A stretch of DNA of 45,204 nucleotides from an uncultured Myxococcia bacterium (GTDB taxonomy: Bacteria; CAZTWC01): the NCBI GenBank assembly GCA_964617105.1, contig CAZTWC010000005.1, positions 1-45,204 of the forward strand, in the 5' to 3' direction. The position numbers were made by a program, and so were the translations under genes. Of the stretch, positions 1-45,204 are shown piece by piece; within the stretch, counting starts at the first letter, position 1, and every line of letters begins with the position of its first letter. The notes below the pieces were generated by a model. It was not told the origin of the DNA and did not search any database. It was given only the letters and a program-made list of their open reading frames with translations.

Positions 1-801
1 CACCTCAAAATGGAGGTGTGGACCAGTGGAGTAGCCACTGTTTCCAGAGAGAGATATTTTTTCTCCCCCTTTTATATCTTGCCCTTTTTCTGCCAATAAA
101 CTGGATAGATGAGCATAGGTGGTGGCAGTATTGTCTCCATGATCTACGACCATCACTTTGCCATACCCACTCTTTTCACCGCTAAAGGCAACCACCCCTC
201 CCCTGACCGCATGGACCGGAGTTCCTACCGGCACAGCAATATCCACTCCCTGGTGCATAATCGGACGTTTAAATATAGGATGAATCCGCATGCCAAAAGA
301 GGAGGAAAGACGACCTTCGCCTTTGGGCAACGGGGAAAGTATCCCCTCATCCCAGGTCGGCTGCTTGAGGTAAGGCAAACTCTTCTCTATCTCTTGGCCA
401 GATATGTGACTCGGCTGAGGGCGGACCAGAGTATTTAACGGCCCTCCCTTTTGCACAGGATTACTATTCACTCTGTCTGACATCTGCTCTACAATTATAT
501 CGGCCAAACCAATTCCGCCATTTTTAGCAGCCATTTTGGCATATTCACTATCCAGCATGGAGATATAAACCTTTTGAGAATAACCACCGCCCATCAATTT
601 TGAGGTAGGCACAGATTTACGCATAGTCTGAAGAAGATGATCCATAAAAATAGATTCAAAGCCCTGAGCCGCCTTGCGAAGTCCCTCTACATCGTTCTTC
701 TGGTTAGCGATAGACTCCCGCAGTTGCTTCCCCTTTTGAACCACATCCTGCCGTGAGTTGGCCTGTGATTGTAATAAACCTGATTTTAGGGCGATATTCA
801 T
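1..801 (-). CDS. flgJ: FlgJ-type rod-binding domain fused to M23 metallopeptidase (3' end runs off the window)
   Basis: Absent from the ORF track; translated by hand. ATG at 801 overlaps the flgI stop (TAATG) and the frame is open to base 1. N-term LRKAAQGFESIFMDHLLQTMRKS...MLDSEYA...GGIGLADII is the rod-binding signature. C-term FGMRIHPI...HQGVDI...YGKVMVVDHG...YAHL...GNSGYSTGPHLHFEV carries the M23 HxxxD and HxH motifs. Confidence 0.9.
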   Translation of the reverse strand, partial: MNIALKSGLLQSQANSRQDVVQKGKQLRESIANQKNDVEGLRKAAQGFESIFMDHLLQTMRKSVPTSKLMGGGYSQKVYISMLDSEYAKMAAKNGGIGLADIIVEQMSDRVNSNPVQKGGPLNTLVRPQPSHISGQEIEKSLPYLKQPTWDEGILSPLPKGEGRLSSSFGMRIHPIFKRPIMHQGVDIAVPVGTPVHAVRGGVVAFSGEKSGYGKVMVVDHGDNTATTYAHLSSLLAEKGQDIKGGEKISLSGNSGYSTGPHLHFEV

Positions 802-1913
802 TACATCAACTCCAGCTCAGCCTGCAAAGCGCCCGCCTTTTTTATTGCCTGTAGTATAGCCATCAAATCCCGGGGAGTTACACCCAAAACATTCAAAGCC
901 TGCACAACTTCGTTAATTCTAACCCCTTCCGGCACTACCTGCAGCCGCACCTTTTCCTCTTTGGCAGTAATATCAGACTGGGGCACCACTGTAGTCTGTC
1001 CTCCCTGGCTAAAAGCCGAAGGCTGAGAGACCTGACCCGATTCCCTGATGGTAATACTCAAACTACCGTGAGAGATAGCCACCGTGGAAATTCTGACGTT
1101 TTCACCAATAATAATGGTGCCGGTCCGTTCGTTGATCACAATTTTGGCCCGCTGATCTGGCACTACATCAAACCGCTCAATGGCGGCTAAAAACTCTACC
1201 TTGCGCTCCTTATAGTGGGTAGGGATATTCAACTGGATTACCCCGCCATCTTTGGCCGTAGCAAACTTGCCTCCTAAGTTCTGGTTTAATACCCGGCTTA
1301 CCCGGGCAGCAGTAGTGAAATCAGGATTTTTCAACAGCAGGGAGATCACAACCTTTTTGGAAAAATTATTGGGTATCTCTTTTTCTACAACAGCGCCATT
1401 GGGGATACTGCCGGTAGTAGGATGATTTTTCTGCACCGAGGCGGCCTTGCCGGCAAAGGAGAAACCTCCGGTCATAACCGCGCCCTGGGCCAAAGCGTAT
1501 ATTTTGGAATCAACCCCTTTTAGAGGTGTCATCAAAAGAATCCCTCCTGCCAGATTTTTGGCGTTACCCAGGGATGAGACCGTAACATCTATTTTGGTTC
1601 CCAACTTGGAAAAGGGCGGCATCTCTGCGGTTACAATTACCGCTGCAACATTAGAAACTTTAATTTTGTTTACATCCGCCCTGGTAAAAACTCCCATCCG
1701 GGTCAACATAGTGGCTACCGACTGAATGGTAGGCATGATCTTCTGGTCATCACCAGTGCCATTGAGCCCAACTACCAGGCCATAGCCTATTAACTGGTTA
1801 CTCCGCACCCCTTGTATTTCGGCAATATCTTTAATTCTCACCGCTAAAGTTACAGAACTGAAACCTATCAGCATGAGGATGACCATGACCGCAGTTTTCA
1901 ATATTCTATTCAT
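801..1913 (-). CDS. flgI: Flagellar P-ring protein FlgI
   Basis: Signal peptide then RIKDIAEIQGVRSNQLIGYGLVVGLNGTGD; INERTGTII; ends LQAIKKAGALQAEL. Confidence 0.97.
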   Translation of the reverse strand: MNRILKTAVMVILMLIGFSSVTLAVRIKDIAEIQGVRSNQLIGYGLVVGLNGTGDDQKIMPTIQSVATMLTRMGVFTRADVNKIKVSNVAAVIVTAEMPPFSKLGTKIDVTVSSLGNAKNLAGGILLMTPLKGVDSKIYALAQGAVMTGGFSFAGKAASVQKNHPTTGSIPNGAVVEKEIPNNFSKKVVISLLLKNPDFTTAARVSRVLNQNLGGKFATAKDGGVIQLNIPTHYKERKVEFLAAIERFDVVPDQRAKIVINERTGTIIIGENVRISTVAISHGSLSITIRESGQVSQPSAFSQGGQTTVVPQSDITAKEEKVRLQVVPEGVRINEVVQALNVLGVTPRDLMAILQAIKKAGALQAELELM

Positions 1914-1952
1914 AATTGCTATCCCTTTTCAGAGGTTATCACTAATAATTGA

Positions 1953-1969
1953 TGCAATATACATACCAA
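1953..1969 (-). promoter_or_regulatory. sigma54 (-24/-12) promoter upstream of flgI
   Basis: Minus strand TTGGTATGTATATTGCA = GG-N10-GC, about 40 bp upstream of the flgI ATG. Confidence 0.7.
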
Positions 1970-2012
1970 CCTAACTCAAGATTGAGATCCAGGGGATTCT
2001 TTTCGTTCTTAC

Positions 2013-2741
2013 TTAAAATGGCCAGACCCAATCCATTATAGTGCTGAACCAGCCCTGGTTCTGCTTATCCGATATGGGCCCCCGACCAGTAAACTCAATT
2101 TGAGCATCAGCGATGAGCGCAGATTTTATCCTGTTGTCTGAATCAATATCAATGGGACGAACAATCCCGCTAATATAAAAATGGTGTTCCTCATTGTTCA
2201 ACAAAACCACCCGCTGCCCCTCGATAAAAATGTTTCCATTGGCCATCACCTCTCTGACCGAGGCGGGAACAGTGGCCACCATCTGCTCACTGCGGGAAGT
2301 TTTACCCAGCCCTTTAAACTGATTTTTACTGCCAGCAGAAAGGATCTTATCCCGGTTAAAATTTGGATTTACCTGTTGCAAAGCGGCTAAAAAACCAGCC
2401 ACTGCTTTGGCATTGGCCTCTATGCTAGATTCCTTGCTCAAATCGGTGGATGCATTCCTGGAAGCGGCGGCAGATTCTTCGATTTCAATTATAAAAATAT
2501 CTCCCGGCCGCCGGGCCCGGGCATCTTGAAAAAGATAGTTGCCCTGATGATACTCCTGCCAAAGAGCCCCATCGCTGGTTACCTGAACCCGCGCCTGGTA
2601 ATTGGTAAAAGGTTTATAACTCCTCTTTTTGGGAGTATAGGGATGGATGTGACGCACACAACCGTAACTAAAAAGCAGTAGCCAGGTCACCATCATTACC
2701 AAAAATATTTTTACTGCCAAAATCATGTTGCTCTTTTTCAT
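2013..2741 (-). CDS. flgH: Flagellar L-ring lipoprotein FlgH
   Basis: Lipobox-like FSYGC; LFQDARARRPGD, NGNIFIEG, SGIVRPIDI, IADAQI, C-terminal GWF...WPF. Confidence 0.95.
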   Translation of the reverse strand: MKKSNMILAVKIFLVMMVTWLLLFSYGCVRHIHPYTPKKRSYKPFTNYQARVQVTSDGALWQEYHQGNYLFQDARARRPGDIFIIEIEESAAASRNASTDLSKESSIEANAKAVAGFLAALQQVNPNFNRDKILSAGSKNQFKGLGKTSRSEQMVATVPASVREVMANGNIFIEGQRVVLLNNEEHHFYISGIVRPIDIDSDNRIKSALIADAQIEFTGRGPISDKQNQGWFSTIMDWVWPF

Positions 2742-2810
2742 AATTCTTATCCTGCCAAATAATTCCCGACTTATCTCCGGGAGGTAATAGTTTTTTGGTT
2801 AACCTTTTTT

Positions 2811-3893
2811 TTACAAATCCACTTTCACCGTTTCCGGACCTATTACCCGGGCATCAAAAACTTTTCGGGAAGAGAGGTTGATCACCCTGATAAAATCGTT
2901 TTCCCGACCGTCTTCTTTGCTAAGGCCAATGGTTTTTATCTGCAAAGTTCCCTTTTCTGCGATCACAATTACTCGCCTTCCCCTTTTTACCATAGCCGGA
3001 CTGCTAATATCACCGGAGGTCAGGGGCGAACCGGCTTTGAGTCCCCGGTTGAGCCGTTTACCCCGAAGGTATTTGATATTTAAAACCGGTATAGAAGCAA
3101 GTTTGCTGATATCCCGTTTTGATATTCTTATATCGGAACGGCGCAATACTTTTCCCCGGGGCAGATCCCTTTCCAACACCGGCACCTGGGTAAAGATGCC
3201 CATCTCCAGGTTTATCCACCGCCGAATATATTCCCGGCCAGACAATTTTATAATCAACAAAGCGGACAGAGGAGACAATTTACTGCTCCCTTTCTTTACC
3301 TTAATTTGATAAATCGGCCGTCCCGGCGGTAATTGAATATCTCGTTTTAAAGAACTGGACTGGATCTCCAGTTTGGCACCGGCAGGAATTATTTCGGCCA
3401 ACTGCTCTCTTATTGCATCATACAAAAGGGTTTCTATATGTTGGGTAGTCACAGTTTGTTTTTTACTCCAAACCAATACTTCTTCAGGGATAGAGATATT
3501 GACTCGCTCTGGGCGAAAACCGTGCCTTACCAGGGCGGTATAAATCACTTTGCCCGGTAAACGCTTGAATCTGTCCACCCCAGGGGCTTCACCCAATTCA
3601 ATCCTGGTTAAAACCCTTCTCTCCAGCCTGCTAAGCCCGGCAAATTCGGCAATATCACCCAGGGTGATCACCGGACGCTCTACCATAACCTTGCTTTTTA
3701 CATCTATATTCACACCCTTTTGCACCTCATTTAACTCTATTTCCATACCCAGGGCCTGATGATGAGACGACAGCAGAATAACCAGGAGGAGAATAGCGCT
3801 CTTCAGGCGCCAAAAGTACGCAAAATCTTTGTTCCGGCTTTGCCGCTTAATTCTGCCTTCCTTCAAATGGATTAAACCAAACCATAAAATCAT
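2811..3893 (-). CDS. flgA: Flagellar P-ring chaperone FlgA (long form)
   Basis: ITLGDIA and APG N-terminal motifs, SAF-like region, C-terminal VKRG...V...DG...IRVINLSSRKVFDARV. Lies between flgG and flgH. Start placed at ATG 3893 after AGGAGAG; start uncertain. Confidence 0.88.
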   Translation of the reverse strand: MILWFGLIHLKEGRIKRQSRNKDFAYFWRLKSAILLLVILLSSHHQALGMEIELNEVQKGVNIDVKSKVMVERPVITLGDIAEFAGLSRLERRVLTRIELGEAPGVDRFKRLPGKVIYTALVRHGFRPERVNISIPEEVLVWSKKQTVTTQHIETLLYDAIREQLAEIIPAGAKLEIQSSSLKRDIQLPPGRPIYQIKVKKGSSKLSPLSALLIIKLSGREYIRRWINLEMGIFTQVPVLERDLPRGKVLRRSDIRISKRDISKLASIPVLNIKYLRGKRLNRGLKAGSPLTSGDISSPAMVKRGRRVIVIAEKGTLQIKTIGLSKEDGRENDFIRVINLSSRKVFDARVIGPETVKVDL

Positions 3894-3929
3894 TGCTCTC
3901 TCCTGTAACCTAATACCTAAAATCAGCAA

Positions 3930-4721
3930 TTACCTCAGGCTAGTAGACGCCTGTAAAATCTGATCGGCTGTGCTGATCACTTTTGAATTCAACTCAAAGG
4001 AACGCTGGCTTACAATCATCTCCAGCATCTCCTCCACCACGTTGACATTAGAGGATTCCACAACCCCCTGAGCCAGTGTGCCCAATGCTGACCCGCTATC
4101 TCCCGGATTGCCCATAACCGGACTGCCCGAAGCCGATGTCTGCACAAAAAGGTTACGCCCAATGGCTTGCAACCCGGCAGGATTGGCGAACTTGGCCAAC
4201 TGAATCTGACCCAACTCTTGCCCCTCTGTCCCGCCGGACTGTACTACCGACACCACCCCATCAGTACCGATGGTTACCGATACTGCCTCCTGAGGAATAT
4301 TTATTGACGGTTCCAGTTGAAACCCATTAGAGGTTACCATTTGTCCCTCGCTGTTTAGTTTAAAAGAACCAGCGCGGGTAAAAGCAGGCTCACCATTGGG
4401 CTGACGAATTTGAAAAAATCCACCTCCCTCGATAGCGACATCCAACTGGTTATTAGTTTGTTTCAACTCCCCTACCGTAAAAATCCTCTGAGTAGCCACC
4501 GGCCTCACTCCTTGTCCAATCTGAATACCCACCGGCAATTCCACTCCAGTTGCAGCAGAAGTTCCAGGCGCTCTAATGGTCTGGTAGAGTTGATCCTGAA
4601 AATCAGCCCGGCTTTTTTTGTACCCATTGGTACTGGCATTCGCCAAATTATTGGCGATGACGTCAAGTCTCAATTGCTGGGCTTCCATTCCGGTTGCCGC
4701 TGTATTCAATGCCCTAATCAT
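3930..4721 (-). CDS. flgG: Flagellar basal-body rod protein FlgG
   Basis: MIRALNTAATGMEAQQ...IANNLANAST.GYK; TRAGSFK; ESSNVNVVEEM. GGAGGT RBS precedes ATG 4721. Confidence 0.96.
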   Translation of the reverse strand: MIRALNTAATGMEAQQLRLDVIANNLANASTNGYKKSRADFQDQLYQTIRAPGTSAATGVELPVGIQIGQGVRPVATQRIFTVGELKQTNNQLDVAIEGGGFFQIRQPNGEPAFTRAGSFKLNSEGQMVTSNGFQLEPSINIPQEAVSVTIGTDGVVSVVQSGGTEGQELGQIQLAKFANPAGLQAIGRNLFVQTSASGSPVMGNPGDSGSALGTLAQGVVESSNVNVVEEMLEMIVSQRSFELNSKVISTADQILQASTSLR

Positions 4722-4806
4722 AAATAACCTCCCTGGCAATTAATTGCCGGTAATAATCTCCTAAAACTCGGTTACCTAAACTCTAATACCGTTAACCATA
4801 CCTCTA

Positions 4807-5565
4807 TCACTTTCCAGTTCCTATAACCTTACTATCCAATTCTTTAAAGGTGGATATCGCCTTTTGTATCACTGCGTGGGAACGATTGATCTTGATCAAA
4901 TCGATCATACTGGTTACCGGATTTACATTAGATAACTCCAAGTTACCCTGGTATACCTTTGGTTGGGCCGGCTCCGGTTGCACCTTGTCATCGCTGGAGG
5001 CAAAACAAGAATTTCCCATCTTCATTAACCGCGATTTATCGGGAAATTCTACCAACTTAAGTTGGCTCACCTTCTCCTCATCCATTCTAGAGGTTCTTCT
5101 AAAAATCCCGCCCTTTTCATCAATAATGATCTCTCCTTCGCCCAGTTTAATCTTCCCATTTTCCCCCATTACCGGGTGACCATTCATAGTTACCAAAAAA
5201 CCTTCGCTGTTCATGGTAAAGGAGCCATTACGAGTATATAATTCACCCTGCGGGGTGTCTATGACAAACATCCCATCTCCAATCAAGGCCATATGAAGAG
5301 GATTACCGGTTTTTTTGAGATGCCCCTGGCCAAACTGGGTCTTTTGTTCCCCGGGAGAGGGGTAAGCCCTATCCCTCATTTGAATTTTATATCGCCCCTC
5401 ACTGTCTACGACTAGTTGGGATTCTTTCTTAAGGTAACTAGAAAAAGCAATGGTATCCTCTTTATACCCGGGGGTATTAACATTCGCCAAATTATTGGCG
5501 ACCACATCCAGCCTCACCAACGCCCCTGAAGAACCTGAAAGTCCTGCCCATATTCCATCACTCAT
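4807..5565 (-). CDS. flgF: Flagellar basal-body rod protein FlgF
   Basis: VANNLANVNTPGYK, TGNPLHMAL.GDG, YTRNGSF, LELSNVNPV; directly upstream of flgG. Confidence 0.9.
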   Translation of the reverse strand: MSDGIWAGLSGSSGALVRLDVVANNLANVNTPGYKEDTIAFSSYLKKESQLVVDSEGRYKIQMRDRAYPSPGEQKTQFGQGHLKKTGNPLHMALIGDGMFVIDTPQGELYTRNGSFTMNSEGFLVTMNGHPVMGENGKIKLGEGEIIIDEKGGIFRRTSRMDEEKVSQLKLVEFPDKSRLMKMGNSCFASSDDKVQPEPAQPKVYQGNLELSNVNPVTSMIDLIKINRSHAVIQKAISTFKELDSKVIGTGK

Positions 5566-5692
5566 GCATATCTCCTTGTAATTACAACATCTTATTGCAC
5601 ATCAACGCCGTCCAGGATTAAATGCTCTCGCTGTTTTCTATTGCTTTGCGCCATCAATCATGCTCCATCTGCTTCTCTGCCTAAATATTCGA

Positions 5693-5709
5693 TGCAATAT
5701 ATGTGCCAA
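5693..5709 (-). promoter_or_regulatory. sigma54 (-24/-12) promoter of the flgF operon
   Basis: Minus strand TTGGCACATATATTGCA matches the consensus TGGCAC-N5-TTGCW. Confidence 0.85.
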
Positions 5710-5859
5710 GCAAATGACGTGCCCCTTAACCTGCTTAGTTGATAAAAAAAATTTGATTATTATCTAACTTTTATGCTAGTGTAGTGACTTAAAATTATTA
5801 TTTAATGGTTTGCTTGTAAATTTTAGGCATAAATTTATTTGAAGGGAGTGATAATTACC

Positions 5860-6669
5860 ATGGATACTTTTCAAATAGATATTGATAGTGATGAGTTCAA
5901 ATTATTAGGAATAATCAATGAACACGCTAATATTGATTCCTTTCTAGCCAACCTGTCCCAGAATTCGGTAATCAACCTGGAAGGTATCACCAGGATCAGT
6001 TCTTACGGGGTAAGGACCTGGGTTAGCGGAAGGATAAAGTGTGATAATTTACTGGAATACAAACTTTGCCCGGTGATGGTGGTAGAACAGTTCAACATGA
6101 TTCCCGAACTTTTAGGCTCCAACACGGTGGTTTCCTCTTTTTACGTCCCTTTTTATTGCCCGGAATGCGATCAGGATTATTTGTTCCTGATGGAAAAAGG
6201 GAAACACTTTGAATATGGCGTGGAACCGGAAATACCGGAAATGTACTGTCAATGTGGTTGTGAATACGACTTTGAGGCCGAAGACGACTATTTCGCCTTT
6301 TTAAAGGATATTGATAAAAAATTGGGGAGAAAAACTGTCAGCGATACCCTAAGAAAGCCCATGAAGTGCAAGGTTAAGGTGACCTTCGCCAAAGACAGTT
6401 ACTCCTTGGTTCTGGAGTCAAGCAACATCAGCGAAAGCGGGATCTTCCTCCTGAGTAACGCAGACAGGGAACAATGGGAAAAACTACTATTGGAATTCCA
6501 ACTCCCAGATTCCAAAAATACCATCAATATCCAGGGTGAAATCCGGTGGTTGTCTAATATTGACGATGAGAATAAAAGAGGCTTTGGAGTAAAATTCCTG
6601 AGTATTTCGGAACAACATAGCGATTTGATAAAAAATTATATGGAATCTTTTGTCCCGGAAGAGTCCTAA
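5860..6669 (+). CDS. STAS-like/Zn-ribbon N-terminal region plus C-terminal PilZ domain protein
   Basis: INLEGITRISSYGVRTW (STAS-like), CPEC...CQC, then PilZ NISESGIFL...LEFQLP...GEIRW...GFGVKF. Alternative TTG start at 5839. Confidence 0.75.
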   Translation: MDTFQIDIDSDEFKLLGIINEHANIDSFLANLSQNSVINLEGITRISSYGVRTWVSGRIKCDNLLEYKLCPVMVVEQFNMIPELLGSNTVVSSFYVPFYCPECDQDYLFLMEKGKHFEYGVEPEIPEMYCQCGCEYDFEAEDDYFAFLKDIDKKLGRKTVSDTLRKPMKCKVKVTFAKDSYSLVLESSNISESGIFLLSNADREQWEKLLLEFQLPDSKNTINIQGEIRWLSNIDDENKRGFGVKFLSISEQHSDLIKNYMESFVPEES

Positions 6670-6702
6670 ACCTTAGGGCTCCCTCAAGGGATCAACGCGC
6701 TA

Positions 6703-7704
6703 TTATAGATATTTTTTTAGATTCAGTGATGCCCAGTAGAAAAAGAGTTCCAGAGTTGCTTTTACCCATTTGGTCAGCCCCAGTTCATCTATATAAACCA
6801 GGGATAAAAAACCAACGTTCTCGTTGTTGTTGCCGATATTAATGGGACGCTGATAGAAATAATTCTCTGGTTGTTGACTAATATTTTTTGCCCTTTGACT
6901 GATAGGCCCCACTTTTTTTTCTCTGAGTAACCTTATCTTCAGGTTTTGTGGAGTATTCAAATCCCTATTAGAGCCATCTACGGGTTTAAACTGGTCTTGA
7001 GAATAATTGACAAACCACTTGTGCAATGCTTTGGAAGCAGGCTTGGAATGAAAGATATATAACCGATCCCCCTCTTCTCTTTTTATCATTATTCCAGCCA
7101 GGTAATAATCGCAGATCCTCCTCACCAACCGTAAAAGAGAAAAAACAAACTCCTCCTGGTTATGGGATTTGAGACCAATCAAATTTACTTCGTTAATAAT
7201 AGAGGATTGAAAGAGTTTGCGATCCAGCATGTAGATTACCCTCTCCATAATCTCCTGTTCGCTTAATTCATGTCCCGGCGATTTTTGCAAATCAATCCGG
7301 TTGTCACGGTCATATAATTGAAACTGTTTCTCTACCTCCTCTTCCAGAGCCAGATCCTCAACATCTTTGGTAACGTAAGCATCGGCACCAACACTCCGGC
7401 CCCAAAATCGAGCACCCTTTTGTAACCTGGAAGTAAGAATAATAACGGGAATATCTTTGGTAATCTCCTCTTCCTTTAAAAACCTGCAGGTCTGGAAACC
7501 GTTTATCCTGGGCATCTCTAAATCCAGCAACACCAAGTCGGGAGGATTATGGTAAACATATTGAATTGCTTCCAGGCCATCAGTCACCACATCAACTTGA
7601 TAGCCCTTCATTATAAAAATCTTTTTAAGTAAATTCCTAACTGTGGCGCTATCATCTACAACTAAAATTTTCTTCTTTTTACTAACCGACATGCCGATAA
7701 ACAC
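6703..7704 (-). CDS. Response regulator: REC domain plus GAF-like C-terminal region
   Basis: ILVVDDS...PDLVLLDLEMP.INGF...GADAYVTK. The C-terminal GAF-like call is tentative. Start may be ATG 7692. Confidence 0.8.
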   Translation of the reverse strand: MFIGMSVSKKKKILVVDDSATVRNLLKKIFIMKGYQVDVVTDGLEAIQYVYHNPPDLVLLDLEMPRINGFQTCRFLKEEEITKDIPVIILTSRLQKGARFWGRSVGADAYVTKDVEDLALEEEVEKQFQLYDRDNRIDLQKSPGHELSEQEIMERVIYMLDRKLFQSSIINEVNLIGLKSHNQEEFVFSLLRLVRRICDYYLAGIMIKREEGDRLYIFHSKPASKALHKWFVNYSQDQFKPVDGSNRDLNTPQNLKIRLLREKKVGPISQRAKNISQQPENYFYQRPINIGNNNENVGFLSLVYIDELGLTKWVKATLELFFYWASLNLKKYL

Positions 7705-8672
7705 TACTTAGAATTTTTAGGTATAATATTTTCGTACTGTCTGACCTGATTTCGGCCAGATTCTTTTGCATTATAAAGAGCCTTGTCAGCCAACTTGATC
7801 ATTTCTTCGTAACTGTCCACCCCCTGGTAGGGAAAAGTAGAAGTGCCAAATGATGCGGTTACATGTACAATACTGTTGTCATCTGAAAACTCTTTTTCAC
7901 TAAGACTTTTACGGATCCGTTCCGCCACGGTAAAGCCTCCTTCAACCGTAGTTTCCGGCAAGACCATGATCATCTCCTCGCCACCATACCGGGCTAATAG
8001 ATCGATTTTACGCACCGAATCCTTTAATATGACGGATGTACCTTGAAGAACCAGGTCACCAAAAGGATGGCCGTAATTGTCGTTGATAGATTTAAAATGA
8101 TCCAGATCCATCATTATGCAGGTAAGAGGTAGTTGATATCGCTGGGCTCGGGCAAATTCCACCGACAGCCGCTGATAAAAATAACGGCGGTTGTATATAC
8201 CGGTCAAACTATCGGTAATAGACATTTGCTGCAGTTTTTCATTAAGCGATTCCAGTTGGTTATTGCGCTCCTTTAACTGGTCCTGCAAAAACTTAAGCCG
8301 TAACATCGATTTCAATTTGGCAGCCAACTCCAACATATTTACCGGTTTGATCAGGTAATCGTCAGCCCCCAGTTCCAAACCCGCAATTTTAGACTCCATA
8401 TCTTCCCGGGCTGTCATCAGAATAACCGGCATAAAATCAAATTTATTGCTACTCTTGATGATTCGGCAAACATCGTATCCACCCATCTTGGGCATCTCTA
8501 CATCCATGACGATAATGTCTGGTTTATGCCGATTAATTTTGGAAAGTCCTTCCGCTCCATCGTAGGCCGTTAAAAAATCATAATCAAAGTTACTCTGTAA
8601 TCCCTGGATCACCATGTTTACATTGGTTCGATTATCATCAACAACTAATATTAGTGGTTTGTGTTCGGGCAT
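7704..8672 (-). CDS. REC-GGDEF diguanylate cyclase (WspR/PleD-like)
   Basis: REC domain, coiled linker, TDSLTGIYNRR, DLDHFKSINDNYGH..GD, RxxD I-site (RKID), RYGGEEM, ADKALY.AK.SGRN. Confidence 0.95.
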   Translation of the reverse strand: MPEHKPLILVVDDNRTNVNMVIQGLQSNFDYDFLTAYDGAEGLSKINRHKPDIIVMDVEMPKMGGYDVCRIIKSSNKFDFMPVILMTAREDMESKIAGLELGADDYLIKPVNMLELAAKLKSMLRLKFLQDQLKERNNQLESLNEKLQQMSITDSLTGIYNRRYFYQRLSVEFARAQRYQLPLTCIMMDLDHFKSINDNYGHPFGDLVLQGTSVILKDSVRKIDLLARYGGEEMIMVLPETTVEGGFTVAERIRKSLSEKEFSDDNSIVHVTASFGTSTFPYQGVDSYEEMIKLADKALYNAKESGRNQVRQYENIIPKNSK

Positions 8673-8837
8673 ACTTAAATCAATCTTTTAATCTCTGTGG
8701 TTTCCTTATAGGTAGATCTTAAACATAACAGACTACCAAGCGGTGTATTACCGAAAGTTATTTTCATTATTAAATAATTAAATGATATTGGGGAATAAAA
8801 GTCAACTAAAAACCAGTTGGGCAGGAGTTAATCCAAA

Positions 8838-9203
8838 TCAAGGAATAAACTTTTTTACCATGCTGATAATATCTACGTCATTGAAGGGCTTAACTATCCA
8901 ACCGTTAGCCCCAATTTTTTGAGCAGCCTTGATTCTATATAAATCGGATTCCGCGGTCAGCATAATCACCGGGACAAATTTCCATTTGCGCTCTTTCCTA
9001 ATCTCCGAAAGGCAGGTCTGCCCATCCATATTGGGCATATAAAGATCCATCAGCAGCAAGGAAGGCATGAAAGACTCCATTTTCTCCAGGGCTTCCAGTC
9101 CATCGGCAGCCTCCTCCACCTGGTAGCCAACCCGTTCCAGATACCGTTTCAACAAAACACGTATCTGTAACGAATCATCAACAATTAGTACTTTTAAAGC
9201 CAT
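8838..9203 (-). CDS. Single-domain response regulator (CheY-like)
   Basis: VLIVDDS, LLMDLYMPNMDG, VIMLTAE, GWIVKPF. Confidence 0.92.
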   Translation of the reverse strand: MALKVLIVDDSLQIRVLLKRYLERVGYQVEEAADGLEALEKMESFMPSLLLMDLYMPNMDGQTCLSEIRKERKWKFVPVIMLTAESDLYRIKAAQKIGANGWIVKPFNDVDIISMVKKFIP

Positions 9204-9246
9204 TGAAAATTACCTTTTTAGAGTAAATGCGCCCTATCTACAACCA

Positions 9247-10119
9247 TCAATAGTTTTGAAAAACCACCTTATTGTAGGCAGTCTTAATCCGGTACAGTTC
9301 GTTTTTCAATTCCTCGTAATCGAGGGGTAATTTAAAAACACTGGCCAGGTGGTCCCTCAAGTGGTCCATTTTGAACAGACGTCTTTCTCCCTCAACAACT
9401 ATTATCTTACCTTTATATTTCTCCAGATATTGCCTAAAGATGTCAAGATCATCGACAATCATTGCGTCTTCCACAATAACCACAAAAGGAACACTTTCAG
9501 TTTTCAAAGGAAACATGGCCAGTTTCTTAGCCACATCTATGTAAAATCCCTCTTGCATGAGGCTGGAAAAAATAGTTTTTTCCAGCGGCTCATTCTCCAT
9601 CAACAATAACACATCAAAAGAGAGAAGAAAGTTTAATGCTTCGGTGGGAATTTCCTTGGTAAAACCACCAAATTCCTTGATCAATTCTGTGTATTCAGAA
9701 AACAGTAAAGGATTTAACTCACCAAATAAAAAGATACCGGGGCTAACATCTTTTTTATGACGGCCCGGGCCTGAGTTCTTTAGGTATAACTTAATCCCAT
9801 CGATGGTTTTCAGCAACAAGTTAAAACCATAATCTTGAGATTCCTTGTCCGGGAGAGTGTGAATCCTGGTTGCCAGTTGCTCGAACAGTATAATCGACTG
9901 CAAAATCAGGTGGAGCGAATACTCAAAGGAGAGCTTTTTCGCATCTTCCAGGCTTTTCATAAGTACAATATTGCTTTGAGACAACCGTCTCTGGCCATCT
10001 TCAAGCAAGCCTCGATTGATTAAATAAAATGCCGACTCCAAATTTACTACCTGGGTTTCCAACTCCGCAAGTAGATCTTCAAATTCCAGCCAGCAATCGT
10101 CTATTTGTTCAAAATTCAT
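9247..10119 (-). CDS. Hypothetical protein; possible degenerate Hpt-like helical N-terminus and degenerate receiver-like C-terminus
   Basis: 290-aa ORF co-oriented with the REC genes; domain resemblance is weak and judged by eye. Confidence 0.5.
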   Translation of the reverse strand: MNFEQIDDCWLEFEDLLAELETQVVNLESAFYLINRGLLEDGQRRLSQSNIVLMKSLEDAKKLSFEYSLHLILQSIILFEQLATRIHTLPDKESQDYGFNLLLKTIDGIKLYLKNSGPGRHKKDVSPGIFLFGELNPLLFSEYTELIKEFGGFTKEIPTEALNFLLSFDVLLLMENEPLEKTIFSSLMQEGFYIDVAKKLAMFPLKTESVPFVVIVEDAMIVDDLDIFRQYLEKYKGKIIVVEGERRLFKMDHLRDHLASVFKLPLDYEELKNELYRIKTAYNKVVFQNY

Positions 10120-10374
10120 AAAATGATACTTAAAATATATTCCAGGAATTAAATTACATGAACTATCATTATACCAAAAAATTTATTAGAGTGCAATATA
10201 CATGATTTGATTTAGTCGTTGAACTTGGGTCAATTTTCAAAATGCTTACGCGCAAAAAATCCGCCAATCTGAAATCTCTTTTGGGGTTTATTCTTGATTT
10301 ATTTGGCTAATAACTTTAATATTATCTAAAATCAACAAAATTAAAGAATCAAAAAGATTATTAAGAGGTTGTAA

Positions 10375-13258
10375 ATGGACAAAAAAGATACGGCGGAAAC
10401 AGTTGAAAACCATGAGGAAGAAAAGTTGGGGAAAAAACGGAAAAAGGGTTTGAGTATATTCACCAAACTAAATCTTTCCCTATTTGTGGTTTTTATTATT
10501 CCGGTGGGCTTTATCTTATACCTTGGTTACCTGTTGCAGACCGGCCTGGGGGCAATCAAGGAGGAGGTGAAAAAGACGGTGGTGGTTACCAACGACACCT
10601 ACCGAAAAACCAAAGAGAATGCCGACAATATTCTCAAAATCCATGCCATGGATAAAACTTTATCTGCTGTGCGCTATTTGGAGTTTATTTTTCAATTAAA
10701 AAAAGAGAAGTTATCCACCCCTGAAAATGTGGCGGATGATGAGCAGATAAATAATTTTGTTACCAATGAAAGAATTGGTAACTCTGGTTATTTCTGTATT
10801 ATTGACCCAAAACAGGACACCATTGTATCTCACAACTACTTTGAGCAGGGTACAACTATCAGCGATAAACTAAAAACCCTCGGAACCGTGCTCAAGGAGC
10901 AAGATTACCAGAAAAAATTGGAGTTAGCGGAAAAATCTTCTATGTTGCTGGATGCTTTTGGCCAAGATAATCAGGATCCTGATTATCTTGGAGAAGACAT
11001 GGATAGGATTGTTCAGGAACGTAAACGGACCGCCATCTCTCAGGAGATAATGATAAAGACCAAGACTGAAGGTGCAGCCCGGGAGTATTGGGTTGTAACC
11101 CCAATTAGGGGCACGCCTTACAGTTTAGCCGCCCGATCCACCTTTGAAGATATCAATAAAACTTTTCTGGACCAGGTTTCTACTTCTTTGGGACAGGTTA
11201 CTAAAGTGTTGAATGTAATCAATCAAATCTCGGAGGAGATTACCAATAAATACAGCCTTAACTTGCTAATTATTTTCGGGGTTTTTTTGGTGACCATTTT
11301 AATTATTTGGTTTGTGGTTGGCGAATTGTCCAAACCTTTGGTGGAGATGACCGCTATTGCCGAAAAAATTGCCGATGGTCACCTGGAACAGGAGGCAGTG
11401 ACGATCAGGACATCTGACGAATTGGGCAGGATGGGTCTGGCCTTTAATAAAATGCTGGAAAATTTGCAAACCTTTAATGAACAGGCTCGTGCTGTTGCTA
11501 ACGATGACCTGGACAATCCAATTTTATACAAACAAACCGGCGGCGAACTTGGTAAAACTTTTTCTCTTATGGTGGGCAAATTGAATAATATCGCCTTGCA
11601 GATGGACTGTATTGCCAAGGATGACCTGCATAATCCGATTTTGTGCACTATGAAAAACGGTTCTTTGGGACAGGCTTGCAACAACATGGTGGTAAAATTG
11701 GTAAATATGGCCAGTATCCTTCAGGCGATTGCCGATGACGACCTGCTGAATCCGCTTTTGGACAAAAAATTACAGGGGACTCTTGGGGATGCTTTAACCA
11801 ACATGGTGCAGCGATTGAGAGAAATATCTTTGATGCTCCAGGCGGTGGCCAAAGATGATCTGCACAGCAACATCCTTCAAAAAGAGATGAGCGGCACCCT
11901 GGGTGGTGCACTGCGTGACATGGTGGATCGCTTGCTTATTCTATGCCAGCAGGCAGAATACATCTCCAAAGGCAGGCTGGATGAGATCGAGTATGATCCA
12001 GAGATCGCTCGCGGAGATTTGGGCGGGGCTTTTGCCAACATGTTAAATGCACTCAATTTTATTATCGAGCAAGCCAATGCTATTGCCCATGACGATTTGA
12101 AAAACAGTGTACTGGAAAAGAGTGAGATGGGGCAGATTGGCCAGGTTTTTCAAAAAATGGTCAAAAATCTGTTAGAGATTCAATCGGTAGCCCAGATTAT
12201 CGCTTCTGGCGATATAGATCACCAACTATTAACCCACCGGACCAATTCAGGCTCTATTGGCAGCGCCATGAACAGTATGTTGAAAACCTTGAACAGTTTG
12301 GTAGAGCAGGCCAGGGCTATTGCTGACGGCCGGTTGTCGGATGATGTTCTTTTTGAGCCACTGCCGGGCCGCATCGGGGAGGCTTTCATCCTCATGCGCG
12401 ATAACCTAATNNNNNNNNNNGGAGAAACTGCAGCAGTCCTCATCGATTATAGGCAGATCCAGCAACGAAATTTTGCAAGCATCGGAACAGATGAGTGATG
12501 GAGCCAAAGAGCAGTCCAATAAACTTGAATTTTCGGTTTCATCGGTGTCGGAATTGTCTTCCAGTATTCGCCAGGTGGCGGTTAATACCATTAATGCCTG
12601 CGATTTGGCGGAAGTTGGAGAGCAGAAAGTTAGTGAGGGCGAAAATTCAGTTTCAGCCACTATTGATGGGATGGCATTAATTAAACGCTCTGCCGAGGAA
12701 ACCGCCGATAAAATTAGGGAGTTGGGACTGCGCAGCCAAGAGATCAGCAAAATCGTGGAAACCATTGTAGAGATATCGGAACAGACCAATCTCCTTTCTA
12801 TCAATGCTTCTATCGAAGCGGCCAGGGCAGGCGAGAGTGGCAAGGGGTTTGCCGTGGTGGCGGAGCAGGTTAGGAAATTAGCTGAGCGCTCAGCCCGGAG
12901 TGCCAAAGAGATCACCGATATCGTTGAAAACATACAAGAATCCACCGACTCCACCGTGGGTAAAATGAAAAGTATGGTTCAAATTGTAGAGGAGGGGACT
13001 AACTTGACCGATAAAACCGGCGAAGCCTTTTACGCTATTTTTGATACTATTAAGGAGATTGTATTATCTATTAACAAAATAAAAGAGAAAGCCACCCGCC
13101 AGTCCTCGGTAAGTGATGAGGTAGCCCGGGGATTTGAGTCCATTGCTCTGGTTTCAAAACAGACAGCAGTCAGTTCCGAACGTGCAGTTCATGATTCCAG
13201 GTCCCTGCTATCGGTAGCTTCGGAGTTGGAGAAAGCCATAAGCAGATTCGAGATTTAG
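10375..13258 (+). CDS. Methyl-accepting chemotaxis protein: 2 TM, Cache-like periplasmic domain, poly-HAMP array (one gene split by an assembly gap)
   Basis: Two TM segments, [12 protein letters not shown] Cache-like motif, nine HAMP-like units. After the N-gap the frame from 12422 reads [11 protein letters not shown]... into [40 protein letters not shown]. Confidence 0.93.
12411..12420. other. Assembly gap (10 N) causing an apparent frameshift in the MCP gene
   Basis: Run of N; the reading frame changes across it. Confidence 0.97.
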
Positions 13259-13623
13259 ACCTCTTTAAGATAGTCCATTGCCTCCACTGTGCTATCAAAA
13301 CTTTGGAGAGCACTTTTTAGCCCCAAATAGAGAAAATTCTTTTGCACATTACTGGACAAATTGCAAAAGACAACCGTTCCACCGATTTTAGACAAATTTT
13401 TATAAAGGGATAAAAACTCTCTAAAAGCAGTGGATTCAATAAGACGGATTTTAGACAGGTCTATGGCAAATTTACAATGGTTTTGAGTTAAATATTTACT
13501 GGTTTCTTCCCTGAACATGATACAGGTATCCAGGTCAAAGGTATTTCGGTTACCTGGGATCTCCATCAACACTACATCGTCAATAATTTTAGAAACAATT
13601 GCCTTTGATTTAATAACCAGCAT
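13255..13623 (-). CDS. STAS domain protein (anti-sigma factor antagonist-like)
   Basis: [13 protein letters not shown]...[13 protein letters not shown]...GL...FDSTVEA; convergent 4-nt overlap with the MCP stop. Confidence 0.85.
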
Positions 13624-13651
13624 TTTTGGATTTCCTTGTTTGATTTTTTAC

Positions 13652-13686
13652 TAAATGTATAAACGCTTAAATGTATAAACGCTTAA
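13652..13686. repeat. 16-bp tandem duplication TAAATGTATAAACGCT x2 (+TAA) upstream of the STAS gene
   Basis: Exact copies at 13652-13667 and 13668-13683. Confidence 0.9.
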
Positions 13687-13779
13687 TAGTATAGTTCAAA
13701 TAAAAAAAGATTTATAACCTAAAACACTATCATGCTTCCAGTGAAGAATTCAACCTATTTTTAACCAAATGGGCAACAA

Positions 13780-15342
13780 TCATGATAGATCCTCTGCCAT
13801 TCGCAAGGCTGCCGCCTGAATGGTAAGAGTTGGATTCATACTGGAGCCGGTAACAAAGGTAGAGCCGTCAGCCACAAAAAGATTGGTGATATGGTGGCAG
13901 CGGCCTAACCCGTCCACCACTGATTTCTCTGGATCTTTGCCCATACGGCAGGTGCCCAGATAGTGGTTGCTGACTCCGGCTATGTAACCCTGTTCCTCTA
14001 TCTCCTGGCCTTCAGCCGCTTCCATGATTTGTCTGATTTTAGTTTTCATGGTGCTCAGCATCCTTTCTTCATTTTTTGCCAACTTAAAGTGTATTTTGGG
14101 CACCGGTATCCCCCAATAGTCTTTGACATTAGGGTCAATGGTCACCCGGTTGAATTGATACGGCAACTGTTCTGCGTCCGCCACTAATTGAGTGCGGTGG
14201 CCAAAATAACGCTGCATAAATTCCTTATGCTCCAGGCCCCAGAGGTAACCACCGGTCATAAGGGCCAACTCCAGGGGGCCTTCATCAAAATAATTTGTGA
14301 TTTTGTATCCCCTCACAAAGTCATTTTCTGGAGCGGTTTGGGAAAAATCGGTTATTATGCCGGTATCTATGGCTTTATAGGCGTTTAGCCGCTGTTCAAA
14401 ATAAGCCTGGCAACTTATGGATGGATGTTCCATAAGATATTTGCCCACCAGTCCGCTTTTGTTGGCCAGCCCCTCCGGAAATTGACTATTGGCCGAGTTT
14501 AAAAGCAGCCTGGGAGTTTCGATACCGTTACAACATAGAACCACCGCTCCGACAGTGAGACGTTTCTCAATCCCCTTCCGGTCAAAATAGATCACTCCAT
14601 TTACCAGCCCTTTTGTATCCAGGGTTATTTTTCTGACCATACAATTGGTGTGGATTTTTACCCGGCCGGTCTTTTCTGCCTGGGGGATCAAGGTAACATC
14701 CATGCTGGATTTGGCCCGCCGTTTACACCCAAAAGCGCAGCATCCACAGTAGTTGCAGGATGGTCTGCCGGCGTAAGGCCGGCTGAGATTTGCCACCGGG
14801 CAGTGGTGAACTTTGATACCTAATTTGGCAGCGCCTTTAATAATGGTCTTGGTGGCACAGTGAAAAGGGTGGGGCGGATTGGGGTAAGGGACATCTGGCC
14901 ACAGGGAGTTATCCCGCCGGCCCGACACTCCGAGTAAATATTCCACTTTGCGATAATAAGGGGCCAACTCCTGGTAAGTAAAAGGCCAGTCGTCAGCAAC
15001 GCCATCCAGAGTTTTAACTTGAAAATCGGAAGGTAAAAATCGGGGAGAAACCATGCCGTAAGCCACAGTACCGCCACCCACTGCCCGCACTCGGCCAACA
15101 ATGAAGTTTCCGCTCTCTACCGTATATCTTTCCATCTTCGGAGATGGAGGCGAGAAAGTGTTTATGCCTCGGGTTTCGTAATCAGGACAATGGCTAAAAT
15201 AGTTACTGTCAGGGCTGTAGCGTTTGCCAGCCTCCAGCGCAACCACCTCAATTCCCCGCCGAGCCAATTCCCAGATCACTACGCCGCCAGCCGCTCCAGT
15301 ACCTATCACGCAGACTCGGTTAGAATTGCCCCTGGTTGGCAT
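13780..15342 (-). CDS. GMC family FAD oxidoreductase
   Basis: VIGTGAAGG dinucleotide fold, VGGGT, CNYCGCCAFGC, GLVGKYLMEH, HYLGTCRMG, NPTLTIQA. Confidence 0.93.
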   Translation of the reverse strand: MPTRGNSNRVCVIGTGAAGGVVIWELARRGIEVVALEAGKRYSPDSNYFSHCPDYETRGINTFSPPSPKMERYTVESGNFIVGRVRAVGGGTVAYGMVSPRFLPSDFQVKTLDGVADDWPFTYQELAPYYRKVEYLLGVSGRRDNSLWPDVPYPNPPHPFHCATKTIIKGAAKLGIKVHHCPVANLSRPYAGRPSCNYCGCCAFGCKRRAKSSMDVTLIPQAEKTGRVKIHTNCMVRKITLDTKGLVNGVIYFDRKGIEKRLTVGAVVLCCNGIETPRLLLNSANSQFPEGLANKSGLVGKYLMEHPSISCQAYFEQRLNAYKAIDTGIITDFSQTAPENDFVRGYKITNYFDEGPLELALMTGGYLWGLEHKEFMQRYFGHRTQLVADAEQLPYQFNRVTIDPNVKDYWGIPVPKIHFKLAKNEERMLSTMKTKIRQIMEAAEGQEIEEQGYIAGVSNHYLGTCRMGKDPEKSVVDGLGRCHHITNLFVADGSTFVTGSSMNPTLTIQAAALRMAEDLS

Positions 15343-16573
15343 CTACTGTTTTTCCGGATATTGGAGGATTATACCAATGGCCAGTTTATCCGCGTCAGTG
15401 GCCCCTTCGCTATACACTATGCCCACGGACTTCTTATCTTTATATACATGGACGGTGATATTGTTTTGGGTACCGATGGTGGGGATTTGATTATTAAAAA
15501 TATGCTCCACTTCGGTTTTGTTCAAGCCCAGTTTAAGTCCATTGGCAGCCTGGCCGAAATAGGGAGGAAAGAGAGCCACCGATACTGTTCTGGTTTTAAC
15601 AAAGGAACTCGCAAATCCATCGACTTTATCCAGATAGGTAACCTGCAATCCTAAATTGTTGTAGATCTCAAAAGAGAGGTCACCTTTCAATGTTTGTCCG
15701 GCTATTTTTATTGGCAATTCCTGGTTGGGTAAAAGCGTGGTGGAGTCTGGTTTTCCCAGGATGGCCTGAACCTGGTCATGGTTCATAATTGGATCGGATG
15801 CACCAGGCAAATAGGTGATTTTTTGTCCGGCGGGAAGTTGAATATATGAATCGTTGATAGTAAAAGTGCCGCCGGGTACTACCTTGGTTTTGAGAATCAG
15901 GATGATGCCATCTATTTTTTCCGCTTGATCGTATCTGACAAACAATCCCTCTTTGAAATAGAGGGCAAAGGTCCCGCTGAGACTACTTTGGGAGTTTGTG
16001 GGTATTTTACCCAGGTGGTCTGGTTGACTGTATTTGGTAATGGCCTCCAGATCCGAACGGGAACTGCCAAAAGTAATCCCGCCTTCCAACTGGCCCTTGT
16101 GCTTGGGCAGTGCTGTTATCCGGATCACTTTATCATTGTTGTCTATTTTATTAGTCTTATTGTCAAACTTGATACCGGCAAAAGCGATAGTTAATCCGGC
16201 ATCTTCAAAATCCAGAGTTTGTTTACGAAATTTGTTGACTGTTCCCCATGAACCCAGCTTGTTGGCCACGGTTTGGTAGGAGTCCTGCAGTTGAACCGAA
16301 TTTTTAATGCCCACTCCCGGTAGCAGATCGGCATTGNNNNNNNNNNTCGATATCCGGAATTTGCCCACTGTCAGTTTGTCCGGCATCCGGTTGGCTGCTA
16401 TCGACTTGTCCGGCATCAGTGTTGCCACTGGTGTCAGTATCTTGAGTGCCGCTATCCTGGGTTTGTTGGCTGCCACCATCAGTGGTTGTGGCAGTTTCTT
16501 CACCACAGGCTAAAAACCAGAAAAGAAGCATTGCGACAAAAAGCATTAGCAGAGCGGAATAATTTTTTTTCAT
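15343..16573 (-). CDS. Lipoprotein with D[AS]G-rich linker and repeated C-terminal domain (one gene split by an assembly gap)
   Basis: MKKNYSALLMLFVAMLLFWFLAC lipobox at ATG 16573 (GAGGAG RBS), DGG/DSG/DAG linker, N-gap, then continues in the 15343 frame (NADLLPGVGIK...QYPEKQ). Confidence 0.78.
16337..16346. other. Assembly gap (10 N) within the lipoprotein gene
   Basis: Run of N. Confidence 0.97.
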
Positions 16574-16712
16574 TTTTAACTCCTCATATTCTTGCAAGAA
16601 ATAAAACTTTCAATCGGCAACCGGTTCAAGTAGGAATCCTGAGTATTGATATTTATATCATGCAATAAAACTTTTAGTCAATTTTTTCATATCTTCAATA
16701 ATCTTCAAATAT

Positions 16713-17402
16713 TCATAATTTGTGCAGGCACAAATGTTCCGCCTCCAGAGTGATCTTTTTCAGTCGTTCCTGTAGATATTGCTGCTCTTTTTCTATTTGA
16801 CCCCTCTCTTTTTTGGGGCCGATAAAAATTGGTTCATCTACAACCACTACTATTTGCGAAAAAGGTTTGGGAAGTTGATACTTATCCCAGGCTTTATGAA
16901 AAATTTTAACTTTAACTCCGGCAGCAGACATTGGTAATATGGGCGCTCCGGTATGGCGTGCCAATTGGATTATCCCACCTTTAACCCGGCGCGCTGGCCC
17001 TCTGGGGCCATCAACAGCCACTACGGTGGCATAGCCTTTTTTTAACATTCTCAGGAGAGCAAGAAGACCGCGGGCGCCTTCTCTGGAGGATGAACCCCGG
17101 ACACTTTTAATACCGAACCAGCGAAGGATATAGGTTTGCAGTTGTCCGTCACGGCTCAAACTGGTCAGGGTTACCAATTTTCGGGGTGATTTCAAGGAAA
17201 ACATGTAAAATTGACGGCCATGGTAAAAGGCCAATAAAGGTCCATTCAAATCATCGCTAAAACCCTTGCTGATATTGGTCAAACCTCTAATTTCTACCCG
17301 GAGGGTTTTGTGTATCAGCCATATAAGAATAGCTAAGGGAATAGAGAGAAAAAAGAGAAATAGATTACGAAAAAAGAGTACGATAGAGTTCACAAAATCC
17401 AC
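16713..17402 (-). CDS. DUF374 / lysophospholipid acyltransferase family protein
   Basis: AFYHGR, SLSRDG, VRGSSSREG, VDGPRGP, WDKYQLPKPFS. GTG start. Confidence 0.88.
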   Translation of the reverse strand: MDFVNSIVLFFRNLFLFFLSIPLAILIWLIHKTLRVEIRGLTNISKGFSDDLNGPLLAFYHGRQFYMFSLKSPRKLVTLTSLSRDGQLQTYILRWFGIKSVRGSSSREGARGLLALLRMLKKGYATVVAVDGPRGPARRVKGGIIQLARHTGAPILPMSAAGVKVKIFHKAWDKYQLPKPFSQIVVVVDEPIFIGPKKERGQIEKEQQYLQERLKKITLEAEHLCLHKL

Positions 17403-17704
17403 CTATAACCACACTATTACATGGTGCCCATCCCAATTTTCGCCCGAAAAACAATCTCCCAGCAAACACTACCAGGCGCTTATTTATGACACTGACCAAA
17501 ATACGTTTTATTTTAACCTATTAATCAATATTTGCAAAGAGCCGGATAAACTTTCTTTTGACTTTTTATTTAATTAATGTAATAAATATGCTCTTTTCTT
17601 TAGGTTGTGGAATAAAAAATTATTTCATTTTGTTACTCCCTGTAGTTATAGTTTCTAAATAGACGCAAACTAATTTATTAATCCATTTTTATGGAGATTA
17701 TTAA

Positions 17705-18646
17705 ATGATTGAGGTAAAGAACCTTACCAGAAAATTTAAAGATCTGGTGGCCATTAACAATGTCTCCTTTACCCTGGAGAAGGGGGACATTCTGGGATTT
17801 CTCGGTCCCAACGGAGCTGGAAAGACCACCACCATGCGTATTATTACCGGATATATCCCTGCCACCAGCGGCACAGTTAATGTGGCGGGGTACGATATCT
17901 TTGAAAATCCTTTAGCGGTTAAAAAAAGGATCGGATATCTGCCAGAACATCCACCACTGTATCAAGAACTTACGGTTAAAGATTACCTGAGTTACGTGGC
18001 TAACCTAAAAGGGGTGGACGGCAGAAAAATCCAGTCAGAGTTGGGGCGGGTGACGGAACTTTGCAGTCTGGAGGCAGTATTTAACCGTTTAATCGACAAT
18101 ATCTCCAAAGGATTCAGGCAACGGGTGGGGCTGGCTCAGGCCATGATTGGCGATCCAGAAATCCTTATATTGGACGAACCTACAGTGGGATTGGACCCCA
18201 ACCAGATAATGGAAGTGCGGGAGATGATTAAAAATCTCGCTCAAAACCACACGGTTATCCTCTCCACTCACATTTTACCGGAAGTGACCATGACCTGCCA
18301 GCGGGTAGTGATTATTCATCAGGGTAAAGTGAAAGCAGAAGACAGTATCGATGGTTTGTTGAGCCGTTTTCATCGCTCCTACCGTATCCATGTGCAGACC
18401 AGAAGTGGAGATGGCCAACTGGTTCAGAACCTGGAGTCAATCCAGGGGGTCAATCGGGTATTGCCGGGCAACAATGGCCAGGGCAGTTTTGTGGTAGAAG
18501 CGGATGATAAAGGCATTCGTGAAGTAGTGGCCCAAAAGATTGTGGAGAGCGGGGCCGGACTATTAGAACTTCACTCATCCACCATCAGCCTGGAGGAGGT
18601 ATTCAAGGAACTCACCACCGAAGAGAAGGGGGTGCAAAATGGCTAA
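17705..18646 (+). CDS. ABC transporter ATP-binding protein (GldA-like)
   Basis: GPNGAGKTT, SKGFRQRVGLAQA, LILDEPTVGLDP, STHIL. Confidence 0.95.
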   Translation: MIEVKNLTRKFKDLVAINNVSFTLEKGDILGFLGPNGAGKTTTMRIITGYIPATSGTVNVAGYDIFENPLAVKKRIGYLPEHPPLYQELTVKDYLSYVANLKGVDGRKIQSELGRVTELCSLEAVFNRLIDNISKGFRQRVGLAQAMIGDPEILILDEPTVGLDPNQIMEVREMIKNLAQNHTVILSTHILPEVTMTCQRVVIIHQGKVKAEDSIDGLLSRFHRSYRIHVQTRSGDGQLVQNLESIQGVNRVLPGNNGQGSFVVEADDKGIREVVAQKIVESGAGLLELHSSTISLEEVFKELTTEEKGVQNG

Positions 18647-19439
18647 TCCATTGAAAAACATTTTTGCCGTGTCCAAAAAAGAGTTTAAAACCTATTTCTC
18701 GACCCCGGTAGCCTACGTGATATTTGGTGTATTCGTAATAATATGCAGTTATTTTTTCGTTAGGCTGGTGGAGTTTTTTCAGCGTCAGTCAGTGCAGTAC
18801 ATGCAATTCAGGGCTCCTCATATGCTGGAGAAGATGAACTTGAACGACATGGTTTTGCGTCCCCTGTTTTTAAATATTGATATCTTTTTTCTGCTCATGC
18901 TGCCTATCATTACCATGCGCTTGATTGCAGAGGAGAAAAAAAGCAAAACCTATGAACTTTTAATGACCACTCCCATCTCTATTTGGGACATTGTAATCGG
19001 CAAATATCTGGCCGCAATAACCGTGGTGTTTTTCATGCTGCTTTTAACTCTCCCCTATCCCCTGCTTCTCCATTTTTTAGCCACTCCCGGCAGCGGGATA
19101 GAATGGTCTCCAGTTTTGGTAAGTTATTTGGGTATATTTTTACTGGGCTCCAGTTTCGTGGCTTTGGGTATATTTTCTTCCTCGGTAACCGAAAATCAGG
19201 TGGTAGCGGCTATTTTGGGTTTTGGTTTGCTGTTAATGTTTTGGGTTATCGGTTGGGCTGCCACTGAGGCGGATACGGTGACTGGCCAGATATTAAAATA
19301 TGTCTCTATTTTAGACCATTTGGATGGATTCACCAAGGGGGTGATAAAGATAAAAGATGTAGTGTTTTATCTCTCTTTTATCTTCTTTTTTCTGTTTATT
19401 ACCCATAGGTGGCTCGAGTCGCAACGCTGGAGAGTATAA
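18639..19439 (+). CDS. ABC-2 permease (GldF-like)
   Basis: KKEFKTYFSTPVAY, PIITMRLIAEEK..KTYELLMT.P, IVIGKY, SSVTENQVVA; multiple TM segments. Confidence 0.92.
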   Translation: MANPLKNIFAVSKKEFKTYFSTPVAYVIFGVFVIICSYFFVRLVEFFQRQSVQYMQFRAPHMLEKMNLNDMVLRPLFLNIDIFFLLMLPIITMRLIAEEKKSKTYELLMTTPISIWDIVIGKYLAAITVVFFMLLLTLPYPLLLHFLATPGSGIEWSPVLVSYLGIFLLGSSFVALGIFSSSVTENQVVAAILGFGLLLMFWVIGWAATEADTVTGQILKYVSILDHLDGFTKGVIKIKDVVFYLSFIFFFLFITHRWLESQRWRV

Positions 19440-19516
19440 GCATAAGCGTAAGTTTCTAAAGAGAAGAAAACGATTTTTTTTTAATTGATTATGAAATTAT
19501 AGATCTGGAGAAGCAA

Positions 19517-21055
19517 ATGAACAGAGATAATATAAGGGCGGCTATTGGTTGGATATGCATTATCTCCCTTTTAACTTCACTGTTTACCTATTTGATTTCA
19601 GCAGCCCATATGACAGTTATCCTGGTATCCCTTGGTGCCGGTTTATTATGTGCCGTTGTTTTCATCGTTTTGGAGCCGGGTAAATTTTTTAGTTTTTTTA
19701 GCGCCCGCTCCACCCGATACGGTACCAATGCCCTGGTTATGGTTTTCGGCGTATTGATTCTGCTAGGAGTGATTANNNNNNNNNNGCAAAAGCATCCTAA
19801 AAAGTTTGACTTGACCGAGGATAAACTCTTCAGTCTTTCCGATCAAACCGAAAAAGTCCTGGGTAACCTTACCCAAAAGGTTAATATCAAGGCTTTTTTC
19901 CAAAAAGGGAGCCGGGAGAAGGTGAAATTCGAAGAGTTGGTAAAAAGATATTCCTATAAAAGCGACAAGTTAAAATCGCAGATTATCGACCCCTATACCA
20001 ACCCCGGCCTGGTAAAAAGATTTAAAATTACCCAGGAAGGGGCCCGAATTATAATAGAGAGCGGTTCCCGCGAAGTCAGGCTCAAGGAGTTGACTGAAGA
20101 GGCTTTTACCAATGCCTTGATTAAAGTTTCCAAGGATAGTCGTAAAAAAGTGGCTTTTATCAAAGACCACGGCGAGAGCAGCATTGATGACGAGCAGTCC
20201 AAAGGCTACTCCGGTATCGCCGAAGCCATAAAACTCGAGGGATACGAAGTGGTTAATATCACTTTGCTGCAGAACACTAAATTAGGTCGCGACATTGATA
20301 TTGTAATTCTTCCCGGTCCCCAAAAATCGCTTTTTCCGGAAGAGGTAAATTTGTTGAAAAATTTTTTGGAGCAGGGCGGAAAATTGCTGCTGATGTTAGA
20401 TCCTATGGTAGATGCCGGTCTGGCGGGATTGACCGGGCATGTTGGAATCATTCCTGGTAATGATATGGTAGTGGATCAACTGTCACGAATTTTTAACATG
20501 GGCGCAGCAGTGCCGGTAATAAACCAATACGACAGTAAACACCCGGTGACCAGAGGCTTTGGCTTTGCCAGTTTTTTTCCCACGGTTCGATCTCTTGAAC
20601 TTCAAGGGACGGGCAGCAACGGTTACCAGTTGGTCAAGTTGGCCAGCACCAGCCCTACCGCCTGGGCGGAAACCAATATCCAGAATGGCAAGGCTCAACT
20701 TGACACTGAAGACCGGCGCGGCCCGATAACAGTGGCGGTGGCTGGTACTAAAAGCACCAAGGAAGCGGAAAATAAACGTAGTGATGAAGCCCGTCTAATA
20801 GTGTTAGGCGATTCAGAACTGGTAAATAACCAGTTTCTCAGTTTTGGCGGCAATAAAGATTTATTCCTTAATTGTATAAATTGGCTGGGTAAGGAGGAGA
20901 ATGCTATCTCCATCCGGCCTAAGAACCGGAAATCGAGCCGTATTTTCCTCACTTCAGTGCAAAAAAATTTCCTTAACTATTCCACCCAATGGATATATCC
21001 TCTTTTATTAATTGCGTTTGGGGCAACTATCTATATTCGTCGCCGCAGAAAATAG
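19517..21055 (+). CDS. ABC transport auxiliary component (GldG-like)
   Basis: DLTEDKLFSLSDQT, HGE, GGKLLLMLDP, LIVLGDS, NKDLFLNCINWL...ISIRPK, C-terminal TM plus RRRK. The frame is preserved across the N-gap. Confidence 0.9.
   Translation: MNRDNIRAAIGWICIISLLTSLFTYLISAAHMTVILVSLGAGLLCAVVFIVLEPGKFFSFFSARSTRYGTNALVMVFGVLILLGVIXXXXQKHPKKFDLTEDKLFSLSDQTEKVLGNLTQKVNIKAFFQKGSREKVKFEELVKRYSYKSDKLKSQIIDPYTNPGLVKRFKITQEGARIIIESGSREVRLKELTEEAFTNALIKVSKDSRKKVAFIKDHGESSIDDEQSKGYSGIAEAIKLEGYEVVNITLLQNTKLGRDIDIVILPGPQKSLFPEEVNLLKNFLEQGGKLLLMLDPMVDAGLAGLTGHVGIIPGNDMVVDQLSRIFNMGAAVPVINQYDSKHPVTRGFGFASFFPTVRSLELQGTGSNGYQLVKLASTSPTAWAETNIQNGKAQLDTEDRRGPITVAVAGTKSTKEAENKRSDEARLIVLGDSELVNNQFLSFGGNKDLFLNCINWLGKEENAISIRPKNRKSSRIFLTSVQKNFLNYSTQWIYPLLLIAFGATIYIRRRRK
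19776..19785. other. Assembly gap (10 N) within the GldG-like gene
   Basis: Run of N. Confidence 0.97.
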
Positions 21056-21072
21056 GAGGAGAGGATTTTTAT

Positions 21073-22524
21073 ATGAAAGATTTCCACAAAAATCTGTTGA
21101 AAACAGCGGTGATGCTTGCCGTTTTAGCCGGATTATCGATTTATGCCTATCAAGTTGAGCACAAAGGAGCTAACGAGGAGAAGCAACGTAAGGAAGAGGC
21201 TAAAAAACTCTTTAAGGCGGAGAAAGAACAAATACAACAGATTAGATTGAGTAAAGGTGAGGAATCTCTGGTGGTGCGGCGGGATGGAACCGAGGAATGG
21301 AAAATAGTAAAGCCGGTGGAAACCGAAGCTGATAAGGGTAGTATTAATACGATAGCCGGTGATTTGGTTGGATTAAAAATGACCGGAGTGGTGGAAGAGA
21401 ATCAAGCCAGAGCGGCTGATTACGGCCTGTCCAAACCCTATTTGGTGGCGGAATTTAAACTAAAGGATAAAATCGAAAAATACTCGCTGAAAATTGGGGA
21501 TATCAACCAATTTGATAGGTCTGCCTATATCCAGGTCAGTGGTGATAATCGGATTTTAAGGAGTAATGCCAACATTAAAGAGAGTCTGGATAAAGACCTC
21601 TTTGCCTTGCGCCAAAAGCGTCTGATGCAATTTGACCAGGAAAAGATCAAAAAAATAGAGCTTAAAAACTTTCATGGCGATATGACACTAGAAAAAATTG
21701 ATGATAGTTGGGAGTTTATTGCTCCGGTAAAAACCAGGGCCAATAAAGGTGATATCTCATCTATGTTATCATCGCTCAACTATCTGACCGCCTCCTCTTT
21801 TGTGGCTGAAAAATCGGGAGAGAATAAAGATAACTACGGTCTTAATCCTCCCTATATTAAAGTTGTTCTATATTCCGGCCAGGCCATGGCTGCCCAGGTG
21901 CTATTTTTGGGCCGACAGATCATGGAGGGAAGCGAGGATAAATATCTCTATTTTGCCACCCGGGGAGATGATTTTCCTCTGACTCGTATACCAGATACCA
22001 TTATTAAAAATTTAGACACCTCTTTTGATAATTTACGGGATAAATATTTGCTCGATTTGGATAGCAAACTAGTTAAACGGCTCAAACTTAAAGTGATGGG
22101 TGAAAACCTGGAGGTGGAAAAAATCGACGGTGACGGCGATGTGAAGTGGAAAGTGGTTGGTGGCCCCCCGAATCAGCCAGAGGTTTTTGCTGAAACCGCC
22201 AAAATAGAGAGCATTATAAACGATTTTAAAAATTTGGAAGCCAAAGAGTTTATTGACGGAGAGGAAAGTAAACTAGCTCAGTATGGGCTGGATGATGGAA
22301 AAAACCTGGCAGAGTTTCAAGACCAGGGCAAGTCAATATTGTCCAAACTCTTTTTGGGTAATGAAAAGGGGGAAGAGTTACGTTTTGCCACCAATCAAAA
22401 GAGGCAAACGGCTTTTTTAGTGGAAAAAGCGAAACTATTCTCTTTTCCTAAGTCAATAGCAGAATTGTTAGAAAAGAAAGATGAATCTGATGTGATTACA
22501 AAAGAGCAACCACCAGATAAATAA
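21073..22524 (+). CDS. DUF4340-like membrane-anchored protein
   Basis: N-terminal TM, three repeats containing W....P and YGL motifs (YGLSKP, YGLNPP, YGLDDG); usual position after GldG-like genes. ATG 21073 follows GAGG. Confidence 0.85.
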   Translation: MKDFHKNLLKTAVMLAVLAGLSIYAYQVEHKGANEEKQRKEEAKKLFKAEKEQIQQIRLSKGEESLVVRRDGTEEWKIVKPVETEADKGSINTIAGDLVGLKMTGVVEENQARAADYGLSKPYLVAEFKLKDKIEKYSLKIGDINQFDRSAYIQVSGDNRILRSNANIKESLDKDLFALRQKRLMQFDQEKIKKIELKNFHGDMTLEKIDDSWEFIAPVKTRANKGDISSMLSSLNYLTASSFVAEKSGENKDNYGLNPPYIKVVLYSGQAMAAQVLFLGRQIMEGSEDKYLYFATRGDDFPLTRIPDTIIKNLDTSFDNLRDKYLLDLDSKLVKRLKLKVMGENLEVEKIDGDGDVKWKVVGGPPNQPEVFAETAKIESIINDFKNLEAKEFIDGEESKLAQYGLDDGKNLAEFQDQGKSILSKLFLGNEKGEELRFATNQKRQTAFLVEKAKLFSFPKSIAELLEKKDESDVITKEQPPDK

Positions 22525-22602
22525 TTAACCAGTATAATTCGGTCGGGTACTGACAAGTACACAACCCTGAAACGTTTTCTTGTTTTACTATAAGGATATA
22601 TT

Positions 22603-22839
22603 ATGGCCAGAGTAACTGTTGAAGATTGTCTGCAGAACGTAAATAACCGCTTTGCCCTGGTTCTATTGGCCAGCAAAAGAGCTCGGCAGATATTGAATGG
22701 TTCAAATATTTTGGTGGAGGGTAAAAACAAGGCTCAGGTAATGGCCCTCCGGGAAATAGCCGCCGAGAAAGTCTCCTACAGGGAAGATGTGCAGGAGGTG
22801 TTGTATGAGGATATCGAGAGTAGGCGCATAAAAAAATAA
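22603..22839 (+). CDS. rpoZ: RNA polymerase omega subunit
   Basis: [27 protein letters not shown]...ALREIA. Confidence 0.97.
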
Positions 22840-22864
22840 GAATCCGGCTGCATCCGAATTCTTA
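22837..22864. terminator. Hairpin between convergent rpoZ and argF (possible bidirectional terminator)
   Basis: TAAGAATCCGG-ctgcat-CCGAATTCTTA, one mismatch. Confidence 0.5.
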
Positions 22865-22876
22865 TATATAACCCCT

Positions 22877-23833
22877 CTACAGTTCAGGCTCCTCTGGATA
22901 ATTGCCCATCATAAGCACCAATATGGCTTTTTGGACATGTAGCCGGTTTTCGGCCTGATCAATTACAATAGAGTTTTGGCTGTCTAAGACGTTTCCGGTA
23001 ATCTCTTCTCCACGATGAGCGGGAAGGCAGTGCATCACTTTGGCATTTGGAACTTTTTCCAACAATTGGGAATTTATTTGATAGGGCGCCAGGGTTTTTA
23101 ATCTCTCTTCTCGTTGTTCATCCTGTCCCATAGACACCCAAACATCGGTGTATAGCACATCTGCACCCTGGATAGCCTCATCTACATTTTTATACAGTTC
23201 AATTTTAGACCCGGTTTTTTCCGCTTCTTCCTGGGCCAGTTTCAGGATTCCGGCATTAGGCATATAGCTGGTAGGACAGGCCATGGAAAAATTCATCCCG
23301 GTTCTGGCAGCGGCAAACATCAGTGAATGAGCCACATTGTTGCCATCGCCAAGATAGGTCATTTTTATCCCTTTTAGTTTACCCAAATGCTCTTTGACAG
23401 TAAACACATCGGTCAAGGCCTGACAAGGATGAAGTAAGTCGGTAAGGCCGTTGATAACCGGAATATCGGCATACTCGGCCAACTCTTTTATGTCATCCTG
23501 GGAATAGGTCCTGATCATGATGGCATCCAGGTATCGGGATAATACCATGGCGGTGTCACCAATGGTTTCACCCCGACCTGTCTGCAGATCCGACATGCTG
23601 AGAAATAGACCTATACCACCCAGGTCAAAGATTCCGACCTGGAATGAAACTCTGGTTCTGGTGGAGGGCTTTTGAAAAATCATACCCAGAACTTTGCTCT
23701 CTAACAACCGGTGAGGGATATCGTTTTTTTGTTTATCCTTTAACTCTTGGCTAAGAGAGAGTATCATCTCTACTTCCTGGTTTGAAAGGTCGTAAATTGA
23801 TAAAAGGTCTTTGCCTTTAAGGGTATTTTTCAT
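22877..23833 (-). CDS. argF: Ornithine carbamoyltransferase
   Basis: STRTR, HPCQ, GDGNNV, DVWVSMG, HCLP, DQAENRLH. Anabolic (argF) versus catabolic (arcB) role cannot be determined from sequence. Confidence 0.95.
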   Translation of the reverse strand: MKNTLKGKDLLSIYDLSNQEVEMILSLSQELKDKQKNDIPHRLLESKVLGMIFQKPSTRTRVSFQVGIFDLGGIGLFLSMSDLQTGRGETIGDTAMVLSRYLDAIMIRTYSQDDIKELAEYADIPVINGLTDLLHPCQALTDVFTVKEHLGKLKGIKMTYLGDGNNVAHSLMFAAARTGMNFSMACPTSYMPNAGILKLAQEEAEKTGSKIELYKNVDEAIQGADVLYTDVWVSMGQDEQREERLKTLAPYQINSQLLEKVPNAKVMHCLPAHRGEEITGNVLDSQNSIVIDQAENRLHVQKAILVLMMGNYPEEPEL

Positions 23834-23846
23834 AGCTACTCCTGTC

Positions 23847-23891
23847 TTAGGGTTCCCTTAAAATAACTTCACATTTTCGAGGGAGCCCTTA
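23847..23891 (-). other. Imperfect intergenic hairpin between the arcE-like gene and argF
   Basis: mRNA AGGGCTCCCTCGAAAAT...ATTTTAAGGGAACCCT, directly before the AGGAG RBS of argF. Confidence 0.5.
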
Positions 23892-23900
23892 CTATGGTGT

Positions 23901-25214
23901 TTAAAAAAACTTGGCTAAAACATGATCCAAGGTGACATCCCCTATCTCCTGCAGCCGATAACCCACTGATAGAATTGGTTTATTAACTGATACTATCCGG
24001 TTTAGATCCATAGGAGTGCCGCTGACCACCAGGTCGCAAGGAACAGCATTAATGGTGGCTTCCAGATCGTGGATTTGTTCATCACCGTAGCCCATGGCCG
24101 GCAGGAGGGTGCCAATATTTGGGTAGGAGGCAAAGGTGTCTTTTATTTTTCCTTGCAAATAGGGTCTGGGATCTATAATCTCACCGGCTTTATAGCGCTC
24201 TGCCGCAACATAAGCAGCGCCAAATTTCATTTCACCGTGGGTGAGGGTGGGACCATCTTCTACCACCAGCACTTTTTTATTGGCAATACTTTCGCTGTTT
24301 TCCAAAGTGAGAGGTGAATGGGCTTCCACCACTGTAGCAGTAGGGTTAAAACGGCTAATATTGTCTTTTACAGTCTGGATATCCTCTGCCTTAGCAGTGT
24401 CCATTTTGTTGATTACAATTACATCAGCCCTGATTAGGTTGGTCTCGCCGGGATAGTAATTCAACTCGTGACCCGCACGGTGAGGATCCGTAACTACTAT
24501 CTCTAAATCGGAGCGATAAAAGGGCATATCGTTATTGCCGCCGTCCCACAAGACCACGTCTGCCTCTTTTTCCGCTTCTCTGAGGATGGCTTCATAATCC
24601 ACGCCAGCATAGACCACCACCTGGTTGTTAATATGGCGTTCATATTCCTCCTGCTCTTCAATAGTGCAGTTGTGTTTGGTTAAATCTTCAATAGAACCGA
24701 ATCTTTGCACCCGTTGTCTAACCAGGTCGCCGTAGGGCATGGGATGGCGCACAGCCACTACTTTTTTTCCATTTTTTTGCAGCACTTCCGCCACTCTGGA
24801 GGTGGTTTGACTTTTTCCACAGCCAGTGCGAATAGCGCAAATAGAGACCACCGGTTTGGTCGACTTCACCATGGTTTTTTCCGGGCCCATCAAAATAAAA
24901 TCAGCACCAGCCGCCTGAACCAGTGAAGCCTTATGCATCACGTACATATGAGGTACATCACTGTAGCAAAAATATACCTTTTCGATGTCCATCTCTTTGA
25001 TGAGATTTTTTAGGTTTTCCTCTGGATAGATTTTTATTCCCTCGGGATACAATTTTCCGGCTAGTTCCGGAGGATAACGCCGGTCAGAAATATCGGGGAT
25101 TTGGGTAGCGGTAAAGGCTTTTATATCAAAACGGTCATTGTCTCTAAAGTAGAGATTAAAATTGTGAAAATCTCTTCCTGCTGCTCCCATGATTAACGCT
25201 TTTATCCTCTCCAT
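23901..25214 (-). CDS. arcE: Cyclic 2,3-diphosphoglycerate synthetase-like P-loop protein; probable arginine synthetase (ArcE-type)
   Basis: MGAAGRDFHNFN, AFTATQIP, RTGCGKS P-loop, RHPMPYG, WDGGNND, EDGPTLTHG, LPAMGY. Directly upstream of OTC. ATG 25214 follows GAGGTG. Family call is strong; the ArcE function is inferred. Confidence 0.8.
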   Translation of the reverse strand: MERIKALIMGAAGRDFHNFNLYFRDNDRFDIKAFTATQIPDISDRRYPPELAGKLYPEGIKIYPEENLKNLIKEMDIEKVYFCYSDVPHMYVMHKASLVQAAGADFILMGPEKTMVKSTKPVVSICAIRTGCGKSQTTSRVAEVLQKNGKKVVAVRHPMPYGDLVRQRVQRFGSIEDLTKHNCTIEEQEEYERHINNQVVVYAGVDYEAILREAEKEADVVLWDGGNNDMPFYRSDLEIVVTDPHRAGHELNYYPGETNLIRADVIVINKMDTAKAEDIQTVKDNISRFNPTATVVEAHSPLTLENSESIANKKVLVVEDGPTLTHGEMKFGAAYVAAERYKAGEIIDPRPYLQGKIKDTFASYPNIGTLLPAMGYGDEQIHDLEATINAVPCDLVVSGTPMDLNRIVSVNKPILSVGYRLQEIGDVTLDHVLAKFF

Positions 25215-25331
25215 TACACACCTCATTTCAAATTGAAATTACAAAATTGGAATGCCGAATTTGGGCATTTTTCTATTGGCGGTTATTATTATCAAAAGCG
25301 CTTTTTTGGTCAAGGTATTTTTCGGAAAGAT

Positions 25332-25358
25332 AAGCCCCTGAAATAAAATCAAGGGCTT
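25332..25358 (-). terminator. Stem-loop after the giant Cys-rich gene
   Basis: Minus strand AAGCCCTTGA-TTTTATT-TCAGGGGCTT (10-bp stem with one G-U pair) about 20 bp after the stop; weak U-tract. Confidence 0.5.
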
Positions 25359-25377
25359 TTGGAGGGTGAAAACCGGT

Positions 25378-28300
25378 TTATTGGCAACTAAAGTTGATAC
25401 ACAGCTGATTTTGAGGGCAATCTTCATCTCGGCGGCAGCCTGGCACACAGATGTGTTCTTGACAAATTTCACCGGCAGCGCATTGCCCATCGTTGACACA
25501 CTCTTGCAGTTTACACAGATTGTCACGGCAGAAGTATCCGGTCTGGCAGTGTGCATCCTGGGTGCAGTCAACCGCTTTGCATTTGGTGCTCTGGCACACA
25601 TGTTTTTCTGCACAATCCTGATCTACCCGGCATCCACTGCGGCATTGACCACCATCACAGATTCTTCCGTCTCCACAATCTTTGTCCAGCAGGCAGCCGG
25701 TAAAGACACACCGGGAACGCTGGCAGGAGAAATTTTCCGGGCAATCTTTAGAGGTGGCGCACTGAGCCGCGATACAGCCGCCATTTTCGCAAATTAAACT
25801 TGTTGGGCATTCCAAATCCTGCTTGCAACTTATCTGCTTACAGCGTCCATGCACACAGTCGTACCCGGTCTGGCACTGGCTGCGGTTCCGGCACTCTCCA
25901 GAACCACAACGACCTCCCTGACAAATCTGGCAGGAGAAGAAGTTACAGGTACAGTCGGTGTCACTCTGGCAACTGCTGCCAGAACCCACGCATTTACCAG
26001 TCACCGTGTTACAGGTATAAAACACCGGACAATCAGCATCGCTCTTGCATTGGTCCAGATTTTTACATTGCCCGCTGATGGTGTCGCAATTTTGGCCCGC
26101 AGGACAGTCAGCATTGCTGCGGCAACGGCCCTGGGGCAGGCATTGACCAGAAGCCACATCACACTTGAATCCCTGGGAGCAGTCGGTATCTTTGTAGCAG
26201 CCACCATCCGGCACACATTTTCCGCTGTTGGGATCACAAAGCTGTCGGGTGTCGCATTCGCTATCACCACGGCAGCCGGGTATGCAGGTGCCTGATTTGC
26301 AAAATTGCCCCTGGGGACAATTTTCGTTGATATGGCAACCCAGGCCAACGCAGTTAAAATTGTCGCAGTATTCGCCGCTATTACAGTCCACATCGGTAAT
26401 GCACTGAACTTGAACACACTTGTTGTTCTGGCAGACATTTTTTTCTGGGCACTGGGCGTTGGTGCGGCATCCGGCAGTACACTCACTGTTTTGGCAGATA
26501 AAGCCCTCTCCGCAATCTCCATCCTGGGTGCAGCCGCCTAAGACACATCGTCCACCTTTGCAAATGTAACCCCGTTGGCAGTTAATGTTACTCTGGCATT
26601 CTGGAGCGGAGCAATAACCGCCCTGACAGATGGTGCCGCCATCACATTCACTATCCTGACGGCAAGTTTTGGCTACGCATCTGCCCCGCTGACACTCCTG
26701 GCCGGCAGTACAATTGCTGTTATCCAGGCACTGGGGAGGAGAGCAGTTGTTTTCAATGCAGATGGAGCAGTTGTCACCCAGGCAGGGACAGTCTGTATCC
26801 TGGGTGCACTCAGGTCCTATTCCTTCACATTTATTGGTTTTGGTGTTGCAACGATATCCGGTAGGACAATCACTGTCGCTTTGACAAAATCCCTCTTGGT
26901 TTTTACATTGGCCATTCAGGATGTCGCAGCGCTGGCCCAGCGGACAATCCTGATCGCTTTTACAAGTGCCACTGGTGATACAATTGCCGCTTTTCAAGTC
27001 ACATTTTTCTCCGGTTTGGCAGTCATTGTCGCTCCAGCAACCGAAGTCGGCAATACATTTGCCATTTTTAACATCGCAGATCTCCCGCTGGCCACATTCA
27101 CTATCACCACGGCAGCCGGGCATACACTTCCCTTGAATATTGCAGAAGGTTCCGGCGGCACAATCGCTGTTGTCTTGGCACAGGGCGCCAATACACTGGT
27201 AATTGGAGCATACCTCGCCAGTTTGGCAATCGGTATTTACTTTGCACTCCACCGCCAGGCAACTGTTGTTTTTACAGATGCTCATCCCCTGACATTCGCT
27301 GTCACTGCGACAACCCAGAGCGCATAAATTTTTCAGACAGATCTGTCCCGGCGAGCAGTCGGAATCACGGCTGCAGCCGCCCAGGATACAGTTGTTGCCA
27401 ATACACTTTTCTCCGGTTTGACAATCGGAATTATCCAGACACTGCACTACCACGCACCGGTTGCTCTTACACAGAGCCAGGCCGGAGCAGTCGGTGTGAC
27501 GGCGGCAGCCAACCGTGCATTTGGCAGCAATGCAGATGAAACCAGAAGTGCAATCGGCATCACGTAGACAGCCGCCTTCTACACACTGGTAATTGATACA
27601 TTTTTTACCCTGGTCACATTCCGAATCGTTACGGCACTCTACGCTCTGGCAGCGGTATTGCAGACAAATTTCTTTGCCTGTACAGTCGCTGATGATCCTA
27701 CAGCCGGTGCGGCAGGTCCCACTCAGGCAGATCATACCGGTTTGACACTCCTGGTCAGTATTGCAGCCCCCCATTTTACAGGTATAGTTAACACATTTTT
27801 CTCCCTGGCTACAGTGGCTGTCTGCCGTGCACTCCACTGAGGTGCAGATATAGTTTATACAAGCCATTTGGGCCGGGCAATTGTCGGTAGCGCGACAGCC
27901 GGTGCGGCAACGTCCGCTCAGGCAGATTTCTCCCTGCGGGCAAGTGGAATCGCTGTAACAACTGTTGCCGTAGCATTGGTTTTTGACACAACTGTGATCG
28001 CTGGGACAGTCGCTATCATTACGGCAAGCCACCTGAATACAGCGTTGGTTCTGGCAGATAGACTTTTCCGGACAATCCAAATCGCCACGACAACCTACCT
28101 GGCAGCGGCTGGCATTGCAGATTTTGCCCTGGCCGCAATCGCTGTCCACATTACATTCCTCTACACAGGAATTGTTCAGGCAGGTCTGATTACTCAGACA
28201 GTGGGTATTGGTAGTGCATTCCACGGCCACGCAGCGTCGTCCGCTGCATATCTGCTTATCGCCGCAGTCCGAAAGGGTACGGCAGCCTGTTCGGCATTTG

Positions 28301-31300
28301 CCGGACAGGCAGATATATTCTGACTGGCAATCACTGTCTTTACTGCACTGATCGGAACAGAGATTGTTGCGGCAGATCTTGCCGTCAAGGCAATCACTAT
28401 TGGTCAGACAGTCCACTGAAACGCAGCGGTTAAGCCGGCAGAGCGCCCTGCCCTGGCAGTCTGTATTCTGGCGGCATCCTACAGTGCAACTGTTTTGGAT
28501 ACAGATATGACCAGTCTGGCAATCAGTATCTGCCAGACAGCCACCATCAACGCAGAAATAGTTTTTGCAGATCTTATTATCGCTGCAATCGTTGCTAGTC
28601 AAGCATTCCACTGGGGTACACTTGTTGTTGATACAGAGTGCTTTGCCCGAGCAATCGGTTTGCTGGCGGCAACCCGACTGGCAGATACTCTGCTGGCAAA
28701 TCTGACCGGTCTGACAATCGCTGTCAGCCAGACAGCCGCCACCCACGCATTGGTTATTCAAGCATTTGTGGCTGGTTGGGCATTGGCTGTCTTCCAGGCA
28801 TGAAACTGGATAGCACCGGTTGGCGGTGCAAAGGGCAATCACTGGGCAATCACTGGTGCTGCGACAACCCTCCTGGCAACTGCTGTCTAGACAGATTTGT
28901 CCTTTTGAGCACTGGTTGTCTTCAGAGCATTTGGCGTAAATACAGCGGTAATTCTGGCAAATAAAGCCCTGAAAACACTCACTGTCTTTTTGGCATTGCG
29001 GTCCTGTGCATATTCCTCCTTGACAGATGGCATCGCCGGGACAGTTGGCGTCACTGGTGCAGGTGCGCCTAACGCATCTACCGCGCTGACATTGATGAGT
29101 AGATGCGCAACCTAAATTATCAGTACATTGGGGAGCGGCACAGCGACCATTTTCACAGATGGAGCAGTAACTCATCTGACAGGGACATTTACTGTCATCA
29201 CTGCACTGCTGTCCAATCCCTTCGCATAGTCCGGTGGTGATATCGCAGCGTTGCCCCACCGGACAATCACTGTTTGCGGTGCATTTGCTGGATTTACATT
29301 TTTTGGTGAACATGTCGCATACAAAACCAGCGGCGCAGTCCTCACTGGTTTTGCATGAACCGCTTTGTAACACACACTTGCCACTGTCCAAATCGCAGCG
29401 TTCCTCTTGTTTGCAGTCGCTGTCAGCCCAACAACCGCTGTCGGGGAAACATTTTCCCGACGAAATATCGCATAGTTTTCGTTTGCCGCAATCAAAATCT
29501 TTTTGGCAACCGCCATCGGGTTTGCAGATATGGATATCCAGGTCGCAGACCTGCCGGCTCTGGCAGTGGGCATCGGTGGTGCAGTCCACCTTTTCGCATT
29601 TACCACTGCCCAGGTAGCAAATCTCCTGCTCAGCGCAGTCTGCATCTTTTTGGCAACCCTGGCTCAGGCATTTGTTGTTTTGCTGGTCGCAACGTTGATT
29701 GGCCAAACAGTGACTGTCCTGAGTGCACTCTACCGACAGGCACTTGTTGGCTGAGCATATTTGCTTTTCCTGGCATTGACTGTGGTCGCGGCAGCCAATC
29801 TGGCAAAGATTACTTTGGCAGATTTGTCCTGGTTGACAGTTATCATCGTTATGGCAACCTCCCTCTAAACATTTATAGTTAATGCAGCGGGCTGGCGGCT
29901 TGCTGCTGATGGGGCTGGCACAGTGACCATCGTTGGTGCACTGGACATCCTGGCAGCGACCGGTATTGAAATTGCATAACTGCTTTTCCAGGCAATCGCT
30001 GTCTTGTTTGCAGAAGGGGATGCATTTATGGGTAGTCATATTGCATCTCTGATCCTGGCTGCAGTGGAAGTCGGCATTACACTCTACCTGGTAACAACGA
30101 CCACTGTTTATCTCGCACAACTCCCGTTCTCCACAATCGCCGTTGCTCTGGCAGAAGATAGCACAGGTATAGGTAGCCATATTGCACTTGTTGCCTGCCG
30201 GACATTGGCTGTCAGTTTTACATTCCACGGCCAAACACTTGCCGTTTTGGCAGACCTCCCGTTCTTTGCACTGATCACTGCTGGTACAGTAGGGTATGCA
30301 CGTATAATCTTTCAAACTGCACTTTTGGGTGCCTCCGCAATGAGCATCGATTTTGCACTGTACCTGATAACACTTGCCGCTTTGAGTGTCACACAACTCC
30401 TGTTTACCGCAATCGCTCTCTTTTTCACAGCGCAGGCTGCATTGATGGAAGTTGGTATTGCAAATTTTGCCCTGGGGACAGTGACTGTTGGTTTTACACT
30501 CCACTGGGTAACACTGGTTTTGGGCAGTGTCGCACAACTCTTTTTCCTGGCAGTCGGCCTCAGTTTGACAGTAAGGTATACATAGATAGTTGGTGGTTTC
30601 ACATCGATATCCTTTTGGGCATTGACTGTCCTGGCGACATTCCACTACTTTGCATTTTCCCGTGTCAGTCTGGCAGATCTCTTTTTCACCGCAGTCGTTA
30701 TTGCTCTGGCAGATGTCAAGGCACTGGTGGAATTGCAGATCGCATTTTTTACCGGCCGGGCACTGGCCTTCTTTTTTACACTCCACCCGGTAACATTGGT
30801 GGATATTGTAGTTGCAAATCTCAAAATCGGAACAATGTTCATCACTGCTGCAATAGGGCTGGCAAACAAAATTCAAGCATTTGAAGCCAATGCCGCAATG
30901 CTCATCGAGTTTGCAGGCCACCCGGGAACAAATCCTGGTTTGTGGATCGCATACCTCCAGGGCCCCACATTGACCATTATTTTCACATCCCATAACACAC
31001 TTATTATCTTTACACACTTCGTTGTTACGACATTGACCATCATTGGTACAGGCATTTTCTTGACAGGAATAGTTCTGGCAGCGTCTATCCAACGGGCAAT
31101 CTTTATCTTCCAGACATTCCACCGGCCGGCATCGATTCTCCTGGCAGACCTCTTTTTCTTGGCACTGTTGGTTATCACGGCACCCCGTCTGGCAGGCGCC
31201 ATAGAGGCATATTTTGCCCTGGGAACAATCCTGGTCTTGACCGCACTTGTCTATCTGGCAGCGCCCATTCTCGCACCGGTATCCAGATGGACATTGACTG

Positions 31301-34300
31301 ACTCCTCCGCACTGGGCCGGCTTACAGATATCCTCCCGGCAAATCAGCCCCTGGCCGCAGTCTTGATCCTGGGAACATTTTTTCGGGGCACAGCGTCCCA
31401 GGTTACACTCCTGGCCAGGGCCGCAATTACCACCACCAAAACATTCCGGCTGGCCACATTGGCCGTTTTGACAGATCAAACAGTTGCCCATGAAACACGG
31501 GCAGCTTTTGTCGCTTTGGCAAGCAGGGCCGATACCAGTGCATTTACCGCTGCCAGAGTCGCAAGTTGATCCCATTGGGCAATCGCTGTCTTTTTGACAA
31601 CCCTCAATTTTTTTACACTCTCCTAAAAACAGGTCGCAGTGCGTTCCTTTTGGACATTCTTCATTGCTGCTGCATTTTCCTGAAGCAAGCAGGCATTTTC
31701 CAGTGGCGGTTTCGCATTTTTCACCCTCTTTACAGTCGCCATCTTGTAGGCAACCGGTATCTTGGAAACACTTGCCGCTGGATAGATCGCACCAGTAGCG
31801 TTGCTTGCAGTCTTCATCCTTTTTACAGCCCTCTTTAGGTATACATTGGCCACTCAGAAGATCGCAGATATGACCTTCACTGCATTCTGCATCGTCCATA
31901 CAGCCGCCATCCTGCTGGCATATATGATTCTGGATTTGGCAAACCTGCCTCACCGGACAATGGCTGTCTTGGCGGCATTCCACCGCCATACATTTGCCGA
32001 TTTTCAGGTCGCAGCCCTCTCTCTCTTTACATTCAATATCTTCCTTACAGCCCGGCTGGCAGGTCCCATTTTGGCAAAAGAGTCCGGCTGGGCACTCAGT
32101 GCTGCTTTGACATTTAGCACCCACGCAAAGATAGTCCTTACATTTCTCTTCTGGGCGGCAATGGCTGTCCTCCAGACAGGCCACCTCTTTACATTGGTAT
32201 TCCTGGCAGATAAAACGCCTCTGCCCCAGGCAGTCGGAATCGAGTCTACAGCCTACGCGGCATAGAGATTCCAGACAAATCTCACCCGACTGGCAATCGC
32301 TGTCAGCCTGACAAATAGAGTAGACACAGCGTTGGCTTTTACATAGAAAATCATTGGGGCAGTCGCTGTCTTGTCCACATTGGGCTTTGGTGCAGAGCAA
32401 GTTTTGACAGATTGCCTGGTCGCCGCACTCCTGGTCATTCTGGCACTTGCGGACTTCACATCTTCCATTTTTACAATTTTGAAAACTCTGGCAGTCATCC
32501 TGGTTGAAGCACTGGGGAAACCCGCATTTGCCCTTTATACAGATCGTACAGTTGGAAAACAGGCAGGGACAATCGGTGTCGTTATTGCAGGATGGACCCA
32601 CGCCCACGCATTTGCCCTGGCTGGTGTCGCAATTGGAGCCGGTGGGGCAGTCTTGGTTGGAACTACACTTGTCTGTACTGCGACAGGAGTTGGAAAGCAG
32701 ATCGCAGGTTTGTCCGAAGGGACACTCCTCATCGGTATTACACTGGCCGCTTAAATTGATACATTTTCCAGTCTCCAGTTCACATTTTTCTCCAGATTTA
32801 CATTCAGAATCTTTCCAGCAGCCGTTGTCTTTGAAACACTGATTAGAAGTTAGATCGCAGTGTTCCCTTTTCGAACATTCGCTATCTGATTTACAACCGG
32901 AATCCGCGATACACAGGTTATTCAACAGGTCGCATTTAAAGCCAGAGGGGCAGTCCTCTTTAACTTTACACTGCACACTTTTACACTCACCGCTCTCCAG
33001 ATCGCAGATCTCTTTTTCTTTACAGTCTATCTCTCCCCAGCATCCCTCGTCTTTGACGCAAATATGCAGAGCAATATTACACAAGTTACGATCCGGGCAG
33101 TGTTTATCTTCCCGGCACTCCACAGGTGAACAGGTTCCGGTAGGCAGATCGCAGATCTCCTTTTCAGTGCAGTCACTATCCTCCCAGCAACCACTGTCTT
33201 TAACGCAAAGATGAGTATTCAGGTCACACTGGTAACGCGCCTTGCACTCAGAATCATTTTTACACTCCACCTCTTCACATTTGCCAGTTTCCAGGTCACA
33301 AACCGAACTCTGGTTGCAGTCAGCATCCTCCCAGCACCCCTCTCCCCTCTGGCATTTGTTAGTGGCGGTATCGCAGTAATACCTGGTCTTGCACTGCTCA
33401 TCAGTTTTACACTCTACGCTCAGGCATTCACCAGAGGTCATCTGGCACATCGAACCGGTGTCACAATCAACATCGGCCCAGCACCCCTTGTCTTTGACAC
33501 AGCGGCTATTTTGGCAAATATGGCGAGTTTTGCAATCGCGGTTGTGGCTGCATTCCACTGGTTCACATAAACCTGTTTTTAAATTGCACCCCTCTTTGTC
33601 CAGGCAGTCCTGGTCAGATTTACAGCCCTCTTCTGGGCGGCAAACATGGGAAAAATCGCATTTATACCCGGCTAAGCAATCTGTATCGCTCTGGCACTGC
33701 TGCTGATAACATAAACCAGTAGCCTGGTCACAAATCTGGCCCGGGCTACACTCTTCCAGTTTATGGCAACCACTGTCCAATTGACACAGACCGGAAAAGT
33801 AATCGCAAAATTTACGGGCTCCACATTGAATGTTGGTGGTGCATCCCTTGTCTACAGTGCACATGCCGGATAACAGGTCACACCTTTTTCTGAAGGGGCA
33901 AGTAGCATCGGTTAAACAACCGCCGTCAGGCTCACATTTTTTGGTTTCTATCTGACATTTTTCCCGGTCAGAGCAATTTTTATCGGCATCACAGGACAGA
34001 TCTTCAATACATTTGCCGCCTATTGGTTCACATCTCTCCTTCTCCATACAATCGGAGTTTGATTTACATCCCTCACTACCCGGAAAACATAGTCCAGATT
34101 TAAGATTACAGATATTACGCGGCCCGCAATCATCATCACGCTGGCACCCGCTGTCAGAAGAGCATTTGCCACTATCCGGCAAGCAAATTTCCCTGGAGGC
34201 GCACTGATCTCCGGCCCAGCATCCCTGGTCGGAGAAGCAATAGGTTTGATTGGGTTCACAGATTTGACGACTGCTACAGTCGCTGTCCTGGCTACATTTA

Positions 34301-36081
34301 ACTCTCTCCTCACAGCTGCTGGTGTACCTGTTACAAACCTGATTGTCACTGCAGTCACCGTTGATTATACATTTTACTGGCGGCAAACACTGTTTTTGCC
34401 GGCAGACCCTCTTCTGCGAGCAATCTGTATCCAGATAACAGTCAGGCAGGGGCAGGCAGAAATTCTGGACGCAAAAGGAACCCGATTGGCAGTCTATATC
34501 AAAGTTACATTCTTTTTGGTGATCCGGTTTGCAGACGCCCAACAGGCATATATAGCCCTGAGTGCATTCGCTGTTGGCAGCACAGCCGGCGGGACGGCTG
34601 CATAGCCCCTGGTCGCATTGAAAGCCCGGTACTCGCAGGCATTCTCCCTGGTCGAGACAGGGGATATGGGGGGAGCATCGATAGTTTAGGCAACGCCAGT
34701 GTTTGTGGCACTGATCATCTTTTTGGCAGGATGGTGGTTGGCAAGTACCAAATTCACACTGCTCCCCGCTCTTACAGTCGGCATCACTAACACACTCAAA
34801 GGGAGCAATACAATAGTTGTCCACACAAAAAGCCCCTGGACAATCCCGATCTTCACGACAACCAGTCAGTCGCTGACAAATTCCCTCTTTACACTCGAAT
34901 CCCCTGGCGCATTCGCCATTATCCTGGCAACTGACCGGAGTGCATTTTCCACTCTCCAGGCAAAAATGGTTGACTGGGCAAGGATTTTTCTCTGAACAGG
35001 AGTTTACTTGGCAATAACCATCTTTACAGGTATATATTGAGGGGCACTCTCGATTATCTTTTCCTCCGCAAGCAAAAAGGGAGAAGCAAATACTCTCAAG
35101 ACATAATTGCCCCGAAGGACAATCCTGGCTCTGGCGACATAAATGCAAGGGAAGACAGCGGGATTTCTGGCAAAGATAGCCAGAGGGACAATCATCACTG
35201 ACATTACACTCATCGGGCAGGCATTGGTTCTCTTGACATTTAAAACCAGGAGCGCACTTACCATCTTTATCGCAGGGCTCGCTTTTTTGACATTGCCCTT
35301 TATAGCAGATATGCCCCTCCTGGCAATCAGCATCGCTGTAACACATAGGTTTGGTTCGGCAGGTGCCTTCAAAACAGATCTCTTCCGGCTGGCAATCGCT
35401 GTGTTGGCTGCAAGATGGCAGGCAATCCTGGTTCACACATTTGGTGCCACTGGGACAAGAGTCCAGGTCGCCACATTTTTCCCTCTGCTTGACGCACTTG
35501 TTCTGCAGGCAATCAAACCCCTCGGGGCAATCGTTTTCCACCTGGCAAGCATTGATTACACATTTACCCTTCAAGCATAAATACCCATCCTGACAGTCTT
35601 TCTCTTCCTGGCACTCAGCTTTGGGGACGCATATTCCTCGTTGACAGTCGTCTGTTTGGCTACAATCGCTGTTGTCAGCGCAAACCGTACCTTCTGGTTT
35701 GTAGACCTGGCAGTAGTTTTCCAGGCATATAAAACCGGAGTAACATTCATTTTTATCCTGGCATTTTAGTTTGCATATTTTGTCTACACAGTCCCAACCA
35801 GCGTAACAATCATCGTTTGCAGCGCAGGAAATTGGTTCTGACACACATTGGTTACCTACACAGTGCATTGAAGCATAACAGTCCCCGTCATCCTGGCAAG
35901 ATGCCGGTATTGGAACACAGCGACCGCCCTGGCAGGTAGTGCCGGTGAGGGTGGGCTGACAATCGCTGGCCAGTTGGCACTGTCTCGAGGCAATTTGTCC
36001 GCAGGCACTCAGCAAAAGGGCCAGGCACAGGCATAAAACCAATAGAGTAGTTTTAATGGTTTTTAACAAATAAGACTTCAT
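25378..36081 (-). CDS. Giant (3567 aa) cysteine-rich repeat lipoprotein
   Basis: 10.7-kb uninterrupted ORF, AAAGGA RBS, signal peptide ending LLSAC (lipobox), then continuous ~21-27 aa units C-xx-D-x-[DE]-C-x5-C-x4-6-C to the C-terminus. Confidence 0.93.
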   Translation of the reverse strand: MKSYLLKTIKTTLLVLCLCLALLLSACGQIASRQCQLASDCQPTLTGTTCQGGRCVPIPASCQDDGDCYASMHCVGNQCVSEPISCAANDDCYAGWDCVDKICKLKCQDKNECYSGFICLENYCQVYKPEGTVCADNSDCSQTDDCQRGICVPKAECQEEKDCQDGYLCLKGKCVINACQVENDCPEGFDCLQNKCVKQREKCGDLDSCPSGTKCVNQDCLPSCSQHSDCQPEEICFEGTCRTKPMCYSDADCQEGHICYKGQCQKSEPCDKDGKCAPGFKCQENQCLPDECNVSDDCPSGYLCQKSRCLPLHLCRQSQDCPSGQLCLESICFSLFACGGKDNRECPSIYTCKDGYCQVNSCSEKNPCPVNHFCLESGKCTPVSCQDNGECARGFECKEGICQRLTGCREDRDCPGAFCVDNYCIAPFECVSDADCKSGEQCEFGTCQPPSCQKDDQCHKHWRCLNYRCSPHIPCLDQGECLRVPGFQCDQGLCSRPAGCAANSECTQGYICLLGVCKPDHQKECNFDIDCQSGSFCVQNFCLPLPDCYLDTDCSQKRVCRQKQCLPPVKCIINGDCSDNQVCNRYTSSCEERVKCSQDSDCSSRQICEPNQTYCFSDQGCWAGDQCASREICLPDSGKCSSDSGCQRDDDCGPRNICNLKSGLCFPGSEGCKSNSDCMEKERCEPIGGKCIEDLSCDADKNCSDREKCQIETKKCEPDGGCLTDATCPFRKRCDLLSGMCTVDKGCTTNIQCGARKFCDYFSGLCQLDSGCHKLEECSPGQICDQATGLCYQQQCQSDTDCLAGYKCDFSHVCRPEEGCKSDQDCLDKEGCNLKTGLCEPVECSHNRDCKTRHICQNSRCVKDKGCWADVDCDTGSMCQMTSGECLSVECKTDEQCKTRYYCDTATNKCQRGEGCWEDADCNQSSVCDLETGKCEEVECKNDSECKARYQCDLNTHLCVKDSGCWEDSDCTEKEICDLPTGTCSPVECREDKHCPDRNLCNIALHICVKDEGCWGEIDCKEKEICDLESGECKSVQCKVKEDCPSGFKCDLLNNLCIADSGCKSDSECSKREHCDLTSNQCFKDNGCWKDSECKSGEKCELETGKCINLSGQCNTDEECPFGQTCDLLSNSCRSTDKCSSNQDCPTGSNCDTSQGKCVGVGPSCNNDTDCPCLFSNCTICIKGKCGFPQCFNQDDCQSFQNCKNGRCEVRKCQNDQECGDQAICQNLLCTKAQCGQDSDCPNDFLCKSQRCVYSICQADSDCQSGEICLESLCRVGCRLDSDCLGQRRFICQEYQCKEVACLEDSHCRPEEKCKDYLCVGAKCQSSTECPAGLFCQNGTCQPGCKEDIECKEREGCDLKIGKCMAVECRQDSHCPVRQVCQIQNHICQQDGGCMDDAECSEGHICDLLSGQCIPKEGCKKDEDCKQRYWCDLSSGKCFQDTGCLQDGDCKEGEKCETATGKCLLASGKCSSNEECPKGTHCDLFLGECKKIEGCQKDSDCPMGSTCDSGSGKCTGIGPACQSDKSCPCFMGNCLICQNGQCGQPECFGGGNCGPGQECNLGRCAPKKCSQDQDCGQGLICREDICKPAQCGGVSQCPSGYRCENGRCQIDKCGQDQDCSQGKICLYGACQTGCRDNQQCQEKEVCQENRCRPVECLEDKDCPLDRRCQNYSCQENACTNDGQCRNNEVCKDNKCVMGCENNGQCGALEVCDPQTRICSRVACKLDEHCGIGFKCLNFVCQPYCSSDEHCSDFEICNYNIHQCYRVECKKEGQCPAGKKCDLQFHQCLDICQSNNDCGEKEICQTDTGKCKVVECRQDSQCPKGYRCETTNYLCIPYCQTEADCQEKELCDTAQNQCYPVECKTNSHCPQGKICNTNFHQCSLRCEKESDCGKQELCDTQSGKCYQVQCKIDAHCGGTQKCSLKDYTCIPYCTSSDQCKEREVCQNGKCLAVECKTDSQCPAGNKCNMATYTCAIFCQSNGDCGERELCEINSGRCYQVECNADFHCSQDQRCNMTTHKCIPFCKQDSDCLEKQLCNFNTGRCQDVQCTNDGHCASPISSKPPARCINYKCLEGGCHNDDNCQPGQICQSNLCQIGCRDHSQCQEKQICSANKCLSVECTQDSHCLANQRCDQQNNKCLSQGCQKDADCAEQEICYLGSGKCEKVDCTTDAHCQSRQVCDLDIHICKPDGGCQKDFDCGKRKLCDISSGKCFPDSGCWADSDCKQEERCDLDSGKCVLQSGSCKTSEDCAAGFVCDMFTKKCKSSKCTANSDCPVGQRCDITTGLCEGIGQQCSDDSKCPCQMSYCSICENGRCAAPQCTDNLGCASTHQCQRGRCVRRTCTSDANCPGDAICQGGICTGPQCQKDSECFQGFICQNYRCIYAKCSEDNQCSKGQICLDSSCQEGCRSTSDCPVIALCTANRCYPVSCLEDSQCPTSHKCLNNQCVGGGCLADSDCQTGQICQQSICQSGCRQQTDCSGKALCINNKCTPVECLTSNDCSDNKICKNYFCVDGGCLADTDCQTGHICIQNSCTVGCRQNTDCQGRALCRLNRCVSVDCLTNSDCLDGKICRNNLCSDQCSKDSDCQSEYICLSGKCRTGCRTLSDCGDKQICSGRRCVAVECTTNTHCLSNQTCLNNSCVEECNVDSDCGQGKICNASRCQVGCRGDLDCPEKSICQNQRCIQVACRNDSDCPSDHSCVKNQCYGNSCYSDSTCPQGEICLSGRCRTGCRATDNCPAQMACINYICTSVECTADSHCSQGEKCVNYTCKMGGCNTDQECQTGMICLSGTCRTGCRIISDCTGKEICLQYRCQSVECRNDSECDQGKKCINYQCVEGGCLRDADCTSGFICIAAKCTVGCRRHTDCSGLALCKSNRCVVVQCLDNSDCQTGEKCIGNNCILGGCSRDSDCSPGQICLKNLCALGCRSDSECQGMSICKNNSCLAVECKVNTDCQTGEVCSNYQCIGALCQDNSDCAAGTFCNIQGKCMPGCRGDSECGQREICDVKNGKCIADFGCWSDNDCQTGEKCDLKSGNCITSGTCKSDQDCPLGQRCDILNGQCKNQEGFCQSDSDCPTGYRCNTKTNKCEGIGPECTQDTDCPCLGDNCSICIENNCSPPQCLDNSNCTAGQECQRGRCVAKTCRQDSECDGGTICQGGYCSAPECQSNINCQRGYICKGGRCVLGGCTQDGDCGEGFICQNSECTAGCRTNAQCPEKNVCQNNKCVQVQCITDVDCNSGEYCDNFNCVGLGCHINENCPQGQFCKSGTCIPGCRGDSECDTRQLCDPNSGKCVPDGGCYKDTDCSQGFKCDVASGQCLPQGRCRSNADCPAGQNCDTISGQCKNLDQCKSDADCPVFYTCNTVTGKCVGSGSSCQSDTDCTCNFFSCQICQGGRCGSGECRNRSQCQTGYDCVHGRCKQISCKQDLECPTSLICENGGCIAAQCATSKDCPENFSCQRSRCVFTGCLLDKDCGDGRICDGGQCRSGCRVDQDCAEKHVCQSTKCKAVDCTQDAHCQTGYFCRDNLCKLQECVNDGQCAAGEICQEHICVPGCRRDEDCPQNQLCINFSCQ

Positions 36082-36129
36082 AAATTGAGTCCTTTCAAAT
36101 GATCAATAAAGGGTAATCATTGTACTTAA

Positions 36130-36146
36130 TGCAATTTTGGTGCCGG
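36130..36146 (-). promoter_or_regulatory. sigma54 (-24/-12) promoter upstream of the giant lipoprotein gene
   Basis: Minus strand CCGGCACCAAAATTGCA = GGCAC-N5-TTGCA, about 50 bp upstream of the ATG. Confidence 0.72.
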
Positions 36147-36406
36147 AGTCAAAGGTTATTATTGAGCCAGTCGCGAGAACTCCTTTAACATAGGGGGTAT
36201 TTTCCTGTCTTTGCGGCCTGATATCTATAAAATCTATCACTACTGGCCTCCAAATTGTTAACTTTGGTATGCAGTAACTATAAACTATAGTTGATGATTG
36301 TCACTGTCTCTCCGTATATAGTCCCCCTAACCCGGCTTGGAGAAGTAGAAGAACACTTCAGAATGGCAATTAACAATAAAATCCTGCGCAAACGTGGCAA
36401 AAGTTA

Positions 36407-37453
36407 TCAGGAATCAACAGTCTGGTAATAATTAGCTTTAATCAACTCATAAACCGATTTCGACAGCCAGGTCTGATTGATATACTGTGGGTATACTGCC
36501 AGCCTCTCCTTGAGGTGGCAGCCTATCTGGCGCAGGTATTTTTGCAAATCCTTTACCGTTGGCCAGGGGCTCTGGGGATTTATCTGGTCAGGATCAATGG
36601 CAATGCCTCCCAGGTCAGAAACGCCAGCTGTGATCATTTTTTGCCAGAATGAGGGTGACCATTCAATAAGATTGGGGGGGATCTGCACCGCTGGACCGGA
36701 CAGATGGTGTTTAAGCCTATAGTCGCTTACATAACTTATCAACTCCAGAATCTCTTCATCATTTAGCGGTATAGTCAAAGGCAGCCTGGAGTTTTGATTG
36801 GGCTTATAGGACTGGATAATAATCTCCTGCAAATGACCATATTGGCGATGAATATCCAGCAATCTCTCCAGAGAGTCAAAACGGCTCTCCCTGCTCTCCC
36901 ACATGCCAATCAGGATGCCGCTGGTAAAGGGGATTTTCAATTCACCCGCTGTTTTTATCATCTCTATCCGGGTGGCTATATCTTTTTGGGGATGCACCTG
37001 GCGGCCAAAATCAAAATCCAGATTTTCCAGCATCAGTCCCATGGAAGCGCAAAAGGGGCGCAAGAGTTGCAACTCCTCCTGGTTTAAAACTCCAATATTA
37101 ACATGGGGCAGCAATTTACTGACCAGGGCCAGTTTGCATATCTCAATGACATATTGAATCAAAGAGGTAAAACCATTTTTTTGTAATCTATCTACAAAAA
37201 GTTGGGAGCGCTCCGGCCTTTCACCACTCATAATCAGCACCTCTTTGGGTTTAAAGTTTTGATTTTGAACTGTTTTGTGAGATTTTAAGTCAAGGGCATC
37301 TTGCTTTTGCTCCAGGTTAAGAAAAATTTCCTTCACCATATCCATTTCTATCAGATCAACCTGATCACGGAAAAAACCACAGTAGAGGCAGCGGTTGGGG
37401 CAGAACCGGCTCACCACCAGGGTGATATTTTGACTATAGGTAATGGTTGTCAT
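36407..37453 (-). CDS. cofG: FO synthase subunit 1 (CofG-like radical SAM)
   Basis: ITYS.N...CPNRCLYC, LLPHVNIG, SMGLMLE, IPFTSGILIG, GHLQEIIIQ, QIPPNL, DLGGI...INP..PWP. Confidence 0.85.
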   Translation of the reverse strand: MTTITYSQNITLVVSRFCPNRCLYCGFFRDQVDLIEMDMVKEIFLNLEQKQDALDLKSHKTVQNQNFKPKEVLIMSGERPERSQLFVDRLQKNGFTSLIQYVIEICKLALVSKLLPHVNIGVLNQEELQLLRPFCASMGLMLENLDFDFGRQVHPQKDIATRIEMIKTAGELKIPFTSGILIGMWESRESRFDSLERLLDIHRQYGHLQEIIIQSYKPNQNSRLPLTIPLNDEEILELISYVSDYRLKHHLSGPAVQIPPNLIEWSPSFWQKMITAGVSDLGGIAIDPDQINPQSPWPTVKDLQKYLRQIGCHLKERLAVYPQYINQTWLSKSVYELIKANYYQTVDS

Positions 37454-37469
37454 CTCATCTCTATCTCTG

Positions 37470-38696
37470 TCAAACAGTTTCGAATCCCATTTTCCATATA
37501 TCTTTGATGGCAGTGAAGCAGTCTCCCCGGCGGCATACTATCTGGTTGTCAAATGGTTCAAATTGGTATTTTTTATATATATCTGCCACCTGTTGATAAA
37601 TTCTGGCCATGTAATTGAAAGATGGCGGCTGGCTTTGGGCGAGTTTGCTGCCCTTGATGGGCATAAAAGGGACTATAGAGGTATTTATCCCCATGGAGAT
37701 GGCCGATTCAGCGCCTTCAACAATAGATTCTGGATCCTCTCCCAGTCCGGCGATAATCATGGTACTCACCCGGCCGGGTCCAAACAGTTTTAATCCCTGC
37801 TGCCAATTTTTTTGATAGAGTTCCAGAGATAATCGTCCCTTGGCAGGCATCACCTGGCGCCGGAGTTTTTGGTCAAATATTTCAAAATTGCAAAACATCC
37901 CCTGATAACCACAGGCTTTCAATCTCTCCAGCCAGGTTAGCTCCTCAACCGCTTCAAAACCAGCCACCAGGAAAAAATCGTTTGAGCGCAAAGAGCAGGG
38001 TAACTCTTTGGCCGCTTCCACCAGTTGCCTGATTCCCTTATCTGGGCCAGGCAGGGTGGCAGTGTTGATCACCAGCCGCTGCAAAGGAATTTGTTTATCA
38101 TCAACCCCCTTCTTCTCAACTGGTGAGATCGTTTTTGCGGGAGAAAGCGTTTCGGTGGGAGAATCTGCTTCTGGCGGGGGGCGCCGGCCCCTTTTCCACC
38201 ACTGCCGGTGGCCGCAAAAAGCACACCCTTCTCCTCTCTGCTGGTAACAGCAGGCCAATTGCAAAGTGGTGCGGGCAGTGTCATACTCCATTTGAAAGAA
38301 GGGCCAGGGAGATTTTAGTTCCCTCTGCCGGTTTTCACCAGTGCTGGTTTCAGGCAGTCGGAAAGATGGCAGTCCTTCAAAGGATGAGCAAAAGCCAGGA
38401 TGTTGATTGAGAGCAACAAAATCACGGTTATGGCTGTTATCCTGGCAATAAACGATTTTCCAGCCTTCATGTTCAAGAAAAATCATTTTAAATGGTTGGT
38501 CATGGTGATGGCTGAAAGAGGTTAAGAGGGCTAAATTCGGTGAGGTCTGATCCGGTTCACGGATCTCGATTATCCCATTTAAAGGAGAGAGCCACAAAAC
38601 CGGCGGTTTCAGAGATGGATCATCGCTTTTAAACTCTGACGGCAAATATATGGTGCCCACCTGCAGGGCAACTTTTTTCCCCGCCAGAGTCAGCAT
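37470..38696 (-). CDS. Divergent radical SAM protein resembling the MSMEG_0568 / biotin-synthase-related family
   Basis: Atypical cluster motif CCYQQRGEGCAFC, T.TLPGPDKG, RRQVMPAKG, LFGPGRVSTMIIAGLGE, VPFMPIKGS.L...PP. ATG overlaps the cofH stop. Confidence 0.7.
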   Translation of the reverse strand: MLTLAGKKVALQVGTIYLPSEFKSDDPSLKPPVLWLSPLNGIIEIREPDQTSPNLALLTSFSHHHDQPFKMIFLEHEGWKIVYCQDNSHNRDFVALNQHPGFCSSFEGLPSFRLPETSTGENRQRELKSPWPFFQMEYDTARTTLQLACCYQQRGEGCAFCGHRQWWKRGRRPPPEADSPTETLSPAKTISPVEKKGVDDKQIPLQRLVINTATLPGPDKGIRQLVEAAKELPCSLRSNDFFLVAGFEAVEELTWLERLKACGYQGMFCNFEIFDQKLRRQVMPAKGRLSLELYQKNWQQGLKLFGPGRVSTMIIAGLGEDPESIVEGAESAISMGINTSIVPFMPIKGSKLAQSQPPSFNYMARIYQQVADIYKKYQFEPFDNQIVCRRGDCFTAIKDIWKMGFETV

Positions 38697-39847
38697 GCTA
38701 TGGGATCAAAAATAGTATACTGGGTGTCACGCCGGACCGGCTGCCAACCAGCTCCGGCGATAGCCTCAATCAACTTTTTCTCGGTCATCCCCTGGCTGTT
38801 TTGGCAACCGGCAGCAGCAGCAATCTCCTCCCGGAATAAGGTGCCGCCCAGATCATTGGCGCCCCAATTGATCGCTTCTAAGGCCCCATCCAATCCCATT
38901 TTGACCCAACTGGCCTGGATGCTGGCAATGGTGGCCACAAAAAATAAGCGACAATAGGCGATAAAGGTTAAAATTTCCTCCCGGGTAATCATGGTCTGGC
39001 ATCTATCCGCCAGGGGTGTTTGCCAGGGGATGAAGGGTAGCACCACAAATTCGGTAAAACCACCGCTATTTTCCTGGATACGGCGGATAATCTGCAGATG
39101 TTCCATCCGTTGCTCCCAGTTTTCCAGGTGACCTATCAGTATAGTGGCAGAGGAGGGCAATCCGGTTTTATGGGCCAAAAGGATGATTTTTTCCCAGGTT
39201 ATGCTGTCCAATTTTTGGGGGCAGATCTGTTGCCGCAATTGATCGCACAGAATTTCGGCCGCAGTGCCAGGAATACTCCCTAACCCTTCATTTTGTAAAG
39301 ACTTCAATACATATTCCACCCGGTTTAAATTATACCCGGCCAGGTGGAATATCTCCATGGGTGAGAAACCGTGCAAATGGAGTAGGGGAAATCGTTTTTT
39401 TATCTCTTTAACCAAATGACTGGCGGTTTTTAAATCCAGATGGGGATTGATACCGCTCTGCAGGCATACCTCCTGTAACCCAGTTTGGGATTCCAAAAGT
39501 GGTTTTGATTTTAAGACCGCTGATATTAAATCTAAAATTTGTTCCAAATCCAGGGAATAGCCCTGATTGCTGTCTAAGGGCCTAGAGAAGCCGCAGAAGG
39601 AACAGGTATAGAGACAGCGGTTGGTAATACTGATATTGATATTGTTGACAAATGAAACCCGGTTTCCCCAACGTTTTTGTTTGCAAGAGGCTGCCAGTTG
39701 CTGAAGATTGCCGATCTCTTCTGACATGATAGGATTTTCTACCAACAATTTTACCATATTGGACAATACTTTGTTGCAACTCTTGTTGAACTTTATATGG
39801 ATTCTCATTACAGTTGGGGCGATGCCAGGCTTATTTGCCGGCATCAC
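38690..39847 (-). CDS. cofH: FO synthase subunit 2 (CofH-like radical SAM)
   Basis: TNRCLYTCSFCGF, HLHGFSPMEI, SIPGTAAEIL, CPQK, GHLE, TEFVVLPF, IQASWVKMG, GANDLGGTL..E.I..AAG. True start may be 39757. Confidence 0.85.
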   Translation of the reverse strand: MMPANKPGIAPTVMRIHIKFNKSCNKVLSNMVKLLVENPIMSEEIGNLQQLAASCKQKRWGNRVSFVNNINISITNRCLYTCSFCGFSRPLDSNQGYSLDLEQILDLISAVLKSKPLLESQTGLQEVCLQSGINPHLDLKTASHLVKEIKKRFPLLHLHGFSPMEIFHLAGYNLNRVEYVLKSLQNEGLGSIPGTAAEILCDQLRQQICPQKLDSITWEKIILLAHKTGLPSSATILIGHLENWEQRMEHLQIIRRIQENSGGFTEFVVLPFIPWQTPLADRCQTMITREEILTFIAYCRLFFVATIASIQASWVKMGLDGALEAINWGANDLGGTLFREEIAAAAGCQNSQGMTEKKLIEAIAGAGWQPVRRDTQYTIFDPIAC

Positions 39848-39890
39848 CCAACGTTTTGTGCTTTTTGGTGGCGGGATTTAGGTTTCGGAC

Positions 39891-40253
39891 TTATTTTTTG
39901 GGGTCAGCCAGTTTGACCTCTTTTTTGTGTTTGCAATCGCCCTTGCACTCACCTTTACATTCGCATTTGTGTTCGGCTGCTTTTTTATGCGGGCATTCCC
40001 CTTTTGCTTTTTTGCACTTACACTCGTGCTGCTTAGCCTCTTTTTTGTGTTTGCAATCACCCTTGCACTCACCTTTACATTCGCATTTGTGTTCGGCTGC
40101 TTTTTTATGAGGGCACTCACCTTTTGCTTTTTTACATTTGCACTCGTGATGCCCGGCACCAGACGTATCTTTATCACAGGCCAGCGATTGGCTTATATTG
40201 GCAGTCATCATTAAAAATACGATGGCCGCTAAACAAACAAGTATTTTTTTCAT
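39891..40253 (-). CDS. Secreted small Cys/His/Lys-rich metallothionein-like protein with an internal duplication
   Basis: Signal peptide MKKILVCLAAIVFLMMTANISQSLA; the 95-aa mature part has 15 Cys and 9 His with CxC motifs. AGGAG RBS. Confidence 0.8.
   Translation of the reverse strand: MKKILVCLAAIVFLMMTANISQSLACDKDTSGAGHHECKCKKAKGECPHKKAAEHKCECKGECKGDCKHKKEAKQHECKCKKAKGECPHKKAAEHKCECKGECKGDCKHKKEVKLADPKK
39917..40148. repeat. 120-bp period tandem duplication within the metallothionein-like gene
   Basis: 39917-40028 versus 40037-40148: 7 differences, all synonymous in the 39891..40253 frame. Confidence 0.93.
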
Positions 40254-40256
40254 GGT

Positions 40257-41300
40257 TTACTCCTTTTTACCCTGGCACATCTTGGCCATATCTACCTCTA
40301 ACTCAGAACAGAGCGAGGTGGTACATTTTTCCTGGCATTTTTCTGAACAGACCTCTTTGCAATCATCCGGACAGGAAACTTTGCAAACTGATCGTTTGGC
40401 CTTGAAAGTAGTAGGTGTATCCTGGTTGAAGTTCATGTTAACTACGCCATCAACCTTGATGCCGATGAATTTTAACTGAGTGGTGAAACAGCCCGCCCCT
40501 GCTGAGGGGAGACAGTCTCCTTTGAGCCATTGCAATCCTTTAATGGAGAAATCGCCATCCAGGTCTGCTGATACCATCTTTACAGAACCTTTAGCATCCA
40601 CGGTAATTCCATCCTTAGTGATCACCAGTTTGAACTCTTTGTAAGTTAGTTCATTTTCCGCCTTATCCTGTCCGAATTTTACGTCTGCAGTTACATCGAC
40701 AGTTAACTCTTTGTCGGTTTCACTCTCCTTTTTAGTCAATACTACGCTGCTTTTACCGTCAAAGAGAAAGTTATCAACTTTGAAGTCTTTAAATTCGGCT
40801 TTGACCGTAATCGGGTTTGGGGCTAAAACCGCATCAACTTTTAACGTCCCATTAAGGGTCATTTGGGCCATTTTGGCCTGACAATCGGTCAAAATCGCTT
40901 CGCCACTCAAGGTTTTTAAATAGCCGGTACTCTCATCCACCTCTTTGGTCCAGGTCAATTTGACACAGTTTTTGTCGGTAACAATCGAATTGCCGTAAAT
41001 AGCATCTTCCAAAGCGGCTTTGGTATCTTCTTCGGAGGGGTTTTCTCCCAAGCCGTTGATACTATTCAAACCTTCGCCCAGGGGTGCGGCCACAGCAAAA
41101 ACAAATCCTGTGCCTTTAACCGTATTTTCCGCCATTTCAGAGGCTGCTCCCGGATCGAGATTACTGGTATCTCCATCACCATTTTGTTTAGACTCGTCAT
41201 CTTTTTTCTTATCATCCTCACTAATCAATTCCTGGATATCACAGGCTGAGATGGTGAAAGAGATCAGTATAATCAGCAACAGACATAACTTTTTTAACAT
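40257..41300 (-). CDS. Lipoprotein of unknown function with C-terminal CX3C repeat
   Basis: Lipobox ISAC, beta-rich body, tail CKVSCPDDCKEVCSEKCQEKCTTSLC. Confidence 0.8.
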   Translation of the reverse strand: MLKKLCLLLIILISFTISACDIQELISEDDKKKDDESKQNGDGDTSNLDPGAASEMAENTVKGTGFVFAVAAPLGEGLNSINGLGENPSEEDTKAALEDAIYGNSIVTDKNCVKLTWTKEVDESTGYLKTLSGEAILTDCQAKMAQMTLNGTLKVDAVLAPNPITVKAEFKDFKVDNFLFDGKSSVVLTKKESETDKELTVDVTADVKFGQDKAENELTYKEFKLVITKDGITVDAKGSVKMVSADLDGDFSIKGLQWLKGDCLPSAGAGCFTTQLKFIGIKVDGVVNMNFNQDTPTTFKAKRSVCKVSCPDDCKEVCSEKCQEKCTTSLCSELEVDMAKMCQGKKE

Positions 41301-41380
41301 TTTTTCTCCTTTTTTAGTTGATGGCCATATCTATGACCGGATTTCTTCATTAGTTATTACTTTTTAATAAGTTATTAGTG

Positions 41381-41710
41381 TTATTCATCTTCATCTTCTT
41401 CGTAATCAATCACTATCTCCAACCTATCCAGATAATCCTGCAACTCTTTTATCAACGAGTCAACTTTTTCTTTATCTTCCTGCTCAGCGGCAAGTTCCAT
41501 TTCTTTTCCTATCTGGCTGATACCGGTAAATCCATATCCACCACCAGAACCTTTCATGCGATGCCCTTTGACGTTGATTTGTTTAAAAAGGTTTTCTTTC
41601 AGCGCTGCCTGGAGGGTTTGAATATCTTCTCTGCGGTTTTCCAAGTACCCAGGGATCAACTCCTCTATATCTTCATCGATGTGAACTATTATTTTTTGGT
41701 TGTCTTCCAT
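41381..41710 (-). CDS. Stand-alone Hpt domain protein
   Basis: ELIPGYL...GHRMKGSGGGYGF..IS.IG.EME.AA. Confidence 0.9.
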   Translation of the reverse strand: MEDNQKIIVHIDEDIEELIPGYLENRREDIQTLQAALKENLFKQINVKGHRMKGSGGGYGFTGISQIGKEMELAAEQEDKEKVDSLIKELQDYLDRLEIVIDYEEDEDE

Positions 41711-41739
41711 ATTTCCTCCTGCAGGTGGACGTTTTAATT

Positions 41740-43350
41740 TTAACCAAAGGTTATTACATTTTTAATAGTTTGCAGTAGTACGGTTGGGGAGAAAGGCTTA
41801 TGCAGAAAGGGAATATTCTTTTGTTCAATAACGGAGATCATGGCTCTTTCGTCAGAGTAGCCACTAGTTAGAATAACCGGCATCAACGCATTTTTTTCAA
41901 GGATATACTCTATAACCTCTACTCCGTTTTTATCGGGAAGCACCACGTCACTGAACACCAGATCAAAATCACCCTCTTTCTGGTTGAACATTTTGATGGC
42001 ACTATCAGCGTTGTCGGCTTCAAAAACCTGGTACCCGTTTTCAGTAAGCACTCGAAATATAAATTTTCGCACCCGATTATCATCTTCTACCAGTAAAATT
42101 TTCTCCCCATTACCAATCAAGTTTTTCATCAATTCGGAATCATCAACATCATCTAATACTGTCGGTAATTCCGATTCTATTGGCAAAAATAGATCAAAGC
42201 AGGTGCCTTCACCTAGAGTGCTTTCTACATGAATTAATCCTTTATGCTGCGAGATAATGCTATAAATTATAGACATTCCCAGCCCGGTTCCTTTGCCAAT
42301 TTCCTTGGTGGTGAAAAATGGCTCAAAAATACGTTCTCTGGTGTCCTTGTCCATGCCCTCGCCGGTATCTTTAACAGTGAGGTGAACATATTCATCCACC
42401 TTATCCTGCTTTTCATCTTGATCTTCTGGGGTTAAACTTGGCTGCTTAAGTTTTTTAAACGCAGATAATTGGTTAAATTTTACCTGTTCAGATTTAATCA
42501 GCAACTGACCGCCTTCAGGCATGGCATCGCGGGCATTTATAGCCAGATTCATAATCATCTGCTCCATCTGGCCCAGGCCAAATTTGAAGCTTTCAATTTT
42601 TTCATCGCACTGAACCTGCAATTCAATATTTTCACCAATGGTCCGGCGCAGCATCTTTTCCATATCTCTCATCATTTGGGGTAAATTAACCATGATGGAT
42701 CTAATTACGTGTTTACGGCTTAGAGCCCGGAGTTGCAGGGTAAGAGCGGTGGCTCTATCTCCCGCTTTACGGATTTCGTTGAGATCACTTTGTACGGGGT
42801 GCTGTTCGTCAAGGCTGTAGCCTATTAACTCGCAATATCCATTTATGGTCATCAGCAGGTTGTTGAAGTCGTGGGCTACCCCTCCAGCCAATCGGCCCAG
42901 AGCATCCATTTTTTGCGACTGGTATAGTTGTTCCTGCAGTTTTTGTTTTTCCAGTTGCATTTGCTTACGTTCATAAGCATATTGGATGGATCTTTTTAAA
43001 AACCGTTTATCTATTGATTTTTTAACCAGATAGTCCTGGGCTCCTTTCTTTACCGCAATGATGCCTAAATTTTCATCGTCCTGACCGGTGAGTACCACTA
43101 CGGCCAAGTCAGGTTTGACCTGTTGAATCTGGTCGAAAGTGTTAATACCTTCACTGTCCGGCAAACCCAAATCCAGCAATACCACGGAAAAGTCGCTTTG
43201 CATTAAAGTCCGGAGTCCCTCTTGCAGAGAAGTAGACCTATAGAGTTTGAACAGTCCTTTCTTCTCAGCCTTTTTCAGCATGACTTTGATCAACAATGCA
43301 TAATCATCGTCATCTTCGATTAGTAACAGTTTCTTTATATTGTTAACCAT
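41740..43350 (-). CDS. Cytoplasmic hybrid histidine kinase (REC-HisKA-HATPase-REC)
   Basis: [59 protein letters not shown]-terminal REC. Confidence 0.95.
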
Positions 43351-43436
43351 GATAAAATTAAAAAATTATAAATTAAAATAAAGAATCGGAACAAAGGAGA
43401 AAATGGGGTTGATTTGATAATTGGCTGCAAAGAGCC

Positions 43437-43802
43437 TCAGTTTCCCACTAAAATTTTAACAGTTTGAATAAGTTCATCTTTATTAAAAGGTTTTATAATC
43501 CAACCTTTAGCCCCGCCTTTTTTCCCCTCATGCATCATTTGGTCGCTGGACTCAGTGGTTAGCATCACTACCGGAGTAAATCGGTGGGCAGGCATTTTTT
43601 TGATTTCGCTCAACAGAGCGATGCCGTTCATTTTGGGCATATTAACATCCAGCATAATTAATTCAGGTACGTAGGTGGAAAGTATTTCCAGGGCTTCCGG
43701 ACCATCTGGAGCCTCTTTTACTTCGTAGCCGCCTACTTGTAAAGTTAATTTTACCATCGCCCGCAGAGAGGGCGAGTCATCCACAACTAATACTCTCTTC
43801 AT
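43437..43802 (-). CDS. CheY-like response regulator
   Basis: MKRVLVVDDSPSLR, DVNMPKMNG, FTPVVMLTTES, GAKGWIIKPF. ATG 43802 follows GAGGA. Confidence 0.92.
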   Translation of the reverse strand: MKRVLVVDDSPSLRAMVKLTLQVGGYEVKEAPDGPEALEILSTYVPELIMLDVNMPKMNGIALLSEIKKMPAHRFTPVVMLTTESSDQMMHEGKKGGAKGWIIKPFNKDELIQTVKILVGN

Positions 43803-43818
43803 TGATTTATCCTCTGTC

Positions 43819-44478
43819 TTAAAATAGGGTGACTCCCTTTTTCTTTTCACTGTCAAACTGGAGACCGAAATGTTTAGAAAAAACCTTTTGTTCTTCCAGG
43901 TGGGTATATATAGTTTTGATTTTTTGCTTAATCTCCTCCATTTGATCACTCTGATTTAGTAAGGTCTTCAATTCCTTCGGATCTATGGGGTGGCCATTTA
44001 GATTGTCCAGCAACTCCAACACTTTAATTGTTCGCTCGAGCCCTTGCCTGATGCGATCGTTATATTGAAGTTCTAAAATAAGTGGTTCAGTAAGCCCCAT
44101 AATCATATCTTCTTGTTTACCAATACTCTTCATGCTCTGGTAAAATTTTTCTACTTCCTGCCCGGTCATGTCTTTCGGGTGGCTATTGTCTTCAAGTTGA
44201 GTTGATTTGTTTTCGCCCAGGTAATCTTCTACCACCACCTGTAATTTTTTAACAAAATTTTTATCAATATCACGGTGAGCATAGACCTTGGCCATCATAT
44301 CTTCCACATTTTTTTTATGGACCGCTACACTTTTATACAGTTTAGCAATGGTTTCAAATACCCGGTTGGTTTCGTTTTCGATTCTGGACGCCAGAGTCTG
44401 TAGTTGCTTTTTGAGCAAGGTGACAACTTGGTAGTTAATGGCAGTGATTTCTTTAAACTGTTCTTCCATAATGTTCAA
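43819..44478 (-). CDS. Helical chemotaxis-associated protein with LQ[FY]xDxxxQ motif (CheZ-like / truncated MCP-like)
   Basis: LQYNDRIRQGLE, C-terminal GVTLF, immediately upstream of the CheY-like gene. Start may be ATG 44469. Confidence 0.6.
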   Translation of the reverse strand: MNIMEEQFKEITAINYQVVTLLKKQLQTLASRIENETNRVFETIAKLYKSVAVHKKNVEDMMAKVYAHRDIDKNFVKKLQVVVEDYLGENKSTQLEDNSHPKDMTGQEVEKFYQSMKSIGKQEDMIMGLTEPLILELQYNDRIRQGLERTIKVLELLDNLNGHPIDPKELKTLLNQSDQMEEIKQKIKTIYTHLEEQKVFSKHFGLQFDSEKKKGVTLF

Positions 44479-44707
44479 CTTTATATAGAGATGGAAATAA
44501 TAATATCATTAAATAGTACCTGCTATCGATACTCAAATAATATAACTATAACTTAAAGAGTTTGTCAATTCTTTTGGTAAAATTAACCAGCCCGGGCAAG
44601 ACTTTTAGCCTTTGAAGAAATATTTTTCTTGCCAAATAACTTTGCAATTATTATAATTATATAAGATTTGCTTTTCTCGAAAGCGGTTAATCCTTAAGGG
44701 GCTGTCT

Positions 44708-45187
44708 GTGAAAAAAATATTAATAGTAGATAACGAAGAGATACTGCGGCTTGCTGTAAAAAAGAATCTATCTCAGATCGGTTACCAGGTTTATGTTGCA
44801 TCCAATGGTCAGGAAGGGTTTAAAATATTTCAGGAAAAAAAACCTCAAATGGTTATTTTGGATCTGAAGATGCCAGTTATGGGCGGACTTGAGGCTTTGC
44901 AGAAGATCAAGAAGATAAGTCAGGAAACAGAGGTAGTAATCATAACCGCTTTTGCCGATATGGAAACCTCTATTCGAGCGATAAAACTGGGGGCATTCGA
45001 CTATATACAGAAGCCAGTAGATTTTGAACAACTTGAGATTGTGATCAGCCGGGGGTTTGAGAGGATAGAGATGCGGCAAAGATTGGCAGACCAGGTAATT
45101 CAATTAGAGAATGCCCTGGCTCAGCGAGATCAAGCGATACAACGGCGTATAAAGGGTGTTGAAAAGCACCAAATCCATTTCGACTAA
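44708..45187 (+). CDS. Response regulator: REC plus short coiled-coil tail
   Basis: ILIVDNE, ILDLKMPVMGG, VIITAF, GAFDYIQKP. GTG start. Confidence 0.88.
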   Translation: MKKILIVDNEEILRLAVKKNLSQIGYQVYVASNGQEGFKIFQEKKPQMVILDLKMPVMGGLEALQKIKKISQETEVVIITAFADMETSIRAIKLGAFDYIQKPVDFEQLEIVISRGFERIEMRQRLADQVIQLENALAQRDQAIQRRIKGVEKHQIHFD

Positions 45188-45204
45188 ATTTATCCAAAAT
45201 GGCA

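What the first reader, a model, noticed from the sequence alone, without database searches (positions are those of the whole stretch)
25378..36081. 3567-aa lipoprotein built only of 4-Cys mini-repeats
Seen: after the LSAC lipobox the whole chain is tandem C-xx-D-x-[DE]-C-x5-C-x4-6-C units. My rough estimate from unit length is ~150 units and ~600 Cys. I see no catalytic domain, beta-barrel, C-terminal TM or sorting motif; the protein ends INFSCQ. Units are strongly diverged at DNA level, so this is not a recent expansion. Knowledge: short runs of such repeats occur in myxobacterial lipoproteins and resemble EB/EGF-like modules of animal extracellular matrix. Inference: a lipid-anchored, disulfide-stapled and possibly Ca2+-stiffened (conserved DxD/E) surface filament or matrix protein that needs a specialised export and folding route.
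Basis: partly seen in the sequence, partly recalled or inferred. Interest (0 to 1): 0.88.

Follow-up and report, generated by a model that had tools for sequence, protein, structure and literature searches.

The report
Giant bacterial lipoprotein of Dumpy-like modules
An uncultured marine bacterium encodes a real 3,567-residue lipid-anchored protein made only of about 150 tiny disulfide-stapled modules that closely resemble the DPY module of the giant insect fibre protein Dumpy, so it is probably a long structural fibre on the cell envelope.

Summary
Window 25378-36081 (minus strand) is one intact 3,567-aa ORF with a signal peptide and an LSAC lipobox. It has 621 Cys (17.4%) and no Cys-free stretch longer than 11 aa after the lipobox. 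I count 152 modules: 147 four-Cys units (81 Cx5Cx5Cx4C, 57 Cx5Cx5Cx6C, 9 variants) and 5 six-Cys "CPC" modules that punctuate five ~45%-identical super-modules. The DNA is not repetitive, and contigs from 4 runs of 2 studies tile the gene without joints or indels.

The unit belongs to Pfam DUF7107 and NCBIfam TIGR04201, the repeat type of the Myxococcus TraA "stalk". Its best sequence match in the PDB is the DPY module of Drosophila Dumpy (E 0.0025), with the same Cys spacing and nearly the same position-specific residue preferences. AlphaFold2 models each unit confidently as a short turn plus a beta-hairpin.

Smaller repeat-only lipoproteins (1,260-2,014 aa) exist in Myxococcota-labelled MAGs, so the kind recurs, uncharacterised. 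This is the largest found here and the only one with CPC modules.

The most likely function is a lipid-anchored, disulfide-stapled extracytoplasmic fibre. Calcium stiffening and a dedicated export route are unsupported. Expression and surface exposure are untested.

The parts
25378..36081 (-). Whole gene: 3567-aa lipoprotein precursor. The mature chain is 3541 aa, 385.5 kDa, pI 4.84.
36090..36096 (-). Shine-Dalgarno-like GAAAGGA, 8 nt before the ATG. The 325-nt intergenic region 36082-36406 lies upstream.
   Evidence: Read from the sequence. The function is inferred.
36001..36081 (-). Signal peptide and lipobox (residues 1-27, LLSAC, Cys27; Gly at +2).
   Evidence: The lipobox pattern is recalled and was not run through a predictor.
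34372..35979 (-). N-terminal run of 23 units, almost all a-type (Cx5Cx5Cx4C), residues 35-570.
32590..34371 (-). Run of 24 units, mostly B-type (Cx5Cx5Cx6C, 'CDLxSGxC' hairpin), residues 571-1164.
32524..32589 (-). CPC module 1 (six Cys, C-x5-C-x-C-x4-C-x2-C-x4-C), residues 1165-1186.
31456..31521 (-). CPC module 2, residues 1521-1542.
29140..29205 (-). CPC module 3, residues 2293-2314.
27181..28929 (-). Nine copies of a 64-65-aa three-unit super-repeat (residues 2385-2967), 40-61% identical to the first row of the alignment.
   Evidence: AF2 model pLDDT 90.9.
26743..26808 (-). CPC module 4, residues 3092-3113.
25906..25971 (-). CPC module 5, residues 3371-3392.
25378..25380 (-). Stop codon, one residue after the last Cys (…CINFSCQ*). 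There is no C-terminal tag or TM segment.

Best explanation
The gene encodes a lipid-anchored extracytoplasmic fibre. After Sec export and lipidation at Cys27, the 3541-residue chain folds module by module. Each of the 147 small units forms a short turn plus a beta-hairpin held by two disulfides, and each of the 5 six-Cys CPC modules is held by three, giving up to 309 intramolecular disulfides. The oxidising machinery would be the cell's VKOR/DsbA-type system. The product would be an acidic, protease- and shear-resistant string of beads, roughly 0.1-0.3 micrometre long if extended (my estimate, not measured). It has no enzymatic or head domain. I therefore read it as a structural element: a tether, spacer or fibrous coat of the outer envelope of a marine Myxococcota-like bacterium. 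That is the role the same module type is thought to play as the stalk of TraA, and the role similar 2-disulfide modules play in the animal fibres Dumpy and CREMP. Shown here: the ORF, its composition, module count and hierarchy, its family matches, a confident module model, and the presence of oxidative-folding genes. Inferred: lipidation, disulfide pairing (C1-C3/C2-C4 by analogy), extension, outer-surface location and the structural role.
For: The ORF is intact with a lipobox and one hydrophobic segment. It holds 152 modules and no other domain. The 618 Cys after the lipobox are an even number that exactly fills 147x4 + 5x6. AF2 gives pLDDT 81.4 for a 198-aa B-CPC-a segment and 90.9 for a three-unit segment, with every unit modelled as turn plus hairpin. 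Family matches are DUF7107 at 140.6 bits over 30 stretches, TIGR04201 over its cut-off, and the TraA repeat region. The TraA repeats were hypothesised to form a stalk, and deletion analysis showed the distal ones are needed (PMC6372800, passages). The best PDB sequence match is the Dumpy DPY module 1oig (E 0.0025). Foldseek aligns 1oig at rmsd 1.3 A over 22 columns with 41% identity. The DPY spacing Cx5Cx5Cx4C, the C1-C3/C2-C4 pairing in CREMP and the structural-fibre roles are stated in PMC12723725 (section 2.2 and passages). Position-specific residue preferences match arthropod 5-5-4 modules: hhalign probability 97.6%, score 29.8 against 14.5 +/- 2.1 (max 19.1) for 100 column permutations. 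The genome has a VKOR-thioredoxin fusion plus 5 further Thioredoxin_4 matches over the cut-off and one DsbD_TM match. Smaller repeat-only lipoproteins in other MAGs show that the architecture is maintained. Other giant lipoproteins of this genome carry a single such unit right after the lipobox, which fits an anchor-proximal spacer role.
Confidence: 0.55

Rival explanations
1. It is a multivalent ligand-binding or inhibitor array. Each module, or the knottin-like CPC modules, would bind a specific target such as a protease, a prey or host surface molecule, or a particle. The protein would then be an adhesin or a multi-headed inhibitor and not a passive fibre.
Against: All of these matches are statistically insignificant. 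The four-Cys units lack the third disulfide of a knot. No reactive-site-like conserved loop is seen. Relatives usually carry separate head domains such as PPC for binding, which suggests the repeats themselves are scaffolding.
Confidence: 0.17
2. It is a periplasm-retained lipoprotein on the inner leaflet of the outer membrane. It would act as a periplasmic scaffold, or as a thiol or metal buffer that uses reduced cysteines.
For: Gly at +2 fits ordinary Lol sorting to the outer membrane, and nothing indicates a flip to the surface (the sorting rule is recalled). With 621 Cys and a net charge of about -147 the protein could bind metals. A small Cys/His/Lys-rich lipoprotein lies 3.8 kb upstream.
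Against: The regular spacing, the even Cys count, the confident hairpin models and the kinship to disulfide-bonded modules argue for disulfides and against thiolate clusters. If extended, a chain of 152 modules would far exceed the width of a periplasm (inference). The neighbouring metal-like gene is separated by three unrelated cofactor genes.
Confidence: 0.15
3. It is a calcium-stiffened rod. The conserved D-x-D/E of each unit would chelate Ca2+ and rigidify the chain in sea water.
For: Asp occupies position 4 in 81 of the 138 canonical units, and Asp or Glu occupies position 6 in 94 of 138. The protein is strongly acidic. Sea water is Ca2+-rich (general knowledge).
Against: The strict motif is met only 57 times among 147 units. 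The same Asp positions are conserved in arthropod 5-5-4 modules, for which I know of no reported calcium site (recalled). In the models they lie in the short helical turn, which is compatible with capping. No calcium-binding family was matched.
Confidence: 0.1
4. It is an assembly artefact or a non-expressed relic.
For: The genome is a fragmented MAG of 489 contigs. No single public contig spans the gene, and depth is only about 3-6x. There is no RNA evidence.
Against: A 10.7-kb frame free of stops would not stay open by chance. The DNA is non-repetitive, with a longest exact repeat of 20 nt. Contigs of 4 runs from 2 studies tile it at >=99% identity for nearly all pieces, with 0 joints and 0 indels, and all 30 bins are covered in X1 and X2. 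The super-modules keep their Cys framework at about 45% identity, which indicates purifying selection.
Confidence: 0.03

Closest known systems
Cys-rich repeat 'stalk' of the Myxococcus outer-membrane-exchange receptor TraA (NCBIfam NF033759; repeat model TIGR04201)
   Same: It has the same repeat type. The TraA profile region 286-386 aligns to residues 1795-1901, and TIGR04201 scores over its cut-off. The TraA repeats are ~20 aa each and are proposed to form a stalk on the cell surface (PMC6372800).
   Different: TraA has a variable recognition domain, about a dozen or fewer repeats and a C-terminal MYXO-CTERM tag (PMC13184517). This protein has 152 modules, no head, no C-terminal tag and an N-terminal lipid anchor. 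Its whole-protein TraA score is 161 bits against a cut-off of 750.
DPY module of Drosophila Dumpy (PDB 1oig; Pfam Dumpy_DPY PF21164) and Dumpy-like arthropod giants
   Same: 81 units have the Cx5Cx5Cx4C spacing. Residue preferences are nearly the same at almost every position. It is the best PDB sequence hit and gives a close short structural alignment. Dumpy is also a giant, membrane-tethered extracellular fibre (PMC12723725).
   Different: Dumpy alternates DPY with EGF modules and contains other domain types. This protein has no EGF module. It has a bacterial B-type (x6 hairpin) variant that is rare in the arthropod proteins examined (0-8 per protein), and it has CPC modules. The Pfam DPY model stays below its cut-off. 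Whether the likeness reflects homology or convergence is unresolved.
Avian cysteine-rich eggshell membrane protein CREMP and other tandem 2-disulfide-module fibres (Chironomus Sp185 silk, octovafibrin)
   Same: These proteins are made almost wholly of tandem two-disulfide beta-hairpin modules. Sp185 has 16.8% Cys. The modules are ordered and joined by short linkers, and the proteins have structural fibre or mat roles (PMC12723725). The 4-module CREMP entry 9pgb appears among the Foldseek rows.
   Different: CREMP spacing is Cx4Cx5Cx8C. These are animal secreted proteins without a lipid anchor, and no sequence relationship was shown here.
Uncharacterised DUF7107 repeat lipoproteins of Myxococcota-labelled MAGs (for example loci L119, L121, L123, L125; protein P0014)
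   Same: They have a lipobox followed by 5-5-4 and 5-5-6 units up to the C-terminus, and 17-18% Cys. Identity is 28-39% to the super-module and 36% for P0014.
   Different: They are 1260-2148 aa against 3567 aa. None of the 23 loci has a CPC module. Many relatives carry extra domains, such as PPC in 2 of 5 scanned.

Membership tests
Pfam DUF7107 (PF23416) | HMM score over the gathering cut-off (24.6 bits) | tested here: met
   140.6 bits, E 1.9e-41, 30 stretches. A six-frame search of the genome also hits this frame repeatedly.
NCBIfam TIGR04201 Myxo_Cys_RPT | Repeat model score over the cut-off (25 bits) | tested here: met
   32.6 bits, 35 stretches. Single copies score 27-29 bits in the six-frame search.
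TraA outer membrane exchange receptor (NF033759) | Whole-protein score over the cut-off (750 bits) | tested here: not met
   161.2 bits. Only profile positions 286-386 (the repeat region) are matched by the best stretch.
TraA outer membrane exchange receptor (NF033759) | N-terminal variable recognition domain | tested here: not met
   There is no Cys-free stretch longer than 11 aa after the lipobox and no such domain in Pfam or NCBIfam.
TraA outer membrane exchange receptor (NF033759) | C-terminal MYXO-CTERM sorting tag | tested here: not met
   The chain ends one residue after the last Cys, and no hydrophobic window occurs after residue 30. The genome-wide TIGR03901 search found nothing but had no positive control.
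Dumpy DPY module (Pfam PF21164) | Four Cys with spacing Cx5Cx5Cx4C (spacing as stated in PMC12723725) | tested here: met
   81 of 147 units.
Dumpy DPY module (Pfam PF21164) | HMM score over the gathering cut-off (27 bits) | tested here: not met
   The best matches in this gene are 22.0 and 19.6 bits. There are 9 matches at E<=0.01 in the genome and 0 in the 14 control genomes. hmmscan of the whole protein listed no match at E<=1.
Dumpy DPY module (Pfam PF21164) | Sequence-profile similarity beyond the cysteines | tested here: met
   1oig is the top PDB hit of the unit profile (E 0.0025, 21.1 bits). hhalign against 495 arthropod modules gives probability 97.6%, with a score of 29.8 against a maximum of 19.1 in 100 column permutations. 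Caveat: the arthropod set was retrieved with this protein as the query.
Dumpy DPY module (Pfam PF21164) | Two-disulfide beta-hairpin fold | tested here: inconclusive
Bacterial lipoprotein (signal peptidase II substrate) | n-region, h-region and lipobox [LVI][ASTVI][GAS]C | tested here: met
   K2, K7 and K10, a hydrophobic core, then L-S-A-C27. The pattern is recalled and no SignalP or LipoP was available. Lipidation itself is not testable here.
Dickkopf_N / colipase-fold Cys-rich domain (PF04706) | HMM match or significant fold match | tested here: inconclusive
   There is no Pfam match at E<=1 for this protein. Its relative P0014 does match. Foldseek places the Dkk4 N-domain as best row at E 0.025, probability 0.90, TM 0.36.
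Inhibitor cystine knot (knottin), for the CPC module | Six Cys forming a knotted three-disulfide core | tested here: inconclusive

The most novel reading that the evidence does not exclude
The four-Cys unit is a true homologue of the animal DPY module. One module family would then be shared between Myxococcota-like bacteria (as DUF7107/TIGR04201) and arthropod apical-matrix giants, implying an old inter-domain transfer or a much deeper origin than the animal record suggests. This bacterium would use it as animals do, to build a sub-micrometre, membrane-anchored, tension-bearing fibre, here in pure form with about 309 disulfides. The knottin-like CPC modules would act as junctions between super-modules.
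Probability: 0.3. Interest if true: 0.7.

Novelty: new variant of a known kind. Interest (0 to 1): 0.55.

Why it matters
If the reading is right, this is the most extreme bacterial example found in these searches of a protein built purely from two-disulfide mini-modules. It would be a 385-kDa chain needing about 309 correct disulfides, anchored only by a lipid. That raises concrete and testable questions. How does a diderm bacterium oxidise, move and display such a chain? What is such a fibre for in a free-living marine cell? It also links a large, unnamed bacterial repeat family (DUF7107/TIGR04201, the TraA stalk) to the DPY module of animal extracellular matrix. This gives both fields a structural model and a possible case of inter-domain module sharing. 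Short arrays of these very stable modules could also serve as rigid spacers in protein engineering.

Tried and rejected
- **Full-length homologue search (1961-6243 aa).** It returned 12 proteins at E<=1e-5 among 287 candidates, all 24-26% identical. Two are named arthropod proteins and most carry EGF-type Pfam domains; a copepod protein shares P0013's cluster. No bacterial full-length orthologue appeared.
- **Exact look-up.** The protein is not in the 15-billion-protein collection.
- **Kin genomes.** The 40 "relatives" offered are only same-domain genomes, and the "phylum" scope holds G000 alone, so no kin comparison was possible. A FastTree of an RpoB half placed the genome on a long branch (0.44) with no supported clade.
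- **Wider survey.** A survey through the phylum of locus L119 reached only 6 genomes and was dropped.
- **PDB sequence search with the 198-aa profile.** Only Nab2 zinc fingers appeared, at E 0.02, and were judged spurious.
- **ESM Atlas.** The nearest clusters are DUF7107 proteins of Myxococcota at scores of 0.86 or below, which are leads only.
- **RNA evidence.** No RNA holder was listed.
- **MYXO-CTERM search of the genome.** Nothing rang, also in the controls, so it is uninformative.
- **DsbB.** Not found in a 96.5%-complete genome.
- **Literature.** Searches for 'DUF7107' and for 'DPY module' with 'bacteria' returned 0 papers. The three-term search for cysteine-rich repeat, lipoprotein and Myxococcota returned only two TraA papers. 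The preprint 10.64898/2026.06.07.730663 concerns a different repeat (Cx6-9Cx5-7Cx8-11Cx7-8CC), and the diatom trail-protein preprint concerns DUF4215. Both were set aside.
- **Polyprotein idea.** A precursor of knottin-like peptides was considered and rejected, because the linkers are 3-6 variable residues with no conserved cleavage site.
- **Recent horizontal acquisition.** This was considered. Gene GC is 50.3% against 41.5-45.6% in five neighbouring genes, but GC3 is only slightly higher (0.53 against 0.44-0.52), so the difference is largely compositional.
- **Supplements.** Supplementary files of the papers were not consulted. TraA repeat alignments (Figs S4 and S5 of PMC6372800) could refine the comparison.
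Full report
**Observation**

The window holds one uninterrupted ORF at 25378-36081 on the minus strand, 3567 aa long with an ATG start. It ends ...CINFSCQ*. A GAAAGGA site lies 8 nt before the ATG, after a 325-nt intergenic gap. Downstream there are 151 nt with promoter-like sites and one weak terminator-like site before the next gene, so the gene probably stands alone.

The N-terminus is MKSYLLKTIKTTLLVLCLCLALLLSAC-GQ. It has basic residues, a hydrophobic core and an L-S-A-C lipobox; the pattern is recalled, and no signal-peptide predictor was available. The only 19-aa windows with Kyte-Doolittle hydropathy above 1.6 start at residues 4-15, and the maximum after residue 30 is 1.13.

The chain has 621 Cys, or 17.41%. 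Among 1827 stop-to-stop ORFs of 300 aa or more in the same genome, the median is 1.15% Cys and this ORF is the maximum. The mature chain is 3541 aa, 385.5 kDa, pI 4.84, with 506 Asp+Glu against 359 Lys+Arg.

**Anatomy**

After the lipobox there are 618 Cys. They parse exactly into 147 four-Cys units and 5 six-Cys modules.
- 81 units have spacing 5-5-4 ("a" type, consensus C-x-x-D-S-D-C-[QP]-x-G-x-I-C-x-N-[GN]-[RK]-C).
- 57 units have spacing 5-5-6 ("B" type, with a C-D-L-x-[ST]-G-K-C hairpin).
- 9 units are variants.
- Linkers between units are 1-9 residues, mostly 3-6.

The largest gap between Cys after the lipobox is 11 residues, so there is no room for any other domain. Pfam and NCBIfam report only repeat families.

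The order of modules is a23, B24, #, a7, B7, #, a7, a mixed B/a run, #, a30, one intermediate 5-5-5 unit, B4, #, a7, B4, #, a8, where # is a six-Cys module C-x5-C-x-C-x4-C-x2-C-x4-C ("CPC"). The five 198-aa segments centred on the CPC modules align with 45-46% identity to the first and have 57 invariant columns. Residues 2385-2967 hold nine copies of a 64-65-aa three-unit repeat, 40-61% identical to the first row.

The protein is therefore hierarchical: units, then two- and three-unit periods, then super-modules of about 360-800 aa.

At DNA level nothing is repetitive. Tandem Repeats Finder gives 0 rows and the longest exact repeat is 20 nt. The duplications are old and the Cys framework has been kept.

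**Is it real?**

The window is a whole 45.2-kb contig of a MAG of 4.07 Mb in 489 contigs, 96.5% complete and 3.35% contaminated. The gene lies between ordinary bacterial genes: ornithine carbamoyltransferase and a GTPase-like gene downstream, and CofG, a radical-SAM protein and CofH upstream.

Eight public runs from two studies, labelled marine or seawater metagenome, hold the sequence. I laid contigs of four of them on 24800-36600. Nearly all pieces are 99% or more identical. There are no joints and no indels, and there is a single G>A difference at 29208. All 30 bins are covered in X1 and X2. No single contig spans the gene and depth is only about 3-6x, so this is good but not final support. 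The best holders may be the samples from which the MAG was assembled. No RNA run holds the sequence.

**Family**

Pfam gives DUF7107 (140.6 bits, 30 stretches). NCBIfam gives the Myxococcus Cys-rich repeat TIGR04201 (32.6 bits against a cut-off of 25) and a partial match to TraA (161 bits against 750) confined to the repeat part of the profile.

TraA is the Myxococcus outer-membrane-exchange receptor. It has a variable domain, Cys-rich repeats of about 20 aa and a MYXO-CTERM tag (PMC13184517, passages). Its repeats were hypothesised to form a stalk that displays the recognition domain. In-frame deletions showed the first repeats are dispensable and the distal ones essential (PMC6372800, passages). 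This protein has the repeats but neither the head nor the tag, so it is not a TraA.

**Relatives**

A HMMER scan of 1.84 billion representatives with residues 1088-2287 found 999 proteins at E<=1e-3, 178 at E<=1e-10 and 18 at E<=1e-30. The best is only 36% identical and 2148 aa long, and NCBI names it a hypothetical protein of a Myxococcota bacterium.

Only the best 150 were listed. Among them the proteins over 2200 aa are:
- Cys-poorer proteins with Cys-free stretches of 213-876 aa: P0041, P0048, P0102, P0110, P0128 and P0136.
- An arthropod protein, P0054.
- P0004, which is 2528 aa and 17% Cys, of unknown origin.

Of five top hits scanned, four carry DUF7107 and two also carry a C-terminal PPC domain.

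A pattern scan of one genome per species found 23 related loci, nearly all titled Myxococcota, Myxococcales or Deltaproteobacteria MAGs. Four of them encode lipobox proteins of the same repeat-only design: L119 (2014 aa, 351 Cys), L121 (1806 aa), L123 (1727 aa) and L125 (1260 aa). They also end just after the last unit. None of the 23 loci has a CPC module. No other ORF of over 300 aa and 10% or more Cys in this genome has one. By a loose pattern, no other protein of the 196 fetched has one except three copepod-cluster entries with one each.

The genome itself is rich in such proteins. 28 of 1827 ORFs of 300 aa or more have 10% or more Cys. 21 ORFs have three or more unit patterns, and four have ten or more. 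The closest paralogues are on C24 (982 aa, 40-43% identity to parts of this protein) and C262 (1349 aa). Two otherwise Cys-poor giant lipoproteins on contig C4 (3773 and 2362 aa) carry a single such unit directly after the lipobox.

**Organism**

The genome has 43.8% GC. The tool offers only same-domain genomes as relatives and finds G000 alone in its phylum. The C-terminal half of RpoB is at most about 70% identical to MAGs titled Deltaproteobacteria or Myxococcaceae. In a quick tree it sits on a long branch with no supported clade, nearest to Myxococcota-labelled rows. I call it a deep Myxococcota-like lineage and go no further.

**Fold**

With the five super-module segments as alignment, AlphaFold2 gave mean pLDDT 81.4 and pTM 0.55 for 198 residues. 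With the nine triplets it gave pLDDT 90.9 and pTM 0.61 for 65 residues. In both models every unit is a three-residue helical turn over the D-x-D positions followed by a two-stranded hairpin that carries Cys3 and Cys4.

No library match is significant:
- Foldseek found 0 rows at E<=0.001 for either model.

**The DPY link**

A profile of the nine triplets was searched against all 177,635 distinct PDB sequences. The top hit is 1oig_A, "Dumpy, isoform Y", at E 0.0025 and 21.1 bits, covering residues 3-22 of its 24 residues.

The Protein Science paper on CREMP states the following (section 2.2 and passages):
- The DPY consensus spacing is Cx5Cx5Cx4C, which is exactly the "a" unit.
- CREMP modules pair C1-C3/C2-C4.
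- Dumpy has 308 EGF and 185 DPY modules and forms filaments between epidermis and cuticle.
- CREMP, Dumpy and the midge silk Sp185 (16.8% Cys) form a class of structural proteins made of tandem two-disulfide modules.

I took 83 5-5-4 modules of this protein and 495 unique 5-5-4 modules from 12 arthropod-type proteins. The preferred residues agree at almost every position: R2, D4, S5, D6, P8, G10, E11, I12, N15, G/N16 and K/R17. hhalign gives probability 97.6%. Its score of 29.8 compares with 14.5 +/- 2.1 (maximum 19.1) when the 14 non-Cys columns of the arthropod set are permuted 100 times.

Three caveats apply. The arthropod proteins were found with this protein as the query. The Pfam Dumpy_DPY model stays below its cut-off (22.0 and 19.6 bits in this gene against 27). 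Small disulfide hairpins can converge. The B type is common in the 149 other fetched hits (591 modules; their origin was mostly not checked) and rare in the arthropod proteins (0-8 each).

**Mechanism**

The most likely reading (confidence 0.55) is a lipid-anchored, disulfide-stapled, acidic bead-chain with a structural role as tether, spacer or fibrous coat.

The steps are Sec export, lipidation, then co- or post-translocational oxidation into up to 309 local disulfides. The genome has a VKOR-thioredoxin fusion (C263) and five further DsbA-like Thioredoxin_4 matches over the cut-off, two of them in a single 387-aa frame on C128. It also has one DsbD/CcdA-type match, and no DsbB was found.

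Because each unit's cysteines lie within 18-20 residues, vectorial folding needs little isomerisation (inference). Gly at +2 fits outer-membrane sorting (recalled rule). Surface exposure is inferred only from the length: 152 modules at roughly 1-1.5 nm each would give 0.15-0.23 micrometre, which is my estimate.

The locus holds no dedicated exporter. The calcium idea is not needed to explain the conserved Asp residues and could not be tested.

The rivals are a specific binding or inhibitor array (0.17), a periplasmic scaffold or thiol/metal buffer (0.15), calcium stiffening as a sub-mechanism (0.10) and an artefact (0.03).

**Novelty**

The repeat family is in the databases and its stalk role in TraA is in print. 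Repeat-only relatives exist in MAGs, and earlier notes of this scan describe several giant Cys-rich lipoproteins of Myxococcota. The kind is therefore known but uncharacterised.

What is new here is the extreme size, the complete absence of any head domain, the CPC modules, the five-fold super-module plan, and the explicit link to the animal DPY module. For that link I found no paper: the searches for 'DPY module' with 'bacteria' and for 'DUF7107' each returned 0 papers. I rate it a new variant of a known kind, with interest 0.55.

Noticed in passing
window 39891-40253 (-): A 120-aa lipobox protein (LAC) with an internal duplication of a Cys/His/Lys-rich segment (…HECKCKKAKGECPHKKAAEHKCECKGECKGDCKHKK… twice). 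It looks metal-binding. It has no Pfam family and only a sub-threshold NCBIfam Cys-rich repeat hit.
   Followed up: partly
window 40257-41300 (-): A 347-aa lipoprotein with no Pfam or NCBIfam family and a Cys-rich C-terminal tail (…CPDDCKEVCSEKCQEKC…).
   Followed up: partly
window 36407-39847 (-): CofG and CofH (FO synthase subunits) are separated by an MSMEG_0568-family-like radical-SAM gene, directly upstream of the giant gene. No functional link to it is apparent.
   Followed up: partly
window 17705-22524 (+): An operon of an ABC ATPase, a permease, a GldG-like ABC_transp_aux protein and a DUF4340 protein. The third gene contains a run of N at 19776-19785.
   Followed up: no
window 12411-12420, 16337-16346, 19776-19785: Three 10-base runs of N (scaffold gaps or masked stretches) in the contig. 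None lies in the gene studied.
   Followed up: no
window 25156-25195: Contigs of runs X1, X2 and X3 break here with loose ends of differing sequence, inside the start of the downstream GTPase-like gene. This could be a strain variant or an assembly-graph branch. It is outside the giant gene.
   Followed up: no
G000 contig C4: 38356-49674 (-), 28007-38356 (-), 17981-25066 (-): Three further giant lipoproteins (3773, 3450 and 2362 aa) lie on one contig. The 3773-aa and 2362-aa ones carry a single four-Cys unit right after the lipobox but are otherwise Cys-poor.
   Followed up: partly
G000 contig C263: 1132-2205 (-); contig C128: 73-1146 (+): A VKOR domain is fused to a DsbA-like thioredoxin domain in one 403-aa frame. 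A tandem double DsbA-like protein occupies a 387-aa frame. No DsbB was found.
   Followed up: partly
G000 as a whole: The genome has no genus-to-phylum relatives in the held set of one genome per species, and it is the only genome returned for its phylum. Its RpoB is at most about 70% identical to named MAGs.
   Followed up: partly

Follow-up and report, generated by a model that had tools for sequence, protein, structure and literature searches.

The two genes of FO synthase, cofH and cofG, enclose a third radical SAM gene in a compact operon of a marine bacterium, and the same gene order recurs in a divergent lineage. The window, by which we mean the whole 45,204-nucleotide stretch of DNA analyzed, is one contig (C5) of a 4.07-Mb genome assembly in 489 contigs that is 96.49% complete. 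On its minus strand lie a cofH-like radical SAM gene (38690..39847; protein P0001, 385 aa as the longest open reading frame), a middle gene referred to here as X (37470..38696; P0002, 408 aa) and cofG, encoding FO synthase subunit 1 (36407..37453; P0003, 348 aa). The probable true start of the cofH-like gene is an ATG at 39757 or 39727, the latter being the one chosen by the gene caller (P0155, 345 aa). The stop end of cofH overlaps the start of X by 7 nt on the minus strand (ATGCTGA, 38690..38696), forming a translational-coupling junction, and the X stop is separated from the cofG start by a purine-rich spacer of 16 nt on the same strand (37454..37469). The three co-directional genes form an operon, and the tight coupling reported in an earlier note on this DNA is reproduced exactly by the ORF coordinates. 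Contigs of sequencing runs X1, X2 and X4 bridge the overlap, and those of runs X1, X2 and X3 bridge the spacer; these are public DNA runs from two studies, one run perhaps being the window's own source, and no RNA dataset is among the runs listed for the locus. Scanning around the operon gave no clear promoter or terminator signal and, with Rfam, nothing close to any gathering score.

Placed by their sequences, the outer proteins are the FO synthase subunits by descent and the sole copies found in the genome, and the CofH and CofG identities proposed in the earlier note hold up, P0003 through the CofG cut-offs and P0001 through its placement in the CofH clade. P0003 has a CX3CX2C cluster motif and exceeds both CofG equivalog cut-offs (NF004884, 299.7 bits against 209; TIGR03550, 267.4 bits against 213.35). 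It keeps 49 of the 51 columns conserved at ≥95% in CofG, the minimum among 62 other CofGs being 47, and is the only CofG match in the genome.

P0001, the only CofH-family match in the genome, is less typical. Its translation also contains CX3CX2C, and it scores above the cut-off of the CofH-family subfamily model TIGR00423 (319.8 bits; cut-off 260.25), below that of the CofH equivalog NF005609 (360.6 bits; cut-off 426) and just below that of the CofH equivalog TIGR03551 (346.4 bits; cut-off 374.1). On TIGR03551, 10 of 11 related CofH proteins scanned scored 437–503, and P0163 scored 405.2. In two trees, P0001 was nested in the CofH clade apart from MqnC/MqnE-type sequences, with an SH-aLRT of 99 where 28 such sequences were included and 95 where there were eight. 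Its end branch is the longest in the tree (1.79–1.81 against a median of 0.29–0.51), so its position within the clade is unsure. The best tree makes it sister to P0161 with a support of only 13.7, and the 10 rare residues common to these two proteins do not rise above the control maximum of 12. P0001 keeps 71 of the 79 CofH columns conserved at ≥95%, the lowest of 82 other CofH sequences keeping 74; its eight departures include R70I and N73S beside the cluster motif. We assign P0001 on its tree placement to CofH by descent, rather than to MqnC or MqnE, while its activity could differ from that of canonical CofH because of the sub-cut-off score and the long branch.

X is, by its sequence and a structural model, an intact radical SAM enzyme of a variant type, and its clade is very rare. 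Its cluster motif, CX8CX2C (C149, C158 and C161), is invariant in 75 family sequences, all family-invariant residues are present and an N-terminal domain spans about 136 residues. Megaclusters with CX8CX2C are classed as variants in the RadicalSAM.org paper (PMC9477430). Pfam PF04055 gave no match in X at E ≤ 0.001, and the variant radical SAM domain model NF045502 scored 113.1 bits, narrowly under its cut-off of 125; of 17 relatives compared with this model (P0005 and P0007 to P0028), 15 exceed its cut-off, P0018 being counted among these, and P0006 misses it at 116.5. The best NCBIfam match of P0002 is TIGR04043 (MSMEG_0568), at 131.4 bits against a cut-off of 303.7 and over model positions 108–343 only. 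In the family tree, P0002 pairs with P0006 (SH-aLRT 99), and both share a half of the tree with tandem pairs from Chloroflexota (SH-aLRT 95), apart from the true MSMEG_0568 proteins. The earlier reading of X as an MSMEG_0568-type radical SAM enzyme is ruled out by this score and the separate clade. X resembles MSMEG_0568 in superfamily branch, motif and a similar N-terminal domain, but the C-terminal cysteine motif of true MSMEG_0568 members is incomplete in X, and P0006 has none of those cysteines.

Searching 1.84 billion representative proteins with P0002 at E ≤ 1e-30 returned four, its own record included, and P0006 was the sole close relative. The two are 36% identical in a full-length alignment (40% over the stretch matched in the search), and the only cysteines that they have in common are C149, C158 and C161. 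Since only the SAM cluster cysteines are conserved, hydrogen-atom abstraction leading to C–C bond formation, rearrangement or dehydrogenation would be favored over sulfur insertion. The AF2 model of X (pLDDT 80.9, pTM 0.87) has the partial TIM barrel of the superfamily and matches solved radical SAM enzymes with fold Z scores of 14–18, the barrel matches including LIAS/LipA (18.2 and 17.6), MqnE (17.4) and BioB (16.4). Foldseek, VIA-align and a PDB profile search yielded generic small-molecule radical SAM folds only, and an ESM Atlas search generic radical SAM clusters only. By fold and by profile, X is matched best by lipoyl synthase, BioB, HydE, ThiH/HydG and PylB; identity to them is 11–17%, and the P0002/P0006 clade lacks conserved auxiliary-cluster cysteines. 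The fold that X has in common with these enzymes does not give its reaction.

The gene for P0006 lies on a 1538-nt metagenome contig (L027) in the same cofH–X–cofG order, with both cofH and cofG partial, 22 nt between the cofH end and the P0006 gene, and a 4-nt overlap between the latter and cofG. The C-terminal CofH fragment is identical to the end of P0161 at 30 of 33 residues and matches P0164 with an E value of 6e-9; the N-terminal CofG fragment shows 36% identity to P0003, with an E value of 2e-24, and 53% identity to P0292, an ordinary CofG. From the 30/33 identity we infer that P0161 probably comes from the lineage of L027, and P0161 passes both CofH cut-offs (437 against 374.1; 433.6 against 426). 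Because the closest homolog of X occurs in the same order, the triad recurs in a divergent lineage, answering the concern of the earlier note that it might be peculiar to one genome; there are two instances in all, the second being this 1.5-kb fragment.

The next relatives of X occupy 16 Chloroflexota loci (L011–L026). These tandem variant radical SAM pairs form the nearest clade to P0002 and P0006 and resemble X in having CX8CX2C and a cofactor-type context. Unlike X, they are two tandem paralogs accompanied by prenyltransferase, methyltransferase and molybdoenzyme genes: in 13 of the 16 loci they adjoin UbiA-like prenyltransferase genes, and in 11 of the 16 UbiE-like methyltransferase genes. 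CofG or CofH was found within about 8 kb in none of the 16, so the X family is not generally tied to FO synthesis. In whole genomes, X-family matches occurred in 3 of 41 and 6 of 401 sampled, the best non-self match reaching 115 bits against 839.6 for self; no triad-type X was found in the genomes searched, and the short flanks of the matches held no CofG or CofH. P0002 used alone as a query against genome contigs gave 48 pattern matches and no relatives. GNAT or ATP-grasp domains occur in 14 long X-family members, none of which is fused to CofG or CofH. In our literature search, no paper turned up that deals with a cofH–radical SAM–cofG triad, the chemistry of MSMEG_0568 or the Chloroflexota cluster.

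The genome encodes RibD (364.9 bits; cut-off 156.35), so the substrate 5-amino-6-ribitylaminouracil is available. As for users of FO, the earlier note had found no cofC, cofD, cofE or photolyase gene in the window, and profile searches extend this to the whole genome. In the 96.49% complete assembly of 489 contigs, neither CofD nor CofE had a match, CofC reached at best 31.4 bits against a cut-off of 105, and the photolyase/cryptochrome domains PF03441 (FAD_binding_7), PF00875 (DNA_photolyase) and PF04244 (DPRP) were not found. With no CofC over its cut-off and no CofD, CofE or photolyase, no known FO user appears to be present. The best Fno score in the genome was 28.8 bits, under the cut-off of 149.8. 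The Ddn family model PF04075 matched in no control genome, and that search is thus uninformative.

CofH cleaves tyrosine and attaches its p-hydroxybenzyl group to 5-amino-6-ribitylaminouracil, and CofG cyclizes the adduct to the deazaflavin FO; in Actinobacteria, the two-subunit CofG/CofH synthase is fused as FbiC. The outer genes of the operon agree with this synthase in their HMM scores, their position in the trees, the cluster motif and the conserved columns, as does the genome in having RibD. The operon departs from it in a third radical SAM gene that separates the two subunit genes in both lineages, in a CofH below the equivalog cut-offs, and in a genome where F420 tail genes and photolyase were not found. 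The reading that we favor, with confidence evenly balanced between right and wrong, is that the locus encodes a real FO synthase with X as a pathway-linked third radical step. P0001 and P0003 would make FO from tyrosine and the RibD-derived substrate, and X would add one 5′-deoxyadenosyl-radical step, acting on the CofH adduct or on FO; gene order alone suggests this role. By this inferred chemistry, the pathway would end in FO or, with greater likelihood, in a modified deazaflavin. Neither extended to F420 nor taken up by a photolyase, the product would have a client so far undescribed. More tentatively, cofH–X–cofG may be an ancient three-enzyme unit producing an unknown deazaflavin-derived cofactor or chromophore for an unrecognized client in marine bacteria that lack F420 and photolyases.

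Against an extra step stands the description, in a review (PMC8498797), of CofG and CofH, two radical SAM domains, as sufficient for FO synthesis. The locus might accordingly be a plain two-component synthase making ordinary FO, which might be released or else serve an unrecognized FO-binding protein, with X a passenger or an enzyme of another pathway. The residues conserved in both outer proteins and the separation of the Chloroflexota relatives from CofG and CofH speak for such an arrangement. Nevertheless, we consider it unlikely: two lineages have the same gene order and tight coupling while their X proteins share only 36% identity, and over such a distance one would not expect a passenger to keep its place between the subunit genes. 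X also retains every family-invariant residue and a confidently predicted fold. Somewhat more doubtful still is the idea that CofH and CofG were repurposed and, together with X, make a non-deazaflavin aromatic cofactor, for example one with a quinone-like head group. The sub-cut-off scores, long branch and altered conserved columns of P0001 point in that direction, as do the genome without a known FO user in profile searches and the UbiA-like and UbiE-like neighbors of the sister clade. However, P0001 is nested within CofH rather than forming a clade of its own, P0003 passes the CofG cut-offs, and the normal substrate is supplied via RibD; in the second triad, the CofH fragment nearly matches a cut-off-passing CofH and the CofG fragment is 53% identical to an ordinary CofG. 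The suggestion in the earlier note of repurposed CofG/H paralogs does not fit, because P0001 and P0003 are the only CofH and CofG copies found in the genome.

The two remaining explanations are highly improbable. One takes the CofH-like gene as MqnC or MqnE and the locus as part of futalosine menaquinone synthesis. MqnE and MqnC likewise belong to the CofH family of radical SAM enzymes and assemble the aromatic head group of a cofactor through consecutive radical steps, and P0001 does match MqnC (290.2 bits) and MqnE (269.8 bits); yet these scores lie far under the cut-offs of 428.1 and 434.55 and under its CofH scores. With P0001 outside the MqnE/MqnC clades (SH-aLRT of 95–99 for the CofH clade) and the genome containing neither an MqnA or MqnD domain nor a second CofH-family gene, we rejected this reading on scores, trees and missing partners; the MqnC/MqnE identity named in the earlier note as a possible undoing of its proposal did not emerge. 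The other explanation, equally remote, makes X a member of the MSMEG_0568 family that belongs to a Nit1C-type cluster and lies here by chance. TIGR04043 is indeed its best NCBIfam match, but X reaches less than half of the cut-off score, the proteins above that cut-off occupy the other half of the tree, and no protein in the genome exceeds it. A Pfam scan of 21 window ORFs outside 1–9246 showed no nitrilase, no GNAT and no AIR-synthase-like gene; within that set, the earlier remark that the Nit1C partners are missing is confirmed.

As a two-enzyme problem, FO synthesis is considered closed, and to our knowledge FO has only two fates, as the F420 head group and as a photolyase antenna. Neither fate was found in the present genome, whose operon offers a conserved radical SAM enzyme as a third partner; the recurrent gene order is a hint that the making of this cofactor may include an additional step not yet described. 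If this is true, a new deazaflavin would be added, together with a first function for a branch of uncharacterized CX8CX2C radical SAM enzymes. The Chloroflexota sister clade of X, for its part, looks like a component of an undescribed prenylated-cofactor pathway.

The three genes lie on the minus strand, encoding a cofH-like protein (P0001, longest ORF 385 aa, 38690–39847), the middle radical SAM enzyme, here called X (P0002, 408 aa, 37470–38696), and CofG (P0003, 348 aa, 36407–37453), an arrangement that we confirmed. The X start overlaps the cofH stop by 7 nt, and a purine-rich spacer of 16 nt separates X from cofG; both junctions are spanned without differences by contigs of public runs from two studies, one run possibly being the window's own source. 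At its longest, the cofH ORF opens with GTG and shows homology only from about residue 40, and a gene-caller record, P0155 (345 aa), opens at the ATG at 39727, representing a shorter form.

We first consider the outer genes. P0003 scored above both NCBIfam CofG equivalog cut-offs (299.7, cut-off 209; 267.4, cut-off 213.35), retains 49 of the 51 columns conserved in CofG, a count in the usual range, and has an end branch of 0.84 (median 0.33); it looks like an ordinary CofG. P0001 exceeded the NCBIfam CofH-family subfamily model alone (319.8, cut-off 260.25) and fell under the CofH equivalog cut-offs (346.4 versus 374.1 and 360.6 versus 426); two maximum-likelihood trees placed it within the CofH clade. 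Its nearest database relatives are 39–45% identical, and the eleven scanned reached 405–503 bits on TIGR03551, marking them as genuine CofH or fused CofGH proteins. The closest CofH, P0161 (45% identity), pairs with it in the best tree, at a support value of just 13.7. P0001 has a very long end branch in the two trees (1.8 versus a median of 0.3–0.5) and retains 71 of 79 columns that are ≥95% conserved in CofH, the minimum among 82 other CofH proteins being 74; R70I and N73S, adjoining the cluster motif, are among the changes. Both outer proteins carry CX3CX2C. An MqnC or MqnE identity is highly improbable: the NCBIfam scores of P0001 for MqnC (290.2, cut-off 428.1) and MqnE (269.8, cut-off 434.55) are below its CofH scores, and MqnC/MqnE-type sequences split off at SH-aLRT 99 and 95. 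We read P0001 and P0003 as FO synthase subunits by descent, the CofH being divergent yet probably active. Elsewhere in the CofH family, P0233 and about 60 similar proteins of 611–616 aa, a type abundant in marine metagenomes, bear an N-terminal extension of ~235 residues without an NCBIfam match (every match begins no earlier than residue 234); P0233 itself occurs on 192 contigs, whose sources include Tara.

X had no Pfam match at E ≤ 0.001 and was sub-threshold for the NCBIfam variant radical SAM domain NF045502 (113.1, cut-off 125). When 1.84 billion representatives were scanned exhaustively with HMMER, X drew 766 matches at E ≤ 0.001, only four of them at E ≤ 1e-30, its own record included. 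The best non-self match, P0006, is 40% identical over the matched stretch and 36% by full-length pairwise alignment. Family invariants are E272, K286 and CX8CX2C (C149, C158, C161), a motif listed as a known variant in the RadicalSAM.org paper (PMC9477430). The earlier likening of X to MSMEG_0568-type enzymes of Nit1C clusters finds an echo in a TIGR04043 match of 131.4 bits, far under the NCBIfam cut-off of 303.7; the family tree pairs P0002 with P0006 (SH-aLRT 99) and has TIGR04043-passing proteins in its other half, so that this identity can hardly be right. An AF2 model (pLDDT 80.9, pTM 0.87) comprises a radical SAM barrel and an N-terminal beta domain. Among solved structures, the folds closest to this model are lipoyl synthase (Z 18.2, 17.6), MqnE, BioB, HydE, NifB, PylB, HydG, NosL and ThiH, and the nearest sequence profiles ThiH, BioB, LIAS, MqnE and HydE; these are the small-molecule group that includes CofG and CofH, from which a reaction is not deducible. 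Of their cysteines, P0002 and P0006 share just the three of the cluster motif, which would make an auxiliary cluster unlikely and sulfur insertion with it.

In what we regard as the decisive result, searching metagenomes with the P0002/P0006 alignment brought up a single contig, L027 (1538 nt, 57% G+C). Its frame 3 encodes the C-terminal 33 residues of a CofH, 30 of them identical to the end of P0161 (E 6e-9 to P0164 and 7e-5 to P0156); the P0006 gene follows after 22 nt, and an ORF for a CofG N-terminus, sharing 36% identity with P0003 (E 2e-24) and 53% with an ordinary CofG, P0292, overlaps the P0006 stop by 4 nt and reaches the contig end. Given the 30/33 match, P0161, a 342-aa CofH above both CofH cut-offs (437, 433.6), presumably comes from a related lineage. 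The triad sketched in the earlier note thus recurs: tightly coupled cofH–X–cofG is present in two lineages, between which X has diverged to 36% identity (n = 2, one a fragment). By the usual gene-order logic, this conservation suggests that X is functionally tied to FO synthase.

The next relatives of X are found at 16 loci in Chloroflexota MAGs (L011–L026; for example L011:1851-11102 and L015:1556-9957), as tandem pairs in 14 and likewise of CX8CX2C type. A UbiA-like prenyltransferase precedes the pair in 13 of 16 loci and a UbiE-like methyltransferase follows it in 11; genes for a molybdopterin oxidoreductase (CISM-type molybdoenzyme; 10/16), an NrfD-like protein (6/16) and an FeS protein (DsrO/NrfC-like; 5/16) lie upstream in annotated loci. 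The conserved cluster also holds a FixC/GG-reductase-like or FdnI-like protein. Neither MqnA/MqnD nor MenD over cut-off was found in five of the host genomes. The cluster may make a prenylated quinone-like cofactor by a route not yet described, and its context hints that this branch of CX8CX2C enzymes works on aromatic cofactor head groups.

The 4.07-Mb genome, of which the window is one contig (489 contigs in all, 96.49% complete), yielded one CofH-family and one CofG match, both from this operon. RibD is encoded (364.9 bits, cut-off 156.35), so the CofH substrate is made. According to a review (PMC8498797), the two radical SAM domains alone make FO, which serves as F420 head group or in FO-binding photolyases. 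The lack of cofC, cofD, cofE and photolyase genes, noted earlier for the window, extends to this 96.49%-complete genome: CofD and CofE had no match, CofC reached just 31.4 bits (cut-off 105), and the photolyase-type domains PF03441, PF00875 and PF04244 were not found, nor was an MqnA/MqnD domain; Fno reached just 28.8 (cut-off 149.8). Neither known FO use is assignable in this incomplete genome. Marine and seawater metagenome runs from two studies contain the window's DNA. Among the genomes searched, none was closer kin than "same domain", so the lineage may have few or no other species there.

The chemistry of CofH and CofG is established. The family identities, motif, fold, genome inventory and recurrence are results of the analysis; that X acts in this pathway, and by what kind of step, we infer. 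We give an even chance to an operon combining a real FO synthase with this pathway-linked third enzyme. X would contribute a single step, initiated by hydrogen abstraction, on the CofH adduct or on FO; the end product, more likely a modified deazaflavin than FO, would serve a client not yet recognised. The system works like, and largely is, the CofG/CofH FO synthase, but with a conserved third radical SAM partner and without the known downstream users.

Several observations do not fit. CofG or CofH occurred within ~8 kb of X's next relatives at none of the 16 Chloroflexota loci, triad-type X was absent from a 400-genome sample, and no triad-specific residue signature was found; the 14 long X-family members examined are fused to GNAT or ATP-grasp domains, none to CofG or CofH. 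The Chloroflexota loci would suit a plain FO synthase with X as an unrelated passenger gene, a reading that the shared gene order on L027 makes unlikely, if worth keeping in view. Repurposing of CofG and CofH toward a non-deazaflavin product is doubtful to a greater degree: the missing FO users and the divergent P0001 would agree with it, and the ordinary P0003 and the clade position of P0001 speak for FO synthesis. No description of the triad was found in the literature covered, which takes in only a minority of subscription journals. The triad is rare and so far without chemistry, and a simple, decisive experiment is possible.

Around the operon, P0276 (120 aa, secreted-looking, 39891–40253, minus strand), directly upstream of cofH, is built from two 40-residue repeats rich in Cys, His and Lys (a 120-nt tandem repeat at 93% match) and resembles a metal-binding protein. 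Contigs from the public runs X1 and X2 jump from 39939 to 40060, missing 120 nt, and the population therefore includes an allele with a single repeat. P0275 (40257–41300, minus strand), a predicted 347-aa lipoprotein, ends in a Cys-rich tail and matches no family of Pfam or NCBIfam. Downstream of cofG, after a 325-nt gap, lies a giant 3567-aa ORF (25378–36081, minus strand) with G+C of 0.49–0.52, above its surroundings, and DUF7107 as sole Pfam match (140.6 bits). A two-component cluster at 41740–45187 encodes a 536-aa hybrid histidine kinase with a receiver domain at each end and at least two stand-alone receiver proteins.
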